From the NCBI GenBank assembly GCA_964405655.1, contig CAYOOO010000003.1, forward strand, positions 11,758-75,757: a DNA stretch of 64,000 nucleotides, read 5' to 3'. A program made the position numbers and the translations under genes. Shown here one piece after another: positions 1 to 64,000 of this stretch; positions within the stretch are counted from its first letter, which is position 1, and every line of letters begins with the position of its first letter. Source of the DNA: an uncultured Gammaproteobacteria bacterium (GTDB lineage Bacteria > Patescibacteriota > Microgenomatia > Daviesbacterales > UBA10151). The notes under the pieces were generated by a model, which worked only from the letters and a program-made list of their open reading frames with translations, made no database searches and was not told the origin of the DNA.

Positions 1-8873: not shown

Positions 8874-10655
8874 ATGCGTATCATACTAGCTTTCTTAATT
8901 GGCGTGATCGCCTTCTTTTTCTTTGGAGAGCTCATCAATAGAATCTTTAGAAAGCCTCTTCACAGCATTCCAGGTCTACTACTAATAGTCCTGGGCTTTT
9001 TTATTGGGCTTTGGGGAGAAATGTTCTTTACCCCACCGCTCGATATTTTAATGGGAGTATTTTTACTGGGTGCAGGTATTGGTTTGACTTCCCACCACCT
9101 GCTATCACAGCGTTATCTTATCTCAGAAAGGATCGAAAAAGATTTTGTCAGGCGTCACGAGACTCTTTTTGAAAGGACTTTAGAGATTCTACCTGGAACT
9201 TTAACCTGGCTAGCTTTAACTTCGCCACTTTGGCTCTCACTAACCTTACCTTTTGCTGTGGCATATCTTATTATCATTGCTGACATCTATTGGTTGATCT
9301 CAGCCTTAAGAATTGCAGTTCTAATTTTAATCGGATATCACAAAATGGAGTGGGCTAAAAAACAATCTTGGTTTGAAGACCTGAAAAAAGATTTCCCCAA
9401 AGTTTGGGATAACTATTATCATCTCATCATCTTACCTACCTATAAAGAAAGCTTAGAGGTACTGGCCCCAGCTTTTGAGGCAATTGCCTCCTCAAATTAC
9501 GATAAAGGAAAGATCTTTTTAGCAGTTGGTTTTGAGGAGTTTGCTCCAAAGCAGCAAGTTAGTGAGATTAAAAAATATCTGAATAAGTATCAAAAGCACA
9601 TTGGCGGAGTCTTTACTACTGTTCATATAATTCAACCTAATGAGATCAAAGGACCTGGTACTAACAGAAACTGGATCGTTAAAAACGCAGTTTTAGAGTT
9701 TGAACAAAGAGGAATTGATTTTGATAAAGTAATCGTTACCACACTTGATGCTGATTTTGTCATCCACACTCAATTTCTAGCCGGAGCCCTACATAAGTAC
9801 CTTTCAACTGCCAAAGAGGTTCGAGATAAAAGAAGCTATACTGGAGTATTTTTGTATCATAATAACTACTGGCAATCCCCAGCACCTATGAGACTAATTG
9901 CAACCGGCACTGCCCTTTGGCAACTGGCAGAAATGGTCGGATCGGATAAATATATGAACTTTTCCTCTTTATCTATTAATCTAAAATCGCTTATGGATAT
10001 TGGCGGCTGGATACCCAATAAAGTTAACGATGATTCAGGTTTTTACTGGAAAGCTTATTTCCACTTTAAAGGAGATTATAAGGTCATTCCTCACTTTATG
10101 CCTATTAGTGCAGACTCAGTCTTAGATGTCTCTTTATTTAAAACTTTTCAAAACCAATATCTTCAACTTAAACGCTGGGCCTATGGAGTCGAACATATCC
10201 CATTTGTTTTTAAACAATATTTTCAAAGGACTGATATTGACTTTTGGGATAAGACAGATAAGTTACTCTTTGTAATTTGGTCAAACTTAAAGTGGGGTTC
10301 GCTTGCCCTTTTTGTAACGTTTGCTGGCTTTATTATTCCACTGATTAATTCTACTTATAATGAATCCGCTGTTGCCATAAACTTACCAATTATTTCAAGC
10401 TGGATCCTAACAGCCGCTTTTTTGGGCTTATTTGCAACTATTTATGTCCATGAAAAAACTGTTCCCAAGCGACCCAGTAATTGGTCACTTTTTACTAAAT
10501 TTTGGTCTTATATCCAATTTTTACTGGTGCCAATTGTGATTGTAACAATTTCAACATTGCCAGCAATTGATGCACAGACTTCGTTGATGTTTGGTCGATA
10601 TTTAGAATTTCGTACTACCAATAAAGCAAGGTTAACCACAGAAGCGGTCAAATGA
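8874..10655 (+). CDS. Integral-membrane processive GT2 glycosyltransferase (cellulose/chitin-synthase-like, QxxRW)
   Basis: N- and C-terminal TM bundles flank a cytoplasmic domain with ILPTYKE, KGPGTNRNW, TLDADF (DxD) and QLKRWAYG (QxxRW) motifs. Confidence 0.55.
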   Translation: MRIILAFLIGVIAFFFFGELINRIFRKPLHSIPGLLLIVLGFFIGLWGEMFFTPPLDILMGVFLLGAGIGLTSHHLLSQRYLISERIEKDFVRRHETLFERTLEILPGTLTWLALTSPLWLSLTLPFAVAYLIIIADIYWLISALRIAVLILIGYHKMEWAKKQSWFEDLKKDFPKVWDNYYHLIILPTYKESLEVLAPAFEAIASSNYDKGKIFLAVGFEEFAPKQQVSEIKKYLNKYQKHIGGVFTTVHIIQPNEIKGPGTNRNWIVKNAVLEFEQRGIDFDKVIVTTLDADFVIHTQFLAGALHKYLSTAKEVRDKRSYTGVFLYHNNYWQSPAPMRLIATGTALWQLAEMVGSDKYMNFSSLSINLKSLMDIGGWIPNKVNDDSGFYWKAYFHFKGDYKVIPHFMPISADSVLDVSLFKTFQNQYLQLKRWAYGVEHIPFVFKQYFQRTDIDFWDKTDKLLFVIWSNLKWGSLALFVTFAGFIIPLINSTYNESAVAINLPIISSWILTAAFLGLFATIYVHEKTVPKRPSNWSLFTKFWSYIQFLLVPIVIVTISTLPAIDAQTSLMFGRYLEFRTTNKARLTTEAVK

Positions 10656-11038
10656 ACAATCAAACTGAAAAAAGAGATTTTGGTCAAAACCTTAAAAACA
10701 TTTACGACCGAACTCATCCTTTAGTTTTTATTTCAGTCACCATCACCTTAATTTCTATTATAATAATGCTTATCATTTGGGCTATTAATCTAAAGAGCTT
10801 GCCTCCTAAGATCCCTCTTTTTTACTCACTCCCCTGGGGCGAACAACAGCTTGTTTCTGCTTTACAGTTTGTTATTCTGCCCGCTATAGTAATATTGATT
10901 GGGCTTATTAATTTGATAATTTCGCTGCTTTTACATCCATCTCAACTGATAGTTAAAATCCTACTTCATATCACCACAGCCATTGTGGCGCTCCTTACAC
11001 TAGTTACTACTTGGAATATTATTTATACTTTTATCTGA
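10652..11038 (+). CDS. Small polytopic membrane protein (128 aa), translationally coupled (ATGA overlap) to the GT2 synthase
   Basis: Three or four TM helices. Start overlaps the upstream stop by 4 nt. Confidence 0.4.
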   Translation: MNNQTEKRDFGQNLKNIYDRTHPLVFISVTITLISIIIMLIIWAINLKSLPPKIPLFYSLPWGEQQLVSALQFVILPAIVILIGLINLIISLLLHPSQLIVKILLHITTAIVALLTLVTTWNIIYTFI

Positions 11039-11069
11039 GATTACTCAGCTTAAACTTAAATTTGGGCTA

Positions 11070-12158
11070 ATGGATAAAGTTATATTGCCTTTTTTAATAA
11101 GTCTTTTAATTACTATTGTCTCCACCCCGCTGGCGATTATCTTTGCTAAAAAATATAAACTGGTTGATAACCCAAGAGTCAGACCTCATCCTGCTCATGT
11201 CCAAAAAAGGATAATACCAAGAGCTGGTGGACTACCTATATACATAGGCTTGATAATATCTATCTTGCTTTTTATCCCAATGGATAAACATATCCTAGGA
11301 ATCATCTTAGCAGCTACATTACTTTTAGTTATCGGCTTAATTGATGATGTACTAAAAAATTTTAGCCCTTATCCGCGTCTACTGATGCAAATTATTGCTG
11401 CTGGTATAATAGTCATCTCAGGAACTGGCATTACCTTTGTAACTAACCCGTTTGGAGGAATCCTCAGATTAGATCAGTTTGTTTTTCCAGTTGAATTTTT
11501 TGGGACCCATAACATAATACTACTTGCAGATTTGCTGGCATTTATTTGGATCGTCTGGATGATGAACATGATCAACTGGTCAAAAGGAGTTGATGGGCAA
11601 ATGGCTGGTATCGTTGCTGTCGCAGCTTTGACTATTGGCTTTTTATCCATTAAGCTTTTTAATCAAGGTGATCCTAATCAACTAGCGATTGCTCTTTTGG
11701 CTTTTATCACCTCAGGTGTCTCCTTGGGTTTTCTAATCTTTAATTGGTTCCCTTCAAAGATTATGCCAGCCTTTTCAGGTTCAAGTATCTTAGGTTTGAT
11801 GATTGCTGTTTTATCAATCTTATCTGGGGCAAAACTGGCAACTGCCCTGCTGGTGATGCTTATACCCTCGGTCGACTTTCTCTATACATTTTTTAGACGG
11901 ATTGCTTCAGGTAAATCCCCCTTCCTAGGTGATCAACAACATCTTCATCATCTGCTTCTTAAAGCTGGTTGGTCTCACCAGAGAATTTCCTTGTTTTACA
12001 TATCTTCCTGTGCTATTCTGGGTTTGCTTGCAACCAGCCTATCAACTGAGGGTAAATTATTTATCGCTCTGGCAGTTGGAGTAATTATATTAGGAACTAT
12101 TTTATGGTTAAATTCCTTTGGGCACTCATTCGAGCAGTCAGACCAAGACAATGGATAA
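11070..12158 (+). CDS. Polyprenyl-phosphate N-acetylhexosamine-1-phosphate transferase (WecA/MraY family, GT4)
   Basis: DNPRVRPHPAHVQKRIIPRAGGLPIYIG and IGLIDDV motifs, 10 or more TM helices. Confidence 0.75.
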   Translation: MDKVILPFLISLLITIVSTPLAIIFAKKYKLVDNPRVRPHPAHVQKRIIPRAGGLPIYIGLIISILLFIPMDKHILGIILAATLLLVIGLIDDVLKNFSPYPRLLMQIIAAGIIVISGTGITFVTNPFGGILRLDQFVFPVEFFGTHNIILLADLLAFIWIVWMMNMINWSKGVDGQMAGIVAVAALTIGFLSIKLFNQGDPNQLAIALLAFITSGVSLGFLIFNWFPSKIMPAFSGSSILGLMIAVLSILSGAKLATALLVMLIPSVDFLYTFFRRIASGKSPFLGDQQHLHHLLLKAGWSHQRISLFYISSCAILGLLATSLSTEGKLFIALAVGVIILGTILWLNSFGHSFEQSDQDNG

Positions 12159-13036
12159 AAAATTTTGCTCTCTTTGCCGGGTTAATCTTCTCGGGACAAC
12201 TGACTAACCCGCTTTCCCAAACACTAGTTTTCAATGCCTTTTTAATCTTTTGCGGAGCAGCGTCCGCTACCTATCTTCTAAACGATATTTTTGATATTGA
12301 AAGAGATCGGTTACATCCATTTAAGAATAAACGCCCGATTGCAGCCGGTCTAATCTCTGTGCCTCAAGCTATTGCCATTGCACTAGGGTTGATACTACTG
12401 ATTCTACCTTTTTCTTACCGACTATCCCCAGCTTTCTTCCTAGCTGTAATGATCTATCTAATATTACAATTGTCTTATTCATTTTACCTAAAGTCAGTTA
12501 TCTTGCTTGACGTTATGGCAATCGCTGCTGGGTTTGTCTTAAGAATCTATGCTGGGGTTTGGGTAATCGATGCTCACTTAAATGTTTGGTTTTTATTAAC
12601 AGTTATCTCATTTGCTCTCTTCTTGGCTATTGGAAAAAGAAGGTCAGAGTTAACTTTGCTTCAAGCCCAAGCTTCAAAACACAGAGAAACTTTACTTCAT
12701 TACCCTGAAAATCTTTTAGACATTTTGACTAGTATGTTCGCCAACTCAACCTGGCTCTCCTATGCTTTTTTTGCTTTTCTTCAACCACCAATCTCAGCTA
12801 GAAGCAGCTTTACAGATCTTTTAGATAGCTTCTCTCTACCTTTTGCCAAAGCTAAATACTTAATGGCAACTGTCCCCTTAGTAATTTATGGAGTGATGAG
12901 ATACCTTTATATCATTTATGAGAAAAAAGAGGGTGAGTCACCTGAGCGGGTTTTACTAACTGATAAGCCTCTACTACTAACTGTCATACTTTGGCTATTA
13001 ATGGTTGTTGGAATAATCTATTACTTAGGCGCTTAA
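12104..13036 (+). CDS. UbiA-family prenyltransferase, decaprenyl-phosphate phosphoribosyltransferase (DPPR synthase)-like
   Basis: N-terminal RPRQWIKNFALFAG signature of the DPPR-synthase subfamily, NDIFDIERDR aspartate-rich motif, polytopic membrane. The 55-nt overlap with the upstream gene suggests start ambiguity. Confidence 0.6.
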   Translation: MVKFLWALIRAVRPRQWIKNFALFAGLIFSGQLTNPLSQTLVFNAFLIFCGAASATYLLNDIFDIERDRLHPFKNKRPIAAGLISVPQAIAIALGLILLILPFSYRLSPAFFLAVMIYLILQLSYSFYLKSVILLDVMAIAAGFVLRIYAGVWVIDAHLNVWFLLTVISFALFLAIGKRRSELTLLQAQASKHRETLLHYPENLLDILTSMFANSTWLSYAFFAFLQPPISARSSFTDLLDSFSLPFAKAKYLMATVPLVIYGVMRYLYIIYEKKEGESPERVLLTDKPLLLTVILWLLMVVGIIYYLGA

Positions 13037-13054
13037 GTGAAAATAATATTATTA

Positions 13055-13071
13055 CCCACACCCGGTGTGGG
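13055..13071. terminator. GC-rich hairpin CCCACAC-CCG-GTGTGGG between convergent genes (putative bidirectional terminator)
   Basis: 7-bp GC-rich stem flanked by A/T-rich sequence. Shares the CACAYCCGGTGTG core with the hairpin at 2282-2300. Confidence 0.35.
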
Positions 13072-13083
13072 TTAGCTAGACAC

Positions 13084-13908
13084 CTAGGGATTTTTCTTCT
13101 CGGTATAAACGCTAGAAACGTAACCTTCTTTGCCATCAGATAATCTAACCCTGTTCCAATTTGGAATCTCCTCAAGCAAAGTTAAAGTCTCCCCGCTGTT
13201 AACACGAGCTATCTCTTGAGCATTAGTTGAAGGAGAGCTGCGGACTCTTAGGAACCCAGTTGGGGTAGACTTAACTATCACCTGCGCAGTTTGTGAGATG
13301 GGGATAGTTGGGTTTTTGCTCAAATCTGGCTCTGAAATTGCCAGATCAACATTTAAAGTTAAATTAAAACCGTCAATCACTGTTGCTCTGATACTTCTTT
13401 TTAAGTAACCATCTTTTGAAATAATAAATTGATGCTCAGCAGAGGGTAAATCTTTTATTGACAGCGGTGTTCGGCCATAAGATTTACCATTGGCTGTAAC
13501 TTCTGCAGCTGATGGCTGGGAGACCACTGTGACTGCAGCCCCTTTACTGAGGGTAATTACTTCTCCAGAAGAAGCAGCTTTGGTTGAGGCCAGTTCTCTA
13601 TTGACTACAGTCAAAGTGCCATTATTCAAATCGACATATCCTTGCCAAAAAGCTTTAGCTGAAGAGGTAGCCTCAGTGGTTGGTTCAACTTTAACTAAAT
13701 ACTCACCTTGAGTTAAATCCTCATTTAAGTAAGGAGTAGTCCCTACTTCTTTATTATTTAGGTAAACTTTAGCTTTATCATTAACAGTTACCCTAACACC
13801 CGCTCTGGTCTTTATACCTAAAGTTTTGATTAGTGGCTCATAACCAAACCTTAGAAGTAGGGCAATTATACTTAAAAAAGCTAATAAACCAAGCAGAGCT
13901 TTCTTCAT
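13084..13908 (-). CDS. Membrane-anchored protein with two PEGA-like domains and a C-terminal bacterial SH3 (SH3b) domain
   Basis: N-terminal TM helix; C-terminus GFLRVRSSPSTNAQEIARVNSGETLTLLEEIPNWNRVRLSDGKEGYVSSVY is a canonical SH3_3 fold signature. Confidence 0.6.
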   Translation of the reverse strand: MKKALLGLLAFLSIIALLLRFGYEPLIKTLGIKTRAGVRVTVNDKAKVYLNNKEVGTTPYLNEDLTQGEYLVKVEPTTEATSSAKAFWQGYVDLNNGTLTVVNRELASTKAASSGEVITLSKGAAVTVVSQPSAAEVTANGKSYGRTPLSIKDLPSAEHQFIISKDGYLKRSIRATVIDGFNLTLNVDLAISEPDLSKNPTIPISQTAQVIVKSTPTGFLRVRSSPSTNAQEIARVNSGETLTLLEEIPNWNRVRLSDGKEGYVSSVYTEKKNP

Positions 13909-14220
13909 GGGTACTATATTATATTACGCCCATAAGGGGTCCAGGCAAGGTTTAAGTTCTCTTCAGATCAAGACTGAAGAAGGTTCAAAAAACCCCTCCC
14001 AAATTTGAATCAGCCTACCCTTTAATTTGACTGGGGCCAAACTTTCTGTTAGAATATGCATTTGTCCTGCCTTAATGGCAGGATTTTAATGTTAAAAGGA
14101 CAGCTATCACTGTTCCTGCTTGCATTGATTATAAATTCGTTGCAGGCGGGTCTGCCCAAAATTCATTTTCCCAAAAAAATCATTTCAAAAAAGCTTATCC
14201 ACAGTAAGTTTTTTTTAAAA

Positions 14221-14802
14221 ATGAAGCTTTCTTCTAAAATCGCTTTGGGGGTTATTTGTTTACTCTTTTTTCTAGATTATCAACCAGTTTTAGGTATTCC
14301 ACCTATTAGAAAAGCAGTGGTCAGAGCCCAAGCCGAGCAATCGCAAACTATTAATCCTCAGGAAAATCCAATTGTTTTCCAGCTACCCCACCCAGGTTAT
14401 CTAAGCACTCCATTCTCTTCTTATCATCCTGGTATTGATATGGCGACTGGTTTAGGTATGCCAATTAAGCCAATTGCCAAAGGAGAGGTTATTGAAGAAG
14501 GTTATAATTTTTGGGGGTTAGGATTAATGGTGGTTATTAAGCACGACCAAGGCTACATCTCAACTTATGGACATCTTGGCAAAATATATGTCAAGAAAGG
14601 TCAGGTTGTTGATGTTAGCAATTATATCGGCGAGGTTGGCTTAACCGGACATACATCAGGACCCCATACTCATTTAGAGATAACCAAAGATAGCAAAAAG
14701 GTTGATCCAGTGGCGCTGCTACCTAAAATCCGGGAAATACCTACAGAGGCTGATTTTATACCAGTAACTGCCAAAGGCGGTCCAATCTCTATTAGTCAGT
14801 AA
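14221..14802 (+). CDS. M23-family (LytM) peptidoglycan endopeptidase
   Basis: HPGIDMA (HxxxD) and GHTSGPHTHLEI (HxH) zinc-binding motifs. Start placed at the Met preceding the hydrophobic anchor MKLSSKIALGVICLLFF (ORF track starts at 14056). Confidence 0.7.
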   Translation: MKLSSKIALGVICLLFFLDYQPVLGIPPIRKAVVRAQAEQSQTINPQENPIVFQLPHPGYLSTPFSSYHPGIDMATGLGMPIKPIAKGEVIEEGYNFWGLGLMVVIKHDQGYISTYGHLGKIYVKKGQVVDVSNYIGEVGLTGHTSGPHTHLEITKDSKKVDPVALLPKIREIPTEADFIPVTAKGGPISISQ

Positions 14803-14805
14803 AGT

Positions 14806-16446
14806 TTATCCAGCGTTTCTATTGATCCTCAGTCTAAATAATAAACCTGGAGGATTGAGGGTGTTTTCAGCAGTTAGAGGAACTTCCAGTTGTTCAGAAA
14901 TAACCTTTGCCATATAGCCCTCCAAACCACTTCCTAACCTTAAGTTACTCCTATTAGATAAGTCTCCGTAATATTCCGTAAAGATCTGTTGAATACCATC
15001 AGCCGGCAGGGGGGTGCAGTTAGCTGAAATCGTTATATCAACAGTTTGCGGATTTACCTTAGCTAAACTAAGTTCAGCTACTGAGTCATTTTTTTCAGAA
15101 GATAGTAGAATAGCTAAATCTACTAACTTGGAGATTAGGATACTAAACCAGCGGATATCTACTGCAGCAGAAAAGGCTGAATTTTGATCTAACTCCTTTT
15201 TAGTGTGCTCTGTCAAAGGCATCTTTAAAGTTTCAATCTCAAAAACCTCTTCTTTAGGAAGGGTTAATTTTAACCTGACGCCAATGCTTTTCGCTAAAGA
15301 TTGCTTTAAATTAATTATCTGCTGACAAATATAGGCAGTATCAGTCATAGTTTTTACTTCTTTAATTGGATGATCTTCAAGTTCAAAGGAGGTAAATAGG
15401 TCTTGTTCAGTTTTGGTTAAAAATTCCAACTCAGTTTGAAGCAAAGGCAAATTTAAGGAAGATAATTCTTTTTTAATATTGTCTGTCATGGCAGTATGCC
15501 TCATTAAAACTTGCTCAAGCTTGCTGTGTTGCTGCTCTTCGACAATTGCTTGATCAGGACTAATCACAAAAATTAGATGGGTAACTATCCCTTGCTCGTC
15601 TGCAATTGGTCTAATTTGAATACTAACCTTAGAAGCTTTAGCACCCGGTCTTAGTTGAACATAATAACCCTTAATAATCCGGCTAGTTTTTTCGATCAAA
15701 ACCCGGTCGATTGAAAGTGAGCTGATGCTGACTGGTAAAGTGCTCTCATCCTGAATATGAATTACTTCAAGCAAGTTTTTGCCGACAATTTCGCTACTAA
15801 GTACGTCTAAGGATCTTTCGACTGCTTCCCCAACTGATACAACTTTTAAATTTTGATCAGTCACCAGCACAAACTCACTAACTCCTCTTAAGAGTGACTG
15901 TTGTTGTAGCTTACTAATCCGCATCTCCTGGCTAATTATCTTTAAAAGCTTGTCTTTAAGATGATAGTAACGAGATAGGTAGATGACCAAAGGTATGATC
16001 ACAACCAAAGATGAAACGTAGAGCAGAACCGGACCAGGATCCAGTAGCAGCATACTTTTAACAGCTGGGTTAAACCAGGTATATACTCCAACTGTTATTA
16101 AAGCAGAAATTAGAAAGGTTAAGGCGGGTAACCTGCTTAGTAAAAAACTTGCACCTAAGGTAAAAAGGTGAATCAGTATAAAAAATGGACTGTAAAAACC
16201 ACCTGATGAAAGAATTAAAAACTGAACAAACAAACTGGAGATGAATAAAAAACCTGCCCGATAAAAACCTGAGGAGATAATACTAACTTTTTTAAAAACA
16301 AACTTGTTTAAGAAAAAAAGTAGAATTAAAAGAAGGACAATTACTGCTTGCTGAATAGCAGTTACTGGCAAACGGTAATAGACAATACCACCTGCTAGCA
16401 GTGCAGCTAAAAGAAAAGTTGCTGCATCCTTTAAGGAAGAGACCAT
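14806..16446 (-). CDS. Polytopic membrane sensor protein with C-terminal GHKL-ATPase-like domain (degenerate histidine-kinase-like)
   Basis: Four or more N-terminal TM helices, central PAS-like region, C-terminal NLRLGSGLEGYMAKVI (G2-box-like). No clear H-box seen. Confidence 0.45.
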   Translation of the reverse strand: MVSSLKDAATFLLAALLAGGIVYYRLPVTAIQQAVIVLLLILLFFLNKFVFKKVSIISSGFYRAGFLFISSLFVQFLILSSGGFYSPFFILIHLFTLGASFLLSRLPALTFLISALITVGVYTWFNPAVKSMLLLDPGPVLLYVSSLVVIIPLVIYLSRYYHLKDKLLKIISQEMRISKLQQQSLLRGVSEFVLVTDQNLKVVSVGEAVERSLDVLSSEIVGKNLLEVIHIQDESTLPVSISSLSIDRVLIEKTSRIIKGYYVQLRPGAKASKVSIQIRPIADEQGIVTHLIFVISPDQAIVEEQQHSKLEQVLMRHTAMTDNIKKELSSLNLPLLQTELEFLTKTEQDLFTSFELEDHPIKEVKTMTDTAYICQQIINLKQSLAKSIGVRLKLTLPKEEVFEIETLKMPLTEHTKKELDQNSAFSAAVDIRWFSILISKLVDLAILLSSEKNDSVAELSLAKVNPQTVDITISANCTPLPADGIQQIFTEYYGDLSNRSNLRLGSGLEGYMAKVISEQLEVPLTAENTLNPPGLLFRLRINRNAG

Positions 16447-16450
16447 ACCT

Positions 16451-17047
16451 TCATTCTACTAACTCTCCCTCTACTGCTACAACTGGTCCGGTTCCCCTTC
16501 CTTGATGCTCTCTTTCTCTATTGATCAGTCTTTCTAAAACATTTTTAAATTCAATTGGGCTTTCTACATATTTTAAAATTATCTCATCCTTATCTGACCC
16601 AGCAGTATGAACTTTAATCATACCATGATGTAAAAATAACCTATCATAAAGGGATTGGTCCATTTCGATATGAGTAATCTTATCGTATAAAGCAGAGGTT
16701 AGTTTAACTGCTAGAATACCTTTTTTGAGAATAACTCTTCTTGTTGTCAATAAATACCTGTTAGCATGATAGGTCCATAGAGTTTTCAGATAAGAGAAAA
16801 CGATGGCAATTAGTAAACCAATTAACAATCCATATCCTAAAGCTATAGCTTTTGTGAAATAGGCGTAGGCAAATCCACCTAATATGAAAATCATTCCTGG
16901 CCAAAAAATTTGGAGAATAAAGTGTTGTCTTAAATAAGTTTTGCCAAAGCCAGTTGCGATCACTAACTCCTCATCCTCAGATAAAAAATGAGCAAATGAT
17001 TTCTTATCTTTTAAAGACGCACCCTCAGAGTACTTAGACTTACCCAT
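16451..17047 (-). CDS. Bacterial PH-domain (bPH_2/DUF304, YdbS/YdbT-like) membrane protein
   Basis: Two-TM hairpin followed by a PH-like domain (RRVILKKGILAVKLTSALYDKITHIEMDQSLYDRLF...). Confidence 0.55.
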   Translation of the reverse strand: MGKSKYSEGASLKDKKSFAHFLSEDEELVIATGFGKTYLRQHFILQIFWPGMIFILGGFAYAYFTKAIALGYGLLIGLLIAIVFSYLKTLWTYHANRYLLTTRRVILKKGILAVKLTSALYDKITHIEMDQSLYDRLFLHHGMIKVHTAGSDKDEIILKYVESPIEFKNVLERLINREREHQGRGTGPVVAVEGELVE

Positions 17048-17173
17048 ACCTAAATCATACTACAAGTATTAGGTGGAGACTTAAATGAGGTTTAATCGAT
17101 AAAGCTTATGTTGGACGATTCGGCAGTACAAAGTTTTTTAACAAAGTTAGCTTGTCCGAATCTGTCCAAATAA

Positions 17174-18823
17174 CTAATATTCGCCCATGCCGCCTGGCAT
17201 ACCCGCTGGCATAGCTGGAGTCTGTTCTTTCTCAGGAGCATCAGTTACTAAAACATGGGTAGTCATGACCATAATCGCAACAGATGCAGCATTTTGAAGT
17301 GCGCTTCTTGTGACTTTAACTGGATCGATAATTCCTCTTTGAACCAAATCCCCAAACTCATCTTTCAAGACATCGTAACCAAAGTTAAAATCTTTTCTAC
17401 CTGAAGCCTCAAATTTATCAGTAATTGTTCTAACTACCCAGCCATCATCAACTCCAGCGTTTTGAACTAGCCTTCTTAAGGGTGCTTCGCAGGCTTTAAG
17501 AACAATATGGACACCTATCTGTTCCTCACCGTCAAGTTTCATCTTGTCTAAAGATAACCTAGCAGCCTTAAGCAGTGTCACCTCTCCACCCGGTACAATT
17601 CCTTCAGCAATAGCAGATTTAGTTGCTTCAACTGCATCTGTTACCCGCTCCTTTTTCTCCTTCATCTCAACCTCAGTTGCAGCTCCAACATTGATAACTG
17701 CTACACCACCTGTCAGTTTGGCTAGTCTTTCCTGTAACTTTTCCCTGTCAAAATCAGAGTCTGAGGCTTCTATCTCTCTCCTAATTTGAGCGATCCTAGC
17801 TTGAATCTTGCCCTTCTCACCCTTACCATCAACTATTAATGTGGCATCTTTAGTTGAGATAACCCGACCTGCTCTGCCTAAATCATCTACTTCAACTGAC
17901 TCAAGCTTTCTACCAGTATCTTCAGAGATAACAGTTCCACCAGTGAGTATGGCGATGTCGTGTAGCATCTCTTTTCTTCGATCACCAAAACCTGGCGCGC
18001 CAACTGCCAATACATTAAAGGAGCCTCTTAATTTATTGACAACTAAAGTAGCCAACGCCTCTCCTTCCACCTCTTCAGCAATAATCACCAAAGTTTTGGA
18101 GACTTGGACAAATTTTTCTAAGAAAGGTAGTAAATCCTGCATTGAAGAAATCTTTTTATCAGTAATTAAAATAAATGGATCTTCCAAATTTGCCTCCATC
18201 TTATCTGTATCTGTTACAAAATAGGGTGAGGCAAATCCTTTATCAAACTCCATCCCTTCTTTATAATCCACACTCATATCCAGTGTCTTACCCTCTTCAA
18301 CTGTGACTACTCCATCCTTACCAACTTTCGCCAAAGCCTCAGAAATAATTTTGCCAATTTCCTCATCCTGGGCAGAGATAGTTGCTACCTGAACTGTTTC
18401 CTCAGGAGTGGTTAATTTTTTGCTCATATTTTTTAGCTGTTCAACAAGTGTGTTGATAGCTTTTTCAATACCTCGTCTTAGAATCATTGGATTTGAACCT
18501 GCCTGGATGTTTTTAAGCCCCTCAGAAACTATGGCTTGGGCCAAGATTGTAGCCGTTGTCGTCCCATCTCCAGCTACATCATTAGTTTTAGAGGCAGCCT
18601 CTTTTATAAGCTGTGCTCCCATATTTTCAAACGGATCTTCTAAATCAATCTCTTTAGCAACAGTCACCCCATCATGCACAACCTGCGGAGCACCCCATTT
18701 TTTATCAATTGCCACGTTTCTACCTTTAGGCCCCAAAGTTGAAGCCACTGCATCAGTTAGGATATTTATACCCTTAAGTAGTTTTTCCCTGGCTTCACCA
18801 TCAAATTTTATAATTTTTGGCAT
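17174..18823 (-). CDS. groL: Chaperonin GroEL (Cpn60)
   Basis: Full-length GroEL with [15 protein letters not shown] motif and C-terminal GGM-type tail (GMPGGMGEY). Confidence 0.95.
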
Positions 18824-18903
18824 ACCTTTATTTTATAAATCCTTTCTGATAAAAATTACGATGATTTCTAATCATGCATATTTTTCCTGCCATATTTTAT
18901 TAG

Positions 18904-19233
18904 TTATTCTAAAATTGCCATTAAATCATCAAACTTAACAAGTTTGTATTCAATACCACCAAGTTTTATTTCATCTCCGCCCCATTTTTTAAAGATGACT
19001 TTATCCCCAACTTTGACCGGACAAACCATCACCTTGCCGTTCTCCAGGATTAAATCATCACCAACTGCTAAAACTTTTCCCTGAGCTGGTTTTTCCTGGA
19101 CACTCTCTGGTAAATATATCCCGGAAGAGGTGGCAGTGTCTGCCTGATCTGGTTCAATTAAGACATAACCCATTAAAGGCTTTAGATTTAAAGAGGAGCT
19201 GCTACTAGTTTTATTAACTTTTGTCTTTGCCAT
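18904..19233 (-). CDS. groS: Co-chaperonin GroES (Cpn10) with about 14-aa Ser-rich N-terminal extension
   Basis: LKPLMGYVLIEP...GKVLAVGDD...VKVGDKVIFKKWGG typical of GroES. Confidence 0.9.
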   Translation of the reverse strand: MAKTKVNKTSSSSSLNLKPLMGYVLIEPDQADTATSSGIYLPESVQEKPAQGKVLAVGDDLILENGKVMVCPVKVGDKVIFKKWGGDEIKLGGIEYKLVKFDDLMAILE

Positions 19234-19281
19234 ATTAAACTTTTATTAAATTTGAGAGGTCTGAAGGCAGAATCGTAAAGT

Positions 19282-19310
19282 ATTTTACGAATCTTAGCAG
19301 TTGTTGTCAA
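19282..19310 (-). promoter_or_regulatory. Sigma-70-type promoter of groES-groEL (TTGACA-N17-TAAAAT on the - strand)
   Basis: -35 TTGACA is the complement of 19305-19310, -10 TAAAAT the complement of 19282-19287, with a 17-nt spacer. Confidence 0.55.
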
Positions 19311-19320
19311 GACCTGCTAA
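19294..19320. promoter_or_regulatory. CIRCE-like HrcA operator (TTAGCAGTT-N9-ACCTGCTAA) overlapping the groESL promoter
   Basis: 9-nt arms with 8/9 complementarity and a 9-nt spacer, consensus TTAGCACTC-N9-GAGTGCTAA. Overlaps the -35 and spacer. Confidence 0.6.
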
Positions 19321-19415
19321 CTATTTGGACAAATTTGGACATAACTTACTTTTGTTATGGAGTCGGCATTGCCAAATTGTCCATCAATAGCTCAAGTTGT
19401 TAAAATAGTGATCAT

Positions 19416-21641
19416 TTATTTACTGTTTTTATTTTGATCCTCTGGTTCTGGAGTTTTCTCAACTGGTAAACCTTCAATGCTAGCTGGCTTGGGATTTTTA
19501 TCTTGATCAGGATATAGTTGAACTACCTCTTCACCCAAAATATTTTTCTCAGGATTTGAACTTCCTGCTTCTTCTGGTGGAATTTCAGCTTGAGCCTCCA
19601 TAGTTTTAGGCTTCTCCTCCTGTTTAGTCTCAACATAAACTGTTTGCTCTTCCTCTTCCTCAGCTTGCATAATCTCCTGCACGACTTGTTTAGCTGCCTC
19701 CAGTTTAGCCTTTAAGTAGGCAATAATTTCATCCTTGGAAAATCCTCCCAGTAGTAAGAATGGCAAGATCTTGGAGACCATTTCTTTGCCAAGTCTCACT
19801 TTTTCTGGATCACCAGAGAGAAGTAGGTCGATAGCTTTTGGTATTTGCTTAATTTCTTCAAGCAGCCATTCTCTTCTGCTTCTGGGCCTGCCATCAGGCC
19901 CCAAGGGAGGCTCAAGTCGTTGGTAGTTTTCCTGCCAAGTCTTTTTAATTTCTTCATAGTCTTCTAAGCTGACTTTTTGAACCTGATTCTGCTCTGGTAA
20001 CTCTTCCTGATCAGCCTTCGTGGCTTTGACAATCGTTTGGGCTACGGCATTACCTCTATTTGCCTCCTGCATAACTTTAGTCATAATCGAGGCAAATTCT
20101 TCTTTTTCAGCTGGGGAGGCAAGCGGGCTTGCCCCAGTCAGTCTTTTAAGTGACTCATTTAATCGATGTATCTCTTCCTGACCAGTAGCTGAGTGGGATA
20201 GCAGAGCAGTTTCGAAACGGGAGATGTCTTGAATAGTCGGTATGGAAAGATTGGCCAAATCTAAAACTTTTGAGGCTGTTTGCTGACTTTCGATATTACC
20301 AATCAAATTAGGTTTACTAAAAGGTAGACTTCTGGCTAAACCTAAATCTTTAGGTAGCTCTAAAGCCCTAGAGGCAGCTGCCCCTTTAGAAGGAGGCAAA
20401 GGTGGGATTGGTGGTGGGGTAAAGACTGGCGGGAAAGGTGGTGGCTTAGGCAAGGAAGACCTGGGAGGCGGTGGAGAAGTTGAAGGTTGAGGTTTACTGG
20501 CATTAAGAATATACCTGACTAAACGGTTCTCAGGTAAATTGATATTGTTAAAGTAATCCAAAAAGATCTTAAGTAAGATAAAGGGCATAATAATAACCAT
20601 CCAAAGCATCAGCAGTGCAATCACATATTGGATAAATGAATCAGGTAGATTTAAGTTATTGTGGAATTTAATATCCTGACAGGGACCGCCCAAAAGAATA
20701 TTAATTGAGGTTGGATACTCATTTTTTGTCTTATCAACTTCATTTTTACATGGCAAGTTAGGAGTGCTAATAGGAATATAGAGCTGCCACATAGTCACAA
20801 GCCCTGCCAAAAAGACTGCAAAGAGTGGCCCGTATAAAAGCCAGCGGAAAAACTCACCTATCCAAATCTTAGCGCTGTTTCGAAGTGGCGAAAAAAGAAT
20901 TAGTAGGGGAAAAATAGGAGAAACTACCAAGAAAAACCAGAGGATGACTTTTCTCATGATCAATATAGCAAACATCACGTAATAAGTTGCGGCTGTTAAC
21001 TTAACTAAAAGCAGCGAAACTATTGCTGATTCGTCGTAAACATCACCAAATCTTCTATAACCAATAAAGTTTTTATAATCAAAAGCTACATTAAGTAGAT
21101 CTCTTGATGAGATCGGATTACCATCGGGTTTAATAAGAAAAAATCTTTGAACAATATCAAATATCAGATAGATAAATTGGATCAGGTAAAAAGACAAGGT
21201 TACTAGCACAATTGCTAAAACAAAACGGGGTATAAACTTTTTGACTGTTAAAGATGATCCCCGGCTGACAATCAAAAGAAAGGCTCCTGCTAAAATAAAT
21301 AGAGCCAAAATAGCATAAACAATCGTCCTGACTGTTTTCCAAATATTAGAAAACGGATTGTCCTTACCTTGATCAACAAAAGACCAGCCGTAGTTAGCAA
21401 CAACCCAATTCAGAAGGTCTGCGGAACGGGCGGCCAGTTTACCAGCATAGGTAACTTCCTTATCTAAAACCCAATCCCCTGATCCCTCATCATAATCATC
21501 ATCCGAGGTGGTTGTATTGTTTGTTGTATTGTTGGTGGTATTATTAGCACCCCAAGCAGTATGAACCGCTCCTCCCAAACCCAACAGGGGTAACAATGTT
21601 ACAGAAAAGATAACAAGAAAAATTAAATATCTTTTAAACAT
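19416..21641 (-). CDS. VirB6/TrbL-like polytopic membrane protein (type IV secretion-like), with Pro-rich and acidic C-terminal regions
   Basis: Signal peptide, N-rich extracellular segment, 6 or more TM helices, PPPP linker (SPPPPRSSLPKPPPFPPVFTPPPIPPLPP), long charged C-terminus. Immediately downstream of the pilin-like genes. Confidence 0.5.
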   Translation of the reverse strand: MFKRYLIFLVIFSVTLLPLLGLGGAVHTAWGANNTTNNTTNNTTTSDDDYDEGSGDWVLDKEVTYAGKLAARSADLLNWVVANYGWSFVDQGKDNPFSNIWKTVRTIVYAILALFILAGAFLLIVSRGSSLTVKKFIPRFVLAIVLVTLSFYLIQFIYLIFDIVQRFFLIKPDGNPISSRDLLNVAFDYKNFIGYRRFGDVYDESAIVSLLLVKLTAATYYVMFAILIMRKVILWFFLVVSPIFPLLILFSPLRNSAKIWIGEFFRWLLYGPLFAVFLAGLVTMWQLYIPISTPNLPCKNEVDKTKNEYPTSINILLGGPCQDIKFHNNLNLPDSFIQYVIALLMLWMVIIMPFILLKIFLDYFNNINLPENRLVRYILNASKPQPSTSPPPPRSSLPKPPPFPPVFTPPPIPPLPPSKGAAASRALELPKDLGLARSLPFSKPNLIGNIESQQTASKVLDLANLSIPTIQDISRFETALLSHSATGQEEIHRLNESLKRLTGASPLASPAEKEEFASIMTKVMQEANRGNAVAQTIVKATKADQEELPEQNQVQKVSLEDYEEIKKTWQENYQRLEPPLGPDGRPRSRREWLLEEIKQIPKAIDLLLSGDPEKVRLGKEMVSKILPFLLLGGFSKDEIIAYLKAKLEAAKQVVQEIMQAEEEEEQTVYVETKQEEKPKTMEAQAEIPPEEAGSSNPEKNILGEEVVQLYPDQDKNPKPASIEGLPVEKTPEPEDQNKNSK

Positions 21642-21646
21642 TACGC

Positions 21647-22030
21647 CTACTTAAATCCCGGCAGCTTAACTACATCAACTGCCACTATCCGATAGATGGC
21701 AAAGCCTGAAACCGCCATGATAATACCGATAATAGCTGAGATAATATAGCTTCGACCTCTGGCAAGCTGAGTTGAGTCCCCTTTTGAAGTAAGTATTAAG
21801 TAGCCACCATAGATAATAAAAAATAAAGCTACAGTACCAATAAATCCCAGACCAATTCCATAAATAGTACTGGTAAAACCAAATGGGTCTTGGGGAATAC
21901 AACCAAGCTCGGTGGGTGCACAAGTAGGAGATGGATTAGGACTTGGGCTCTCAGCCAGAATAGACTGTGGAGTTAAAAAGATAACTAAAATAATTACAAA
22001 TTTTAAGTATTTGAGCAGGAATTTATTCAT
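21647..22030 (-). CDS. VirB2/TrbC-like pilin-type small membrane protein (paralog 1)
   Basis: Signal peptide + two TM helices separated by a short basic loop (LTSKGDSTQLARGRS). Cys pair in the N-region. Confidence 0.5.
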   Translation of the reverse strand: MNKFLLKYLKFVIILVIFLTPQSILAESPSPNPSPTCAPTELGCIPQDPFGFTSTIYGIGLGFIGTVALFFIIYGGYLILTSKGDSTQLARGRSYIISAIIGIIMAVSGFAIYRIVAVDVVKLPGFK

Positions 22031-22036
22031 TTTAAA

Positions 22037-22441
22037 TTAACAACCAGTTAATCCTAAGATTGTGCAATCTATATTGGCAATCTTAGCAACTATTTTAATT
22101 AGGAAAAAAGCCAGTAAAATAATTACTAGCCCGACAATTGCAAAGGTCATGGTTTTTCTGGCATCCCTGACCCTATCCTGATCTCCCCCGGAGGTTAAGA
22201 ATTTAATTCCTGAGAAGGTAATAAAAAAAACTGTCACTACTGCTGAAAAACCTAAGATAAAACCGTTGATGTTGTTTAAAAAAACTGGGATACACTTTAG
22301 GGTAGCAATGCCCTGATTATCAATGCAGCCTTGTAATAAACCCTCATCAGCGGAGACATGTTTATAAAGATTGAAATAAGCTAGCAGCGATATTAAAAAG
22401 AGTAGGCTCTTTTTTCTCAAATTAATGAGTTCTAGGGGCAT
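22037..22441 (-). CDS. VirB2/TrbC-like pilin-type small membrane protein (paralog 2)
   Basis: Same architecture; loop FLTSGGDQDRVRDARKT. Confidence 0.5.
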   Translation of the reverse strand: MPLELINLRKKSLLFLISLLAYFNLYKHVSADEGLLQGCIDNQGIATLKCIPVFLNNINGFILGFSAVVTVFFITFSGIKFLTSGGDQDRVRDARKTMTFAIVGLVIILLAFFLIKIVAKIANIDCTILGLTGC

Positions 22442-22522
22442 ATAGAATTAGGGTATCACATATTTGGTTTTTTCGACATAACTTGGGTAATCAATTAAAT
22501 CTAGTGTAGAAGAGTCTAAAAA

Positions 22523-22954
22523 CTATGGTTTGACGTTTTTGAGGGTTGGCAACTTAAAACCCTCTTTAAGCGGATTATCAGCTCCTAATATGTTAAAAAC
22601 CACATTTAAAATAAAAAAGGTTCCAGCCACCACCACTAATCCAATTACAGCTGAGATTACGTGTTTGCGGGCTGACTCGACAGCGACTTTATCCCCCCTT
22701 GAGGTCATCCATCTAATTCCTCCATACATCAAATAAACTACAGCCAAAAAGATGGCTAGGGCAAAGATTAGGTTAACAATCAATTGAGGAATAGCTTCAG
22801 CATCAACATCTGCACCAACTGATCCTTTTGGAGGACCAAAGTTAGCCCCGCTGCCTTGAGCAAAAGTTGAGGTAGTCACAAGAAGAAAGGTGGCTTCGGT
22901 TAAGAGAAACGCGGTTCCTTTTTTAACTAAACTAGATATTCTGGGCATTACCAT
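22523..22954 (-). CDS. VirB2/TrbC-like pilin-type small membrane protein (paralog 3)
   Basis: Same architecture; loop WMTSRGDKVAVESARKH. Confidence 0.5.
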   Translation of the reverse strand: MVMPRISSLVKKGTAFLLTEATFLLVTTSTFAQGSGANFGPPKGSVGADVDAEAIPQLIVNLIFALAIFLAVVYLMYGGIRWMTSRGDKVAVESARKHVISAVIGLVVVAGTFFILNVVFNILGADNPLKEGFKLPTLKNVKP

Positions 22955-23079
22955 TTATGTCATCACACTTTCAATTTTTTGTCAATAGATCTTGGCTTTC
23001 TGGACAGATGTAAAACTGCTATATTGGAAGTACTACCAGAAAGCCATCACAAGTAGAGTACTCAAAAATATTTAAAATT

Positions 23080-24501
23080 ATGGGAACCAATAAGCTCCAT
23101 CGTGGACAATTCGGCTATAGAAACTACTGCAACAGAAATAGTTATGACCGAATTAGTCCAAAAGAAAAAGGCTATATAGAGTTTATCCTAATCTTACTTT
23201 TAGCTTTAGTAGTCCTCGCTCTCTGGCCAATCAAGTTTTCTAACCAGTCCACTAGCACCAATGACACCTCAACTCTAGCTAATCCTTGCAATCAAAACAG
23301 TGCCAGCCAATCAGCCAATATCCTTGCTCCGCCTTACCCTACCAAGGATAACGAAGACTCAGAAGGAGCTGATAGAGTATACAAACCTGTCCGTTTAAAT
23401 GTTCCAGTCAATATTCAGTTTTATAATACTGATAGACATTTTATAGTTAAACAACCAAATAGGACTATTAATGGTAAAAGTTATGATGTTTACTATCCTA
23501 ATAAACCCAACGGAGCAGGAGAAATCCGTTGGCCTCAAGGGATTGTCAGCAAGTACAGACATCCGGGTGATAAAAGAGATCTTCTTTACTTTACTGACTT
23601 TCATCTAATCTTTTTAGTCCAACTTAAAAATGGCCAACCAATTATCATGACTGGACCGGATGATAGAAACAGACAAGCAACTTTTTACCTGACTGATATC
23701 TATCAAGACAGCGGGGAATCGAATGTTCTACCTACTGATGCCTTTGGTTGTAAAAGTTCTAGTTCGGTTGACCCGAGTGAAGACGGAAATCAATCCAGAA
23801 TTATTTTCCCCAATCAAGGTAAAAGCCAAGATCAGAAACAACTTCAGCTTGAATACTTTGTTTTAGATAATGCCAGTAGTTCAGGAGCTATTATCTCTGG
23901 AGGTGGTTGGAGTCCTTTATGTAAACCTGCAATTTACTTGTATCCTCAGCAAAAACAGAGGGTTAATGTTAGGGTCAAAACTTTAGGTTACTTAACTTAT
24001 ACTGATCCAATTTATCCAAAAGAAACAGGCTGGATCGCAACTGCTTACCCAGATGGCAAAATAGAAACCAATCAAAAAACTTACCCTTATTTATATTATG
24101 AATCTAAAGTTGAGGATAAGTTTATTAAAAAACCTGATCAAGGGTTTGTAGTCAAATTTGATAAATTAGCAGAAACTTTTGATTTTCTCTTACCCAAACT
24201 TGGATTAGATCCAAACCAAACTAAGGACTTTAAGGATTACTGGACTAAAGCTTTAGCTTATTCTCCTTACTATTTTGTTGGTGTCATGAGTCAAAATGAG
24301 GTAGATCAAATTGAACCGCTTGAGGTTTCTCCAAAACCAGACACTGTTATTAGAGTCAGGTTGTACTTTCAAGCTTTAGATAGCCAAATTCAAGTAAGCC
24401 TGCCAATTTTAATCACTCCTCAAAAAAGTGGATTTAGTCTAGTAGAATGGGGCGGGCTAGTTAAAACTGACTCTCTTTCTCCTTTTACCTGCTCTCAGTA
24501 G
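23080..24501 (+). CDS. Hypothetical membrane-anchored extracellular protein (473 aa)
   Basis: N-terminal TM anchor (IEFILILLLALVVLALW), otherwise hydrophilic with no recognizable motifs. Opposite strand, embedded among the pilin-like genes. Confidence 0.45.
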   Translation: MGTNKLHRGQFGYRNYCNRNSYDRISPKEKGYIEFILILLLALVVLALWPIKFSNQSTSTNDTSTLANPCNQNSASQSANILAPPYPTKDNEDSEGADRVYKPVRLNVPVNIQFYNTDRHFIVKQPNRTINGKSYDVYYPNKPNGAGEIRWPQGIVSKYRHPGDKRDLLYFTDFHLIFLVQLKNGQPIIMTGPDDRNRQATFYLTDIYQDSGESNVLPTDAFGCKSSSSVDPSEDGNQSRIIFPNQGKSQDQKQLQLEYFVLDNASSSGAIISGGGWSPLCKPAIYLYPQQKQRVNVRVKTLGYLTYTDPIYPKETGWIATAYPDGKIETNQKTYPYLYYESKVEDKFIKKPDQGFVVKFDKLAETFDFLLPKLGLDPNQTKDFKDYWTKALAYSPYYFVGVMSQNEVDQIEPLEVSPKPDTVIRVRLYFQALDSQIQVSLPILITPQKSGFSLVEWGGLVKTDSLSPFTCSQ

Positions 24502-24505
24502 TAAA

Positions 24506-24865
24506 TTACTTTTTAATCTTGAGAAGATCTGAAGGTTTTCCGCCAGTTACTTTAATAACTAATGAAACAATGGCAAATGCTCCAACTACCAGAATTAATC
24601 CTAAGATTGAATACATCAGTCTCTTTCTAGCTTTTTGTAGTTTATCGCTATCCCCGCCTGAAGTAATCATCTGAATACCTGAGACCATCATCATAACTAC
24701 TATCAAAACAATTGCTCCTAAAAAAAGGAGGTTATAACCAGTCAGTAAAACTGGTAAACCACTAGTATTTATATCCCCTGTTAACTGGCTGGGTAACCCA
24801 GAAGGAGGAGGTAATTCTTGAGTTCCGCCAGATGAGGTAGGAATTTGCAGAGCCAAGTTATTCAT
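24506..24865 (-). CDS. VirB2/TrbC-like pilin-type small membrane protein (paralog 4)
   Basis: Two TM helices with loop MITSGGDSDKLQKARKR. Start 2 nt after the clpC-like stop. Confidence 0.5.
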   Translation of the reverse strand: MNNLALQIPTSSGGTQELPPPSGLPSQLTGDINTSGLPVLLTGYNLLFLGAIVLIVVMMMVSGIQMITSGGDSDKLQKARKRLMYSILGLILVVGAFAIVSLVIKVTGGKPSDLLKIKK

Positions 24866-24866
24866 G

Positions 24867-27668
24867 CTAGTCAGTTGAGGATACAGTGCTATTGTTAATC
24901 ATGACTGTGGGATCTCCTAAAGGCTGAATACCGCCAGATTCAGGATCAGCTGGGGCTGAAGAAGAAGCTAGCGACGGTTGCTGTCCACCAAAGTTTGGCT
25001 GAGTAGGAGTTTGAGGATTAGTAGACGCAGTCATCATTGAAGATGGAGTATTTGATTGATTTTCAGCCGGCTTGGCTGGTTGTGCAGAAGCGTGAACAGC
25101 AACTGGGTTGTGCATTCTATTGGTAGAAAAGCTCTGCTTATTAAAGGTGAACTTATCTTGGGTTGGATTATAGTCAACAATGACTGTATCCGAAGCGACA
25201 ATGCTTTTGTTGATTAGATAAATCGCAATTGGGTTCTCTATAACTCTTTGGATTAACCTTCTTAAGGGCCTGGCTCCGTAAACTGGATCATAACCCTCTT
25301 TAGCCAGTTGATTAAGGGCAGTTTGAGAGATCTGTAGCCCTACCTGCTGCTCTTTAAGCATCTTCCTAGTATTTTCAATACCAAGCTTGGCAATTTGGGT
25401 CATATGTTGTTGGGTTAGTGGCTCAAAGATGACTATCTCATCGAAACGGTTTAAAAACTCTGGCCTAAAGTGTTTATTTAACTCATCTAAAACCAGCTTA
25501 GATAACTTCCTAAAGTTGTTATCATCCTCAGTTGAATCAGTTGGTGAAGCCATAAATTGAGCTGGGATACCATCATCTTTTTTCGCCTGAACTTCGTTTG
25601 ATGGGTTAGGTTTGTCTGCTGCGGCAACTCCCATATAATAGCCTGGAGTTTGCTCTTTGGCAGCTTCAACTTTTTTATCTTCAGCAGTAGTTGATTTGGC
25701 ATTTTTAGCAGCTTGAGATTGGATTATGAAATCCCTAATTAAATTACTACCAACATTAGAAGTTGCTATCACAATGGTGTTTTTAAAAGAGACTGTATTG
25801 CCTTTATTATCAGTTAACCTGCCATCCTCCAGAAGCTGGAGCATAATATTAAAAACATCTGGATGAGCTTTCTCAATCTCATCTAAAAGTACAATTGAAT
25901 AAGGTTTTTTCCTGACTGCCTCGGTCAACTGACCTCCCTCCTCATAACCAACATAACCAGGTGGTGCGCCAATTAGTTTGGCCACCTCATGCTTTTCCAT
26001 ATATTCAGACATATCCAGTCTGATCATAGAAGTTTGAGCACCAAACATAATTTCTGCCAAAATTTTAGCAATCTCGGTTTTACCGGTTCCAGTTGGGCCT
26101 AGAAAGATAAAGGAGGCAATCGGTCGATTGAGATTAGCCAAACCAATTCTACCTCTTCTGACTGCCTCAGCCACAGCCTTGACAGCCCGGTCGTGATCAA
26201 TATATTTTTTATGAATTAGCTCCTCCAGATGCAGCAGCTTATCAGACTCTTTTTCAGTCAATTTAGCAATCGGGATGCCTGTTTGAGCAGAAACAATATT
26301 TTGGATATCAGCTTCCTTGATAGTAGAATCCTGTCTTTTGCCATTAGCTTGTTGGAGCCTTATTTCAGAGGCTGACTCGTCTAAAAGATCGATGGCCTTA
26401 TCCGGTAAAAACCTCTCGCCAATGTACCTTTTCGATAACTTGACTGCTGCTATCAAACTCTCCGGGGCAAAGGTCACCCGGTGAAACTTTTCATACTTGG
26501 GCTGAAGAATCTTCAGCATCTCAATCGCTAGCTGCTCATTTGGCTCCTCAGCTACAACTGGCTGGAATCTTCTTTGAAAAGCCTTATCTTTTTCCAAATA
26601 TCTTCGATACTCAGCCGTAGTAGTTGCACCAATGACTTGAATCTGCCCTCTGGCCAAGTATGGTTTTAAGATGTTTGAGGCATCTAGTGCACCACCTGTT
26701 TCACCTGCTCCAATAATAGTGTGTATTTCGTCAATAAACAGGATTATTTGGCCATTTGAAGCCATTGTCTCTTTAATAACCTGTTGTAATCTTTCCTCAA
26801 ACTCACCTCGATGTGAGGCACCGGCGACCAGTGAGGAAACTTCTAGTTGAATGATTTTTCGATTTTGTAGCTCAGAAGGAACTCTTTTTTGAATAATCAT
26901 CTGAGCTAACCCCTCAACTATAGCGGTCTTTCCAGTCCCAGCCTCACCAATAATAACCGGATTATTCTTGGTTCGTCTAAGCAGAATATGAACCATCCGG
27001 CGCATCTCAATATCCCGCCCGGCAACCGGATCTAACTTACCCTGAGCAGCTGCCTCAGTCAAATCTATCCCAAACTGCTTTAAAGCACTCTTCTTGCCGC
27101 TTTGAAACTCAGTGTTTTTAGAAAACTTTTCTTCTACTTTAGATTTATCTAAACCCTTGGCTTTAAGAGCCTCACTGGCTGTTGAGCTGGCTGAAAAAAG
27201 AGCCAAAAGCATATCTTCAGGTGTGACAAAATCCACTCCCCTACCTTTAGCACTACTGTAGGCAGACTCTAAAATCTGCTTGGAGGTCTCAGACAAGGTT
27301 GGATCAGCGCTAAAATTGCCTGGTTGCTGTTTGGCTTGAAGCTCACGGGTTAAATTGGCCACATCGACTGAAAACTCTTGTAAAGTATTAAAAATTTCCC
27401 GATCAGATATTAAGGCCAGTAAGAGCTGGTCTGGTTCAATAAAAGCCGCTCTTAACTTCTTTGCCTCCTCATAAGCTTGGGTGATGATCTGGGTAGCCCT
27501 GGCATCAAGATGAGAAAGCGCATTAATATCATGTTTTAAAATTGGATTAATATTCGAGTTAACCAAATTTTGAGCTTGTTTATCTGAAGATTTTTCAGAG
27601 GACTGATCTTTTTCGGACGTTACAGTTTGGTTAGTTTTAGCTGGAAATAGACTATCAAATAATGACAT
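24867..27668 (-). CDS. clpC: ClpC/ClpB-family AAA+ chaperone ATPase (two NBDs, Clp N-domain), with an unusual insertion in NBD2 and a low-complexity C-terminal tail
   Basis: Clp_N repeats, Walker A GEAGTGKTAIVEGLA (NBD1) and GPTGTGKTEIAKILA (NBD2), GYVGYEEGG, short middle domain. About 80-aa insertion (QAAKNAKSTTAEDKK...NFRKLSK) and about 110-aa Q/P/S/T-rich tail. Confidence 0.85.
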   Translation of the reverse strand: MSLFDSLFPAKTNQTVTSEKDQSSEKSSDKQAQNLVNSNINPILKHDINALSHLDARATQIITQAYEEAKKLRAAFIEPDQLLLALISDREIFNTLQEFSVDVANLTRELQAKQQPGNFSADPTLSETSKQILESAYSSAKGRGVDFVTPEDMLLALFSASSTASEALKAKGLDKSKVEEKFSKNTEFQSGKKSALKQFGIDLTEAAAQGKLDPVAGRDIEMRRMVHILLRRTKNNPVIIGEAGTGKTAIVEGLAQMIIQKRVPSELQNRKIIQLEVSSLVAGASHRGEFEERLQQVIKETMASNGQIILFIDEIHTIIGAGETGGALDASNILKPYLARGQIQVIGATTTAEYRRYLEKDKAFQRRFQPVVAEEPNEQLAIEMLKILQPKYEKFHRVTFAPESLIAAVKLSKRYIGERFLPDKAIDLLDESASEIRLQQANGKRQDSTIKEADIQNIVSAQTGIPIAKLTEKESDKLLHLEELIHKKYIDHDRAVKAVAEAVRRGRIGLANLNRPIASFIFLGPTGTGKTEIAKILAEIMFGAQTSMIRLDMSEYMEKHEVAKLIGAPPGYVGYEEGGQLTEAVRKKPYSIVLLDEIEKAHPDVFNIMLQLLEDGRLTDNKGNTVSFKNTIVIATSNVGSNLIRDFIIQSQAAKNAKSTTAEDKKVEAAKEQTPGYYMGVAAADKPNPSNEVQAKKDDGIPAQFMASPTDSTEDDNNFRKLSKLVLDELNKHFRPEFLNRFDEIVIFEPLTQQHMTQIAKLGIENTRKMLKEQQVGLQISQTALNQLAKEGYDPVYGARPLRRLIQRVIENPIAIYLINKSIVASDTVIVDYNPTQDKFTFNKQSFSTNRMHNPVAVHASAQPAKPAENQSNTPSSMMTASTNPQTPTQPNFGGQQPSLASSSAPADPESGGIQPLGDPTVMINNSTVSSTD

Positions 27669-27747
27669 AGGCAGATGTTTTTTCTTTCAACTTTAACTCC
27701 ATTCTACATAAGTTTTGAGCAAAAAGGCAATCTAGTAAGCCTAAATG

Positions 27748-28626
27748 CTATACTATTTTTTCTAAGCGGCATCTTTGCAAATATTCTTGTAGTATAAAAG
27801 GACGGTAATCTTGAGGGTGCAAATAAAGAGCATTGTTTGAGATTTTTTCTAAACCTTTAGGTTTTCCCATATGTGAAAGTTGGAGTTTTTTAAATATCTT
27901 TTCAATGGGGTTAATAAAATTTTTACTATTAAAATCCCAAAATTTTCTTTTATTTTTAGTTTTACTACTGAAACTTTGAACAGTTGACCAGTTTGGTAAA
28001 AAATTAAAAGCCCAAGAGTTTTCTTCTAGGTACTTTTTATACATATCATCTTTTTGCCATAAGACCTTCATCTGAAGAACTTCATGCGCAAGATAGATAT
28101 CTTTGTTAGATTGGCCTAAACTATCTTCTTCGAGTAATAAATTAACACAAATTTTTTGAGCAATTTTTCTACCCTTCTCCCCCTTTTTACGTCTGATTCT
28201 TAGGATATCCAGTAAACCTAAGATCATTAACCTGGATGTCCAAAGTCGATTCTTAGCAGTGATTATAAAAAAGTCGATATCATCATTTTTACTGGCATTA
28301 TCCATTGCCAGATTTCCTGAAATTCCAACCAGTTTTATCCAAGGGATAATTTTTAAAAGTTTTGCAACCTTCTCAGCCTTTTTAAGAAGTGAATTTGAAA
28401 AATGCTGTCTATTGATTCTTTTTTCAACTAGCCTTTTTTTATCTGGTAGAAAGTAATATCCAGATCTAGTTTTAACTTTTCCTTTTTTTATTAGAATTAG
28501 CAGGCCTTTTTCAACTTGCCTTAAAGTGAGCTTCTGACCAATTAACCATTTATGAATCTCCCAAGCCTTTAAAGGATAATCAAACAAACTTGAGTAAATT
28601 AAAGTTTTCAAGATCGCTTTTTCCAC
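27748..28626 (-). CDS. Putative winged-helix + minimal nucleotidyltransferase-fold protein
   Basis: GISGNLAMDNASKNDDIDFFIIT resembles the hG[GS]...DxD NTase motif. N-terminal region is wHTH-like. Confidence 0.4.
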   Translation of the reverse strand: MEKAILKTLIYSSLFDYPLKAWEIHKWLIGQKLTLRQVEKGLLILIKKGKVKTRSGYYFLPDKKRLVEKRINRQHFSNSLLKKAEKVAKLLKIIPWIKLVGISGNLAMDNASKNDDIDFFIITAKNRLWTSRLMILGLLDILRIRRKKGEKGRKIAQKICVNLLLEEDSLGQSNKDIYLAHEVLQMKVLWQKDDMYKKYLEENSWAFNFLPNWSTVQSFSSKTKNKRKFWDFNSKNFINPIEKIFKKLQLSHMGKPKGLEKISNNALYLHPQDYRPFILQEYLQRCRLEKIV

Positions 28627-28656
28627 AAGGGTAATTTATCATATAATGGGCAAGCT

Positions 28657-29661
28657 ATGGACCTACCAAATTTAAAAAAAGATATTCTTTTCTCAAGCTT
28701 AACAACCTTAAAAATTGGTGGCCCAATTAAATATTTTCTCGAAGTAAATTCAGAACAAGAACTAACTGAAGCTGTAAAATGGGCTAAAGAGAAAAACATC
28801 CCCTTTTTAATAATAGGTTCAGGTAGTAATTTATTGGTGTCTGATCAAGGTTTTAAAGGGCTGGTCATAAAAAATACTATTTCAGGGATTAGTGATCAAA
28901 GGAGTGAGCAATCCTTCTCGCCCACACAAACGAGTGCAGGAGGACAAAAACGGTTACGAGCGACTCATCTAGTAAAAGCTCAAACAGGAACAGATCTTCA
29001 AGAATTAGTTAATTACACAATTTCTCAAGGCTTGGGAGGGCTTGAGAGGCTAACTGGTGTTCCTGGAACAGTTGGTGGAGCAATCTTTGGTAATGCTGGA
29101 GCATACGGCCAAACAATTAGTGATTTTTTAGGACAGGTTAGCTGTTTAGACCCCGAAACTTTAAAAACTATTTCACTATCTAAAAAGGAGTGTCAGTTTG
29201 GCTATAGAGCTAGTGGTTTTAGGAAAAATAAGTTAATTATCCTTGAAGTAACTTTTGAGCTAATTAAAGCTGACCAAAATCAGCTTAAAAAAGAGGCTAA
29301 GGAAGTTTTGGAAAAAAGGATTAAAAAATATAAACCAGGTGTACTTTGTCCGGGTAGTTTTTTTAAAAATATCCTAATGAAAAATATTCCAAAACAAACA
29401 AAAAAGTTAATCCCCAAAGAAAGGGATTACTTTGGGAAAGTACCAGCTTGGTTTTTTCTAGATGAAGTTGGGGCCAAAGGAGACAGGTTAGGACAGATTG
29501 AGATAGCAGATTTTCATGGTAATCTATTTATCAATTTAGGAAAAGGGGGAGCTTCGGATTTTTATAATCTGGCTAAAAAATACTACCAAAAAGTCAAAGA
29601 AAAGTTTGGAATTGAACTTGAACCTGAAGTTCAACTGATTAACTTGCCTACTATAAAGTAA
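28657..29661 (+). CDS. murB: UDP-N-acetylenolpyruvoylglucosamine reductase
   Basis: TLKIGGPIKYFLEV...IPFLIIGSGSNLLVSDQGFKGLVIK FAD-binding N-terminus and MurB C-terminal domain. Confidence 0.8.
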   Translation: MDLPNLKKDILFSSLTTLKIGGPIKYFLEVNSEQELTEAVKWAKEKNIPFLIIGSGSNLLVSDQGFKGLVIKNTISGISDQRSEQSFSPTQTSAGGQKRLRATHLVKAQTGTDLQELVNYTISQGLGGLERLTGVPGTVGGAIFGNAGAYGQTISDFLGQVSCLDPETLKTISLSKKECQFGYRASGFRKNKLIILEVTFELIKADQNQLKKEAKEVLEKRIKKYKPGVLCPGSFFKNILMKNIPKQTKKLIPKERDYFGKVPAWFFLDEVGAKGDRLGQIEIADFHGNLFINLGKGGASDFYNLAKKYYQKVKEKFGIELEPEVQLINLPTIK

Positions 29662-29685
29662 AGTAATCTGCTAAACTATGCCGTT

Positions 29686-30033
29686 ATGAAAGAATCTAAA
29701 GGATTCATCATTGGAGAAGACACCCCGTACTCACCCGAAGAGAGAGTTGGTCCAGAACTTTCTTATGGTGATCCAAGTTATATTTATAGAAAACCATCAT
29801 CGTCTGACAGACTGAATGGGTTAGCAAATCATCTCACTGATTTTCTAGATGACCCGATAATAGTTAGGGCTGTGACAAGATTTTCAGATGATCTGATCCA
29901 AATTTACCAAGCTATGGATCCAGAAAATAAAGCAGGTGTTTTAAGAAATCACCTTGATCAACTTCCACCTAGACAATTTAAGAGAGCCCAAAGTTTAATG
30001 GAACAAAAAATTACAGAAAGAATCATAAGATGA
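29686..30033 (+). CDS. Hypothetical protein (115 aa)
   Basis: ORF only; no motifs recognized. Confidence 0.4.
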   Translation: MKESKGFIIGEDTPYSPEERVGPELSYGDPSYIYRKPSSSDRLNGLANHLTDFLDDPIIVRAVTRFSDDLIQIYQAMDPENKAGVLRNHLDQLPPRQFKRAQSLMEQKITERIIR

Positions 30034-30054
30034 TTAATAGCGAGAGGGGCTTAA

Positions 30055-30621
30055 TTATGTCTCTTTTACAATCTCTTGAGAAACTTCTTCTAGGTTAGTT
30101 ATGCTCTCAGTCTCATCCACAGGTCCAGAAAAATGCCCCATCTGATGTTTAACAATTAACTTTGCTCCTAACTGGTCTTTAAAAATATCTCCATACTTTA
30201 AAGAAACAAAAGGATCATTATCAGAGTGAATTGCTATAAACTTATTAGCTTTTTTTCTAATCTTTTCAAAATCAATTGGCTTTTCAAAAAAGTTTTTAAG
30301 CTCCTCATAACCTAAATCATCTGTAAAACCAGCTACTAAAATAACCTTATCCACTCTTTGATTATCTTCTAAAGTCTCTAAGTATCTTAAGATAGTAATA
30401 CAGCCTGAACTGTGGCCTACTAAAGATAAGTCTTCATCAGTTTGACCAATCACCTCTCTTAATTTAGGCAGCCATAAAGACAGTCTTGGTAAGTTAGTTT
30501 CTGGCATTTGAGGAATTATAACCTCAAAATTTTTCTCCTCTAACTCTTTTTTAGTTTGAGGATACCAACAGTACTCAGGGTAACCATCCCAACAATGAAC
30601 AATCACTACTCTCTTATTCAT
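30055..30621 (-). CDS. Alpha/beta serine hydrolase (RBBP9/YdeN-like)
   Basis: GHSSG nucleophile elbow, about 190 aa, conserved D and H later in the sequence. Confidence 0.55.
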   Translation of the reverse strand: MNKRVVIVHCWDGYPEYCWYPQTKKELEEKNFEVIIPQMPETNLPRLSLWLPKLREVIGQTDEDLSLVGHSSGCITILRYLETLEDNQRVDKVILVAGFTDDLGYEELKNFFEKPIDFEKIRKKANKFIAIHSDNDPFVSLKYGDIFKDQLGAKLIVKHQMGHFSGPVDETESITNLEEVSQEIVKET

Positions 30622-31036
30622 CTAATTTGTGAGCTTCATTAAAACCTTCTTCGTCAAATTTGGTCGAAAAGAAAGCATCGATAATTTCCTTAGCCAAGTC
30701 GGACGAGGTAAATCTTAAACTTAAAACTAACACATTAGCATTATCCCACTTCCTGGCTAATCTGGCTGTCTGGGCATCCCAACACAAAGCAGCTCTGATT
30801 CCTTTGAACCTATTTGCAGCCATAGCTATTCCAGTTCCACTGAAGCAAAACAATATCCCCTGCTTCGCCTCCCCTTTTAAGATTTTTTTAGCTGATTGTT
30901 GACCAATTTCTACCCAATGATCATTCTTTTCTTTTAAAGCACCAATTAAAATTGTTTGATGACCTTTTTTTCTTAAATATTTAATCACTTCATCCGTTAG
31001 ATAAGTCTTTTCATCTGAAGCAACTACTAGTTTCAT
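30614..31036 (-). CDS. rpiB: Ribose-5-phosphate isomerase B (RpiB/LacAB family)
   Basis: GILFCFSGTGIAMAANRFKGIRAALCWD...NANVLVL is a near-canonical RpiB core. Confidence 0.75.
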   Translation of the reverse strand: MKLVVASDEKTYLTDEVIKYLRKKGHQTILIGALKEKNDHWVEIGQQSAKKILKGEAKQGILFCFSGTGIAMAANRFKGIRAALCWDAQTARLARKWDNANVLVLSLRFTSSDLAKEIIDAFFSTKFDEEGFNEAHKLDE

Positions 31037-31093
31037 ACTATTTTAGGAGGAGAATAGATAATTTCTGGTTTTTTGTAAATAGTCTTTGATTTT

Positions 31094-32410
31094 TTAGCGA
31101 TCTGCAGAAGGATTGGGCGAACTTATACCGTAAGTTTTATAGATCTGATCAATACCTTTATCCACAGTCTCAACCACTGAAATTGCATCCGAACCTTTCA
31201 ATATTGAGTTAATAGCATCTTCAAAATACTTACTCATTTCATCATTGATCCCCTGATCAAAGGTTCTGGATGAAAGATACCAGGATTTATAGGTTGGGGC
31301 TTGAATAACAAAAGCGCCAACAATTGGATCTGAGGCAATTTCCTTTTGCAGTTCAACTCTGGAGTAAGGCAGACCAAATAACCTGACTTTAGAGGCTTCT
31401 TGATAAAGTTTTTTTTGCTGCTCAGCTGAGGTTAAAAACTTAATAAACTCCCATGCCTCAGTTGAATTAGTAGACTTAGAAGAGACTGCATAAGCCCAAA
31501 AAGTACCCCAAGTGATATTTTTCCCAGGCAGCTGTGGCACTGGGGCGGTTTTAAAGTTAAGGTTTTGACTGGAAGTAAATTGTTGGGCTCTCCAAGAAGG
31601 ACCAAAGTAGAAAGCTAGCTTTCCCTCACTAAAAGCTTGAGTTGATGATGGCATTGTCTGATCCCAAACTTTTTTAGCTGGATCAGTCACAAACTCGCTA
31701 TAAAACTTTAATACTTCGGCCTTAGACTGATCATCAAGCGTATCAATTTTACCAGCAGATTGTTGCATCAGTAAAAGCCCGACAATATCTTGCCAGTGAT
31801 CAACATTTGAGGTAGTCCCTAAAGCTGCACCAGCTGTTTGAATGTTACCCTTTGAATCAGCGACTGTAGTTTTAACAGCTGCTGACACAAACTGATCCCA
31901 GGTTTGAGGTACATCAACCCCAGCAGCCTTTAAAATATCTTCGTTATAGTAAAGCGCTAAACCATCAATTCCTCTGGGCATAGCATAGATCTTGCTATCT
32001 TTGGAAAGAGTTTGAATAGCCACTGGATAAAAAGCTTTTGAGTAGTCTGTATTGCTCATTATCTCATTTGGTAAAGGTGCCAGCAGGTTACTATTTAAAA
32101 ACATTGGTAACCAGCTGTTATGAATCGCAAAGACATCAACTTGTTCATTTCCAGTGATAAAGGTCTGAATTCTAGTTCGGTAGTTGTCGATATTCTGGAA
32201 GTTGTATTTAATATGGACCTTTGGTTTAACTTTCTGATAATCCTCAATCGCCGGTTTTATTAAATCTTCTTCTTCCCAAAGACCGTAAATTACTAAATTA
32301 ACATCTTTAACCTCAGCTGGTTGTTTTTTAAATAGAGAGGGGGAAAATCTCCAAAATAGATAGCCTAAAATAACAGCCAAAGCTAAAACTACAATAATAA
32401 TCAAACGCAT
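31094..32410 (-). CDS. Extracellular solute-binding protein (ABC transporter SBP family 1-like), orphan
   Basis: N-terminal TM/signal, size and pattern of sugar-binding SBPs. No permease or ATPase genes adjacent. Confidence 0.6.
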   Translation of the reverse strand: MRLIIIVVLALAVILGYLFWRFSPSLFKKQPAEVKDVNLVIYGLWEEEDLIKPAIEDYQKVKPKVHIKYNFQNIDNYRTRIQTFITGNEQVDVFAIHNSWLPMFLNSNLLAPLPNEIMSNTDYSKAFYPVAIQTLSKDSKIYAMPRGIDGLALYYNEDILKAAGVDVPQTWDQFVSAAVKTTVADSKGNIQTAGAALGTTSNVDHWQDIVGLLLMQQSAGKIDTLDDQSKAEVLKFYSEFVTDPAKKVWDQTMPSSTQAFSEGKLAFYFGPSWRAQQFTSSQNLNFKTAPVPQLPGKNITWGTFWAYAVSSKSTNSTEAWEFIKFLTSAEQQKKLYQEASKVRLFGLPYSRVELQKEIASDPIVGAFVIQAPTYKSWYLSSRTFDQGINDEMSKYFEDAINSILKGSDAISVVETVDKGIDQIYKTYGISSPNPSADR

Positions 32411-32441
32411 TAGATAAATTATATCCTAAAGACTGCTAGTC

Positions 32442-34313
32442 TTGCCTAAGAGAGCGTTGCCAGTTAAAATTACTGCTATGGCTGAAAAGAAAGTCAAAAA
32501 GATTCCACTAGCAACTAACACTAGTTTTGTTATTTTACTGTTAAGGCGTTTTTTAATGCTGGGGTCAATTATTTTAACTATACTTTTTTTAATTATTGTT
32601 GGTTTTTGGTTGCTATTTTTAAACAGAATCTATCCAGCTGTTTATGTGGCTAACCTTAACTTATCCGGTAAGAGACTGGAACAGGCTGAACAAGAGCTTA
32701 AATCCACACTCCAAGTCAGACTTAACCAATCTCTTCAATTTGAGTTTCAAGAAGCTTCTATCTCCTCCCGCTTTGTGGTTAATCTATCATCAAACCAATC
32801 AAATCTTAAAATCCATCAGGCTGTTTTAGATGCATATCAGTTAGGGCATAAAAGATTTTACTTACCACCTGAGCGGATCAGTGTTGACTTGGTGTTTGAT
32901 CAAGAGAGTGAAAAACAGATTGATGAGATCGCTCAACTAGTTGATCAGAAAGCAATTGATGCTCAAATAAAAATTGTTGATGATAGTATCAATGTCACTG
33001 CTTCTCAGGAAGGTATGGTGTTAGATAGACAACTTTTAAAGGTGCAGCTTGCTGACTATGTTAACACAGGTAAACTATTAAATAACCGACTACCTATCAA
33101 GAAAGTCTCTCCTAAGCTAGGGTACGAAACAGCCTTAAAAATTAAAAAAAGACTTGATGCTATTAAACTTGAGCCGTTAAAGCTTACTTTTGGGGACCAA
33201 ACATTTATATTGGATTTAGATCGTCTTCTTTCTCTAATAGATTTGGAAAATACCGAAAGTTTTTTTGTTAGTGCTAACTTACTTGATCAAAAAGTTAATA
33301 TCTCTTCTGTTTCAGTTGGACAGACTGAACTGGCTGACACTAAACTAACTTTGCAAAAAGATCAAATTAAAAACTACCTCAAGGAGATTTCAAAACAGAT
33401 TGATAGACCAGTTGAGGAACCGCTCTTTTCTTTTGATGGCAGTCGGGTGATTGAGTTTAAACCGCCTCAAGAGGGTTATAGTTTGGATATTAACAAAGCT
33501 ACTGACAGATTAACCAATGCTCTTTTGAGTCATGATCAAAAAATTGTTAATCTACCTGTAGCTGTAATCTCACCTAAAAATAAACTGACCAATGAACTTG
33601 GTATTAAAGAGTTGATTGGTAGAGGAATTTCTAACTTCTCTGGGTCAATTGAGAATCGTATCTATAATATTAAATTAGGAGCTTCTAAAATCAACGGTCT
33701 TTTGGTTGGACCAGGAGAAGAGTTTTCGTTCAATAAAGCAGTCGGTGATATTTCAGCCAGCACTGGTTTTAAACAAGCTTATGTTATTAAATCAGGCCGA
33801 ACTGTCTTAGATGACGGTGGAGGAATCTGTCAAGTTTCAACTACCCTATTTAGAGCAGTCTTAAATTCGGGTCTACCGGTAACTGCTAGAACTGCTCATG
33901 CTTATCGAGTTGGTTATTATGAACTGGGTTTTCCACCAGGACTTGATGCAACTATTTTCTACCCATCTGTTGATTTTAAATTTAAAAACGACACCACCTC
34001 CCATATTTTAATCCAAGCCTATGTTGTTGGAACCTCTCTGTATGTAGACTTTTACGGAACCTTGGATGGTAGAGTTGTTAATATTTCCACCCCAGTAGTG
34101 ACAAACCAAACTCCTCCACCACCTGAGCTCAGACAAGATGACCCAACTTTACCTAAGGGAACAGTTAAACAGGTGGACTGGGCAGCTTGGGGAGCTAATG
34201 TTGTATTTATCAGAACTGTTACTAAGGCAGGCCAATTATTAAGTAAGGATACTTTCAGATCTAACTTTCGCCCTTGGCAAGCTGTTTTTCTAGTAGGGAC
34301 TAAGGAGAATTAA
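32442..34313 (+). CDS. VanW-family protein with N-terminal membrane anchor
   Basis: GGGICQVSTTLFRAVLNSGLPV...ARTAHAYRVGYY is the VanW (PF04294) core. Start could also be Met 32478 or the Met before the TM helix. Confidence 0.7.
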   Translation: MPKRALPVKITAMAEKKVKKIPLATNTSFVILLLRRFLMLGSIILTILFLIIVGFWLLFLNRIYPAVYVANLNLSGKRLEQAEQELKSTLQVRLNQSLQFEFQEASISSRFVVNLSSNQSNLKIHQAVLDAYQLGHKRFYLPPERISVDLVFDQESEKQIDEIAQLVDQKAIDAQIKIVDDSINVTASQEGMVLDRQLLKVQLADYVNTGKLLNNRLPIKKVSPKLGYETALKIKKRLDAIKLEPLKLTFGDQTFILDLDRLLSLIDLENTESFFVSANLLDQKVNISSVSVGQTELADTKLTLQKDQIKNYLKEISKQIDRPVEEPLFSFDGSRVIEFKPPQEGYSLDINKATDRLTNALLSHDQKIVNLPVAVISPKNKLTNELGIKELIGRGISNFSGSIENRIYNIKLGASKINGLLVGPGEEFSFNKAVGDISASTGFKQAYVIKSGRTVLDDGGGICQVSTTLFRAVLNSGLPVTARTAHAYRVGYYELGFPPGLDATIFYPSVDFKFKNDTTSHILIQAYVVGTSLYVDFYGTLDGRVVNISTPVVTNQTPPPPELRQDDPTLPKGTVKQVDWAAWGANVVFIRTVTKAGQLLSKDTFRSNFRPWQAVFLVGTKEN

Positions 34314-34360
34314 TCAGATTAACCAATAATATGAGTTTTTAAGTTAAATTAACAATAATT

Positions 34361-34930
34361 ATGAGGTTTTTTATTGCTTTGGAGTTATCTGAAACCAATC
34401 GCGAGCAGCTGTTAGTTGTTCAACAACAGCTCAAAGCAGTTATTCCAGAAGCTAAACTGACAGATAATGACAAACTCCATCTGACTATTGCTTTTATTGG
34501 TGAACAAGATGAAAAGCTGAAAGAACCATTAGCTAAGATTATGAAACAGGCTGCCAGCGGGATTTCTCCTTTTGAAGTCACCCCTTCATACATCGATGGC
34601 TTTCCTCACTTCCACACTGCCAATATTATTTGGGTTGGAGTTAAAGATGACATCGACAAACTCTACCTGTTAAGACATAGAATCAAAGACCAGCTGACAG
34701 AACTGAATCTTGAGGTAGACGAAAGACGTTATGTGCCTCATATTGCAATTGCTAAGGTTGCAAACCTTCACTTGACTAAGTCTCAGGAGAATCAGCTAAC
34801 TGTAATCATGTCTAGAGACTTTGATCCTATTGAGGTTTCTGCAGTCAAACTTTTTGAGTCTATACCCAACCATGGTTTCCATCAACACAATACCCTAGCA
34901 GAAATTCCTTTAGCAGTTCAAAATCAATAA
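34361..34930 (+). CDS. thpR: 2H-phosphoesterase (RNA 2',3'-cyclic phosphodiesterase ThpR/LigT-like)
   Basis: Two H-x-(T/A)-x motifs (HLTIAFIG, HIAIAKV), about 190 aa. Confidence 0.55.
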   Translation: MRFFIALELSETNREQLLVVQQQLKAVIPEAKLTDNDKLHLTIAFIGEQDEKLKEPLAKIMKQAASGISPFEVTPSYIDGFPHFHTANIIWVGVKDDIDKLYLLRHRIKDQLTELNLEVDERRYVPHIAIAKVANLHLTKSQENQLTVIMSRDFDPIEVSAVKLFESIPNHGFHQHNTLAEIPLAVQNQ

Positions 34931-34935
34931 CTAAA

Positions 34936-35970
34936 ATGGCATCCCACAAAACCATTATCCTGGGAATAGAAACCAGCTGTGATGAAACAGCTTCAGCCAT
35001 CTTATTAAAACAAAACGATAGAATAAATCTTGTGTCCAATATCGTGGCTTCGTCTTCTCATATTCAAGCCAAGTATGGAGGGATCATTCCTGAACAGGCT
35101 GCCAGAGAACAGGTTAAAGCTATTATCCCTGTTATTAAAGAAGCTTTAGAACAAGCAGAGCTGGACCCAGAAGATTTAGATGCACTAGCTGTCACTCAAG
35201 GCCCTGGGTTAATAGGTTCTCTATTGGTAGGGGTGGAGACAGCTAAAACCTTATCCCTAGTTTGGAATAAACCCTTGATTCCTGTAAATCATTTAATTGG
35301 CCATTTTTATGCCAATTGGATTGATTCTAATCCAAGCTTTCCTTGTATTGGTTTACTTGCCTCTGGTGGACATACTGATTTAGTTTTATTTGAAAGTCAT
35401 GGTAAATTTAAATACTTAGGCGGAACCAGAGATGATGCTGCTGGTGAATGTTTTGATAAGTGCGCTAGAATATTAAGCTTACCTTACCCAGGAGGCCCGC
35501 AAATTAGCAAACTTGCTCAAAAAGGAGATCCTAAGTCCTATAGTTTACCAAGACCAATGATTAACTCCCGCAATTTTGATTTCTCTTATTCTGGTTTAAA
35601 AACAGCAGTTTTAAACTTAGTAAAAAGCATGGCAAAGTCTGAATTAGTCAAAGCAGACGAGCTTAGCCATCTTTGTGCCTCAATCGAACAAGCTATTATT
35701 GATCCACTAATTAGCAAGACTATTCAGGCTGCCAAAAGATTTAATATTAATCAAATTATTATGGCTGGAGGTGTAGCAGCCAATCAAAAACTCAGAGTAG
35801 AGCTTGAGAAAAATTGTCAGTTATCAATTAACAATTATCAATTATCTATCCCTCCTCCCTATCTTTGTACAGATAATGCTGCTATGATTGCCTCAGCTGC
35901 CTTCTTTACAGATAAAACTATTGATCCTTTAAAATTGCAGGCAGATCCAAATCTGTCTCTAGCGTATTAA
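34936..35970 (+). CDS. tsaD: tRNA N6-adenosine threonylcarbamoyltransferase TsaD (Kae1/Gcp)
   Basis: ILGIETSCDETASAIL, HLIGHFYAN, LASGGHTDL motifs. Confidence 0.9.
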   Translation: MASHKTIILGIETSCDETASAILLKQNDRINLVSNIVASSSHIQAKYGGIIPEQAAREQVKAIIPVIKEALEQAELDPEDLDALAVTQGPGLIGSLLVGVETAKTLSLVWNKPLIPVNHLIGHFYANWIDSNPSFPCIGLLASGGHTDLVLFESHGKFKYLGGTRDDAAGECFDKCARILSLPYPGGPQISKLAQKGDPKSYSLPRPMINSRNFDFSYSGLKTAVLNLVKSMAKSELVKADELSHLCASIEQAIIDPLISKTIQAAKRFNINQIIMAGGVAANQKLRVELEKNCQLSINNYQLSIPPPYLCTDNAAMIASAAFFTDKTIDPLKLQADPNLSLAY

Positions 35971-35973
35971 AGT

Positions 35974-36378
35974 ATGGAGAGAAAGAACCATTCTGTATTT
36001 ACTGAAACTTATGCAGGATACTCTTTAAAAAGAAGTCTAGAGTCAACAACTAACAATCAAGCTATTGATTTTCAAACTACTGCTTTATGGACAGATATTA
36101 GAAATCATCTACCTGATCAACCCAGCTCTTTTGTCTTCTCCCCCCAAACTATTAAAAGAGCAGGCTACCAAGCTATAGTTGTCAGGAATGCTGGGAGAGA
36201 AACTACCTTTGAATTAACCAAACTCACCTCAATTATTTCTGATCAACAAAGGCGAACAATTACTTTTTTCTGGTCAGATGAAAATCATGATGTTCTAAAA
36301 TCTACTTACTGCCTAGATAAAATTGACAAGTTAACCTTGCAAAGATCCCCTCTAGAAACTAGGATTAAACACGCCTAA
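35974..36378 (+). CDS. Hypothetical protein (134 aa)
   Basis: ORF only. Confidence 0.4.
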   Translation: MERKNHSVFTETYAGYSLKRSLESTTNNQAIDFQTTALWTDIRNHLPDQPSSFVFSPQTIKRAGYQAIVVRNAGRETTFELTKLTSIISDQQRRTITFFWSDENHDVLKSTYCLDKIDKLTLQRSPLETRIKHA

Positions 36379-36388
36379 ATTCTAAATT

Positions 36389-36964
36389 ATGTCTCTAAGA
36401 GAAATCGTTGATGAAACAGTAGTGGCAAATGCCAAAGCAGGAGATGAACAAGCCTGGAATGGTCTTTATCGACAGACTCATGCCCGAGTTACATGGATGG
36501 CTTATTACTGGTTAAGAGATTTTCAAAAAGCTGAGGATACTGCTCAAGAAGTATTTTGGAGGGTACACCGCGAATTTTCTGCTTATCGACCAGGAACTAA
36601 TTTTACTGCCTGGTTATTTTTCCTTACCCGCTATACATTGATGGACCAGAGAAAAAAACCTGAATCAAAATTGGTCGAGCATTCTTTAGACGAGGTTGAT
36701 AGCTATAGTCATCCTAAAATTGATCATGTTGCTTATTACGCAGGTTTTGAAGATGCAGTCGTAACTAAACAACTACTGGCTAATGCCTTGGGCAACTTAA
36801 CTCCTGACTTTCGTAATCCTCTACTTCTTCAAATGGAGGGTTTTTCTTATCAGGAGATTGCTGGACAGTTAGGCATCCCCGCTGGTACTGTTAAATCCAG
36901 AATTAACAGAGGGTTGGATAAAATAAGACAGGACCCAATGGTTCAGCAACTAAAATCAGGTTAG
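36389..36964 (+). CDS. ECF-type RNA polymerase sigma-70 family factor
   Basis: Region 2 (EDTAQEVFWRVHREFSAYRPGTNFTAWLFFLTRY) and region 4 HTH (SYQEIAGQLGIPAGTVKSRINRGLDKIR). Confidence 0.7.
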   Translation: MSLREIVDETVVANAKAGDEQAWNGLYRQTHARVTWMAYYWLRDFQKAEDTAQEVFWRVHREFSAYRPGTNFTAWLFFLTRYTLMDQRKKPESKLVEHSLDEVDSYSHPKIDHVAYYAGFEDAVVTKQLLANALGNLTPDFRNPLLLQMEGFSYQEIAGQLGIPAGTVKSRINRGLDKIRQDPMVQQLKSG

Positions 36965-36989
36965 AAACTTGATTTTTGATTTATTTTGC

Positions 36990-37185
36990 TTATACTTGTA
37001 AAAACTTAGGGGTTAACGTCACCTGAGTAAATTGGAAGAAGAAATCCAGATTTGGAAATTAGATCTTCCCGCAGGACCTGCGCAAAACAAACCATGAGAA
37101 TAAAGTTTGGGTGGTACCACGGCTTGTCCGCTAGAATATAAGCTCGTCCCAAGAATATAATATAAGGGAGGAGCTTTTTTATATC
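36990..37185 (+). promoter_or_regulatory. T-box riboswitch-like leader of valS (T-box motif + intrinsic terminator)
   Basis: AGTTTGGGTGGTACCACGG (37104-37122) matches the T-box consensus AANNNGGGUGGNACCGCGG at all but one of its non-N positions. Terminator hairpin AGCTCGTCCC...GGGAGGAGCT + T6 at 37141-37180. 226-nt leader. Confidence 0.5.
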
Positions 37186-37190
37186 TTAAG

Positions 37191-39338
37191 ATGAACAAGG
37201 TAAATAATCAGTCTAAAAAAACTGAACAAGACTGGTACAAATTTTGGGAGAAGAACGGCTTTTTTAAAGCAGACCCTGCGTCTAAAAAAACTCCATATTC
37301 TCTTTTAATGCCTCCGCCTAATTTAACAGGTGAGCTACACCTAGGTCATGCCATGCAACACTCTATCATGGATAGCATTACCCGCTTCAAAAGAATGCAA
37401 GGCTTTGATGTGCTACTTTTACCAGGAGTGGACCATGCCGGGATTCAATTTGAAAGTGGCTTTAATAAAATGATTGAGAAGGAAGGTCTCTCGAAACAAA
37501 AGTTAGGGCGAGAAGAGTGGCTAAAAAGAGCTTGGCTCTTTCGCGAAGAGATCTATAAATCTTTTAAGGATACTTGGACCGTTTTTGGTCTATCTGCAGA
37601 TTGGTCAAGAGAGGTTTTTACTTTAGAAGAAAAGGTTCAAAAAGCAGTTTTGAAAGAGTTTAAAATCTTTTGGGACCAAGAGCTACTTTATAAAGGAGCC
37701 TATATTGTTCAGTGGTGCCCTAAGGACCAAACAGCTATTGAAGATTTAGAGATGGAATACCATAAGAGGAAGGAAAATCTATATTTTGTCAACTATAAAA
37801 TTGAGAATTCTGACGAATCTATCATAATTGCTACCACCCGTCCTGAAACAATCTATGCCGATACTGGAATTGCAGTTTATCCCAATCACCCTAAATTTAA
37901 AAAGTTTATTGGTGAGAACGCTCTTAACCCACTTAATGGTAATAAAATACCTATCTTTGAGGATAAAAGAGTAGACAAGGAGTTTGGCACAGGTGCTTTG
38001 AAGATTACGCCGGGCCATGATCCGCTTGATTATCAAATCGGACAGACTCATAACCTGCCTATCTTACATGTCGTTGATAAAACAGGCAGGATGACAGATC
38101 TAGCAAATGATCTAACAGGATTAAAGATTACTGAGGCAGAACAAAAAGCTAAAGAAAAATTAGAGAAAAGTGGCGCATTAGTTAAGGTTGAAGAGTTAAC
38201 TCACTCAGTACCAGTTTGTGAAAGGTGTAAAACAACTATTGAGCCATTAATTTCTGAGGAGTGGTTTGTCAAGATGAAACCACTAGCTGAGAAAGCCCTA
38301 AAAAATATTGGTAAAATTAATTTCGTCCCTAAAAACTTCCAAAAGATTTTGTCTGATTGGATGAAGGAGATTCATGATTGGTGTATCTCAAGACCTCTTT
38401 GGTGGGGACACCGCATCCCTGTCTGGTACTGTCAAAAATGCAATCCAACCCATGAGGTCGGTAAGGATAAAGATATGATTATTTCTTTAGATGAACCTAA
38501 GGTAAACTGTCAAACTTGTGGGCAGCATCATTGGATCCAAGATGATCAGGTTTTAGATACTTGGTTTTCGTCAGGTATGTGGCCTTTAGCCACACTTGGT
38601 TGGCCTGAGGAGACAAAAGAGCTTAATAGATATTATCCTTGGGATTTTGAAATCACTGATCCTGGTATTCGCTATCTTTGGATTGCCCGGATGATAATGC
38701 TTGGGCTATGGTTTGGAGATGATATTCCCTTTAAAAATATGTTCTTCCATGGAACCCTAAGAGATTTATCAGGCAGGAAATTTTCAAAGTCCTTAGGCAA
38801 CGGCATCGACCCCAATGATCTAAGATCAAAGTGGGGTACTGATGCAACCAGAGTGGCACTCTTAACCTACTCTGCTCCAGGTAGGGATGGGAAGATGTCT
38901 AGACAAACAATCGATGAAAGGTGTAAAAACTTCAGGAACTTTGGAACTAAACTAAGAAATATGACTAAGTTTGTAATTGACCTAAAACCAAAAGATACTT
39001 CTAAAAAAATCTCCTCTCCAAAAGAAGATAAAGCAATCTTAGAAAAACTTAATCAGCTTATTAGAGAAGTTACTCATGATCTTGAAACCTTTAATTTGCA
39101 TCTGGCTGTAGAAAAGCTTTATGAGTTTGTCTGGCATGAATTTGCAGATAAGTATATCGAGGAGTCTAAAAAAAGACGCTCTGAAGCCCAACCTACGTTA
39201 GAGCACGTTCTCAAGACCTCGCTTGAACTCCTCCACCCGTTTATGCCCTTTATCACCGAGGAATTATGGCAGCGCTTGCCACATACAAAGCAAAGTATTA
39301 TGACAACTAGTTGGCCTACACATAGCCAGGAAAAATAG
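37191..39338 (+). CDS. valS: Valyl-tRNA synthetase (compact, 715 aa)
   Basis: PPPNLTGELHLGHAMQHSIMD (HIGH region), GVDHAGIQ, KFSKSLGN (KMSKS), editing-domain motifs. Confidence 0.9.
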   Translation: MNKVNNQSKKTEQDWYKFWEKNGFFKADPASKKTPYSLLMPPPNLTGELHLGHAMQHSIMDSITRFKRMQGFDVLLLPGVDHAGIQFESGFNKMIEKEGLSKQKLGREEWLKRAWLFREEIYKSFKDTWTVFGLSADWSREVFTLEEKVQKAVLKEFKIFWDQELLYKGAYIVQWCPKDQTAIEDLEMEYHKRKENLYFVNYKIENSDESIIIATTRPETIYADTGIAVYPNHPKFKKFIGENALNPLNGNKIPIFEDKRVDKEFGTGALKITPGHDPLDYQIGQTHNLPILHVVDKTGRMTDLANDLTGLKITEAEQKAKEKLEKSGALVKVEELTHSVPVCERCKTTIEPLISEEWFVKMKPLAEKALKNIGKINFVPKNFQKILSDWMKEIHDWCISRPLWWGHRIPVWYCQKCNPTHEVGKDKDMIISLDEPKVNCQTCGQHHWIQDDQVLDTWFSSGMWPLATLGWPEETKELNRYYPWDFEITDPGIRYLWIARMIMLGLWFGDDIPFKNMFFHGTLRDLSGRKFSKSLGNGIDPNDLRSKWGTDATRVALLTYSAPGRDGKMSRQTIDERCKNFRNFGTKLRNMTKFVIDLKPKDTSKKISSPKEDKAILEKLNQLIREVTHDLETFNLHLAVEKLYEFVWHEFADKYIEESKKRRSEAQPTLEHVLKTSLELLHPFMPFITEELWQRLPHTKQSIMTTSWPTHSQEK

Positions 39339-39886
39339 ACAGCTATTTCTTATAGAAGTATTCTATCCAAAGTCTCTTAAATAAAGGCAGCGCAAGGTTG
39401 AGAGTAAGAAACCTACTGTCGGAATGACTGCATTAATCCAAGGCTTATCTATACCTACAGAATACATATAGAGACTAATCGCTAAATAGGTAAAAATTGC
39501 CAGTAGTATTCTTCTACTGAGAAATGTCTCCCAAGCTTTTATCAGCCTCAACTTTTTTATTGCGCCTTTCTATAGCTCGAAGTTTTTTCTCTATTTCTTT
39601 TATAGACGTTTTCAGAATAGTTATGTTTAAATTTAACGCAAAATTAACTCAAATTTGACGCAAAAGTTTTTTAGGCTGCTATCTTAAGTGGATTCTCTGG
39701 TCTAGTAATAGGTTTTATAATTGGAATTACTCTGGGAACTGGGATAATTTTTGGCTTAATAGGTTTTAAAATCCTTCTTCTTGGTCTGGCTTCAATTAAC
39801 TCCTGAGGATAAATCGGTTCAGAACGCTGAACTGATATTTCTGATGATAGTTGCCGCTCTACCATTGCTTGCTGGTTAATTTTATC

Positions 39887-40678
39887 TTAACTATTTTCCT
39901 TTGAAGATTGCTCCTCTTTATTATCCTGACCTTCAACTTCTTGTTCCCCTACCTCTTGTCCTTCAGCCCCTTCCCCGCCTTCAGCAACCTCCTCACCCTC
40001 TACTTTCACTTCTTCCTCACCTTCTTCAGCTACTGCGCCTTCTTCTGCAGCGGCTGCTTCAGCAGCTGCAGCAGCCTCAGCTTCTTGTTCCTCTAGAAGC
40101 TGCTTCATCTCTTCTGTAACAGCTGGTGCCAGCTTAACCACTATTTCTTCTAGATCAGCCAAAACTGTTAGCTTTTCCCGATCATAACTTAACTGACCGA
40201 TTGTAATGGCATCGTTAATTTTTTGAAGTGGAGTGACATCTACTTCAATATTTTCTACTAAATCAGTTGGTAAAGCTTCCACTTCAACCTCGTTGATGGT
40301 TTGCAGAACCACTGCTTCACCCATATGAACTAACTCCGACTCCTCTCCTTTTAGAACTATTGGAATGGGAACTGTAACTTTTTCTTTTAAATTAACCTGG
40401 TAGAAATCAATATGTAAAACTCCACCTTTAACAGGATCGTATTGAATATCTCGGATTAAAACTGGTCTAATTTTTTCCTGGCCAATCTTTAAATCAATTA
40501 AACCAGTTTCTCCAGCCTGATGTAGGACTGGTAAAAAATCAGCTAGTTTGACTGAAACATGTTCAGTCTCTTGTTTTTTACCATAAACATGGCCTGGGAT
40601 AATCCCTTCTCTTCTTAACTTTTTAACCTTTTTTCCTAAGATGTCTCTCTCTTGAGCATTAAGTGCTAAACGATCCAT
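39887..40678 (-). CDS. rplY: Ribosomal protein bL25 (Ctc form) with acidic Ala/Glu-rich C-terminal tail
   Basis: MDRLALNAQERDILGKKVKKLRREGIIPGHVYGK... L25 N-domain + Ctc C-domain, then a (E/A/G)-rich tail. Start placed at Met9 of the ORF. Confidence 0.75.
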   Translation of the reverse strand: MDRLALNAQERDILGKKVKKLRREGIIPGHVYGKKQETEHVSVKLADFLPVLHQAGETGLIDLKIGQEKIRPVLIRDIQYDPVKGGVLHIDFYQVNLKEKVTVPIPIVLKGEESELVHMGEAVVLQTINEVEVEALPTDLVENIEVDVTPLQKINDAITIGQLSYDREKLTVLADLEEIVVKLAPAVTEEMKQLLEEQEAEAAAAAEAAAAEEGAVAEEGEEEVKVEGEEVAEGGEGAEGQEVGEQEVEGQDNKEEQSSKENS

Positions 40679-40767
40679 AGTAAAGTGTAAGTATATAGAC
40701 AAACTAAGGCTTTTTCAAGCCTCAGGCAACGTGCAAATTGGGCCGGACATATCCCAAAAAATTGATC

Positions 40768-43722
40768 CTAGTTAATTTGTTTAAATTTAACTAAGAAAGA
40801 TCTATCTTTTGATAAATCTGTTGAGATGTGAATCTCTTGAGGTCGAAAAGAACTTGAGTTTTTTTGGGCAGACTCTACAGTAATATTAATTGGGAAGGTT
40901 AAAGTCCACTCAAATGGATCCTTCTCTGTTCCTGGTTGTTTAATTACATCCAACCTATAGAGATTTTCCTTATTCATAAATTGTGTTGGTTTATCTAAGT
41001 TATAATCTAATACTAAGTTTTTTTGTTCTTTTGGTTGAAGGGTAATTAAAACTGAAAAGCCAGTCCGGCCAAAGTCTGAAAAACTGGACATTTGGGTAGT
41101 AATATCATTTTCTCCAAAAACAGCCTTTTGAATTTTTGCTCCTAGGGGTAGATAGATCTTAAACCTATTTTTATAAGGACCAGCTGGAAAAGCTTCTGAA
41201 GGGCTATTGTTTTTGTAGCTTATTGTTAGTTTATGGCTGATTTGACCTTCTTTACCAACCGTAGTCTCAAGCGAGTATTTCCTTTCAAGATAATAGTTAG
41301 ATTTGTTGGCACCCATATTTGACTCATTAGTTGACAGAAAGTCTGAGGTCTGCCCCTGACTAGCAGCTACTGCCCGGGGCATTACCCCTGCCCAGTTTTG
41401 AGCGATAGCATAGGAAAAGAGCTCCTGATCTGATAGATAAATTAACAGGTGTTTTTGTTCTAAAGAATCAGACAGAGATTGGATGATGCTTGGCCAGTTC
41501 TGCTTTGATAGATAAAACACCTTATTAAAAAGCTGGGTTTGTAGGGCTATTAAGAAGCTGCGTTTAGCCTGTGATCCAGGGAAAAAATTGACTTCAGCAT
41601 AGCTAATGACCTTTTGAAATAAATTATCGGCGTTAATTTTTTCTCCGTAATCAGATAGATCCAAACCACCCACTGCACTGATAAGCTTTGACGAGGCTGT
41701 CAAATCCATGGCGATAACCCCGTTAACTATCTCACCTGATGATTCTTTTTTATATAAAAATTCAGCTAACCTGGCTGAGGTGGGAAAATCTGGGTCAAAG
41801 TTAGCATCTCTTAAAAAGAGTCTGTTATGACCCATATCACTCTTAAACTCGGGTGGTGGCTCTATAACATCTTTGAGTTGACCATCAAGATTATAGATAT
41901 CATCAACCTTAATATTTACTATCCTGCCATTTTGAAAGTCGAGTCTGCCATAAGAACCAATAAAACCGCCGGTTGCTCGAAGCTCTAAGTTGTTTTGAAG
42001 TAAAACCAAATAGCTTTTTTTACCATCAACTGCTGTAATTTGGGGTATTAAATAGCTTGCTGCTGTCGCCTTTTCTACCAAATTAGAGTAGAAATCGAGT
42101 TTGGTTGACAAGTCTCTCACTCTTTTGTCTAAACCAAACGGCAAAGACTTTAAAAGACTACTATCTTCTAGACTAGCTTTGACTTTGGCTATTTTGAGAG
42201 AGGCTATTCCCAGTTCAGTCTGAGCTTTTTGATATAACGGTTTAGGATCTTCTGCTACCTCGCCTGAGATGATTTTAGAGGCTTGATAGAGTGACTGGGT
42301 ACCTCGCGTAGCATGATCAACTCCTCTAATCCCCTCCTCAGCTATAGCCAATATATTTTCCATTCCCTCAATCTCCTGGTTAAATAGCTTTAGACGCTTG
42401 AGTATAGCTAAAGAATTTGTTATCTCTTTTAGCTCGCCAAGCGATTTAAGAGCTGCCTGAATCTTTTGCTCTGCCCCTTTAAAGTTACCATGGCTAATAT
42501 CTAAAGCTGATGCCTTAAGGTTATTTCTGATATTTAAGGCCCCAAATCCAAGTTGAAAAATTGGAAAAATTAATCCATAGAAAATCAGAGCTAAAACTAC
42601 AAAGTAGGCTAAACTACTTTTAAGCCGAGTCAGAATCCTTTTGACTCTCCCCTGTCTTATGTCTTTTTTTTGTGTAAATCTTTTATCTGAACTGGCAGCT
42701 TTAGCCTCTTCATCTGTTTCTTCAGATTGTGACTGCTCTAAAACTTCACCCGGTTGATTAAAAGTCCATTTTTTAACATTTTTTTGCCAAATATCTTCCT
42801 CAATTTCTGGAACATGAATATTATTATCCTTAAAATAGGCAATAGTTCTTTTGAGTGATTGGATTAGACTAACTGAGGGTATCCAAGATAACTCCTTAAT
42901 AGTTCTTAAAAGATTAGGCGTTGACCAAGGCGGCAGTTCAGTTGGTTTAAATCCCTTCAGCTCATACCAAACTGGGTCTAGTAAAATCTGTTTAATCTCT
43001 GCAACTTTGATAGGCTGAGGGTTTGTACCATCATAGATCTTATGAGCAGTCGATCCTGAAAAAATAGACTTAACTACCAACTTAGCTGCATCCTCTATAT
43101 ATAGGGCCCGACTGCCAAAATCCAAAGAGGTTGTTTCATCATGCAAACTACCAAGCAGTGAGGCTTGAATAAGCCTGATGACTGGATCGTTTATTCTAAA
43201 ATGCATTCTTGGTCCAAATAGGCAGGCTAATCTGACTATCCGGGAGTTTAACTTATGATATTTTGAATATTTAGCAAAATAGATCTCTGCTGTTTTAAGC
43301 GCCTTGAGATCAGCAGAAACTTTATTATCATAAAGCAGGATTGAGGAAGTCAAAACAACTTTCGGTTTGAAATCTTTGATAAACTTTAAAAAATTAGCAA
43401 GTCCTGTTGTAAATAAAGGATGTGGGTTTTGGTTATCAGCTGCAAAAATTGCATAATCTAACCTTGGCAGCTCAATTGATATTCTTTCAGTAATTGATCT
43501 GTTGACAAGGTGGAATCTTTTATCCCTGATAACTTTTTCTAAGTTAATTTTTTGGCCAGTTGAAAAGTCATCTATACCAATTACTTGAATTCCACTCTCA
43601 ATTAAAATCTCAGCTATATAAGAACCTAGAAAACCGGCAACCCCCACAACTAAAGCAATCGGAGTGTTTCGCGAAACTAAAATTCTATTGTTCTCAATGC
43701 TATTTACGTTTATTTCCCCCAT
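40768..43722 (-). CDS. Fusion protein: N-terminal NAD-dependent epimerase/dehydratase-like Rossmann domain + TM segment + C-terminal DUF4012 domain
   Basis: VVGVAGFLGSYIAE (GxxGxxG) at the N-terminus; TM helix FVVLALIFYGLIFPIFQLGFGAL; C-terminal ...YLVLLQNNLELRATGGFIGSYGRLDF... typical of DUF4012. Confidence 0.55.
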   Translation of the reverse strand: MGEINVNSIENNRILVSRNTPIALVVGVAGFLGSYIAEILIESGIQVIGIDDFSTGQKINLEKVIRDKRFHLVNRSITERISIELPRLDYAIFAADNQNPHPLFTTGLANFLKFIKDFKPKVVLTSSILLYDNKVSADLKALKTAEIYFAKYSKYHKLNSRIVRLACLFGPRMHFRINDPVIRLIQASLLGSLHDETTSLDFGSRALYIEDAAKLVVKSIFSGSTAHKIYDGTNPQPIKVAEIKQILLDPVWYELKGFKPTELPPWSTPNLLRTIKELSWIPSVSLIQSLKRTIAYFKDNNIHVPEIEEDIWQKNVKKWTFNQPGEVLEQSQSEETDEEAKAASSDKRFTQKKDIRQGRVKRILTRLKSSLAYFVVLALIFYGLIFPIFQLGFGALNIRNNLKASALDISHGNFKGAEQKIQAALKSLGELKEITNSLAILKRLKLFNQEIEGMENILAIAEEGIRGVDHATRGTQSLYQASKIISGEVAEDPKPLYQKAQTELGIASLKIAKVKASLEDSSLLKSLPFGLDKRVRDLSTKLDFYSNLVEKATAASYLIPQITAVDGKKSYLVLLQNNLELRATGGFIGSYGRLDFQNGRIVNIKVDDIYNLDGQLKDVIEPPPEFKSDMGHNRLFLRDANFDPDFPTSARLAEFLYKKESSGEIVNGVIAMDLTASSKLISAVGGLDLSDYGEKINADNLFQKVISYAEVNFFPGSQAKRSFLIALQTQLFNKVFYLSKQNWPSIIQSLSDSLEQKHLLIYLSDQELFSYAIAQNWAGVMPRAVAASQGQTSDFLSTNESNMGANKSNYYLERKYSLETTVGKEGQISHKLTISYKNNSPSEAFPAGPYKNRFKIYLPLGAKIQKAVFGENDITTQMSSFSDFGRTGFSVLITLQPKEQKNLVLDYNLDKPTQFMNKENLYRLDVIKQPGTEKDPFEWTLTFPINITVESAQKNSSSFRPQEIHISTDLSKDRSFLVKFKQIN

Positions 43723-43799
43723 GGGTAAATGTTAGTCTTCAGACTTAAGAAACTCAATATATTTTTAAGGTATCTTAATATTGCTTTTTTGAATAAGTT

Positions 43800-44312
43800 T
43801 CAGTAGTTTTTAAAATAGGACCTTACTAAGGCAATTATAATACCTATAAACACGCCAGTAATAAACCCGATTAATAATCCAAGATAAACATTAGCATTTT
43901 CTTCTGAGTAATAATCATTCCCTATTTTTGAAACCTTATAATTTTCAACCAGGTACTTACTAGCCTGTCCATTTAAATATTTGGCTGAATCTAAATCAGC
44001 TCCTTTTGTCTCAATTTGAATAGCTAAGGGCCCTGGTTTAAAGATGGTTGTTTCGCCCTTCTTTTTTTGACTATTAATCTCAGGAGATAAGTTTTGTGAT
44101 CTGAGAATTGTTACTGCTTGATCAGTCAGGCTAATTTTCTCAGAGACACTACTTTCTTGATAGTTCATTTGCCAGAGCGAAGAGACTTTCTTATTTACTT
44201 GCTTACTAGATTGGTAAAATAATCCTGCAGCTGAAAAAAGCAAGACAGCTACAAAAATTATTAGAAAATTTTTTCGGAAAAAATTCAGATAAAGTCTAGA
44301 TTCTTTCATCAA
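43800..44312 (-). CDS. Wzz-like (polysaccharide co-polymerase-like) bitopic membrane protein
   Basis: N- and C-terminal TM helices flanking a hydrophilic loop, located in an envelope polysaccharide cluster. Assignment by topology only. Confidence 0.35.
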   Translation of the reverse strand: MMKESRLYLNFFRKNFLIIFVAVLLFSAAGLFYQSSKQVNKKVSSLWQMNYQESSVSEKISLTDQAVTILRSQNLSPEINSQKKKGETTIFKPGPLAIQIETKGADLDSAKYLNGQASKYLVENYKVSKIGNDYYSEENANVYLGLLIGFITGVFIGIIIALVRSYFKNY

Positions 44313-44709
44313 GTGCCTTATTAGCCAGTCGATCAGCTAAAAAATTCTTGGACCTTGGTACATGCTTATAAAAAACCATCCCTAGCTCAAACTCTAAGAT
44401 TTTAATTTTTTGGTAGATCTCCTTTAGCTTGAGATTTTTAATTTTGAAGTTTCCCTTTAACTGTTCTGTTATCAGTTTAGAATCAGATAAGACTTGGACC
44501 TGATGAGGAGCTTTATGAACATAATGATCTTTTAAATATTTCAAGGAAAACAAAACTGCAGTGTATTCTGCAATATTATTAGTAGCAAGGCCAATTTTTT
44601 TACTTTCCTGATGTAACATGACACCAGAAACTGACTTGATAATATAACCATACGATGAAGGACCTGGATTACCTCTTGATGCACCGTCTGTATTGATAAC
44701 TACTTCCAT
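44296..44709 (-). CDS. rnhA: Ribonuclease HI
   Basis: INTDGASRGNPGPSSYGYII...E...DS...ADRLAN catalytic DEDD pattern of RNase H type 1. Confidence 0.8.
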   Translation of the reverse strand: MEVVINTDGASRGNPGPSSYGYIIKSVSGVMLHQESKKIGLATNNIAEYTAVLFSLKYLKDHYVHKAPHQVQVLSDSKLITEQLKGNFKIKNLKLKEIYQKIKILEFELGMVFYKHVPRSKNFLADRLANKALDERI

Positions 44710-44713
44710 AAAA

Positions 44714-45967
44714 TTATTTTGATTTGAAGTATTGATAGAGGATAGTTATTTGCAAAGCTAAAATCAAGTATTCTGAAATGCCAGTAACAGCAGCTGCTCC
44801 AAGATAAGAAAACCGAGGGATTAAGTAAAGATTAAAAATAAAATTAGTTAAAAGCCCAATCAGATAAATTAACAAGATGGTTTTATATTTCTTAAGAGCT
44901 ACCATTGCCCACATTAAAACCGCTGAGACAAAATAGGCAGGAAATGATAAAGAAAGGATTTGGAGGGATTTAAATGAGCCAATAAATCCTTTCCCGCCAG
45001 TTACTAATTCTATGAAAAACCCTCCATAAAAATAGGTGAGGCCTAAACCCAAAACTGAAATTAACAACATAATTAAACAAGTTTTAATAAGATTGCTTTT
45101 AAAGCGCTCTTTATTACTACTTAATAAAACATTATTACTTAAGTTTTGAACCATCAATGGAAAGTAACTGTTCATTATAAAGGTTGGTAAAACCAGTCCA
45201 GACTGAAAAAACTGATACGCTAAATTATAAATTCCCACTTCTTTAAAGGAGTAGACTTGGGAGAGTATAAAAGCATCTAAACGAAAATACAAAACATTTA
45301 AAACTAAGGTTGTAGAAATCGGCCAAGCACCAGTCAATACATTTCTAATAAATTTAAAATCAAAGATTGGCTTGATGTCCTTAATAAATTTTTTAACAAA
45401 GATTAAAGCAAAGATTGAGGTTACTATCCAACCAGCAATATACGCCCAAATCAAGTTCGATAGCAGACCACCCAGTCTAACTTGTAAAAAAATTAATCCC
45501 AAAGTCACCAAAGCACCCGTTGACCAAGCAATAACGGACAAGTCGTAGCGTAGTCTAATTTGAAAAATAGCATTACAGGTGATAAAAATGGCTGGCTCTA
45601 ATATTGCCATCAAAGAACCAAATATAATGATCTGTTTGAAGATAGGCGGAAAAGGCCCTATTAAAGCTATAGCAAGAGCAATAATTATCAAAGGAGCTGC
45701 TAGGATTAATCTCAAACCAAATAATTTTCGCCAGTCAGCCAACAAGCCATCTTTAAGCAATGAGGGAATAAGATAAGCATTTAGACTAAAATCTACTGCA
45801 ATAGTAAAAAAAGCCAGATAAGTTAGAGCTAAGGTAAAGATACCTGTACCTGTTTCTCCAAATTGGCGGCTAATTAGAGCCAAAATCAAAATCGTTGAAA
45901 GAGCAGTTATAAACTTTCCCAAAAGTTGCCAAAATGTCTGTCTAAAAACCCTTAAAACAGTTTCCAC
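44714..45967 (-). CDS. Polysaccharide/oligosaccharide flippase (Wzx, MOP superfamily)
   Basis: About 12 TM helices, size and N-terminal pattern of Wzx-type flippases. Confidence 0.6.
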   Translation of the reverse strand: METVLRVFRQTFWQLLGKFITALSTILILALISRQFGETGTGIFTLALTYLAFFTIAVDFSLNAYLIPSLLKDGLLADWRKLFGLRLILAAPLIIIALAIALIGPFPPIFKQIIIFGSLMAILEPAIFITCNAIFQIRLRYDLSVIAWSTGALVTLGLIFLQVRLGGLLSNLIWAYIAGWIVTSIFALIFVKKFIKDIKPIFDFKFIRNVLTGAWPISTTLVLNVLYFRLDAFILSQVYSFKEVGIYNLAYQFFQSGLVLPTFIMNSYFPLMVQNLSNNVLLSSNKERFKSNLIKTCLIMLLISVLGLGLTYFYGGFFIELVTGGKGFIGSFKSLQILSLSFPAYFVSAVLMWAMVALKKYKTILLIYLIGLLTNFIFNLYLIPRFSYLGAAAVTGISEYLILALQITILYQYFKSK

Positions 45968-47352
45968 CAGATTATTTTAGACTGATTATTATACCCAGAC
46001 AAGTTTAAAGACAAGGTTTGATTCAAACTAATACCCCAAATTAAAAATAGCAGTCTCTGACCTTGGGCCAAAGTTAAAAAGTAGTGATCAAAACTGCCAA
46101 AAATGAATATAGCTATCCATATAAACAGGAGCCCTTTGAAAAAAGGATTCTGCCTCTTTTTAAAAATTATTAAAATAGGTGTCAATACAAACAATAAAAA
46201 ACCTAAAGCGCCAATTAAGCCTGTTTCTGCTAAAGAAAGTAAAAAGATATTATGAGCTGGCTGCAAAAACCTACTTGGTCCGGGAATCAAATTTGACAGT
46301 GCTAGGTTGTTAATAAAGTTATTAAGCCCAACACCAAAAAAAGGGGAATTAGTAAAAAAGCTCCAAGCGTATTCAAAAAGCTCTTGTCTTCTAATTATCG
46401 ACAAATTATCAAAATTAAAAGCGCTGCTAAATCTTATTAGAAGAAATGGGGCAGCAACAAAAAAAATTATTAATAAAAACCTAAGATATCTTTTTAAAAA
46501 AAATATTGTTGTTAAGATGAGCATGGATATAGCCACTCTGGAAAAGCTTAAAAGTATAGCTATAGATCCTAAAACTAATGAGAATTTATATTTGACCATA
46601 TGAGAGCTCAAAAGACTTAAACGATGCCTTAACAAAAAAGTTACTAAAAGCAAACCTAATACTAAATAGGAAGCGAGCAGATTAGGATGGGGAAAAGTGG
46701 CGTAAGGTCTCAAAAAGATCTCTCCATACCAATTAAATTTAGCAATTGATAGGGTAGACAGACTAAAAGTTCTTTCGCCTAAAATCCAAAGCCCTATAGA
46801 ACCACCTTTAATAAACTGAGCGATAGCAATAAGGCTTTCAATAATAATAGTGACGCTTAAACAATTGATGATTAAATTTTTAAATTTTGTCAGGTTAATG
46901 CTAGATAGATAAACACCAAATGCGCCCATTAAAACAAGCTGCTCAAATCTGAAAAGACCGGCTCCTAGGTTAACTGCACCTAAAAGAGAGGGTAATTGAC
47001 TAAGCAAAAAGCCTAGTAATAAAGTTAGGCTTAAACTATTAATTCGAGGTTTATCTCGATAAAACCCCGACTGTGAAGCCGAGGGTTTCCCAACATCGGA
47101 CAAAGTCCGATCGAGAGAAGATACCCCGACCGCTAGGTCCTGGATAGATTCATTTAAAAACCAGCTTATGATTAAACCAATTAGTAAAATATCCCACAAA
47201 TAGACTGTCGGGGCGAGATAGTCAATTTTTAAAGAGAAGATATAGGCAAAATCTGGCCAAAAGTGTTTACCTAGCTGAGTGGGTAAAAAAAGAAGGATAA
47301 GTATAAAAAAATATTTCTCAAAAGAACTAGAAACCTGCCTAAACTTTTTCAC
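45952..47352 (-). CDS. O-antigen ligase/polymerase-like (Wzy/WaaL family) polytopic membrane protein
   Basis: 10-12 TM helices with a larger periplasmic loop. Cluster context. Confidence 0.45.
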   Translation of the reverse strand: MKKFRQVSSSFEKYFFILILLFLPTQLGKHFWPDFAYIFSLKIDYLAPTVYLWDILLIGLIISWFLNESIQDLAVGVSSLDRTLSDVGKPSASQSGFYRDKPRINSLSLTLLLGFLLSQLPSLLGAVNLGAGLFRFEQLVLMGAFGVYLSSINLTKFKNLIINCLSVTIIIESLIAIAQFIKGGSIGLWILGERTFSLSTLSIAKFNWYGEIFLRPYATFPHPNLLASYLVLGLLLVTFLLRHRLSLLSSHMVKYKFSLVLGSIAILLSFSRVAISMLILTTIFFLKRYLRFLLIIFFVAAPFLLIRFSSAFNFDNLSIIRRQELFEYAWSFFTNSPFFGVGLNNFINNLALSNLIPGPSRFLQPAHNIFLLSLAETGLIGALGFLLFVLTPILIIFKKRQNPFFKGLLFIWIAIFIFGSFDHYFLTLAQGQRLLFLIWGISLNQTLSLNLSGYNNQSKIIWWKLF

Positions 47353-47367
47353 TTAAAACTTACTTAA

Positions 47368-47811
47368 CTACTTCTCAGGACTAATTACTAGATGTCTGTC
47401 AGGTCCTTCGCCTGTACTTTCAGAGCTGACGCCAGGAGTTTGCTGGATAGTCACATGAACTATCCGCCTTTGCCAGGCTGGCATAGGTAAGAGCTCTAAA
47501 GGTTGACCCTCTTCCAAAACCTTTTGGGCCCATTCTCTAGCTTTATGGGCAACCTCTTCTTCTTTATTCTTTCTCCAACCTGAAACATCAATAATAATCC
47601 GTTTTCCAAAACCCTCCTGTTTTGAAACTATTAAATTGACTAAAAGCTGCAAGGCTGTCAGAGTCTCACCTTGGTGTCCTATTAATTTACCTGCCTCCTC
47701 TGTGTCAATCGAGACAAAGACACCATCTTCCTTCTCCTCAACCTCAAACGATCCTTCCAGGGCCAGTAGACTTAAGATATTTTCCAGTATTTCCGAAACC
47801 TTAGCTTCCAT
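47368..47811 (-). CDS. khpB: Jag/KhpB RNA-binding protein (KH + R3H domains)
   Basis: KLIGHQGETLTALQLLVNLIV (KH) and LPMPAWQRRIVHVTI (R3H); downstream of yidC. Confidence 0.7.
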   Translation of the reverse strand: MEAKVSEILENILSLLALEGSFEVEEKEDGVFVSIDTEEAGKLIGHQGETLTALQLLVNLIVSKQEGFGKRIIIDVSGWRKNKEEEVAHKAREWAQKVLEEGQPLELLPMPAWQRRIVHVTIQQTPGVSSESTGEGPDRHLVISPEK

Positions 47812-47882
47812 AAGTTAATTTAAGTCGTTAGTATAAATAAATGAGACTTGCGAGTCAATCAGAAAAAGCTTAAGGGAAATTG

Positions 47883-48743
47883 TTACTTCTTACTTTTAAA
47901 TACTAACAGTAAGTCAGCTGCTCCACCCAATCCCGAGATTAGATATTGCTGCCAAATCCCAAACAAAGTAAAGGTATTCCAGTAAAGAGCTAGTCCAATC
48001 GGAAATGAGAAGGCAAAATAACCAATCATCAGGGGCATAAGGTACATCATCTGCCCTTGAACAGCTACCATTGCATCCTCGGTTGATGCTTTTTCTTTTT
48101 TCTCCTTTGGAGAATCTGAAGGATATTTTTTAACTGGCTTAGGATACATCATTTTTGATTGAATAAATTGCAGAAGTGCAGTTAAAATTGGGACTAGAAT
48201 GACAACTACAGCCTCCAGGGATGGGGAGCTAAATAATTTAGTTAGATAACTGGCTGGTTTATCTGCCAGATTTAAACCTAGAAAATAGAGATCAGGTGAA
48301 GAATTTAAACCCCACGAAGGGATATAAAGAGCTTGGTTAATTTTTGACAAACCACCTGCTTCTCCAACCACCGCTAAGATTGTCTGGTATAAGGCAATTA
48401 GTATCGGAATTTGGATTAAGGCTGGTAAACAACCAGCTGCTGGATTAATACCTTGTTGCTTGTAAAGCTCCATCTGTGCTTTGGCTAAAGCTTGGCGATC
48501 TTTACCGTGTTTTTCTTTTAAAGCATCCAGATGTGGTTTTAGCTCAGCCATTTTTTTGGCAGATCTTAGCTGAGAACTCATTAATGGCCAGATTAAAAGC
48601 CTGATCACAACTGTCAAAAGAATTATTGATAAACCCAAAGATCCGGGAATACCAACTGAATCTAATATCCGAATAATAAATACCAATAAATTAACAATTG
48701 GTTGAAAAAATAAAAAATTAAAAATATCACCAATTATCTGCAT
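47883..48743 (-). CDS. yidC: Membrane protein insertase YidC (short form)
   Basis: 5 TM core, ...KKMAELKPHLDALKEKHGKDRQALAKAQMELYKQQGINP... YidC/Oxa1 signature. Confidence 0.85.
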   Translation of the reverse strand: MQIIGDIFNFLFFQPIVNLLVFIIRILDSVGIPGSLGLSIILLTVVIRLLIWPLMSSQLRSAKKMAELKPHLDALKEKHGKDRQALAKAQMELYKQQGINPAAGCLPALIQIPILIALYQTILAVVGEAGGLSKINQALYIPSWGLNSSPDLYFLGLNLADKPASYLTKLFSSPSLEAVVVILVPILTALLQFIQSKMMYPKPVKKYPSDSPKEKKEKASTEDAMVAVQGQMMYLMPLMIGYFAFSFPIGLALYWNTFTLFGIWQQYLISGLGGAADLLLVFKSKK

Positions 48744-49003
48744 GATAGTATTCTTTTTGTGCCTAAATAAATGCCTCTTATCAAGCCTTTTTGTTTAACT
48801 GCTTGCTTAGTGTATTCAGAACAAGACAGGTCGTACTTACAAGCACCACCTGGCGCTAAAAACATTAGTATTCCCCTATCAAAGGAAAGAAATTTCTGAT
48901 AAAAATCAATTATCCAAATGAAGCTTCTTAAACCCATGGAGGGCGGAATTTCCTCTTTTAGTATATCGGCTTCTTTTTTAGTCGAAAGAAAGATTTTTGA
49001 CAT
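48734..49003 (-). CDS. yidD: Membrane protein insertion efficiency factor YidD
   Basis: Conserved ...YQKFLS...CKYDLSCSEY...KGL..G family pattern; position between rnpA and yidC. Confidence 0.7.
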   Translation of the reverse strand: MSKIFLSTKKEADILKEEIPPSMGLRSFIWIIDFYQKFLSFDRGILMFLAPGGACKYDLSCSEYTKQAVKQKGLIRGIYLGTKRILSCR

Positions 49004-49310
49004 ATTTTAACTCTTCAACTAACTGGTCTGGCTGGCTGGTTAAACAACTACCTTTAGGCATGATAACTAAATTTAAATTCCTTTTCAAGGAAGAATAGAT
49101 CTGTTCAACTGCTCTTGATGTCAACCGCTTAGCTTTACTTCTTAGAGTAGCCTTTTTAAATACCTGGCTAGAAAGTGCAATTCCAATCCTAGGAACATCG
49201 TTTTCTCCCTGTCTTAAGAAGATCTTAAAATTTTTAGTTTCAAGTTTTTGACCATTAACCACCCATTTAAAGTCTGTTTTAAGATTTAATCTTTGGGATT
49301 TAGGTAGCAT
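48978..49310 (-). CDS. rnpA: RNase P protein component
   Basis: Basic 110-aa protein; position rpmH-rnpA-yidD-yidC. Confidence 0.8.
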   Translation of the reverse strand: MLPKSQRLNLKTDFKWVVNGQKLETKNFKIFLRQGENDVPRIGIALSSQVFKKATLRSKAKRLTSRAVEQIYSSLKRNLNLVIMPKGSCLTSQPDQLVEELKYVKNLSFD

Positions 49311-49341
49311 GGTAAGTTATTGTATGAATTACCAACTAAAA

Positions 49342-49482
49342 CTAAACTGTTAGCCTTTTAACACCCCTATTCCTTCTTCTGCTTAAAACTTTTCGTCCAC
49401 CAGAGGAGGCCATTCTCTGTAAGAAACCATGCTTTTTGACTCTTTTGAGCTTTTTTGGTTGGTAAGTTCTTTTAGTACTCAT
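49342..49482 (-). CDS. rpmH: Ribosomal protein bL34 (not in ORF track; found by manual translation)
   Basis: Reverse-complement translation gives [46 protein letters not shown], canonical L34. Confidence 0.85.
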
Positions 49483-49562
49483 CTTCTAAGTTAATATTCC
49501 AAGTAGTATAACAAAAGTTGATCTATTAATAAACAGTTACTCTCTCTTTACGGGTTGATAAG

Positions 49563-49571
49563 TTATCCACT
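49563..49571 (+). promoter_or_regulatory. DnaA box (TTATCCACT) upstream of dnaA
   Basis: 8/9 match to TTATCCACA, 13 nt upstream of the dnaA start. Confidence 0.4.
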
Positions 49572-49583
49572 ATGATCTAGGCC

Positions 49584-50939
49584 ATGGGGACAGAGGAAAA
49601 CAGTTGGCAAAAAATCCTAAATTTGATTAAAGATCAAATCTCGGCTGCGAATTTCAGGACATGGTTCTCTCAAGCCAGTTTAGGAGAGATATCTGAAAAG
49701 GGCTTAACTATTGTCGTCCCCTCAGCCTTTATCAAAGGCCAGTTAATTGCTAGGTACGAGGGATTAATTAAAGATTCAATTCAAAAAGTACTGGGTAAAG
49801 ACTTAGCTATTTCTTATCAAATAGATGCTAGAAAGGCTTATCTGCCAAAAAAGAGGGTTGAAGAGGCAAGCGAACAGATCTTTTTTTACGAAAGTACACC
49901 TAACTCTACTCAAAATACTACCAGTTTACTTAATCCAAAATATACCCTTCAAAACTTTGTCGTTGGTTTTACTAATAATTTAGCTTATGCAGCAGCTCAA
50001 GCTGTTTCTCAAAACCCAGGAACATCCTACAACCCACTATTTATTTATGGACCCTCTGGAGTAGGCAAGACCCACCTGATGCAAGCTATTGGCAGTGCCC
50101 TTGTCAGTAAAGATCCGTACTCGAAGGTGGTTTTTGTTTCCTCTGAAAGGTTTATGAATGACTTTATTGACTCTATCCAAACTAAGAAAACAGGTGACTT
50201 TAGGCAAAGATACAGGCAGTGCTCAGTATTACTAATTGATGACATCCAGTTTATAGCTGGCAAAGACTCGACTCAGGAGGAGTTTTTTCACACCTTTAAT
50301 GAACTACACTCAAGAAACAGCCAGATTGTTCTAACTTCAGACCGACCACCTAATGAGATGCAGAAGCTTGAATCAAGACTTCTTTCCAGATTTCAAGGAG
50401 GGTTAATGGTTGATATTCAACTACCTGACTTTGATACCAGGGTGGCAATACTCAAAGCCAAGCTAAAAGAAAGAGGGGAACAGTTACCAGAGGAGTTTTT
50501 AAGGTTAGTTGCTGAAAATATTGAATCTAACACTCGTGAATTAGAGGGAAAGCTGGTACAAATTCTTCAGCTCTTCAAACTTTCAAATCAACCACCTGAC
50601 TTAGAGACGGTTAAAAAAATGATTGGAAAAAGCCTTGCTACAATCAGTCAGTCTATTGATCACAAGAAGGTTTTATCTGGCATTAATCAATATTTTAATG
50701 TTAAGTTTTCGGATCTGGCTGGACCTAGGCGCCAAAAAGAACTAGTCTTACCGAGACAGATTGCCATGTTTTTAATGTACGAGGATTGCAAGTTACCAAT
50801 GGAAAAAATTGGTCAGATTTTGGGAGGAAGAGATCATACTACAGTCTTGCATGGAATTGAGAAAATACGTGAGGCTGTCACAAGGGATCGGGAAGTTCAA
50901 AGACTGGTAATAGAGGTCAGACAACAGTTAAGTACATAG
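49584..50939 (+). CDS. dnaA: Chromosomal replication initiator DnaA
   Basis: GPSGVGKTHLMQAIG Walker A, LLIDDIQFIAGK, C-terminal DnaA-box-binding HTH. Confidence 0.9.
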   Translation: MGTEENSWQKILNLIKDQISAANFRTWFSQASLGEISEKGLTIVVPSAFIKGQLIARYEGLIKDSIQKVLGKDLAISYQIDARKAYLPKKRVEEASEQIFFYESTPNSTQNTTSLLNPKYTLQNFVVGFTNNLAYAAAQAVSQNPGTSYNPLFIYGPSGVGKTHLMQAIGSALVSKDPYSKVVFVSSERFMNDFIDSIQTKKTGDFRQRYRQCSVLLIDDIQFIAGKDSTQEEFFHTFNELHSRNSQIVLTSDRPPNEMQKLESRLLSRFQGGLMVDIQLPDFDTRVAILKAKLKERGEQLPEEFLRLVAENIESNTRELEGKLVQILQLFKLSNQPPDLETVKKMIGKSLATISQSIDHKKVLSGINQYFNVKFSDLAGPRRQKELVLPRQIAMFLMYEDCKLPMEKIGQILGGRDHTTVLHGIEKIREAVTRDREVQRLVIEVRQQLST

Positions 50940-50948
50940 CCTTTTAAC

Positions 50949-50991
50949 TTATCCACAAATTATTAACAGCTTATCCACAAAGTTATCCACA
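50949..50991 (+). promoter_or_regulatory. Cluster of three perfect DnaA boxes TTATCCACA (50949, 50971, 50983), core of the putative oriC
   Basis: Exact 9-mers, same orientation, followed by a strongly AT-rich tract (51030-51165, candidate DNA-unwinding element). Confidence 0.65.
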
Positions 50992-51170
50992 AAAATTTAC
51001 TCTTTTTCAACACGAAATAACTACGAAAATAAACTTTGGTTTTTTGAATTATTAACATATACACCAACCTTAATATTATGGTTACTATTTTAAATATTTA
51101 TAAATATTCTCATTCTTTGGTGGAGAAGTCTAACAAAATTTTTAAAGTAGTATAATATCTAAACTGCTAA

Positions 51171-51635
51171 ATGGATAAGATTAATTGGGTAGTTTTAGGA
51201 TTCGTAGCTTTAGCTTTAGTTATTGCATATCTTTTAGGAAGACTTCATTCAAAATCTAAAAGTAGCCTCAGTGATATCCCCCAAGATTTCATTGATCTTT
51301 ATAGGCAAGTTGATGGGTTACCTTTAAGAATTCTTCAAACAATTCAAGGTTCGATTAATCCGCAGAAAGGGAAGATGGCAGAACTTTTAACCTATGCTGA
51401 ACTTAGGTATGATTATGATCGGATAATTCCTTTGGGTTGGCCAATAGACTTTATTGGTATTAAAAATAATGAGCGGATCGATTTCATTGAGGTAAAATCA
51501 GGTAATAATTACATCTTGACAGATCAGGAGAAAGAGATTAAAAACCTAATATTAACAGGAAGAGTTAGTTTTAGATTAATTAAAGTCAGCGAAGAAGAGG
51601 TTCATAGGTTTGTGGCTGCCAGAAAGGAAGGGTAA
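51171..51635 (+). CDS. Membrane-anchored PD-(D/E)xK-like nuclease-fold protein (Hjc/restriction-endonuclease-like), hypothetical
   Basis: N-terminal TM helix; ...ELLTYAELRYDYDRIIPLGWPIDFIGIKNNERIDFIEVKSG... fits the E...D...E-x-K nuclease motif pattern. Confidence 0.4.
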   Translation: MDKINWVVLGFVALALVIAYLLGRLHSKSKSSLSDIPQDFIDLYRQVDGLPLRILQTIQGSINPQKGKMAELLTYAELRYDYDRIIPLGWPIDFIGIKNNERIDFIEVKSGNNYILTDQEKEIKNLILTGRVSFRLIKVSEEEVHRFVAARKEG

Positions 51636-51640
51636 AGTTT

Positions 51641-52759
51641 GTGAAGGTAACACTGCTTCAGCAGGATTTAATAGCTCCCTTGCAATCAGTTTCTCGCTCA
51701 GTTGGGGTTAAAAGCTCTTTACCGGTTTTAGCAAATATTTTAATCAGAACAGAAGATGGTAACTTAAAATTATCAGCTACCAATTTAGAAGTCGGAGTTA
51801 TCAAAACAGTTAAGGCTCAGGTTATTGAGGAAGGAGAGATAACTGTTCCAGCTAGGACGCTGCTAGAAATAGTCAGCTCATTAACCAGTGCCAAACTGAC
51901 TTTTGAAACCTCCTCAGATCAGCTCAAGATCTCAACTGATAACTTTAATGCAATCCTAAACGGGATCTCAGCCAGTGAATTTCCGACTATCCCGATAGTT
52001 AGTGAAAATACTGTTCATATAGAGGGTCAAATTTTAAAATCAACTATCCCGCAAATTACCTTTGCGGCAGCTAGTGATGAAGGTAGGCCGATTCTAACTG
52101 GTATTCTAACAGAGATAAAAAAAGACAGTTTGGAGCTAGTGGCAACTGATGGTTTTAGATTAGCTCATAAAACAGCCAAGATTGAGGGAGATGCAGACAA
52201 AAACCTTCGCTGCCTGATTCCCCGTCGGACATTTGAGGAAGTGGTTAGGCTAATAGCAGAGGAGATTGGGGAAGAGCAGAAAGAGAAGGTAGAGATCTCA
52301 ATGGCGGACAGTCAAAATCAGATGATCTTTAAGATAGGCCAAACCTTAGTCTCAACACGTTTAATTGAAGGCCAGTTTCCAGCCTGGGAAAAGATCATCC
52401 CAACTAAATTTGAAAATAGAACGATTATTGACAGGACAGAGCTTTTAAAAGCAGTCAAGCTTGCTTCGGTTTTTGCCAAGGGTGATGCTAATATCGTTAA
52501 AATTGCCACATCAGATGGTAAGCTGAAATTAACTTCAGAGGCTAAAGAGTTAGGGGGGCAGGAGAATGAGGTGGAGGCTCAAACAGAGGGGGTAGAACTT
52601 GTTGTTGCTTTTAACTCCAAATTTTTAATAGATGCTTTATCTGCCTGTCAAAGCAGTCAAATTAGAATTGAATTTTCTGGCAGCCTTTCACCAGCACTAA
52701 TTAAGCCTCTGGGAGAAGAGGGTTTGGAGTATGTAGTTATGCCAATCCGCCTAAATTAA
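51641..52759 (+). CDS. dnaN: DNA polymerase III beta sliding clamp (GTG start)
   Basis: Three-domain beta-clamp pattern (MKVTLLQQDLIAPLQSVSRSV...), follows dnaA and the oriC region. Confidence 0.85.
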   Translation: MKVTLLQQDLIAPLQSVSRSVGVKSSLPVLANILIRTEDGNLKLSATNLEVGVIKTVKAQVIEEGEITVPARTLLEIVSSLTSAKLTFETSSDQLKISTDNFNAILNGISASEFPTIPIVSENTVHIEGQILKSTIPQITFAAASDEGRPILTGILTEIKKDSLELVATDGFRLAHKTAKIEGDADKNLRCLIPRRTFEEVVRLIAEEIGEEQKEKVEISMADSQNQMIFKIGQTLVSTRLIEGQFPAWEKIIPTKFENRTIIDRTELLKAVKLASVFAKGDANIVKIATSDGKLKLTSEAKELGGQENEVEAQTEGVELVVAFNSKFLIDALSACQSSQIRIEFSGSLSPALIKPLGEEGLEYVVMPIRLN

Positions 52760-53202
52760 GCACCCCGATATTGAATGGTTTTGAAGTGAAAGATCTTTTC
52801 TACCTCAAGCCTTTTTTTACCATCAAATTTGGTATCAGGCAAGATCTTTAGGGTATAACCCTGACCAAGACTGTAGGGATTAATTGGAGTGATTTTAGCT
52901 GTTTTTCGGTCATCGCTTAACTCAACTTTAATTTTTGCTTCTGGCTCAACCACCAGCTTTAGTTCAGCACTGCCTTCCAGGGGTAGATTAAAACTAACAC
53001 TAATGGTTTGAGTGGGTAAGATTGTGGCATCCTCCAGGGGTGATGGATCAGTTGAGACAACTGCAGTATTTTGGGTGACCTTATCAACAATAGGAGCAGT
53101 TTTAGGTGGGGTATAAAAACCAAATCTAAAAATAGCAATCAAGGCTGCACCAATGATCGCTACTGCAATCATAATCTTTTGTTTTAAAGATAAGTTGGTC
53201 AT
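52756..53202 (-). CDS. Membrane-anchored Ig-like (SbsA/Big-like) small protein, paralog A
   Basis: N-terminal TM helix + about 100-aa beta-rich domain. 4-nt overlap with the upstream paralog. Confidence 0.45.
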   Translation of the reverse strand: MTNLSLKQKIMIAVAIIGAALIAIFRFGFYTPPKTAPIVDKVTQNTAVVSTDPSPLEDATILPTQTISVSFNLPLEGSAELKLVVEPEAKIKVELSDDRKTAKITPINPYSLGQGYTLKILPDTKFDGKKRLEVEKIFHFKTIQYRGA

Positions 53203-53654
53203 GTTCCAGAATAAGGAGCTGTTCTAAAATCCATTATAATATTTTCAGGAATTTTTTCTCCATCGGTTCCTGTTAAAACACCATCAATAGTTAACTTGTA
53301 TTTAGTTTCAAACTTCCAGATCTTTTTAGGGGCTATTTGAATAGTCTGACCATCAGGCTCAAGCATAAGATCGAAATCTGTTTCAGGTTCGATTGATACT
53401 TTAATTGTTCTTTCGTCTACTGGTTTACTAAATTTGAAGGTAATTTTATCAGAGACGTTAACCAAGGATTTGTCAAAGCTTGTACTTGTTACACTAAGAT
53501 TTGTTTGCGGGCTAGTACCAGCAGGCTGTTTAGGAGCAGAGTTTTGTGTATTTTTTGGCAGTAAGGCCTTACTAAATGTAAGCACAATTAACAATATTAA
53601 TAAGACTATTATTAAAATTACAGTCTTAGGGTTTAAATATTTCATTGTGTACAC
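53199..53654 (-). CDS. Membrane-anchored Ig-like small protein, paralog B
   Basis: Same architecture as 52756..53202. 13-nt overlap with the giant hydrolase gene. Confidence 0.45.
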   Translation of the reverse strand: MYTMKYLNPKTVILIIVLLILLIVLTFSKALLPKNTQNSAPKQPAGTSPQTNLSVTSTSFDKSLVNVSDKITFKFSKPVDERTIKVSIEPETDFDLMLEPDGQTIQIAPKKIWKFETKYKLTIDGVLTGTDGEKIPENIIMDFRTAPYSGT

Positions 53655-56600
53655 ATTCCCAAATCACGATCAGGGTATTTCCATCCCGGATCATAAAGCT
53701 GTAGATTATTGGCTGTTATCGGTTCAGCGATATTTAGCCCAACTGTAACATGAATATGGTAACCTGGGCCACTGGCCGATGAAATTTGAGCGATAGGTTT
53801 GGTAGTATCAACGCCTTGCCCAGGAGTAAAGGATGGTTCGGCAATAGCGTGAATAAAGTGCATAGTCCATTTGCCTTGGGCTGTTTGCTCAGACTGAAAG
53901 ACCCTCAAGGTTGCACCGATGCCGTCGGGAAAGTCATTTATAAAGTTCCACTTCAAAACTTGGCCATTAATTGTTGGGATATAAACATTTTCCCCAACTT
54001 TTCCACCAATATCAATAGATTTAGCTGTCCTTTTAAGATTGCCTCCTGAGATATAGTTTTTGTCATCGCAAAGTCCAGGATAAGCAGCACGGTATTTGGG
54101 GCTACAATGGCCCCCAATGTTATTTTCTCCTGTTGAACTATTTGACCCTAAAGCACAAACACCATCAAATCCAGACCAGGTAGCCTCAGATCCATACGAT
54201 GAGCAAATAATCTTACCTCCTGGAATTGGGCAAGTAGCTTTACCCAAAACCACCGAGGGTGGAGCACTACAAACCGGTAGTAGACCTGCGGATCCTAATC
54301 CTGATGATGGTAAGCCGCCTCCGCCGCCTGGCTTACATGGTTGACCACCAAGAAAATTTGAAATTCCATTACAATATCCTAAAGCAATATCATCTGTATA
54401 AGCATAGAGATCGCTATAGTCAGATTTTGTCTTCATATAATTTTTCATTATTATTCCAGGCATTTTTCTCTTACGCTGGATAGATGGGACCTTTCCTCCA
54501 TAATAGCCGCCGGTCTTTGCACCCTGAGGTCCCAGAACATAGTACTCCAAGCCTTCTTGGTCATCTGTTCCTTGATCTGTACCTACTTTTGTACTCTCAT
54601 CAACTTTAAAGGTAATTCCGCTGACCTTGTTCTTTAGCTGCTTTGTAACTGCTTGTCCCATCGTTTCACCTAAACGTTTACTCTCTGAAGAGAAGGGTCC
54701 TTTCTCAGAATAGATCGGCCCAAAAGAATTTGTTTGGACTCCAGCATCAGCATGGATTGAGATAAAGGCTGCTGTATTATTTGAATTGGCAAAATCAACC
54801 CTTTTTTGTAAATTTTCATAGTAATCAACCTCCTCACAACTACCGTCACTATTAGGGTTATAAACTTTAGCATCAATGCCATTTTTTTGTAAAAGACTTG
54901 CCAATTTTTTAGCCTGTTCGATATTTAGTTTATTTTCAGCTGCTTTATTTTCTTTATACTTATCATTTGAACAGTGACCAGGATCTAAAACAACAATAGG
55001 TGGTTTTGTCACAGTTCTTTGAAGCAAGCTAGAACTTACTTGACCAGCGCTACAGCTTGAAATACTTTCGAACAGGTCATCACCATAGTTGTATTGATCT
55101 GCGTCACCATAAATCAATCCTCCATAATAGCTTCTGGCAAGCTGTGAGACTTTAGTTTTATCATTTGTCCATTGGGGATTCCAGCTACTAGCACCCATCT
55201 TAGCTAAGATAAAACCACCAGCCATGGTAATATTTTTCCTTGGATCACAGTAATCTTTAAGTGTTAGGTTATTAACACTTTTACCAATCAGCTCAGCTCC
55301 TTTTTGAACTGCATCTTTAGCATGTCCATTTGTACCAGGTGGTTGAATCTGCATAACCCCAAGCGCATTATTTGAGCTAACTGGGCAAACTGCTTTTTCA
55401 GTCCCCGGGATCTTAAGAGATTTTATCTTAGCAATCTCTGAGGCAGAGTTACTATCTGTCAAAACTACATTCGGGATACTACGGTTTTCAATATAGCTAA
55501 TATCTTCGTCAGTATAATCTGAAATAGTATAGGTACCGGTTGTAGATTCAACTCTGGCAATTCCTGCTAAAACTGATGCTGGAACAGTTGACTTTTGTGA
55601 GGCTTCTTGGAAATAGCTTAATAGCTTGCTGCTTTGGTAAGGGAGAGAGGCTCTGGCGCCCTGGTCACTTTTAGTAAATTTACAAGCTGCCAATGTGCCT
55701 GTTTGAGCAGCAACTGGTTGGCTAGATTGTAGAATTGGTGTACCTTTAGGATCACATGCGTTTACCTCTACCGCCAGTTCTACAATATCATTATAGGAGT
55801 GAATACAGTTGTTGTTTTGAGAGACATTATCATTTTGCTCAGCTGCCTCAAGCAAAGGTGATCTTGATCCAAAAACTTCCGCAAAGTCATCAAGTGTTTG
55901 TAAAGGCAGAGTTATTGGCTGATCTTTATAGATGTCATAATTTGAGAGTGTTTGACCTTGGTAAGAGTATTGAGGCGTTTTATTATTTCTATTCTCAGAA
56001 TAAAATTTACAGGAGGGACTACTTGCGTCTCTGCTGACAAGACATTTGGCAGGGCTCACCCCTGGTCCGTCACTTAAACCTAATGCGCACTCAACCTGAT
56101 CGTTGAAGTTATTTGGTACAAAAACACAGCCTAATGATTCACCAAATTTTGATTCTGATCTCCAGTAAGCCAGACCAATAACCGGGTTAATGCCTTTTGA
56201 CTCAGCTTTTTCTTTTATATAGTTAGCCCGCCTGATAAATTCATCTTTAGATGAATACTTTCCTTGAGCTTCAGGCCAAAACCTTTCAACAAATTTGGTC
56301 ATCTGAGCATCAGTTAAATCGCCGTAAGGATAAGAAGAGCTGAATTTATTAGTAAAAAGCGGCACAGTTGGATCAAAATATCTACATGTTTCTGGAGTAG
56401 TTTTTCTGTTGGCTGCAATCGCATCCAAAGATGGGCAACCTCCTGAACCAGTGCTGGCTCCTCCAGCTCCTGCTGGAAAACAAGCTTGAGTGGTAGGAGG
56501 AAGTTGGCCAGGAATTGGTAATAGAGCAGTGTTTTTGATTTGGTCCCAAAAGATAAAAATTCCTATGGTGACAATTAAAACTATTCCTATTAGCCAGCCT

Positions 56601-57472
56601 AAAGATCCTAAAGCTGCAAAAATTCCTCCAGCCCGGGCAGCAAGAGAAGCTGCAGCTGGGATTCCTCTGCCTAGGGCAGGAAGCCCTCTTCCCAGGGATG
56701 ACAGTGGTATTCTTGGTATTCCTCTGGCAGCTCCACCTGGGCTAGGTACACCACCTCCGCTCCCACTTGGTGAAGTAATGGCTGGAGAGGCAGGTGCAGA
56801 GGGGGTGGATCCTGCACTAACAGGTCCTGCTCTGGGGATCCTTTCACCAAGCTGTTCAGCTATACTTCTGGGTTGAGTATATTCAGCTGGTCTTTCAATC
56901 AATACTGTCATCTGTCTTTGGGTAGGGGGGGGTTGGGGTCCTGTCGGGTAAACTGTCTCAGCTGGTTGGGTTCCAGCTTGAGGAGGTTGTGGAGGTTGGG
57001 GTGGTTGTTTGGCTGGAAAAGGAGGTTGTTGCATAGGAATTCCTTTAGCAAGAGGTAAGACTGGGGCAGTAGCTACAGCAGCTTTTCTCTTATCTTCGCC
57101 TTCTTTCTTTTCAGTGCCTTTTTCCTCCTCGGTAGCCTTTTGTTTAGCCTCTTGCTGTTTAATCTCCTCGTTTAAAATTTCCCATTCGCTTTTCTCGCCC
57201 GGGGTAATGGCAAAGAAGAAACTGAAGAAGGAGTTGAGTTGATCTGTGTCTTTAGCAACAGCTAAGTAATTAATACCAGGAAACTTATCTGAGTACTTTT
57301 TAGGATTTCTGTCAATGATTGCCTTAATGTAGTCTTTAACAGCCTTGCCCTTAAACCCATTCTTAATATAGAACTCTTTGCTATTGTGTAGCCCTTGAGA
57401 AGGAGCAGCAGAGAAGGCCCAGGCAAAGTCGCGAATATCAGTTAAGGAGATAGACTTATCTGGGGCAGCCAT
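53642..57472 (-). CDS. Giant (1276 aa) membrane-anchored multi-domain peptidoglycan hydrolase: Pro-rich N-region, TM helix, lysozyme-like/SLT lytic transglycosylase domain, Amidase_3 (MurNAc-L-Ala amidase) domain, C-terminal M23-like domain (VirB1/PrgK-like)
   Basis: PQPPQPPQ linker; TM IFAALGSLGWLIGIVLIVTIGIFIFW; SLT motifs VLAGIARVESTTGTY and ALGVMQIQP; amidase_3 motifs VVLDPGHCSNDK and AAFISIHADAG; C-terminal GPGYHIHVTVG resembling the M23 HxH. Confidence 0.7.
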   Translation of the reverse strand: MAAPDKSISLTDIRDFAWAFSAAPSQGLHNSKEFYIKNGFKGKAVKDYIKAIIDRNPKKYSDKFPGINYLAVAKDTDQLNSFFSFFFAITPGEKSEWEILNEEIKQQEAKQKATEEEKGTEKKEGEDKRKAAVATAPVLPLAKGIPMQQPPFPAKQPPQPPQPPQAGTQPAETVYPTGPQPPPTQRQMTVLIERPAEYTQPRSIAEQLGERIPRAGPVSAGSTPSAPASPAITSPSGSGGGVPSPGGAARGIPRIPLSSLGRGLPALGRGIPAAASLAARAGGIFAALGSLGWLIGIVLIVTIGIFIFWDQIKNTALLPIPGQLPPTTQACFPAGAGGASTGSGGCPSLDAIAANRKTTPETCRYFDPTVPLFTNKFSSSYPYGDLTDAQMTKFVERFWPEAQGKYSSKDEFIRRANYIKEKAESKGINPVIGLAYWRSESKFGESLGCVFVPNNFNDQVECALGLSDGPGVSPAKCLVSRDASSPSCKFYSENRNNKTPQYSYQGQTLSNYDIYKDQPITLPLQTLDDFAEVFGSRSPLLEAAEQNDNVSQNNNCIHSYNDIVELAVEVNACDPKGTPILQSSQPVAAQTGTLAACKFTKSDQGARASLPYQSSKLLSYFQEASQKSTVPASVLAGIARVESTTGTYTISDYTDEDISYIENRSIPNVVLTDSNSASEIAKIKSLKIPGTEKAVCPVSSNNALGVMQIQPPGTNGHAKDAVQKGAELIGKSVNNLTLKDYCDPRKNITMAGGFILAKMGASSWNPQWTNDKTKVSQLARSYYGGLIYGDADQYNYGDDLFESISSCSAGQVSSSLLQRTVTKPPIVVLDPGHCSNDKYKENKAAENKLNIEQAKKLASLLQKNGIDAKVYNPNSDGSCEEVDYYENLQKRVDFANSNNTAAFISIHADAGVQTNSFGPIYSEKGPFSSESKRLGETMGQAVTKQLKNKVSGITFKVDESTKVGTDQGTDDQEGLEYYVLGPQGAKTGGYYGGKVPSIQRKRKMPGIIMKNYMKTKSDYSDLYAYTDDIALGYCNGISNFLGGQPCKPGGGGGLPSSGLGSAGLLPVCSAPPSVVLGKATCPIPGGKIICSSYGSEATWSGFDGVCALGSNSSTGENNIGGHCSPKYRAAYPGLCDDKNYISGGNLKRTAKSIDIGGKVGENVYIPTINGQVLKWNFINDFPDGIGATLRVFQSEQTAQGKWTMHFIHAIAEPSFTPGQGVDTTKPIAQISSASGPGYHIHVTVGLNIAEPITANNLQLYDPGWKYPDRDLGMCTQ

Positions 57473-57521
57473 GTTAATAGCTACTAGTTTAATACAACTG
57501 TAATCTTAGTGCTACAGATTA

Positions 57522-59336
57522 CTAAAAACTAGCCTGGGCATTTTGAGTAGCCCTAATCAACTCCTGAGGATTAGAGGTGATTAGCTGGTGTTCCTCAGGA
57601 GAACCCACTACTTGCATGGCCACATGGGTTGGTCCAGCAAAAAAAAGGCCTTGGCCAACCCCTGCTGATAAGAGTAGTCTTTTTTCTCCCTCAGACAAAT
57701 TAAATACTTCAGCTACTTTATCAATGGCTGATGGTGATTGTTTGAGTAGTATTTGAATAGAAGAGTTAGAGATAATCTCTTTGCCTCGGTCAGTGGCTAA
57801 GAAATCTTCAACATCTTGAGTTATAGTAGTGACTCCTAAATAATATTTCCTGGCTCTCTTGGCAATATCGACTAAAAACTCACCTGAGTCCTGATTTCTC
57901 ATCATATACCAAGCTTCATCAACAATTAAGAGACGCTTTGCCAAACTTGTTCTAACTTTGGTCCAGATATAGTCTAGGATTAGATACATAGCCAGAGGTC
58001 TAAGTTGGTCAGCCAGGTCCCGGACTGAAAAAACCACTAACTGACTATTAAGACTAATGTTGGAAGGAGCGGAAAAGATTCCGGCTAAAGAGCCTTTGAT
58101 GAATCTTTCTAGTCTAAACGAAAGTTCTTGAGCTGTTTTATCCTCCATCCCGACTAAAACCTTATAAAGGTCTTCCATTAAAGGAGGAGGCAGTTTTTGA
58201 GTTTTAGGATCAGCTGTAATACCTTTAAGGCGGTAAGTTGAGGTTAATGCCCTGTCTAAAGTAGCTGATTGGGCAGCATCGAGATTTCCCAGTACCAGTC
58301 TTAAAAATCCTGTTAAAGTCAGGATTTTTCTTCCCAGTTCGTTTTCCCCGGATTCTGAAACCTGGGAAAGATCAAAAGGGTTAATTTTAACAGGTGAGTC
58401 TGAGGAAAAATTTATATACTCTCCCCCCACAGCCTGGGTCAGTTTTAGATATTCTTGCTCAGGGTCGATGACTATAACCTGGGTATCAAACATTAAAGAG
58501 CGCAGTGCCTCAAGTTTAACAAAATAGGATTTTCCAGCACCTGATTTGGCAAAGACCACTGAGTTGGCATTTTCCAGAGTGAACCTGTCAAAGATAATTA
58601 AAGAATCGTTATGTTGATTGATCCCATACATAATTCCCTCATTAGCAGTCAGCTCTGAGGTGGTAAAAGGAAAGGTGGTGGCAAGTGAGGTGGTGTCCAT
58701 GTTGTGGTTTAGCTCGAGTATGTCTTGACCTAGCGCTAAGGTAGAGAGGAAACCTTCTTCCATCTGCAGAGTAGTTTGGCGGGCAGTAATCGAAATTGAG
58801 CCTAGGGTTGACTCAACCAGCTTGGAAGCATTTTCCAGTTCTTCTTTGGTTTGGGAGGGTACAGTCAGATAAAGTCCTAGTTTAAAAAATCTCTCTGCGC
58901 CTTTAACCAGCTGTTCCTGTAATCCTCTGGCATCATCAAGTGCTACCTGGACAGCTGGATTGACTGCCCGGCCTCGCTCTAAATCAGTTTGAATAGTAGC
59001 CTCCATCTCAGCGATCTTTCTTTTTAGATCATCTAAAACATTTTTTGAAGTAGAAGGGTAGATAAACATCGAGATATTTAACGTATGTTCAAAGTTAATC
59101 AGAGGCTCGAGCCAATTAGGTTCAACATATCTTGGATAATTTGAGACAAAGAAAGATTTGTAGTACATATTGCCAATCCGCAAATGACCAAAATCAATTT
59201 CAATTTCCGACGGTGCAATCACATCAGCCAAGCTAAGCTGTCCAGCCAGCCCGCCAGGCAACATACCAGTAACAGCTTTGGGGGCAGTGGTACTAGTTAG
59301 TTTTTGATCTTTAGATTTTTTACTAAACAGTCCCAT
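57522..59336 (-). CDS. VirB4/TrbE/CagE-family type IV secretion ATPase, C-terminal ATPase portion
   Basis: Walker A AKSGAGKSYFVK, Walker B LLIVDEAWYMM; N-terminal region IDFGHLRIGNMYYKSFFVSNYPRYVEPNWL matches VirB4 mid-N-domain. Confidence 0.75.
   Translation of the reverse strand: MGLFSKKSKDQKLTSTTAPKAVTGMLPGGLAGQLSLADVIAPSEIEIDFGHLRIGNMYYKSFFVSNYPRYVEPNWLEPLINFEHTLNISMFIYPSTSKNVLDDLKRKIAEMEATIQTDLERGRAVNPAVQVALDDARGLQEQLVKGAERFFKLGLYLTVPSQTKEELENASKLVESTLGSISITARQTTLQMEEGFLSTLALGQDILELNHNMDTTSLATTFPFTTSELTANEGIMYGINQHNDSLIIFDRFTLENANSVVFAKSGAGKSYFVKLEALRSLMFDTQVIVIDPEQEYLKLTQAVGGEYINFSSDSPVKINPFDLSQVSESGENELGRKILTLTGFLRLVLGNLDAAQSATLDRALTSTYRLKGITADPKTQKLPPPLMEDLYKVLVGMEDKTAQELSFRLERFIKGSLAGIFSAPSNISLNSQLVVFSVRDLADQLRPLAMYLILDYIWTKVRTSLAKRLLIVDEAWYMMRNQDSGEFLVDIAKRARKYYLGVTTITQDVEDFLATDRGKEIISNSSIQILLKQSPSAIDKVAEVFNLSEGEKRLLLSAGVGQGLFFAGPTHVAMQVVGSPEEHQLITSNPQELIRATQNAQASF

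Positions 59337-64000: not shown

Follow-up and report, generated by a model that had tools for sequence, protein, structure and literature searches.

A VirB2-type pilin array and a VirB6-like protein among the chaperone genes of a Microgenomatia genome

Described systems and the layout of the locus

Type IV secretion systems (T4SS) with "VirB2 arrays" have been published for Patescibacteria (McLean 2020; Wang 2023; Quiñonero-Coronel 2025, PMC12102498). Such an array is defined as 2-11 pilin genes which are in tandem or have one non-pilin gene between them, with a mean identity of ~25% and a maximum of 54% (PMC12102498). In Southlakia epibionticum, SEML1_0013 (VirB6) and SEML1_0014-0019 are essential for epibiotic growth; the listed array rows for SEML1_0014-0019 carry PF18895 or the name "pilin".

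The locus described here is contained in a window of 64 kb (the whole stretch of DNA that was analysed) and agrees with these published systems and their arrays. It comprises four pilin genes (p1 to p4) with 25-37% mutual identity, p4 and p3 being split by the gene for a 473-aa protein (p473), and the gene for a VirB6/TrbL-like protein of 741 aa. We consider it likely that this locus represents the membrane and filament half of a chromosomal, non-conjugative Patescibacteria T4SS, the energising half of which is encoded ~29 kb (~28 CDS) away. The six open reading frames on which the sequence-only reading was built were all confirmed exactly, five on the minus strand and that of p473 on the plus strand. 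The features of the window are (minus strand unless stated otherwise):

19416 to 21641: extended VirB6/TrbL-like polytopic protein, 741 aa, no Pfam match of its own, orthologs matching PF04610
21647 to 22030: p1, VirB2-like T4SS pilin, 127 aa, PF18895 19.8 bits
22037 to 22441: p2, VirB2-like T4SS pilin paralog, 134 aa, PF18895 35.6 bits
22523 to 22954: p3, VirB2-like T4SS pilin paralog, 143 aa, PF18895 31.5 bits
23080 to 24501, plus strand: p473, N-terminally membrane-anchored protein, 473 aa, embedded in the pilin array
24506 to 24865: p4, VirB2-like pilin paralog, 119 aa, PF18895 32.9 bits
24867 to 27668: Hsp100/Clp AAA+ ATPase, 933 aa, best NCBIfam match ClpB (879 bits)
53642 to 57472: cell-wall hydrolase, 1276 aa, SLT transglycosylase and Amidase_3 (PF01464, PF01520)
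57522 to 59336: VirB4-like T4SS ATPase of the CD1110 family, 604 aa, NF045971
59323 to 60168: TrsD-like protein resembling the N-terminal region of VirB4, 281 aa, NF041427
60165 to 61367: PrgI-family (VirB3-like) protein, 400 aa, PF12666

The string p3-p2-p1-VirB6 starts with p3 (141 aa in the NCBI call vs. 143 aa here), and the stop of p1 is 5 nt ahead of the VirB6 start. Upstream of p4 is the clp gene, and p4 starts 1 nt past the clp stop codon. The pilin and VirB6 genes are surrounded by chaperone genes (clp and groESL here, dnaK in relatives). The virB4 locus has dnaN and dnaA as neighbors, in agreement with the description of Microgenomatia in PMC12102498. That survey considered a neighborhood of ±20 CDS, so the pilin and VirB6 genes of the window fall outside it; the VirB6 found here is of the divergent type which the survey reported as "scarce" in Microgenomatia.

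The arrays of S. epibionticum (SEML1_0006-0019) and Nanosynbacter lyticus TM7x likewise have diverged PF18895 pilins beside a VirB6/TrbL-like protein, and the same partners, namely a VirB4 of MPF_FATA type, a TrsD-like protein and PrgI near dnaA, with no relaxase. They differ from the locus described here, which is embedded among chaperone genes and has the p473 gene inside the array. With the diderm systems (Ti VirB, R388 Trw), the locus shares a small pilin with leader, two-helix hairpin and basic loop (VirB2/TrbC) and a polytopic protein with ~5 hydrophobic helices (VirB6/TrwI). The tight genetic coupling of pilin and VirB6 is consistent with VirB6 being the site of pilin recruitment and assembly (PMC9259494). 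However, similarity to the diderm proteins is below threshold (PF04956 24 vs. 27.9 bits; hhalign weak or not significant), the 741-aa protein carries a C-terminal extension of 370 residues, the envelope is monoderm, and VirB5, B7, B9, B10 and B11 were not detected in the window. The integrative and conjugative elements (ICE) of Mollicutes (Mbov_0395, NF045849; Mbov_0397, NF045975) are also monoderm, related to MPF_FATA and equipped with a small pilin-like protein, but none of the scores obtained here reaches its NCBIfam cut-off (40 and 590, respectively). These elements are mobile and have DNA-transfer functions, whereas the locus described here is part of the chromosome, close to oriC, and a relaxase was not found in the window.

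Homology of the pilins and of the VirB6-like protein

The four small proteins had been proposed to be paralogs, and their relationship is far beyond chance. Pairwise BLASTP E-values range from the order of 1e-15 to that of 1e-5 (2e-15 to 7e-5), with 31-37% identity over 50-99 aligned residues; p1 matches the other three with E-values of 1e-5 to 1e-10. Run against every ORF of the window with 50 aa or more, an HMM of the four pilins found no fifth copy. The motifs originally quoted for the basic loop are correct and have the common form TSxGD...AR(K), with T81, S82, G84, D85 and R93 (p1 numbering) among the invariant alignment columns. Hydrophobic segments on either side of the loop (Kyte-Doolittle 2.1-3.0) bear out the two TM helices in all four proteins. 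A signal peptide had been assigned to each of them, which holds for p1, p2 and p3 with their N-terminal signal-peptide-like hydrophobic segment but not for p4, which starts with ~35 hydrophilic residues, as do its orthologs from four other genomes. In p1, a Cys pair and a C-terminal LPGF motif accompany the signal peptide and the two TM helices; p2 has the signal peptide and the two helices. The proteins thus show the architecture of VirB2-type pilins (leader, two hydrophobic helices, basic loop), p4 being without leader.

The Pfam gathering thresholds are 26.6 bits for PF18895 (T4SS_pilin), 27.9 bits for PF04956 (TrbC/VirB2) and 25.9 bits for PF04610 (TrbL/VirB6). In the Pfam search, PF18895 is passed by p4 (32.9 bits), p3 (31.5 bits) and p2 (35.6 bits). 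Its score for p1 (19.8 vs. 26.6 bits) is below the cut-off, yet p1 is homologous to p2-p4. PF04956 is reached by none of them (p3 24.0 and p4 17.5 bits vs. 27.9; p1 and p2 absent), and all four are below the cut-off of 40 bits for NF045849, the Mbov_0395 pilin-like family, at 20-33 bits (p4 33 bits). Comparison of the four pilins with VirB2 of A. tumefaciens by hhalign was weak (E 0.0048, probability 7%). With three of the four passing PF18895 and PF04956 remaining below threshold, the family matches support the original assignment of the small proteins as homologs of VirB2-type T4SS pilins. VirB2-type pilins polymerise with phospholipid into an extracellular pilus, as these proteins may do. 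In the papers cited here, imaging of a pilus of the VirB2-array type is not reported for any patescibacterium.

Two other classes of small membrane proteins were considered. Holin families are not matched, and the genes are conserved beside VirB6 in chromosomes. The layout of type IV pilus or competence pilins, with a class III leader and an N-terminal hydrophobic helix, is not found, and the families matched are those of T4SS pilins. The "competence-type" pilus of the sequence-only reading is not supported: both the family and the partner genes are those of a T4SS (MPF_FATA-like), not of a type IV pilus or Com system.

The 741-aa protein by itself has no Pfam or NCBIfam match at E<=1. Lack of VirB6/TrbL profile similarity had been named beforehand as evidence against the assignment; this is literally the case for the protein alone but is overturned at the level of its family. 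PF04610 is matched at E<=0.01 by 31 of 40 family members, and its cut-off is passed by 7 of 10 members tested (P0091 34.2, P0048 31.3, P0040 31.0, P0023 28.1, P0018 27.3, P0006 27.0 and P0003 26.9 bits). These sequences are full-length orthologs with 43-59% identity to the 741-aa protein, and their PF04610 segment corresponds to its residues ~114-305, with 59-71% identity there. Membership in a family with members above the TrbL/VirB6 cut-off is supported by sequence. The family profile did not match any PDB sequence, solved VirB6 chains included (the PDB sequence-profile search gave noise), Foldseek of the full-length AF2 model (pLDDT 66) against PDB gave nothing significant and no fold similarity to the solved VirB6 (TrwI), and hhalign of the family against the single VirB6 of A. 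tumefaciens was not significant (E 0.22). A tblastn search for more diverse VirB6 sequences on plasmids yielded nearly exclusively close relatives from Rhizobiaceae.

The 741-aa protein begins with a signal peptide, which is followed by an acidic stretch rich in N and T and then by ~5 long hydrophobic helices (96-366). A disordered Pro-rich linker leads to a helical domain which is conserved in the C-terminal part (445-666, motif LPFLLLGGF), and the protein ends in an acidic tail. The AF2 helices are at 96-125, 133-169, 203-248, 251-288 and 333-366. The poly-Pro and acidic tails reported earlier correspond to the linker (~383-442) and the C-tail (~668-741), both predicted to be disordered. According to AF2 and hydropathy, at least five hydrophobic helices are combined with a C-proximal hydrophilic domain, which is the domain added in extended forms of VirB6 (PMC12857230).

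The distant virB4 locus and the chaperone genes

The first gene of the ATPase locus codes for the PrgI-family protein (PF12666, 31.9 bits, above the cut-off of 27). The TrsD-like protein is below the cut-off of NF041427 (TrsD, 40.2 bits) and shows weak matches to N-terminal parts of VirB4 models. VirB4 itself scores 388.5 bits with NF045971 (CD1110; cut-off 325) and 97 bits with PF19044; its second-best match is the VirB4 model of Mollicutes ICE, NF045975 (263 bits, cut-off 590). The Patescibacteria clade of MPF_FATA is characterised by a VirB4 of the monoderm CD1110/PrgJ type with PrgI/VirB3 and TrsD nearby, and the window shows this combination (TrsD being below cut-off). The 1276-aa hydrolase (PF01520 66.9 bits, PF01464 21.7 bits) is a candidate for the VirB1/PrgK type. 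A T4CP or relaxase domain was not found in any ORF scanned in the 64 kb, so that the combination of relaxase and VirD4/TcpA-type coupling protein which marks a conjugative T4SS was not found within the window. VirB5, VirB7, VirB8, VirB9, VirB10 and VirB11 were not detected in the window either; of these, VirB5, VirB8 and VirB11 are needed for pilus biogenesis in diderm systems.

The linkage of pilin and VirB6 to chaperone genes extends over ~80 species, which have a conserved core of pilin, VirB6 and Hsp100/Clp, usually downstream of grpE-dnaK-dnaJ. In 75 of 78 species-level loci, the gene that immediately precedes VirB6 codes for a pilin (median gap ~4 nt). The next gene after VirB6 is a Clp ortholog in 59 of 70 loci; in 7 more, which are from other species, a p473-family gene comes between the two. 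The Clp protein of the window (933 aa) has a Clp_N domain and two NBDs, with a Walker A spacing of 283 aa, and is without M-domain and ClpP-docking loop. Its best NCBIfam match, ClpB at 879 bits, is under the equivalog cut-off; it aligns with ClpA in one stretch and with ClpB in two, the M-domain being skipped.

In Microgenomatia, the VirB2/VirB6 half might be hard-wired into an arrangement CIRCE-hrcA-grpE-dnaK-dnaJ-pilin-VirB6-Clp, with the adjacent Hsp100 as a dedicated secretion partner. By analogy to ClpV, which serves the T6SS, Clp could then replace the missing VirB11 or VirD4 ATPase in the extraction or recycling of pilins or in the unfolding of cargo. On this view, the system would have two more components not described so far, the leaderless p4, which in most array-bearing genomes starts at or within the clp stop, and the 473-aa family embedded in the array. 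We regard this as a tentative and rather doubtful possibility.

Another reading uncouples pilin and VirB6 from the T4SS, making them a membrane module of DnaK/Hsp100 proteostasis or a pair served by the adjacent Clp in place of VirB4. Several features of the gene neighborhoods speak for it. Of the 68 loci with sufficient sequence upstream, 50 have grpE/dnaK/dnaJ directly upstream and on the same strand; 43 of 83 loci have a CIRCE operator (<=3 mismatches) at a distance of 3.6-7.8 kb upstream of VirB6; and in 66 of 70 loci, VirB6 is followed by a clp gene (median gap ~43 nt). Adjacency of clp and p4 is kept in L007, L008, L018 and L048. The start of p4 is 1 nt after the clp stop, or overlaps it, in the window, L008 and L048 (L007 has a gap of ~100 nt), and in L018 the clp gene is between VirB6 and p4. 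For none of the 83 related loci is virB4 within 10 kb of the pilin-VirB6 pair, and the same applies to PrgI. In the window, a canonical CIRCE is not found at <=3 mismatches; there is only a degenerate CIRCE-like palindrome at the groES promoter. We nevertheless consider a separate proteostasis module unlikely. Both proteins are homologous to T4SS components, and the virB4 locus of the window has no VirB6 or pilin of its own, so that the T4SS would be incomplete without the pilin and VirB6 genes. The homologs from Saccharibacteria are part of the virB4 cluster and have the same essentiality phenotype as that cluster. The Clp of the window looks like the ordinary Hsp100 of the genome; a second Clp paralog nearby is membrane-anchored and has a degenerate first Walker A in the sequence from L019. 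The same synteny would also arise if the pilin and VirB6 genes had simply been inserted between the chaperone genes of a dnaK-clpB string.

Age of the pilin set and a model for the system

The pilins of the window have positional orthologs in other species to which they are closer (38-63% identity; p2 35-55%, p3 43-60%) than to their paralogs in the same genome (25-37%). All 69 VirB6-adjacent pilins from other species have p1 as their best match, with 50-59% identity for the top matches, which makes p1 the universal VirB6-adjacent pilin type. The order clp-p4 / p473 / p3-p2-p1-VirB6 is kept in L007, L008 and L048. A search for the same expansion in relatives, as originally advised, found 3-4 genes in fixed order in 8 related species-level loci. 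From the closer positional orthologs and the conserved order we conclude that the pilin set is of old date and has remained fixed. This speaks for functional specialisation and against antigenic variation as proposed at first.

That the paralogs are interchangeable major pilins, alternatively expressed for antigenic or host-range variation, has also been suggested in PMC12102498, where the VirB2 paralog families of Bartonella and Anaplasma are cited as precedent, and the strong divergence outside the TM-loop core (25-37% identity) is in its favor. We consider this improbable here: every pilin has a one-to-one positional ortholog elsewhere which is more similar than any paralog in the genome, copy number and order are fixed in those 8 loci, p4 is structurally distinct (leaderless) in all of its orthologs, and three independent metagenome contigs of the organism are 100% identical across the locus, with no strain-level variation seen among them.

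The p473 gene is at the same embedded position in L007, L008 and L048. The protein is indeed encoded on the opposite strand but, having been called secreted, is better described as membrane-anchored: a basic tail of 32 residues and a single TM (33-51) precede two predicted extracytoplasmic domains, one beta-rich (~80-225) and one a highly conserved alpha/beta domain at the C-terminus (~284-473; model pLDDT 80). Cys281 and Cys471 are invariant. Matches were not obtained in Pfam, NCBIfam, the PDB sequence profile search or Foldseek-PDB; the best Foldseek hits (Bet v1/START/LolA-like folds) have a probability of <=0.05 and are not trusted. The family is very large and unannotated (7030 cluster representatives match at E<=1e-3), and its larger members carry no additional domain that is informative, except for an ankyrin fusion in one case.

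It is highly improbable that the small proteins are not structural pilins but cargo of the T4SS, exported by Sec as effectors or toxin-like subunits, as in the Ptx/Ptl analogy proposed for TM7x (McLean 2020; PMC7427843), which also has an array of small T4SS-associated proteins like the present one with its three signal peptides: two hydrophobic helices and a basic loop dominate each protein and leave little soluble mass, pilin and not toxin families are matched, one of the four lacks a signal peptide, and the TM7x and Se arrays were re-annotated as VirB2-like pilins in later papers (PMC12102498, PMC12857230).

Our preferred reading is a T4SS encoded in two halves. In the membrane and filament half, four specialised VirB2-type pilins would be combined with a polytopic platform of the extended VirB6 type. 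The half that supplies energy and breaches the wall, beside dnaN/dnaA, would consist of the PrgI/VirB3-like and TrsD-like proteins, the CD1110-type VirB4 and the giant peptidoglycan hydrolase. By analogy to the R388 T4SS structure, each pilin would form a helical hairpin in the cytoplasmic membrane, its basic TSxGD...ARK loop being on the cytoplasmic side; insertion would be via Sec for p1-p3 and without a leader for p4. By the same analogy, the TM helices of VirB6 would recruit the pilins, VirB6 serving as the assembly base. VirB4 would drive pilin extraction, leading to a short pilus or conduit through the cell wall towards the host cell. Since none of the 83 loci has virB4 within 10 kb of the pilin and VirB6 genes, physical cooperation of their products with VirB4 is an assumption. 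Within the set, p1 may be the ancestral VirB6-coupled subunit, to which p2-p4 would have been added long ago in this lineage, in places that then stayed fixed; in the simplest reading they have minor or specialised parts in a heteromeric structure. Protein or host-derived material would be a likelier cargo than conjugative DNA because neither relaxase nor coupling protein was found in the window.

New here are the positional orthologs, which argue for fixed, specialised pilins, the core of pilin, VirB6 and Hsp100/Clp, and the very large 473-aa family. Apart from that of Patescibacteria, no T4SS is known on which the growth of its owner depends, and the locus is a well-resolved example from Microgenomatia. 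The "missing" VirB6 of Microgenomatia is located: its sequence is divergent, its gene is far from virB4, and its partner is always a pilin of one ancestral type. With the extra pilins seen as ancient fixed subunits and not as variable antigens, the hypotheses on the make-up of the filament or conduit are narrowed, and the recurrent linkage to DnaK/Hsp100 provides a testable lead on the regulation or energetics of the system.

Pilin array and its conservation

The genes proposed in the sequence-only reading were all found at their coordinates; the neighbouring Clp gene is listed with them:

19416-21641 (-), VirB6/TrbL-like gene (741 aa)
21647-22030, p1, small pilin-like gene
22037-22441, p2, small pilin-like gene
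22523-22954, p3, small pilin-like gene
23080-24501 (+), p473, gene for a 473-aa protein
24506-24865, p4, small pilin-like gene
24867-27668 (-), Clp, 933-aa Hsp100/Clp AAA+ ATPase gene

The paralogy of p1 to p4 was borne out by pairwise BLASTP (E-values 2e-15 to 7e-5, 31-37% identity). Their common loop motif was confirmed as well; it lies between two segments of strong hydrophobicity, and its T, S, G, D, and R residues are invariant. An HMM built from the four proteins revealed no further pilin copy in the window. A signal peptide had been assigned to all four, but p4 and its orthologs start with about 35 hydrophilic residues and have none. In p1, a Cys pair and a C-terminal (I/L)PGF motif are conserved.

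Three of the four proteins match T4SS_pilin (PF18895) with 31.5-35.6 bits, above the gathering threshold of 26.6 bits; p1 attains 19.8 bits. Matches to TrbC/VirB2 (PF04956) and to the Mollicutes-ICE pilin-like family NF045849 are consistent and sub-threshold, and the four-pilin profile aligns weakly to VirB2 from A. tumefaciens. The suggested VirB2/TrbC-like character is thus retained as T4SS_pilin membership with a VirB2-like architecture, but membership in the classical TrbC/VirB2 family is not demonstrable.

The window differs by 2 mismatches in 21.4 kb from contig JACOXF010000005.1 of a groundwater MAG (GCA_016176395.1; Candidatus Daviesbacteria, class Microgenomatia, CPR/Patescibacteria). 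For comparison, 80 species-level loci with a gene related to that of the 741-aa protein were fetched and their ORFs were labelled with HMMs from the window proteins. A pilin gene is located immediately upstream of the VirB6 gene in 75 of 78 loci (median gap about 4 nt), and in 70 of 83 loci this is the only one. Because all 69 VirB6-adjacent pilins (69/69) match p1 best, p1 is, judged from sequence similarity, the ancestral VirB6-coupled subunit.

The same expansion was encountered in related genomes: arrays of three to four pilins occur in the window lineage and in eight related species-level loci. Positional orthologs of p2, p3, and p4 are 35-60% identical, compared to 25-37% for pairs of paralogs. 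Three loci (L007, L008, L048) repeat the order clp-p4, p473 (opposite strand), p3-p2-p1-VirB6, and a fourth (L018) shows p3-p2-p1-VirB6-clp-p4, with clp between VirB6 and p4. The paralogs are thus old and fixed. Antigenic or functional variation had been proposed; the conserved order and the positional orthologs argue against the antigenic alternative and for specialised subunits.

The VirB6-like protein and the distant T4SS genes

The 741-aa protein alone has no match in Pfam or NCBIfam, so that the expected VirB6/TrbL similarity became apparent only at the family level. Full-length homologs number in the hundreds (Daviesbacteria, Levybacteria, and other patescibacterial MAGs). Among 40 aligned family members, 31 match TrbL/VirB6 (PF04610) at E<=0.01, and 7 of 10 individually tested members exceed its threshold of 25.9 bits (maximum 34.2 bits). 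The match always maps to residues ~114-305 of the window protein, with 59-71% identity in this region. The AlphaFold2 model (pLDDT 66), combined with hydropathy, indicates this layout:

N-terminal, leader
96-366, five long hydrophobic helices
after the helices, disordered Pro-rich linker
445-666, confidently modelled C-terminal helical domain with an invariant LPFLLLGGF motif
last segment, disordered acidic tail

It corresponds to the "extended VirB6" of a recent review on T4SS nomenclature (PMC12857230). A direct structural or sequence link of the family to solved VirB6 (PDB sequence profile, Foldseek PDB) or to A. tumefaciens VirB6 (hhalign) could not be shown, and homology to VirB6, well supported by the profile matches, is therefore assigned at the family level. 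The exact 741-aa sequence is absent from a collection of 15 billion proteins, in which all neighbour proteins are present; its best relative is 70% identical.

Four further T4SS genes are located in the window about 29 kb away, adjoining dnaN and dnaA:

PrgI-family protein, VirB3-like
TrsD-like protein
VirB4, monoderm CD1110 family (388 bits, cut-off 325)
53642-57472 (-), 1276-aa SLT+amidase hydrolase

VirB4 and PrgI were encountered within 10 kb of this type of VirB6 in none of 83 loci, which probably explains why a published ±20-CDS survey described VirB6 as "scarce" in Microgenomatia (PMC12102498).

In the prgI-trsD-virB4 string, the hydrolase gene is the last large one; its product carries SLT transglycosylase and Amidase_3 domains between long unannotated regions. 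Directly downstream and adjoining dnaN, two small proteins of 148 and 151 aa are encoded (52756-53654, -), each with a Big_5 domain of the bacterial Ig-like type; the smaller one (148 aa) has a hydrophobic N-terminal segment and a weak archaeal-type pilin_N match. Divergent from prgI is the gene for a 393-aa protein (61706-62887, +) with a Cys-rich C-terminus (CHGC...C..C..C) and no family match. Between the two T4SS loci lies a surface-polysaccharide cluster, in which the gene for a 984-aa protein (40768-43722, -; short N-terminal NAD-epimerase-like segment and DUF4012) adjoins Wzy/O-antigen-ligase-like and polysaccharide-flippase genes.

Chaperone genes and p473

VirB6 is followed, in 66 of 70 loci, by a gene for an ortholog of the window Clp (median 57% identity). 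Directly upstream of the pilin, grpE/dnaK/dnaJ are present on the same strand in 50 of 68 loci, and 43 of 83 loci have a CIRCE operator (at most 3 mismatches) at a distance of 3.6-7.8 kb upstream of VirB6 (in L005, CIRCE at 3363-3389 and the gene string at 3438-13000). Most relatives have the order CIRCE-hrcA-grpE-dnaK-dnaJ-pilin-VirB6-Clp, all on a single strand and closely spaced, which places the pilin and VirB6 genes within a heat-shock chaperone string. In the window lineage, the genes after VirB6 are groES-groEL instead, and p4 comes directly after clp. The linkage to chaperone genes was not encountered in the literature searched.

The window Clp lacks the ClpB M-domain and the ClpP-docking tripeptide ([LIVM]G[FL] loop). 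Its two Walker A motifs are 283 aa apart, and it aligns to ClpA in one stretch and to ClpB in two. As it looks like the ordinary Hsp100 of the lineage, the synteny is more economically explained by an old insertion into a dnaK-clpB string. It may otherwise be functional, with a chaperone or unfoldase serving the T4SS, or with heat-shock co-regulation.

A low-complexity stretch is inserted at ~650-720 of the window Clp, whose long tail is rich in Q, P, S, and T. About 30 loci encode a second Clp-like paralog (~800 aa), which is ~35% identical to the VirB6-linked Clp and located about 3 kb downstream of it; the one in L019 (18079-20475, +) is membrane-anchored at its N-terminus, and its first Walker A motif is degenerate. 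In L005, the ~3 kb between the two genes contain a gene for an M4 peptidase and two small ORFs. Canonical CIRCE (at most 3 mismatches) is absent from the entire window; upstream of groES (19282-19320), a degenerate palindrome resembling CIRCE, TTAGCAGTT-N9-ACCTGCTAA, is overlapped by a strong sigma-70-like promoter (TTGACA-17-TAAAAT).

The 473-aa protein had been considered secreted. Its basic N-tail and single TM helix (33-51) indicate that it is extracytoplasmic but membrane-anchored rather than freely secreted. The anchor is followed by a beta-rich domain and a highly conserved, very confidently modelled C-terminal domain. The family comprises 7030 cluster representatives (50% identity) at E<=1e-3, and the module conserved among them is formed by the C-terminal ~220 residues with two invariant cysteines (Cys281, Cys471). 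Pfam, NCBIfam, PDB, and Foldseek searches returned no match. In 16 of 83 loci, p473 occurs within 10 kb of this type of VirB6, either inside the array or flanked by VirB6 and Clp; it is possibly a cell-envelope accessory of the T4SS. A paralog is encoded in the same genome (HYS93_00835).

Proposed pilus assembly and relation to described systems

In the R388 structure, membrane-embedded VirB2 is recruited by transmembrane helices of VirB6, whose pentamer forms the base on which the pilus is assembled (PMC9259494). By analogy, this is the best-supported model for the window system: the pilins would enter the membrane as hairpins, the VirB6-like protein would recruit them, and their extraction would fall to the VirB4/PrgI module encoded at a distance. 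With the cell wall opened by the giant hydrolase, a short pilus or conduit towards a host cell would result. Topology, polymerisation, cargo, and what each of p1 to p4 contributes are inferences. A role in conjugation is unlikely, because no window ORF has a coupling protein or relaxase domain and the Saccharibacteria literature also points away from it.

Gene set, near-oriC position, and relaxase absence agree exactly with those reported for Patescibacteria by Quiñonero-Coronel et al. (2025; PMC12102498). In Southlakia epibionticum, SEML1_0013 (VirB6) and SEML1_0014-0019 (pilin array) are essential for epibiotic growth, and the TM7x array had been noted earlier (PMC7427843). Given these precedents, the sequence-only reading correctly recognized a system of a known kind: what it observed is real, its core interpretation is right, and Patescibacteria are already known to have this system. 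The additions made here are modest, namely the age and order of the paralogs, where the divergent VirB6 of Microgenomatia is encoded, the chaperone/Clp linkage, and the p473 family.

Follow-up and report, generated by a model that had tools for sequence, protein, structure and literature searches.

The hydrolase gene described here occupies positions 53642..57472 on the (-) strand of the window, the 64,000-nucleotide stretch of DNA that was analysed, and is the fourth of six tightly packed, co-directional genes. The first gene of the operon (60165..61367, (-)) encodes a 400-aa PrgI-family (VirB3-like) protein (Pfam PF12666, E 1.9e-7) with a C-terminal CarboxypepD_reg-like domain. It is followed by the gene for a TrsD-like protein of 281 aa (59323..60168, (-); NCBIfam TrsD, E 3e-10), the equivalent of the VirB4 N-terminal domain, which aligns to positions 102-292 of the VirB4_plasma model and whose ORF shares 14 nt with the VirB4 ORF. 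The latter (57522..59336, (-)) encodes the C-terminal part of a VirB4-like secretion ATPase (604 aa; NCBIfam conju_CD1110, E 6e-116; Pfam P-loop_TraG) and lies upstream of the hydrolase start with a gap of 49 nt. Downstream, a gene (53199..53654, (-)) whose first 13 nt overlap the stop end of the hydrolase ORF encodes a protein of 151 aa that has a TM helix at its N-terminus and a Big_5 Ig-like domain and is kept at all syntenic loci. The last gene of the operon (52756..53202, (-)), convergent with dnaN, encodes a 148-aa protein that likewise carries a TM helix and a Big_5 domain. No VirB6, VirB8 or coupling-protein homologues were identified in the cluster. The initial annotation had missed this secretion-system context, which is key to function.

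The ORF begins with ATG and encodes a membrane-anchored, multi-domain peptidoglycan hydrolase of 1276 aa; both its reality and the layout first described for it were borne out. The protein is P0001 of the searched collection, with identity across all 1276 residues, and it shares 1274 of 1276 residues (99.8%) with MBI2021464.1 (P0151; NCBI protein, Candidatus Daviesbacteria), annotated as 'N-acetylmuramoyl-L-alanine amidase'. Searched against 1.84 billion library representatives, the ectodomain matched 361 proteins at E<=1e-3 and 103 at E<=1e-30. The antisense ORF at 56490..56876 (+) is Pro/Gly/Ala-rich and mirrors the low-complexity region of the hydrolase gene, in agreement with its earlier reading as a shadow.

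The N-terminal head (residues 1-104; 57161..57472, (-)) is predicted to be cytoplasmic; it had no match in Pfam or PHROG, and phmmer and jackhmmer searches against 130 family N-regions returned only the self match. It is followed by a low-complexity, presumably cytoplasmic linker devoid of Cys (residues 105-282; 56627..57160, (-)) with E/K-rich, Pro/Gln-rich and Gly/Ala/Ser/Pro/Arg-rich stretches, including KQPPQPPQPPQ at residues 155-165, where the DNA (56978-57008) is a tandem repeat of a 9-nt unit, and a Gly/Ala/Ser/Pro-rich stretch from about residue 205 to 282. The sole strong hydrophobic segment (Kyte-Doolittle 2.57) is the TM helix at residues about 283-309, GIFAALGSLGWLIGIVLIVTIGIFIFW (56546..56626, (-)), with Arg residues on its N-side. 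A signal peptide is absent, all 24 Cys residues lie after residue 330 and none ahead of it, and the Cys-rich ectodomain measures ~950 aa. The repeat-bearing region of about 280 aa (282 residues by our count) and the single-TM, N-in/C-out topology were thus correctly recognized in the initial annotation, which had also called the domain order, beginning with this long N-region, unusual; for the N-region that judgement did not hold, as the arrangement is the published architecture of PrgK, and in 134 of the 150 relatives a long N-region, 316 aa at the median, leads into one TM helix that precedes the first catalytic domain.

The first ectodomain module, D1 (residues 340-600; 55673..56455, (-)), is unclassified, Cys-rich and all-helical (AlphaFold pLDDT 84.6). 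It had no match in Pfam, NCBIfam, PHROG or PDB sequences/profiles, and its AlphaFold model gave no significant Foldseek match. The family alignment revealed an invariant E440 within NP..L.YW(K/R)SES.F, a WxSES motif. Lytic transglycosylases made up 31 of the 50 listed weak Foldseek PDB matches, with the same pattern in the viral library, and an hhalign comparison with the family SLT profile aligned the catalytic-Glu helices of both at P=0.015, a sub-threshold signal. These weak signals make D1 a probable, though very divergent, lysozyme-like or lytic-transglycosylase-like domain. The next module (residues 612-815; 55028..55639, (-)) is a family-1 lytic transglycosylase-like SLT domain (Pfam PF01464), which at residues 620-751 scored 21.7 bits, just above the cut-off of 21.3, and 28.5 bits (E 1.2e-6) as a fragment. 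Its motifs are the catalytic E642-S643, G705-x-M-Q708, Y783-G784 and Y796, among which E642, G705, Q708, G784 and Y796 are at 100% in 109 family sequences, and the ES and GxMQ motifs are set apart by some 55 aa of variable inserted sequence. As for the two lysozyme-like/SLT regions proposed earlier, the second is upheld by Pfam and the conserved E642; the first found no profile and drew weak fold support.

The assignment of an Amidase_3 domain (residues 822-1045; 54338..55009, (-)) was confirmed by Pfam at residues 827-956 (E 3e-18), by PDB matches to 4rn7, 4bin and 8c2o, and by a check of the H/E/H zinc ligands, found as H833, E846 and H907. These features liken it to the CwlV, CD27L and 4rn7 type, from which it differs by an insertion of ~20-25 aa ahead of the catalytic-Glu strand and by the replacement of the catalytic Glu with Lys in the window allele. 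The family profile 'MPGIIxE' aligns with 'MPAVLLE' of CwlV at this position, which in the window is Lys1010 (codon AAA, 54443..54445, (-)); comparison with the sister sequence and homologues showed Glu in the 99.8% identical MBI2021464.1 and in 15/15 homologues. Judged from these alignments, the damaged site of the window allele is the amidase catalytic Glu rather than the M23-like site, and the amidase module of this allele is probably inactive, unless K1010 is an assembly error. At least one module of the window hydrolase may be non-functional. The amidase aligns to the short CwlV/4rn7 type, from which we infer that it lacks the extra regulatory-helix segment of the division amidases AmiA/B/C.

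The C-terminal domain (CTD, residues 1067-1276; 53645..54274, (-)) is an unclassified domain of predicted M23/LytM fold (AlphaFold pLDDT 91.8). Residues 1065-1276 had no match in Pfam, NCBIfam, PHROG or PDB sequences/profiles, and PF01551 matched none of 26 family members at a threshold as lax as E<=10. Foldseek ranks 1-48 in the PDB were M23/LytM-domain proteins except 9k2v at rank 4, which is a pre-ejectosome protein of a cyanophage, with 8s3m as the best match (E 2.6e-5), probability 1.00 at ranks 1-31 and 0.94-1.00 through rank 48, and target TM-scores of about 0.5-0.6 against isolated catalytic domains. The earlier M23-like label is therefore retained for the fold, while the profile searches, the test set for it beforehand, gave no match. 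An hhalign comparison with lysostaphin/LytM (P 0.0013) placed D1154 and H1239/H1241 on their D and HxH. The CTD resembles the M23/LytM family (lysostaphin, LytM, ShyA, LysTt72, StM23) in predicted fold, in the D of x-I-D-[IV] followed by G-x-x-V-x-x-P-x-x-G, and in the HxH. It differs by Ala at the first zinc-ligand His of HxxxD, by a near-invariant GGHC His 32 residues upstream, inside an extra Cys-rich N-terminal subdomain of ~70 aa, and by a conserved C-terminal tail, W-K-F-P-D-R-D-L-G-M-C; 6-7 Cys are conserved.

The initial annotation correctly noted the missing HxxxD histidine, whose position is filled by the conserved A1150, and the retained GYHIHVTV, and suspected a degenerate site. 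The census of 70 domains, with conservation counted over 67, speaks against this suspicion: H1122 (in GGHC) is kept in 64/67, D1154 (in KSIDI) in 67/67, H1208 in 67/67, H1239 in 62/67 and H1241 (of H1239-x-H1241) in 67/67. Because these five metal-binding/catalytic residues are near-invariant across the family, a degenerate site is improbable. Zinc would be bound by H1122, in its relocated position, together with D1154 and H1241, and H1208 and H1239 would be the catalytic histidines, although H1208 may instead be the third zinc ligand in place of H1122. It has to be considered whether the CTD is a pseudo-enzyme that cuts no peptide and activates or restrains Amidase_3 or SLT in the way of EnvC, NlpD, DipM or the PrgK LytM domain. 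The A1150 substitution fits such a role, as do fold matches to EnvC, DipM, PrgK-LytM and the EnvC-AmiB complex 8c0j, and the LytM and CHAP domains of PrgK down-regulate its SLT domain (PMC11323569). Yet degenerate LytM domains lose exactly the residues that are kept here in 62-67 of 67 domains (PMC11323569), those of PrgK, EnvC and DipM being truly degenerate, the amidase apparently has no AmiA/B/C-type regulatory insertion, and many of the 150 relatives bear a CTD without any amidase (SLT-CTD 29, D1-CTD 5, stand-alone CTD 8, with more stand-alone proteins found beyond these 8), which makes a purely regulatory CTD unlikely.

The module order D1-SLT-Amidase_3-CTD is unique in comparison with the best 150 relatives, which reflects module shuffling across the family. 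The gene order PrgI-like/TrsD-like/VirB4/CTD-bearing hydrolase/Big_5/dnaN/dnaA recurs in loci L001 and L003/L004; the covered parts of L006, which begins within VirB4, and of the short contigs L005, L007, L009 and L010 match it, and the gene calls of the P0156 contig contain its hydrolase-to-dnaA section. Across the syntenic loci, VirB4 is 71-79% and DnaA 53-72% identical. In L001 the hydrolase is D1-CTD, and AMI-SLT is a gene of its own; the hydrolase of L003, L006 and L007 is SLT-CTD. Synteny is conserved between related contigs while the hydrolase modules shuffle. This conservation could in part be the general origin-proximal gene order of the lineage rather than functional coupling, and with conservation extending over the entire dnaA/dnaN neighbourhood, adjacency by itself says little about coupling. 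The same observation would suit a housekeeping autolysin that serves growth or the separation of daughter cells and is simply a neighbour of the secretion genes, the more so as Amidase_3, M23/LytM and lytic transglycosylase form the classic cell-separation set. Such an autolysin is nevertheless very improbable given the translational coupling or overlap with flanking virB4-cluster genes, the correspondence of PrgI-VirB4-hydrolase to the prgI-prgJ-prgK order, a PrgK-like intracellular domain and TM helix atypical of division amidases, and the seeming lack of the AmiA/B/C segment.

We consider it likely that the protein is the dedicated wall hydrolase of a type IV secretion system that is chromosomal, MPF-FATA-like and derived from conjugation, in an uncultured Candidatus Daviesbacteria bacterium (Patescibacteria/CPR), and, in the same joint reading, the functional counterpart of PrgK (pCF10), TraG (pIP501) and VirB1. 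The N-region of ~280 aa would stay cytoplasmic and tether the enzyme to the secretion machine, as suggested by PrgK, whose intracellular domain and TM helix are arranged in the same way and which binds a partner from the secretion system. The ectodomain would breach peptidoglycan locally through three bond classes: glycan strands would be cut by SLT (E642) and probably also by D1 (E440), the MurNAc-L-Ala amide by Amidase_3 through its H833/E846/H907 zinc site, and peptide stems or cross-links by the M23-fold CTD.

The wall to be breached may belong to the producer, to a host cell or to both. Patescibacterial secretion clusters are MPF-FATA-like, lie near dnaA/dnaN and lack relaxase and coupling protein; they are essential for epibiotic growth of Southlakia epibionticum, including peptidase and lysozyme homologues directly downstream of virB4, and the authors of these studies suggest repurposing (PMC12102498; PMC10633639). 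It is accordingly conceivable, if less probable, that the secretion system presents or delivers the ectodomain so that the wall of a host or prey bacterium is digested and host material can be taken up through the resulting conduit, replacing or supplementing own-wall remodelling. Three bond specificities per chain, quick module shuffling among orthologous loci and a fast-evolving head recall arms-race enzymes such as phage tail lysins, and the top CTD fold matches include phage lysins (8s3m, 9k2v). On the other hand, the TM helix anchors the protein in the producer membrane with no evident release site, Gram-positive conjugation hydrolases of like layout target the donor wall, the host-dependent lifestyle of Daviesbacteria is only presumed, and target specificity is not readable from sequence.

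The closest known parallels of the proposed secretion-system hydrolase include PrgK of Enterococcus faecalis pCF10, of the DELTA class of T4SS peptidoglycan hydrolases. PrgK has its N-terminal domain inside the cell, one TM helix (254-274) and LytM, SLT and CHAP domains in the ectodomain, and it interacts with PrgL (PMC11323569). In both systems, the hydrolase gene directly follows that of a VirB4 homologue, itself preceded by a PrgI/VirB3-like gene, and in both proteins about 250-280 aa of intracellular N-terminal domain and then a single TM helix precede a multi-module ectodomain with SLT-type and M23/LytM-fold domains (PMC11323569), the PrgK LytM structure 8s0u being among the CTD fold matches. 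A whole-protein tblastn search of 72,556 plasmid records gave generic amidase matches only, with no sequence-level homology seen to conjugative-plasmid hydrolases such as PrgK or TraG; the link to PrgK is architectural and positional. Different from LytM-SLT-CHAP in PrgK, the order here is D1-SLT-Amidase_3-M23-like, with Amidase_3 and no CHAP, and the M23-fold domain has the full conserved His/Asp set; its LytM counterpart in PrgK is a degenerate domain free of metal. The system in the window is also chromosomal, adjoins the replication origin and lacks a relaxase, in contrast to that of pCF10.

The MPF HMM profiles VirB1, TrsG and CD419 generally found no virB4-linked homologues in most patescibacterial classes (PMC12102498). 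Earlier surveys of this bacterial group did not find the component that breaches the wall, and the hydrolase is probably that component. Like the window hydrolase, TraG (pIP501), TrsG (pGO1), CwlT (ICEBs1) and VirB1 are membrane- or envelope-associated and encoded in the virB4 cluster; they carry an SLT/lysozyme-like and a peptidase domain and are required to cross peptidoglycan (PMC12102498, PMC11323569 and general background). Hydrolases of this type consist of two domains (SLT or muramidase plus CHAP or NlpC/P60), whereas the window protein comprises four modules, two of them unclassified.

The window gene (53642-57472, minus strand) encodes a genuine PrgK-like, secretion-system-associated predicted peptidoglycan hydrolase of a CPR bacterium. 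Its reading frame runs uninterrupted for 1276 codons from an ATG start, a hydropathy scan reveals one strong hydrophobic segment at residues ~283-309, and the 282 residues ahead of this segment contain, as the initial annotation had described, both the PPQ and the Gly/Ala/Ser-rich parts. The window protein is identical to one entry of the searched protein collection, and its sister sequence at NCBI, MBI2021464.1 (1274/1276 identical), is annotated as 'N-acetylmuramoyl-L-alanine amidase [Candidatus Daviesbacteria bacterium]'. The region preceding the transmembrane (TM) helix is composed of a Glu/Lys stretch (105-130), a Pro/Gln stretch (145-185), in which KQPPQPPQPPQ arises from a 9-nt tandem repeat at 56978-57008, and a Gly/Ala/Ser/Pro/Arg stretch (205-282); it contains no cysteine, all 24 Cys residues being located beyond residue 330. 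The antisense frame at 56490-56876 is a Pro/Gly/Ala-rich mirror of the low-complexity segment, and its description as a shadow is thereby upheld.

A single TM helix ahead of the first catalytic module was found in 134 of the 150 best relatives, with a median N-region of 316 aa. The possibility that the N-terminal extension is a gene-call artefact was rejected, as long N-regions occur family-wide. Residues 1-320 gave no match in Pfam, NCBIfam, PHROGs or PDB sequences, even at E<=10, and no relative of the first 110 residues was detectable, family members included. A shared N-terminal domain was suggested by a jackhmmer search seeded with the whole N-region of another member, which retrieved the window protein with an E of 1e-21; the match vanished once the search was confined to the first 110-130 residues. 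It is put down to the low-complexity part, the stretch ahead of the TM helix and the helix itself, and a shared N-terminal domain is not claimed. A promoter/terminator scan gave no enrichment, and Rfam gave no match within the window.

Two lysozyme-like or SLT regions had been proposed for the ectodomain, of which one is confirmed by Pfam. PF01464 matches residues 620-751 just above its cut-off of 21.3 bits when the whole protein is scanned (21.7 bits), and with 28.5 bits (E 1.2e-6) when the fragment 597-811 is searched, the match being split by an insert and covering model positions 2-72 of 117. The catalytic residues E642-S643, G705-V-M-Q708 and Y783-G784 are all present, and no variation at E642, G705, Q708, G784 or Y796 occurs among 109 SLT domains of the family (100% conservation). 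The domain may act by lytic transglycosylation or by hydrolysis; the PrgK 'SLT' domain turned out to be a muramidase (Sun et al. 2024, PMC11323569).

The other region, D1 (residues 340-600), fails at the profile level, with no match in Pfam (searched member by member), NCBIfam, PHROGs or the PDB (by sequence and by profile), even at E<=10. Across the 30 D1 sequences of alignment A2, eight Cys are invariant, as is E440 in the motif NP..L.YW(K/R)SES.F; this motif resembles the Glu-Ser signature of lysozymes of the c type and of family-1 transglycosylases. The AlphaFold model of D1 is helical (pLDDT 84.6) and places E440 at the C-terminal end of helix 430-441. Foldseek returned nothing significant (best E ~1 for the PDB and 0.1 for the viral library), yet 31 of the 50 weak PDB matches listed are the lytic transglycosylases MltD, MltE, Slt, MltF or LtgA, and many SLT, transglycosylase or lysozyme proteins occur among the viral fold matches listed, at sub-threshold probabilities of up to 0.77. 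In an hhalign comparison of D1 with the SLT profile of the family (P=0.015), a single segment superposes the catalytic-Glu helices and puts E440 on E642. These signals are concordant yet sub-threshold, so that D1 is only probably lysozyme-like.

The Amidase_3 assignment is supported by Pfam (PF01520 at 827-956, E 3.1e-18; 66.9 bits, the cut-off being 27), and the amidase is the only part of the protein supported by NCBIfam and by direct PDB sequence searches; its PDB relatives are 4rn7, 4bin, 8c2o and 1jwq. All 13 sequences of alignment A3 share the zinc ligands H833, E846 and H907, which align with those of 4rn7 and AmiC. In the strand carrying the catalytic Glu, the family profile 'MPGIIxE' was aligned to 'MPAVLLE' of CwlV and 'MPAILIE' of 4rn7. 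The catalytic Glu of this Amidase_3 'PavLvE' strand is absent from the window allele, which has Lys1010 (codon AAA, 54443-54445, minus strand). Because this position is Glu in 15/15 homologues, the window amidase is probably inactive or impaired, unless both differences from the sister sequence are assembly errors, and it is still a member of Amidase_3. MBI2021464.1, which comes from a 66.6-kb contig of another assembly, likewise has Glu at this position and differs from the window protein only by K1001Q and K1010E. The two residues are nine codons apart (54443-54472, minus strand), and both window versions are changes to A that create A-rich Lys codons; the differences represent either strain polymorphism or assembly error. 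If real, K1010 offers a natural E-to-K variant at the catalytic residue of the amidase.

The C-terminal domain (CTD) had been called M23-like, a call that lacks sequence-profile support yet stands at the level of the fold. PF01551 was not matched at E<=10 by the domain itself or by any of 26 members, the CTD family profile found no M23 chain in the PDB, and PHROGs and NCBIfam gave no match either. By profile searches, the criterion that the initial annotation itself had set, the M23 assignment is not upheld, and of the two lysozyme-like regions only one is. The AlphaFold model of the CTD, built from the 26-sequence alignment A1 (mean pLDDT 91.8), adopts the M23 beta-fold, and Foldseek ranks 1-48 against the PDB are all M23/LytM-domain proteins except rank 4, the cyanophage pre-ejectosome protein 9k2v. 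The best match is LysTt72 (E 2.6e-5), on which a literature search found no paper, and the others include StM23, EnvC, DipM, ShyA, LytU, zoocin A, LytM, lysostaphin, Csd1-3 and PrgK-LytM.

In M23 enzymes the first zinc-ligand His sits four residues ahead of the Asp (HxxxD). The initial annotation had found this motif not evident in the CTD, correctly: D1154 is kept, and position 1150, four residues before it, is Ala in 48 of the 66 domains with a residue there and never His. It had also suspected that the active site may be degenerate, and the residue census speaks against this. Among 70 CTD-like domain matches of the family, 67 span these positions, and D1154, H1208 and H1241 are present in 67/67, H1122 of a GGHC motif in 64/67 and H1239 in 62/67, H1205 being variable. 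The HxH pair H1239 and H1241 is hence retained, together with the additional catalytic His H1208, and the conserved set of four His and one Asp is as large as that of M23 enzymes with activity. It is precisely these metal and catalytic residues that are lost from genuinely degenerate LytM domains (PMC11323569). From this loss and the residue count we infer that the metal site of the CTD is functional, its first His having moved upstream by 32 residues to lie within an added Cys-rich subdomain, H1122 being proposed as the third zinc ligand. In a first hhalign comparison with lysostaphin, only the HxH half was aligned, with a probability of 2.9%; a permissive run against lysostaphin and LytM covered 113 columns, pairing A1150 with the His, D1154 with the Asp and H1239/H1241 with the HxH, and is supportive only (P 0.0013).

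CTD modules also occur elsewhere. A copy with 40% identity is located at ~197-405 of a 1700-aa protein (9413-14515 of locus L002, CAZFYQ010000001.1) that also bears Big_13, GH53-like and CARDB domains; in this 20.6-kb locus no similarity to the VirB4-cluster or dnaA/dnaN proteins of the window was found, so that the module is used differently there. The CTD is also encoded on its own, in proteins of 199-280 aa (P0154-P0161 of the searched collection; 1927-2724 of contig L010), and in the contigs of P0155 (L010) and P0156 the stand-alone CTD gene lies in the same origin-proximal locus, followed by Big_5, dnaN and dnaA.

For the family at large, the query was cut into four modules, D1 (340-600), SLT (600-815), AMI (816-1045) and CTD (1065-1276), and HMMER searches against 1.84 billion cluster representatives uncovered 361 ectodomain relatives at E<=1e-3, 103 of them at E<=1e-30. 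The modules occur in many combinations and many orders among the 150 best relatives. SLT only (70) and SLT-CTD (29) were followed by D1 only (12), D1-SLT and CTD only (8 each), D1-CTD (5), D1-CTD-AMI (3), D1-SLT-CTD-AMI (2) and AMI-SLT (1), the remaining combinations being left out here. The domain order, described as unusual by the initial annotation, is indeed found only in the window protein (D1-SLT-AMI-CTD) among these 150, but shuffling as such is the family norm. In word-indexed protein searches, the full-length query recovered nothing but the protein itself, low-complexity words filling the list of candidates; the 200-aa C-terminus gave no match, and the CTD alignment retrieved only nine short stand-alone CTD proteins, all without a name. 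An exact-sequence look-up of the window protein among contigs also gave no match.

The hydrolase gene is preceded on the same strand by genes for a PrgI-family (VirB3-like) protein, a TrsD-like protein corresponding to the N-terminal domain of VirB4, and the VirB4 ATPase, assigned to the CD1110 conjugation family with an E of 6e-116; overlaps of 4 and 14 nt separate these genes from none of their partners' reading frames upstream, and a 49-nt gap follows. It is followed by genes for two small proteins (53199-53654 and 52756-53202, minus strand; overlaps of 13 and 4 nt), both of which combine an N-terminal TM helix with a Big_5 Ig-like domain. Beyond these comes dnaN in convergent orientation, then a Holliday-resolvase-like gene and dnaA, and finally rnpA, yidD and yidC. 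As dnaN, dnaA, rnpA, yidD and yidC adjoin, the cluster lies at the chromosomal origin. The hydrolase is also placed after the VirB4 gene in L001, L003/L004 and L006, the compared loci with VirB4 inside the contig; gene order is kept from PrgI-like through dnaA in L001 and L003/L004, and agrees over the extent of L006, whose contig begins inside VirB4. The short contigs L005, L007, L009 and L010 contain only the hydrolase-to-dnaN/dnaA end, in agreeing order, and gene calls on the P0156 contig give the same downstream order; the gene upstream of the stand-alone CTD in L010 has no VirB4 similarity. Identity across these loci is 71-79% for VirB4 and 53-72% for DnaA. The sample is small, with two loci from a genome contig scan and seven from a metagenome scan, and its order is consistent.

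Within this fixed genomic slot the modules are shuffled: L001 has D1-CTD plus a separate AMI-SLT gene, L003, L006 and L007 have SLT-CTD, and L010 and the P0156 contig a stand-alone CTD. A recently integrated conjugative element was considered as the source of the cluster and rejected, as no relaxase or integrase was seen and dnaA/dnaN synteny is kept down to 53% DnaA identity.

Several features of the region are of separate interest. VirB4 is divided into two overlapping frames, TrsD-like (281 aa, 59323-60168) and ATPase (604 aa, 57522-59336), both on the minus strand. The same split is present in L001 (486-1400 and 1397-3217), and tblastn found both parts adjacent in L003/L004; since these loci share it, the split is conserved and not a frameshift artefact. 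The VirB4 genes of the metagenome contigs L003 (Ga0209515_10004344, 4617-8192) and L004 (JGI1358J11329_10001363, 2414-5989) carry a ~620-aa in-frame insertion directly past Walker A (GAGK/S...FVHN/SYLVK, slashes marking the junctions), which contains motifs of LAGLIDADG type, ends in His-Asn ahead of a Ser and looks like an intein in the P-loop. The Big_5 pair follows the hydrolase in every syntenic locus, at the position that PrgL (the VirB8-like partner of PrgK) has in pCF10. Searches reportedly detected no VirB8 homologue for most Patescibacteria, and it may be speculated that these proteins replace VirB8. Between dnaA and dnaN, a 154-aa Endonuc_Holl protein related to archaeal Holliday-junction resolvases is encoded at 51171-51635 (plus strand); related loci also have a ~150-aa gene at this position, which in L010 and the P0156 contig belongs to the same Pfam family. 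The GTDB-representative MAG records of L001 and L002 are titled 'uncultured Gammaproteobacteria bacterium'; the DnaA, DnaN and VirB4 of L001 are 54-79% identical to the Daviesbacteria proteins of the window, and the titles look like mislabels. Farther away, a 984-aa protein (40768-43722, minus strand) joins a short N-terminal NAD-epimerase fragment (~23-80) to DUF4012, its gene adjoining Wzy_C and polysaccharide-synthesis (flippase-like) genes in what may be an envelope polysaccharide cluster, and 44296-44709 (minus strand) encodes a stand-alone 137-aa RNase H/RVT_3-type protein.

The type IV secretion systems of Patescibacteria descend from monoderm conjugation systems of the MPF-FATA class, have no relaxases and are often close to dnaA/dnaN (Quiñonero-Coronel et al. 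2025, PMC12102498). The same 2025 survey found no general virB4 linkage of VirB1-type hydrolases outside Paceibacteria and left the wall-opening enzyme open (PMC12102498). In Southlakia epibionticum, the one genetically tractable relative, genes for peptidase and lysozyme homologues right downstream of virB4 are essential, being needed for epibiotic growth (PMC12102498), the essentiality of the virB4 cluster having been reported by Wang et al. 2023 (PMC10633639). The 'missing VirB1' slot of a Microgenomatia-type lineage, here Daviesbacteria, is probably filled by a PrgK-like anchored enzyme. Both D1 and the CTD belong to families that are invisible to current profile libraries, so HMM surveys would miss this hydrolase, and alignments A1 and A2 could become new profiles for surveying CPR genomes. 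The M23-fold module apparently retains a conserved first histidine in a relocated position, which makes the CTD a candidate for zinc-ligand relocation within the M23 fold, and the conserved residues provide concrete targets for mutation.

A bolder reading, doubtful when taken as a whole, is that the virB4-adjacent slot of Microgenomatia-type Patescibacteria is a fast-shuffling 'wall demolition kit' whose ectodomain is directed against the peptidoglycan of a host bacterium at the secretion contact site. Under this joint host-directed proposal, D1 would be a new lysozyme-like family and the CTD a new metallopeptidase family with an M23 fold, its first zinc ligand moved from HxxxD to the GGHC loop and a disulfide-rich subdomain added.

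No concept is overturned, as multi-domain conjugation hydrolases are already well known. In PrgK of pCF10, which interacts with PrgL, the N-terminal domain is intracellular, the TM helix spans 254-274, and the ectodomains are LytM (degenerate), SLT and CHAP (Sun et al. 2024, PMC11323569). A tblastn comparison with 72,556 records of plasmids and 50,697 of phages gave generic amidase matches only, with no PrgK or TraG homology; the window protein is therefore tied to PrgK by architecture and position and not by demonstrated homology over its whole length. CHAP is present in PrgK, whereas the window protein has no Pfam match to it. The layout of the window protein is that of the PrgK type (DELTA class), with a predicted intracellular N-domain, a single TM helix and a multi-hydrolase ectodomain, and its gene likewise occupies the PrgK position inside a virB4 cluster, in the order prgI-prgJ(virB4)-prgK-like.
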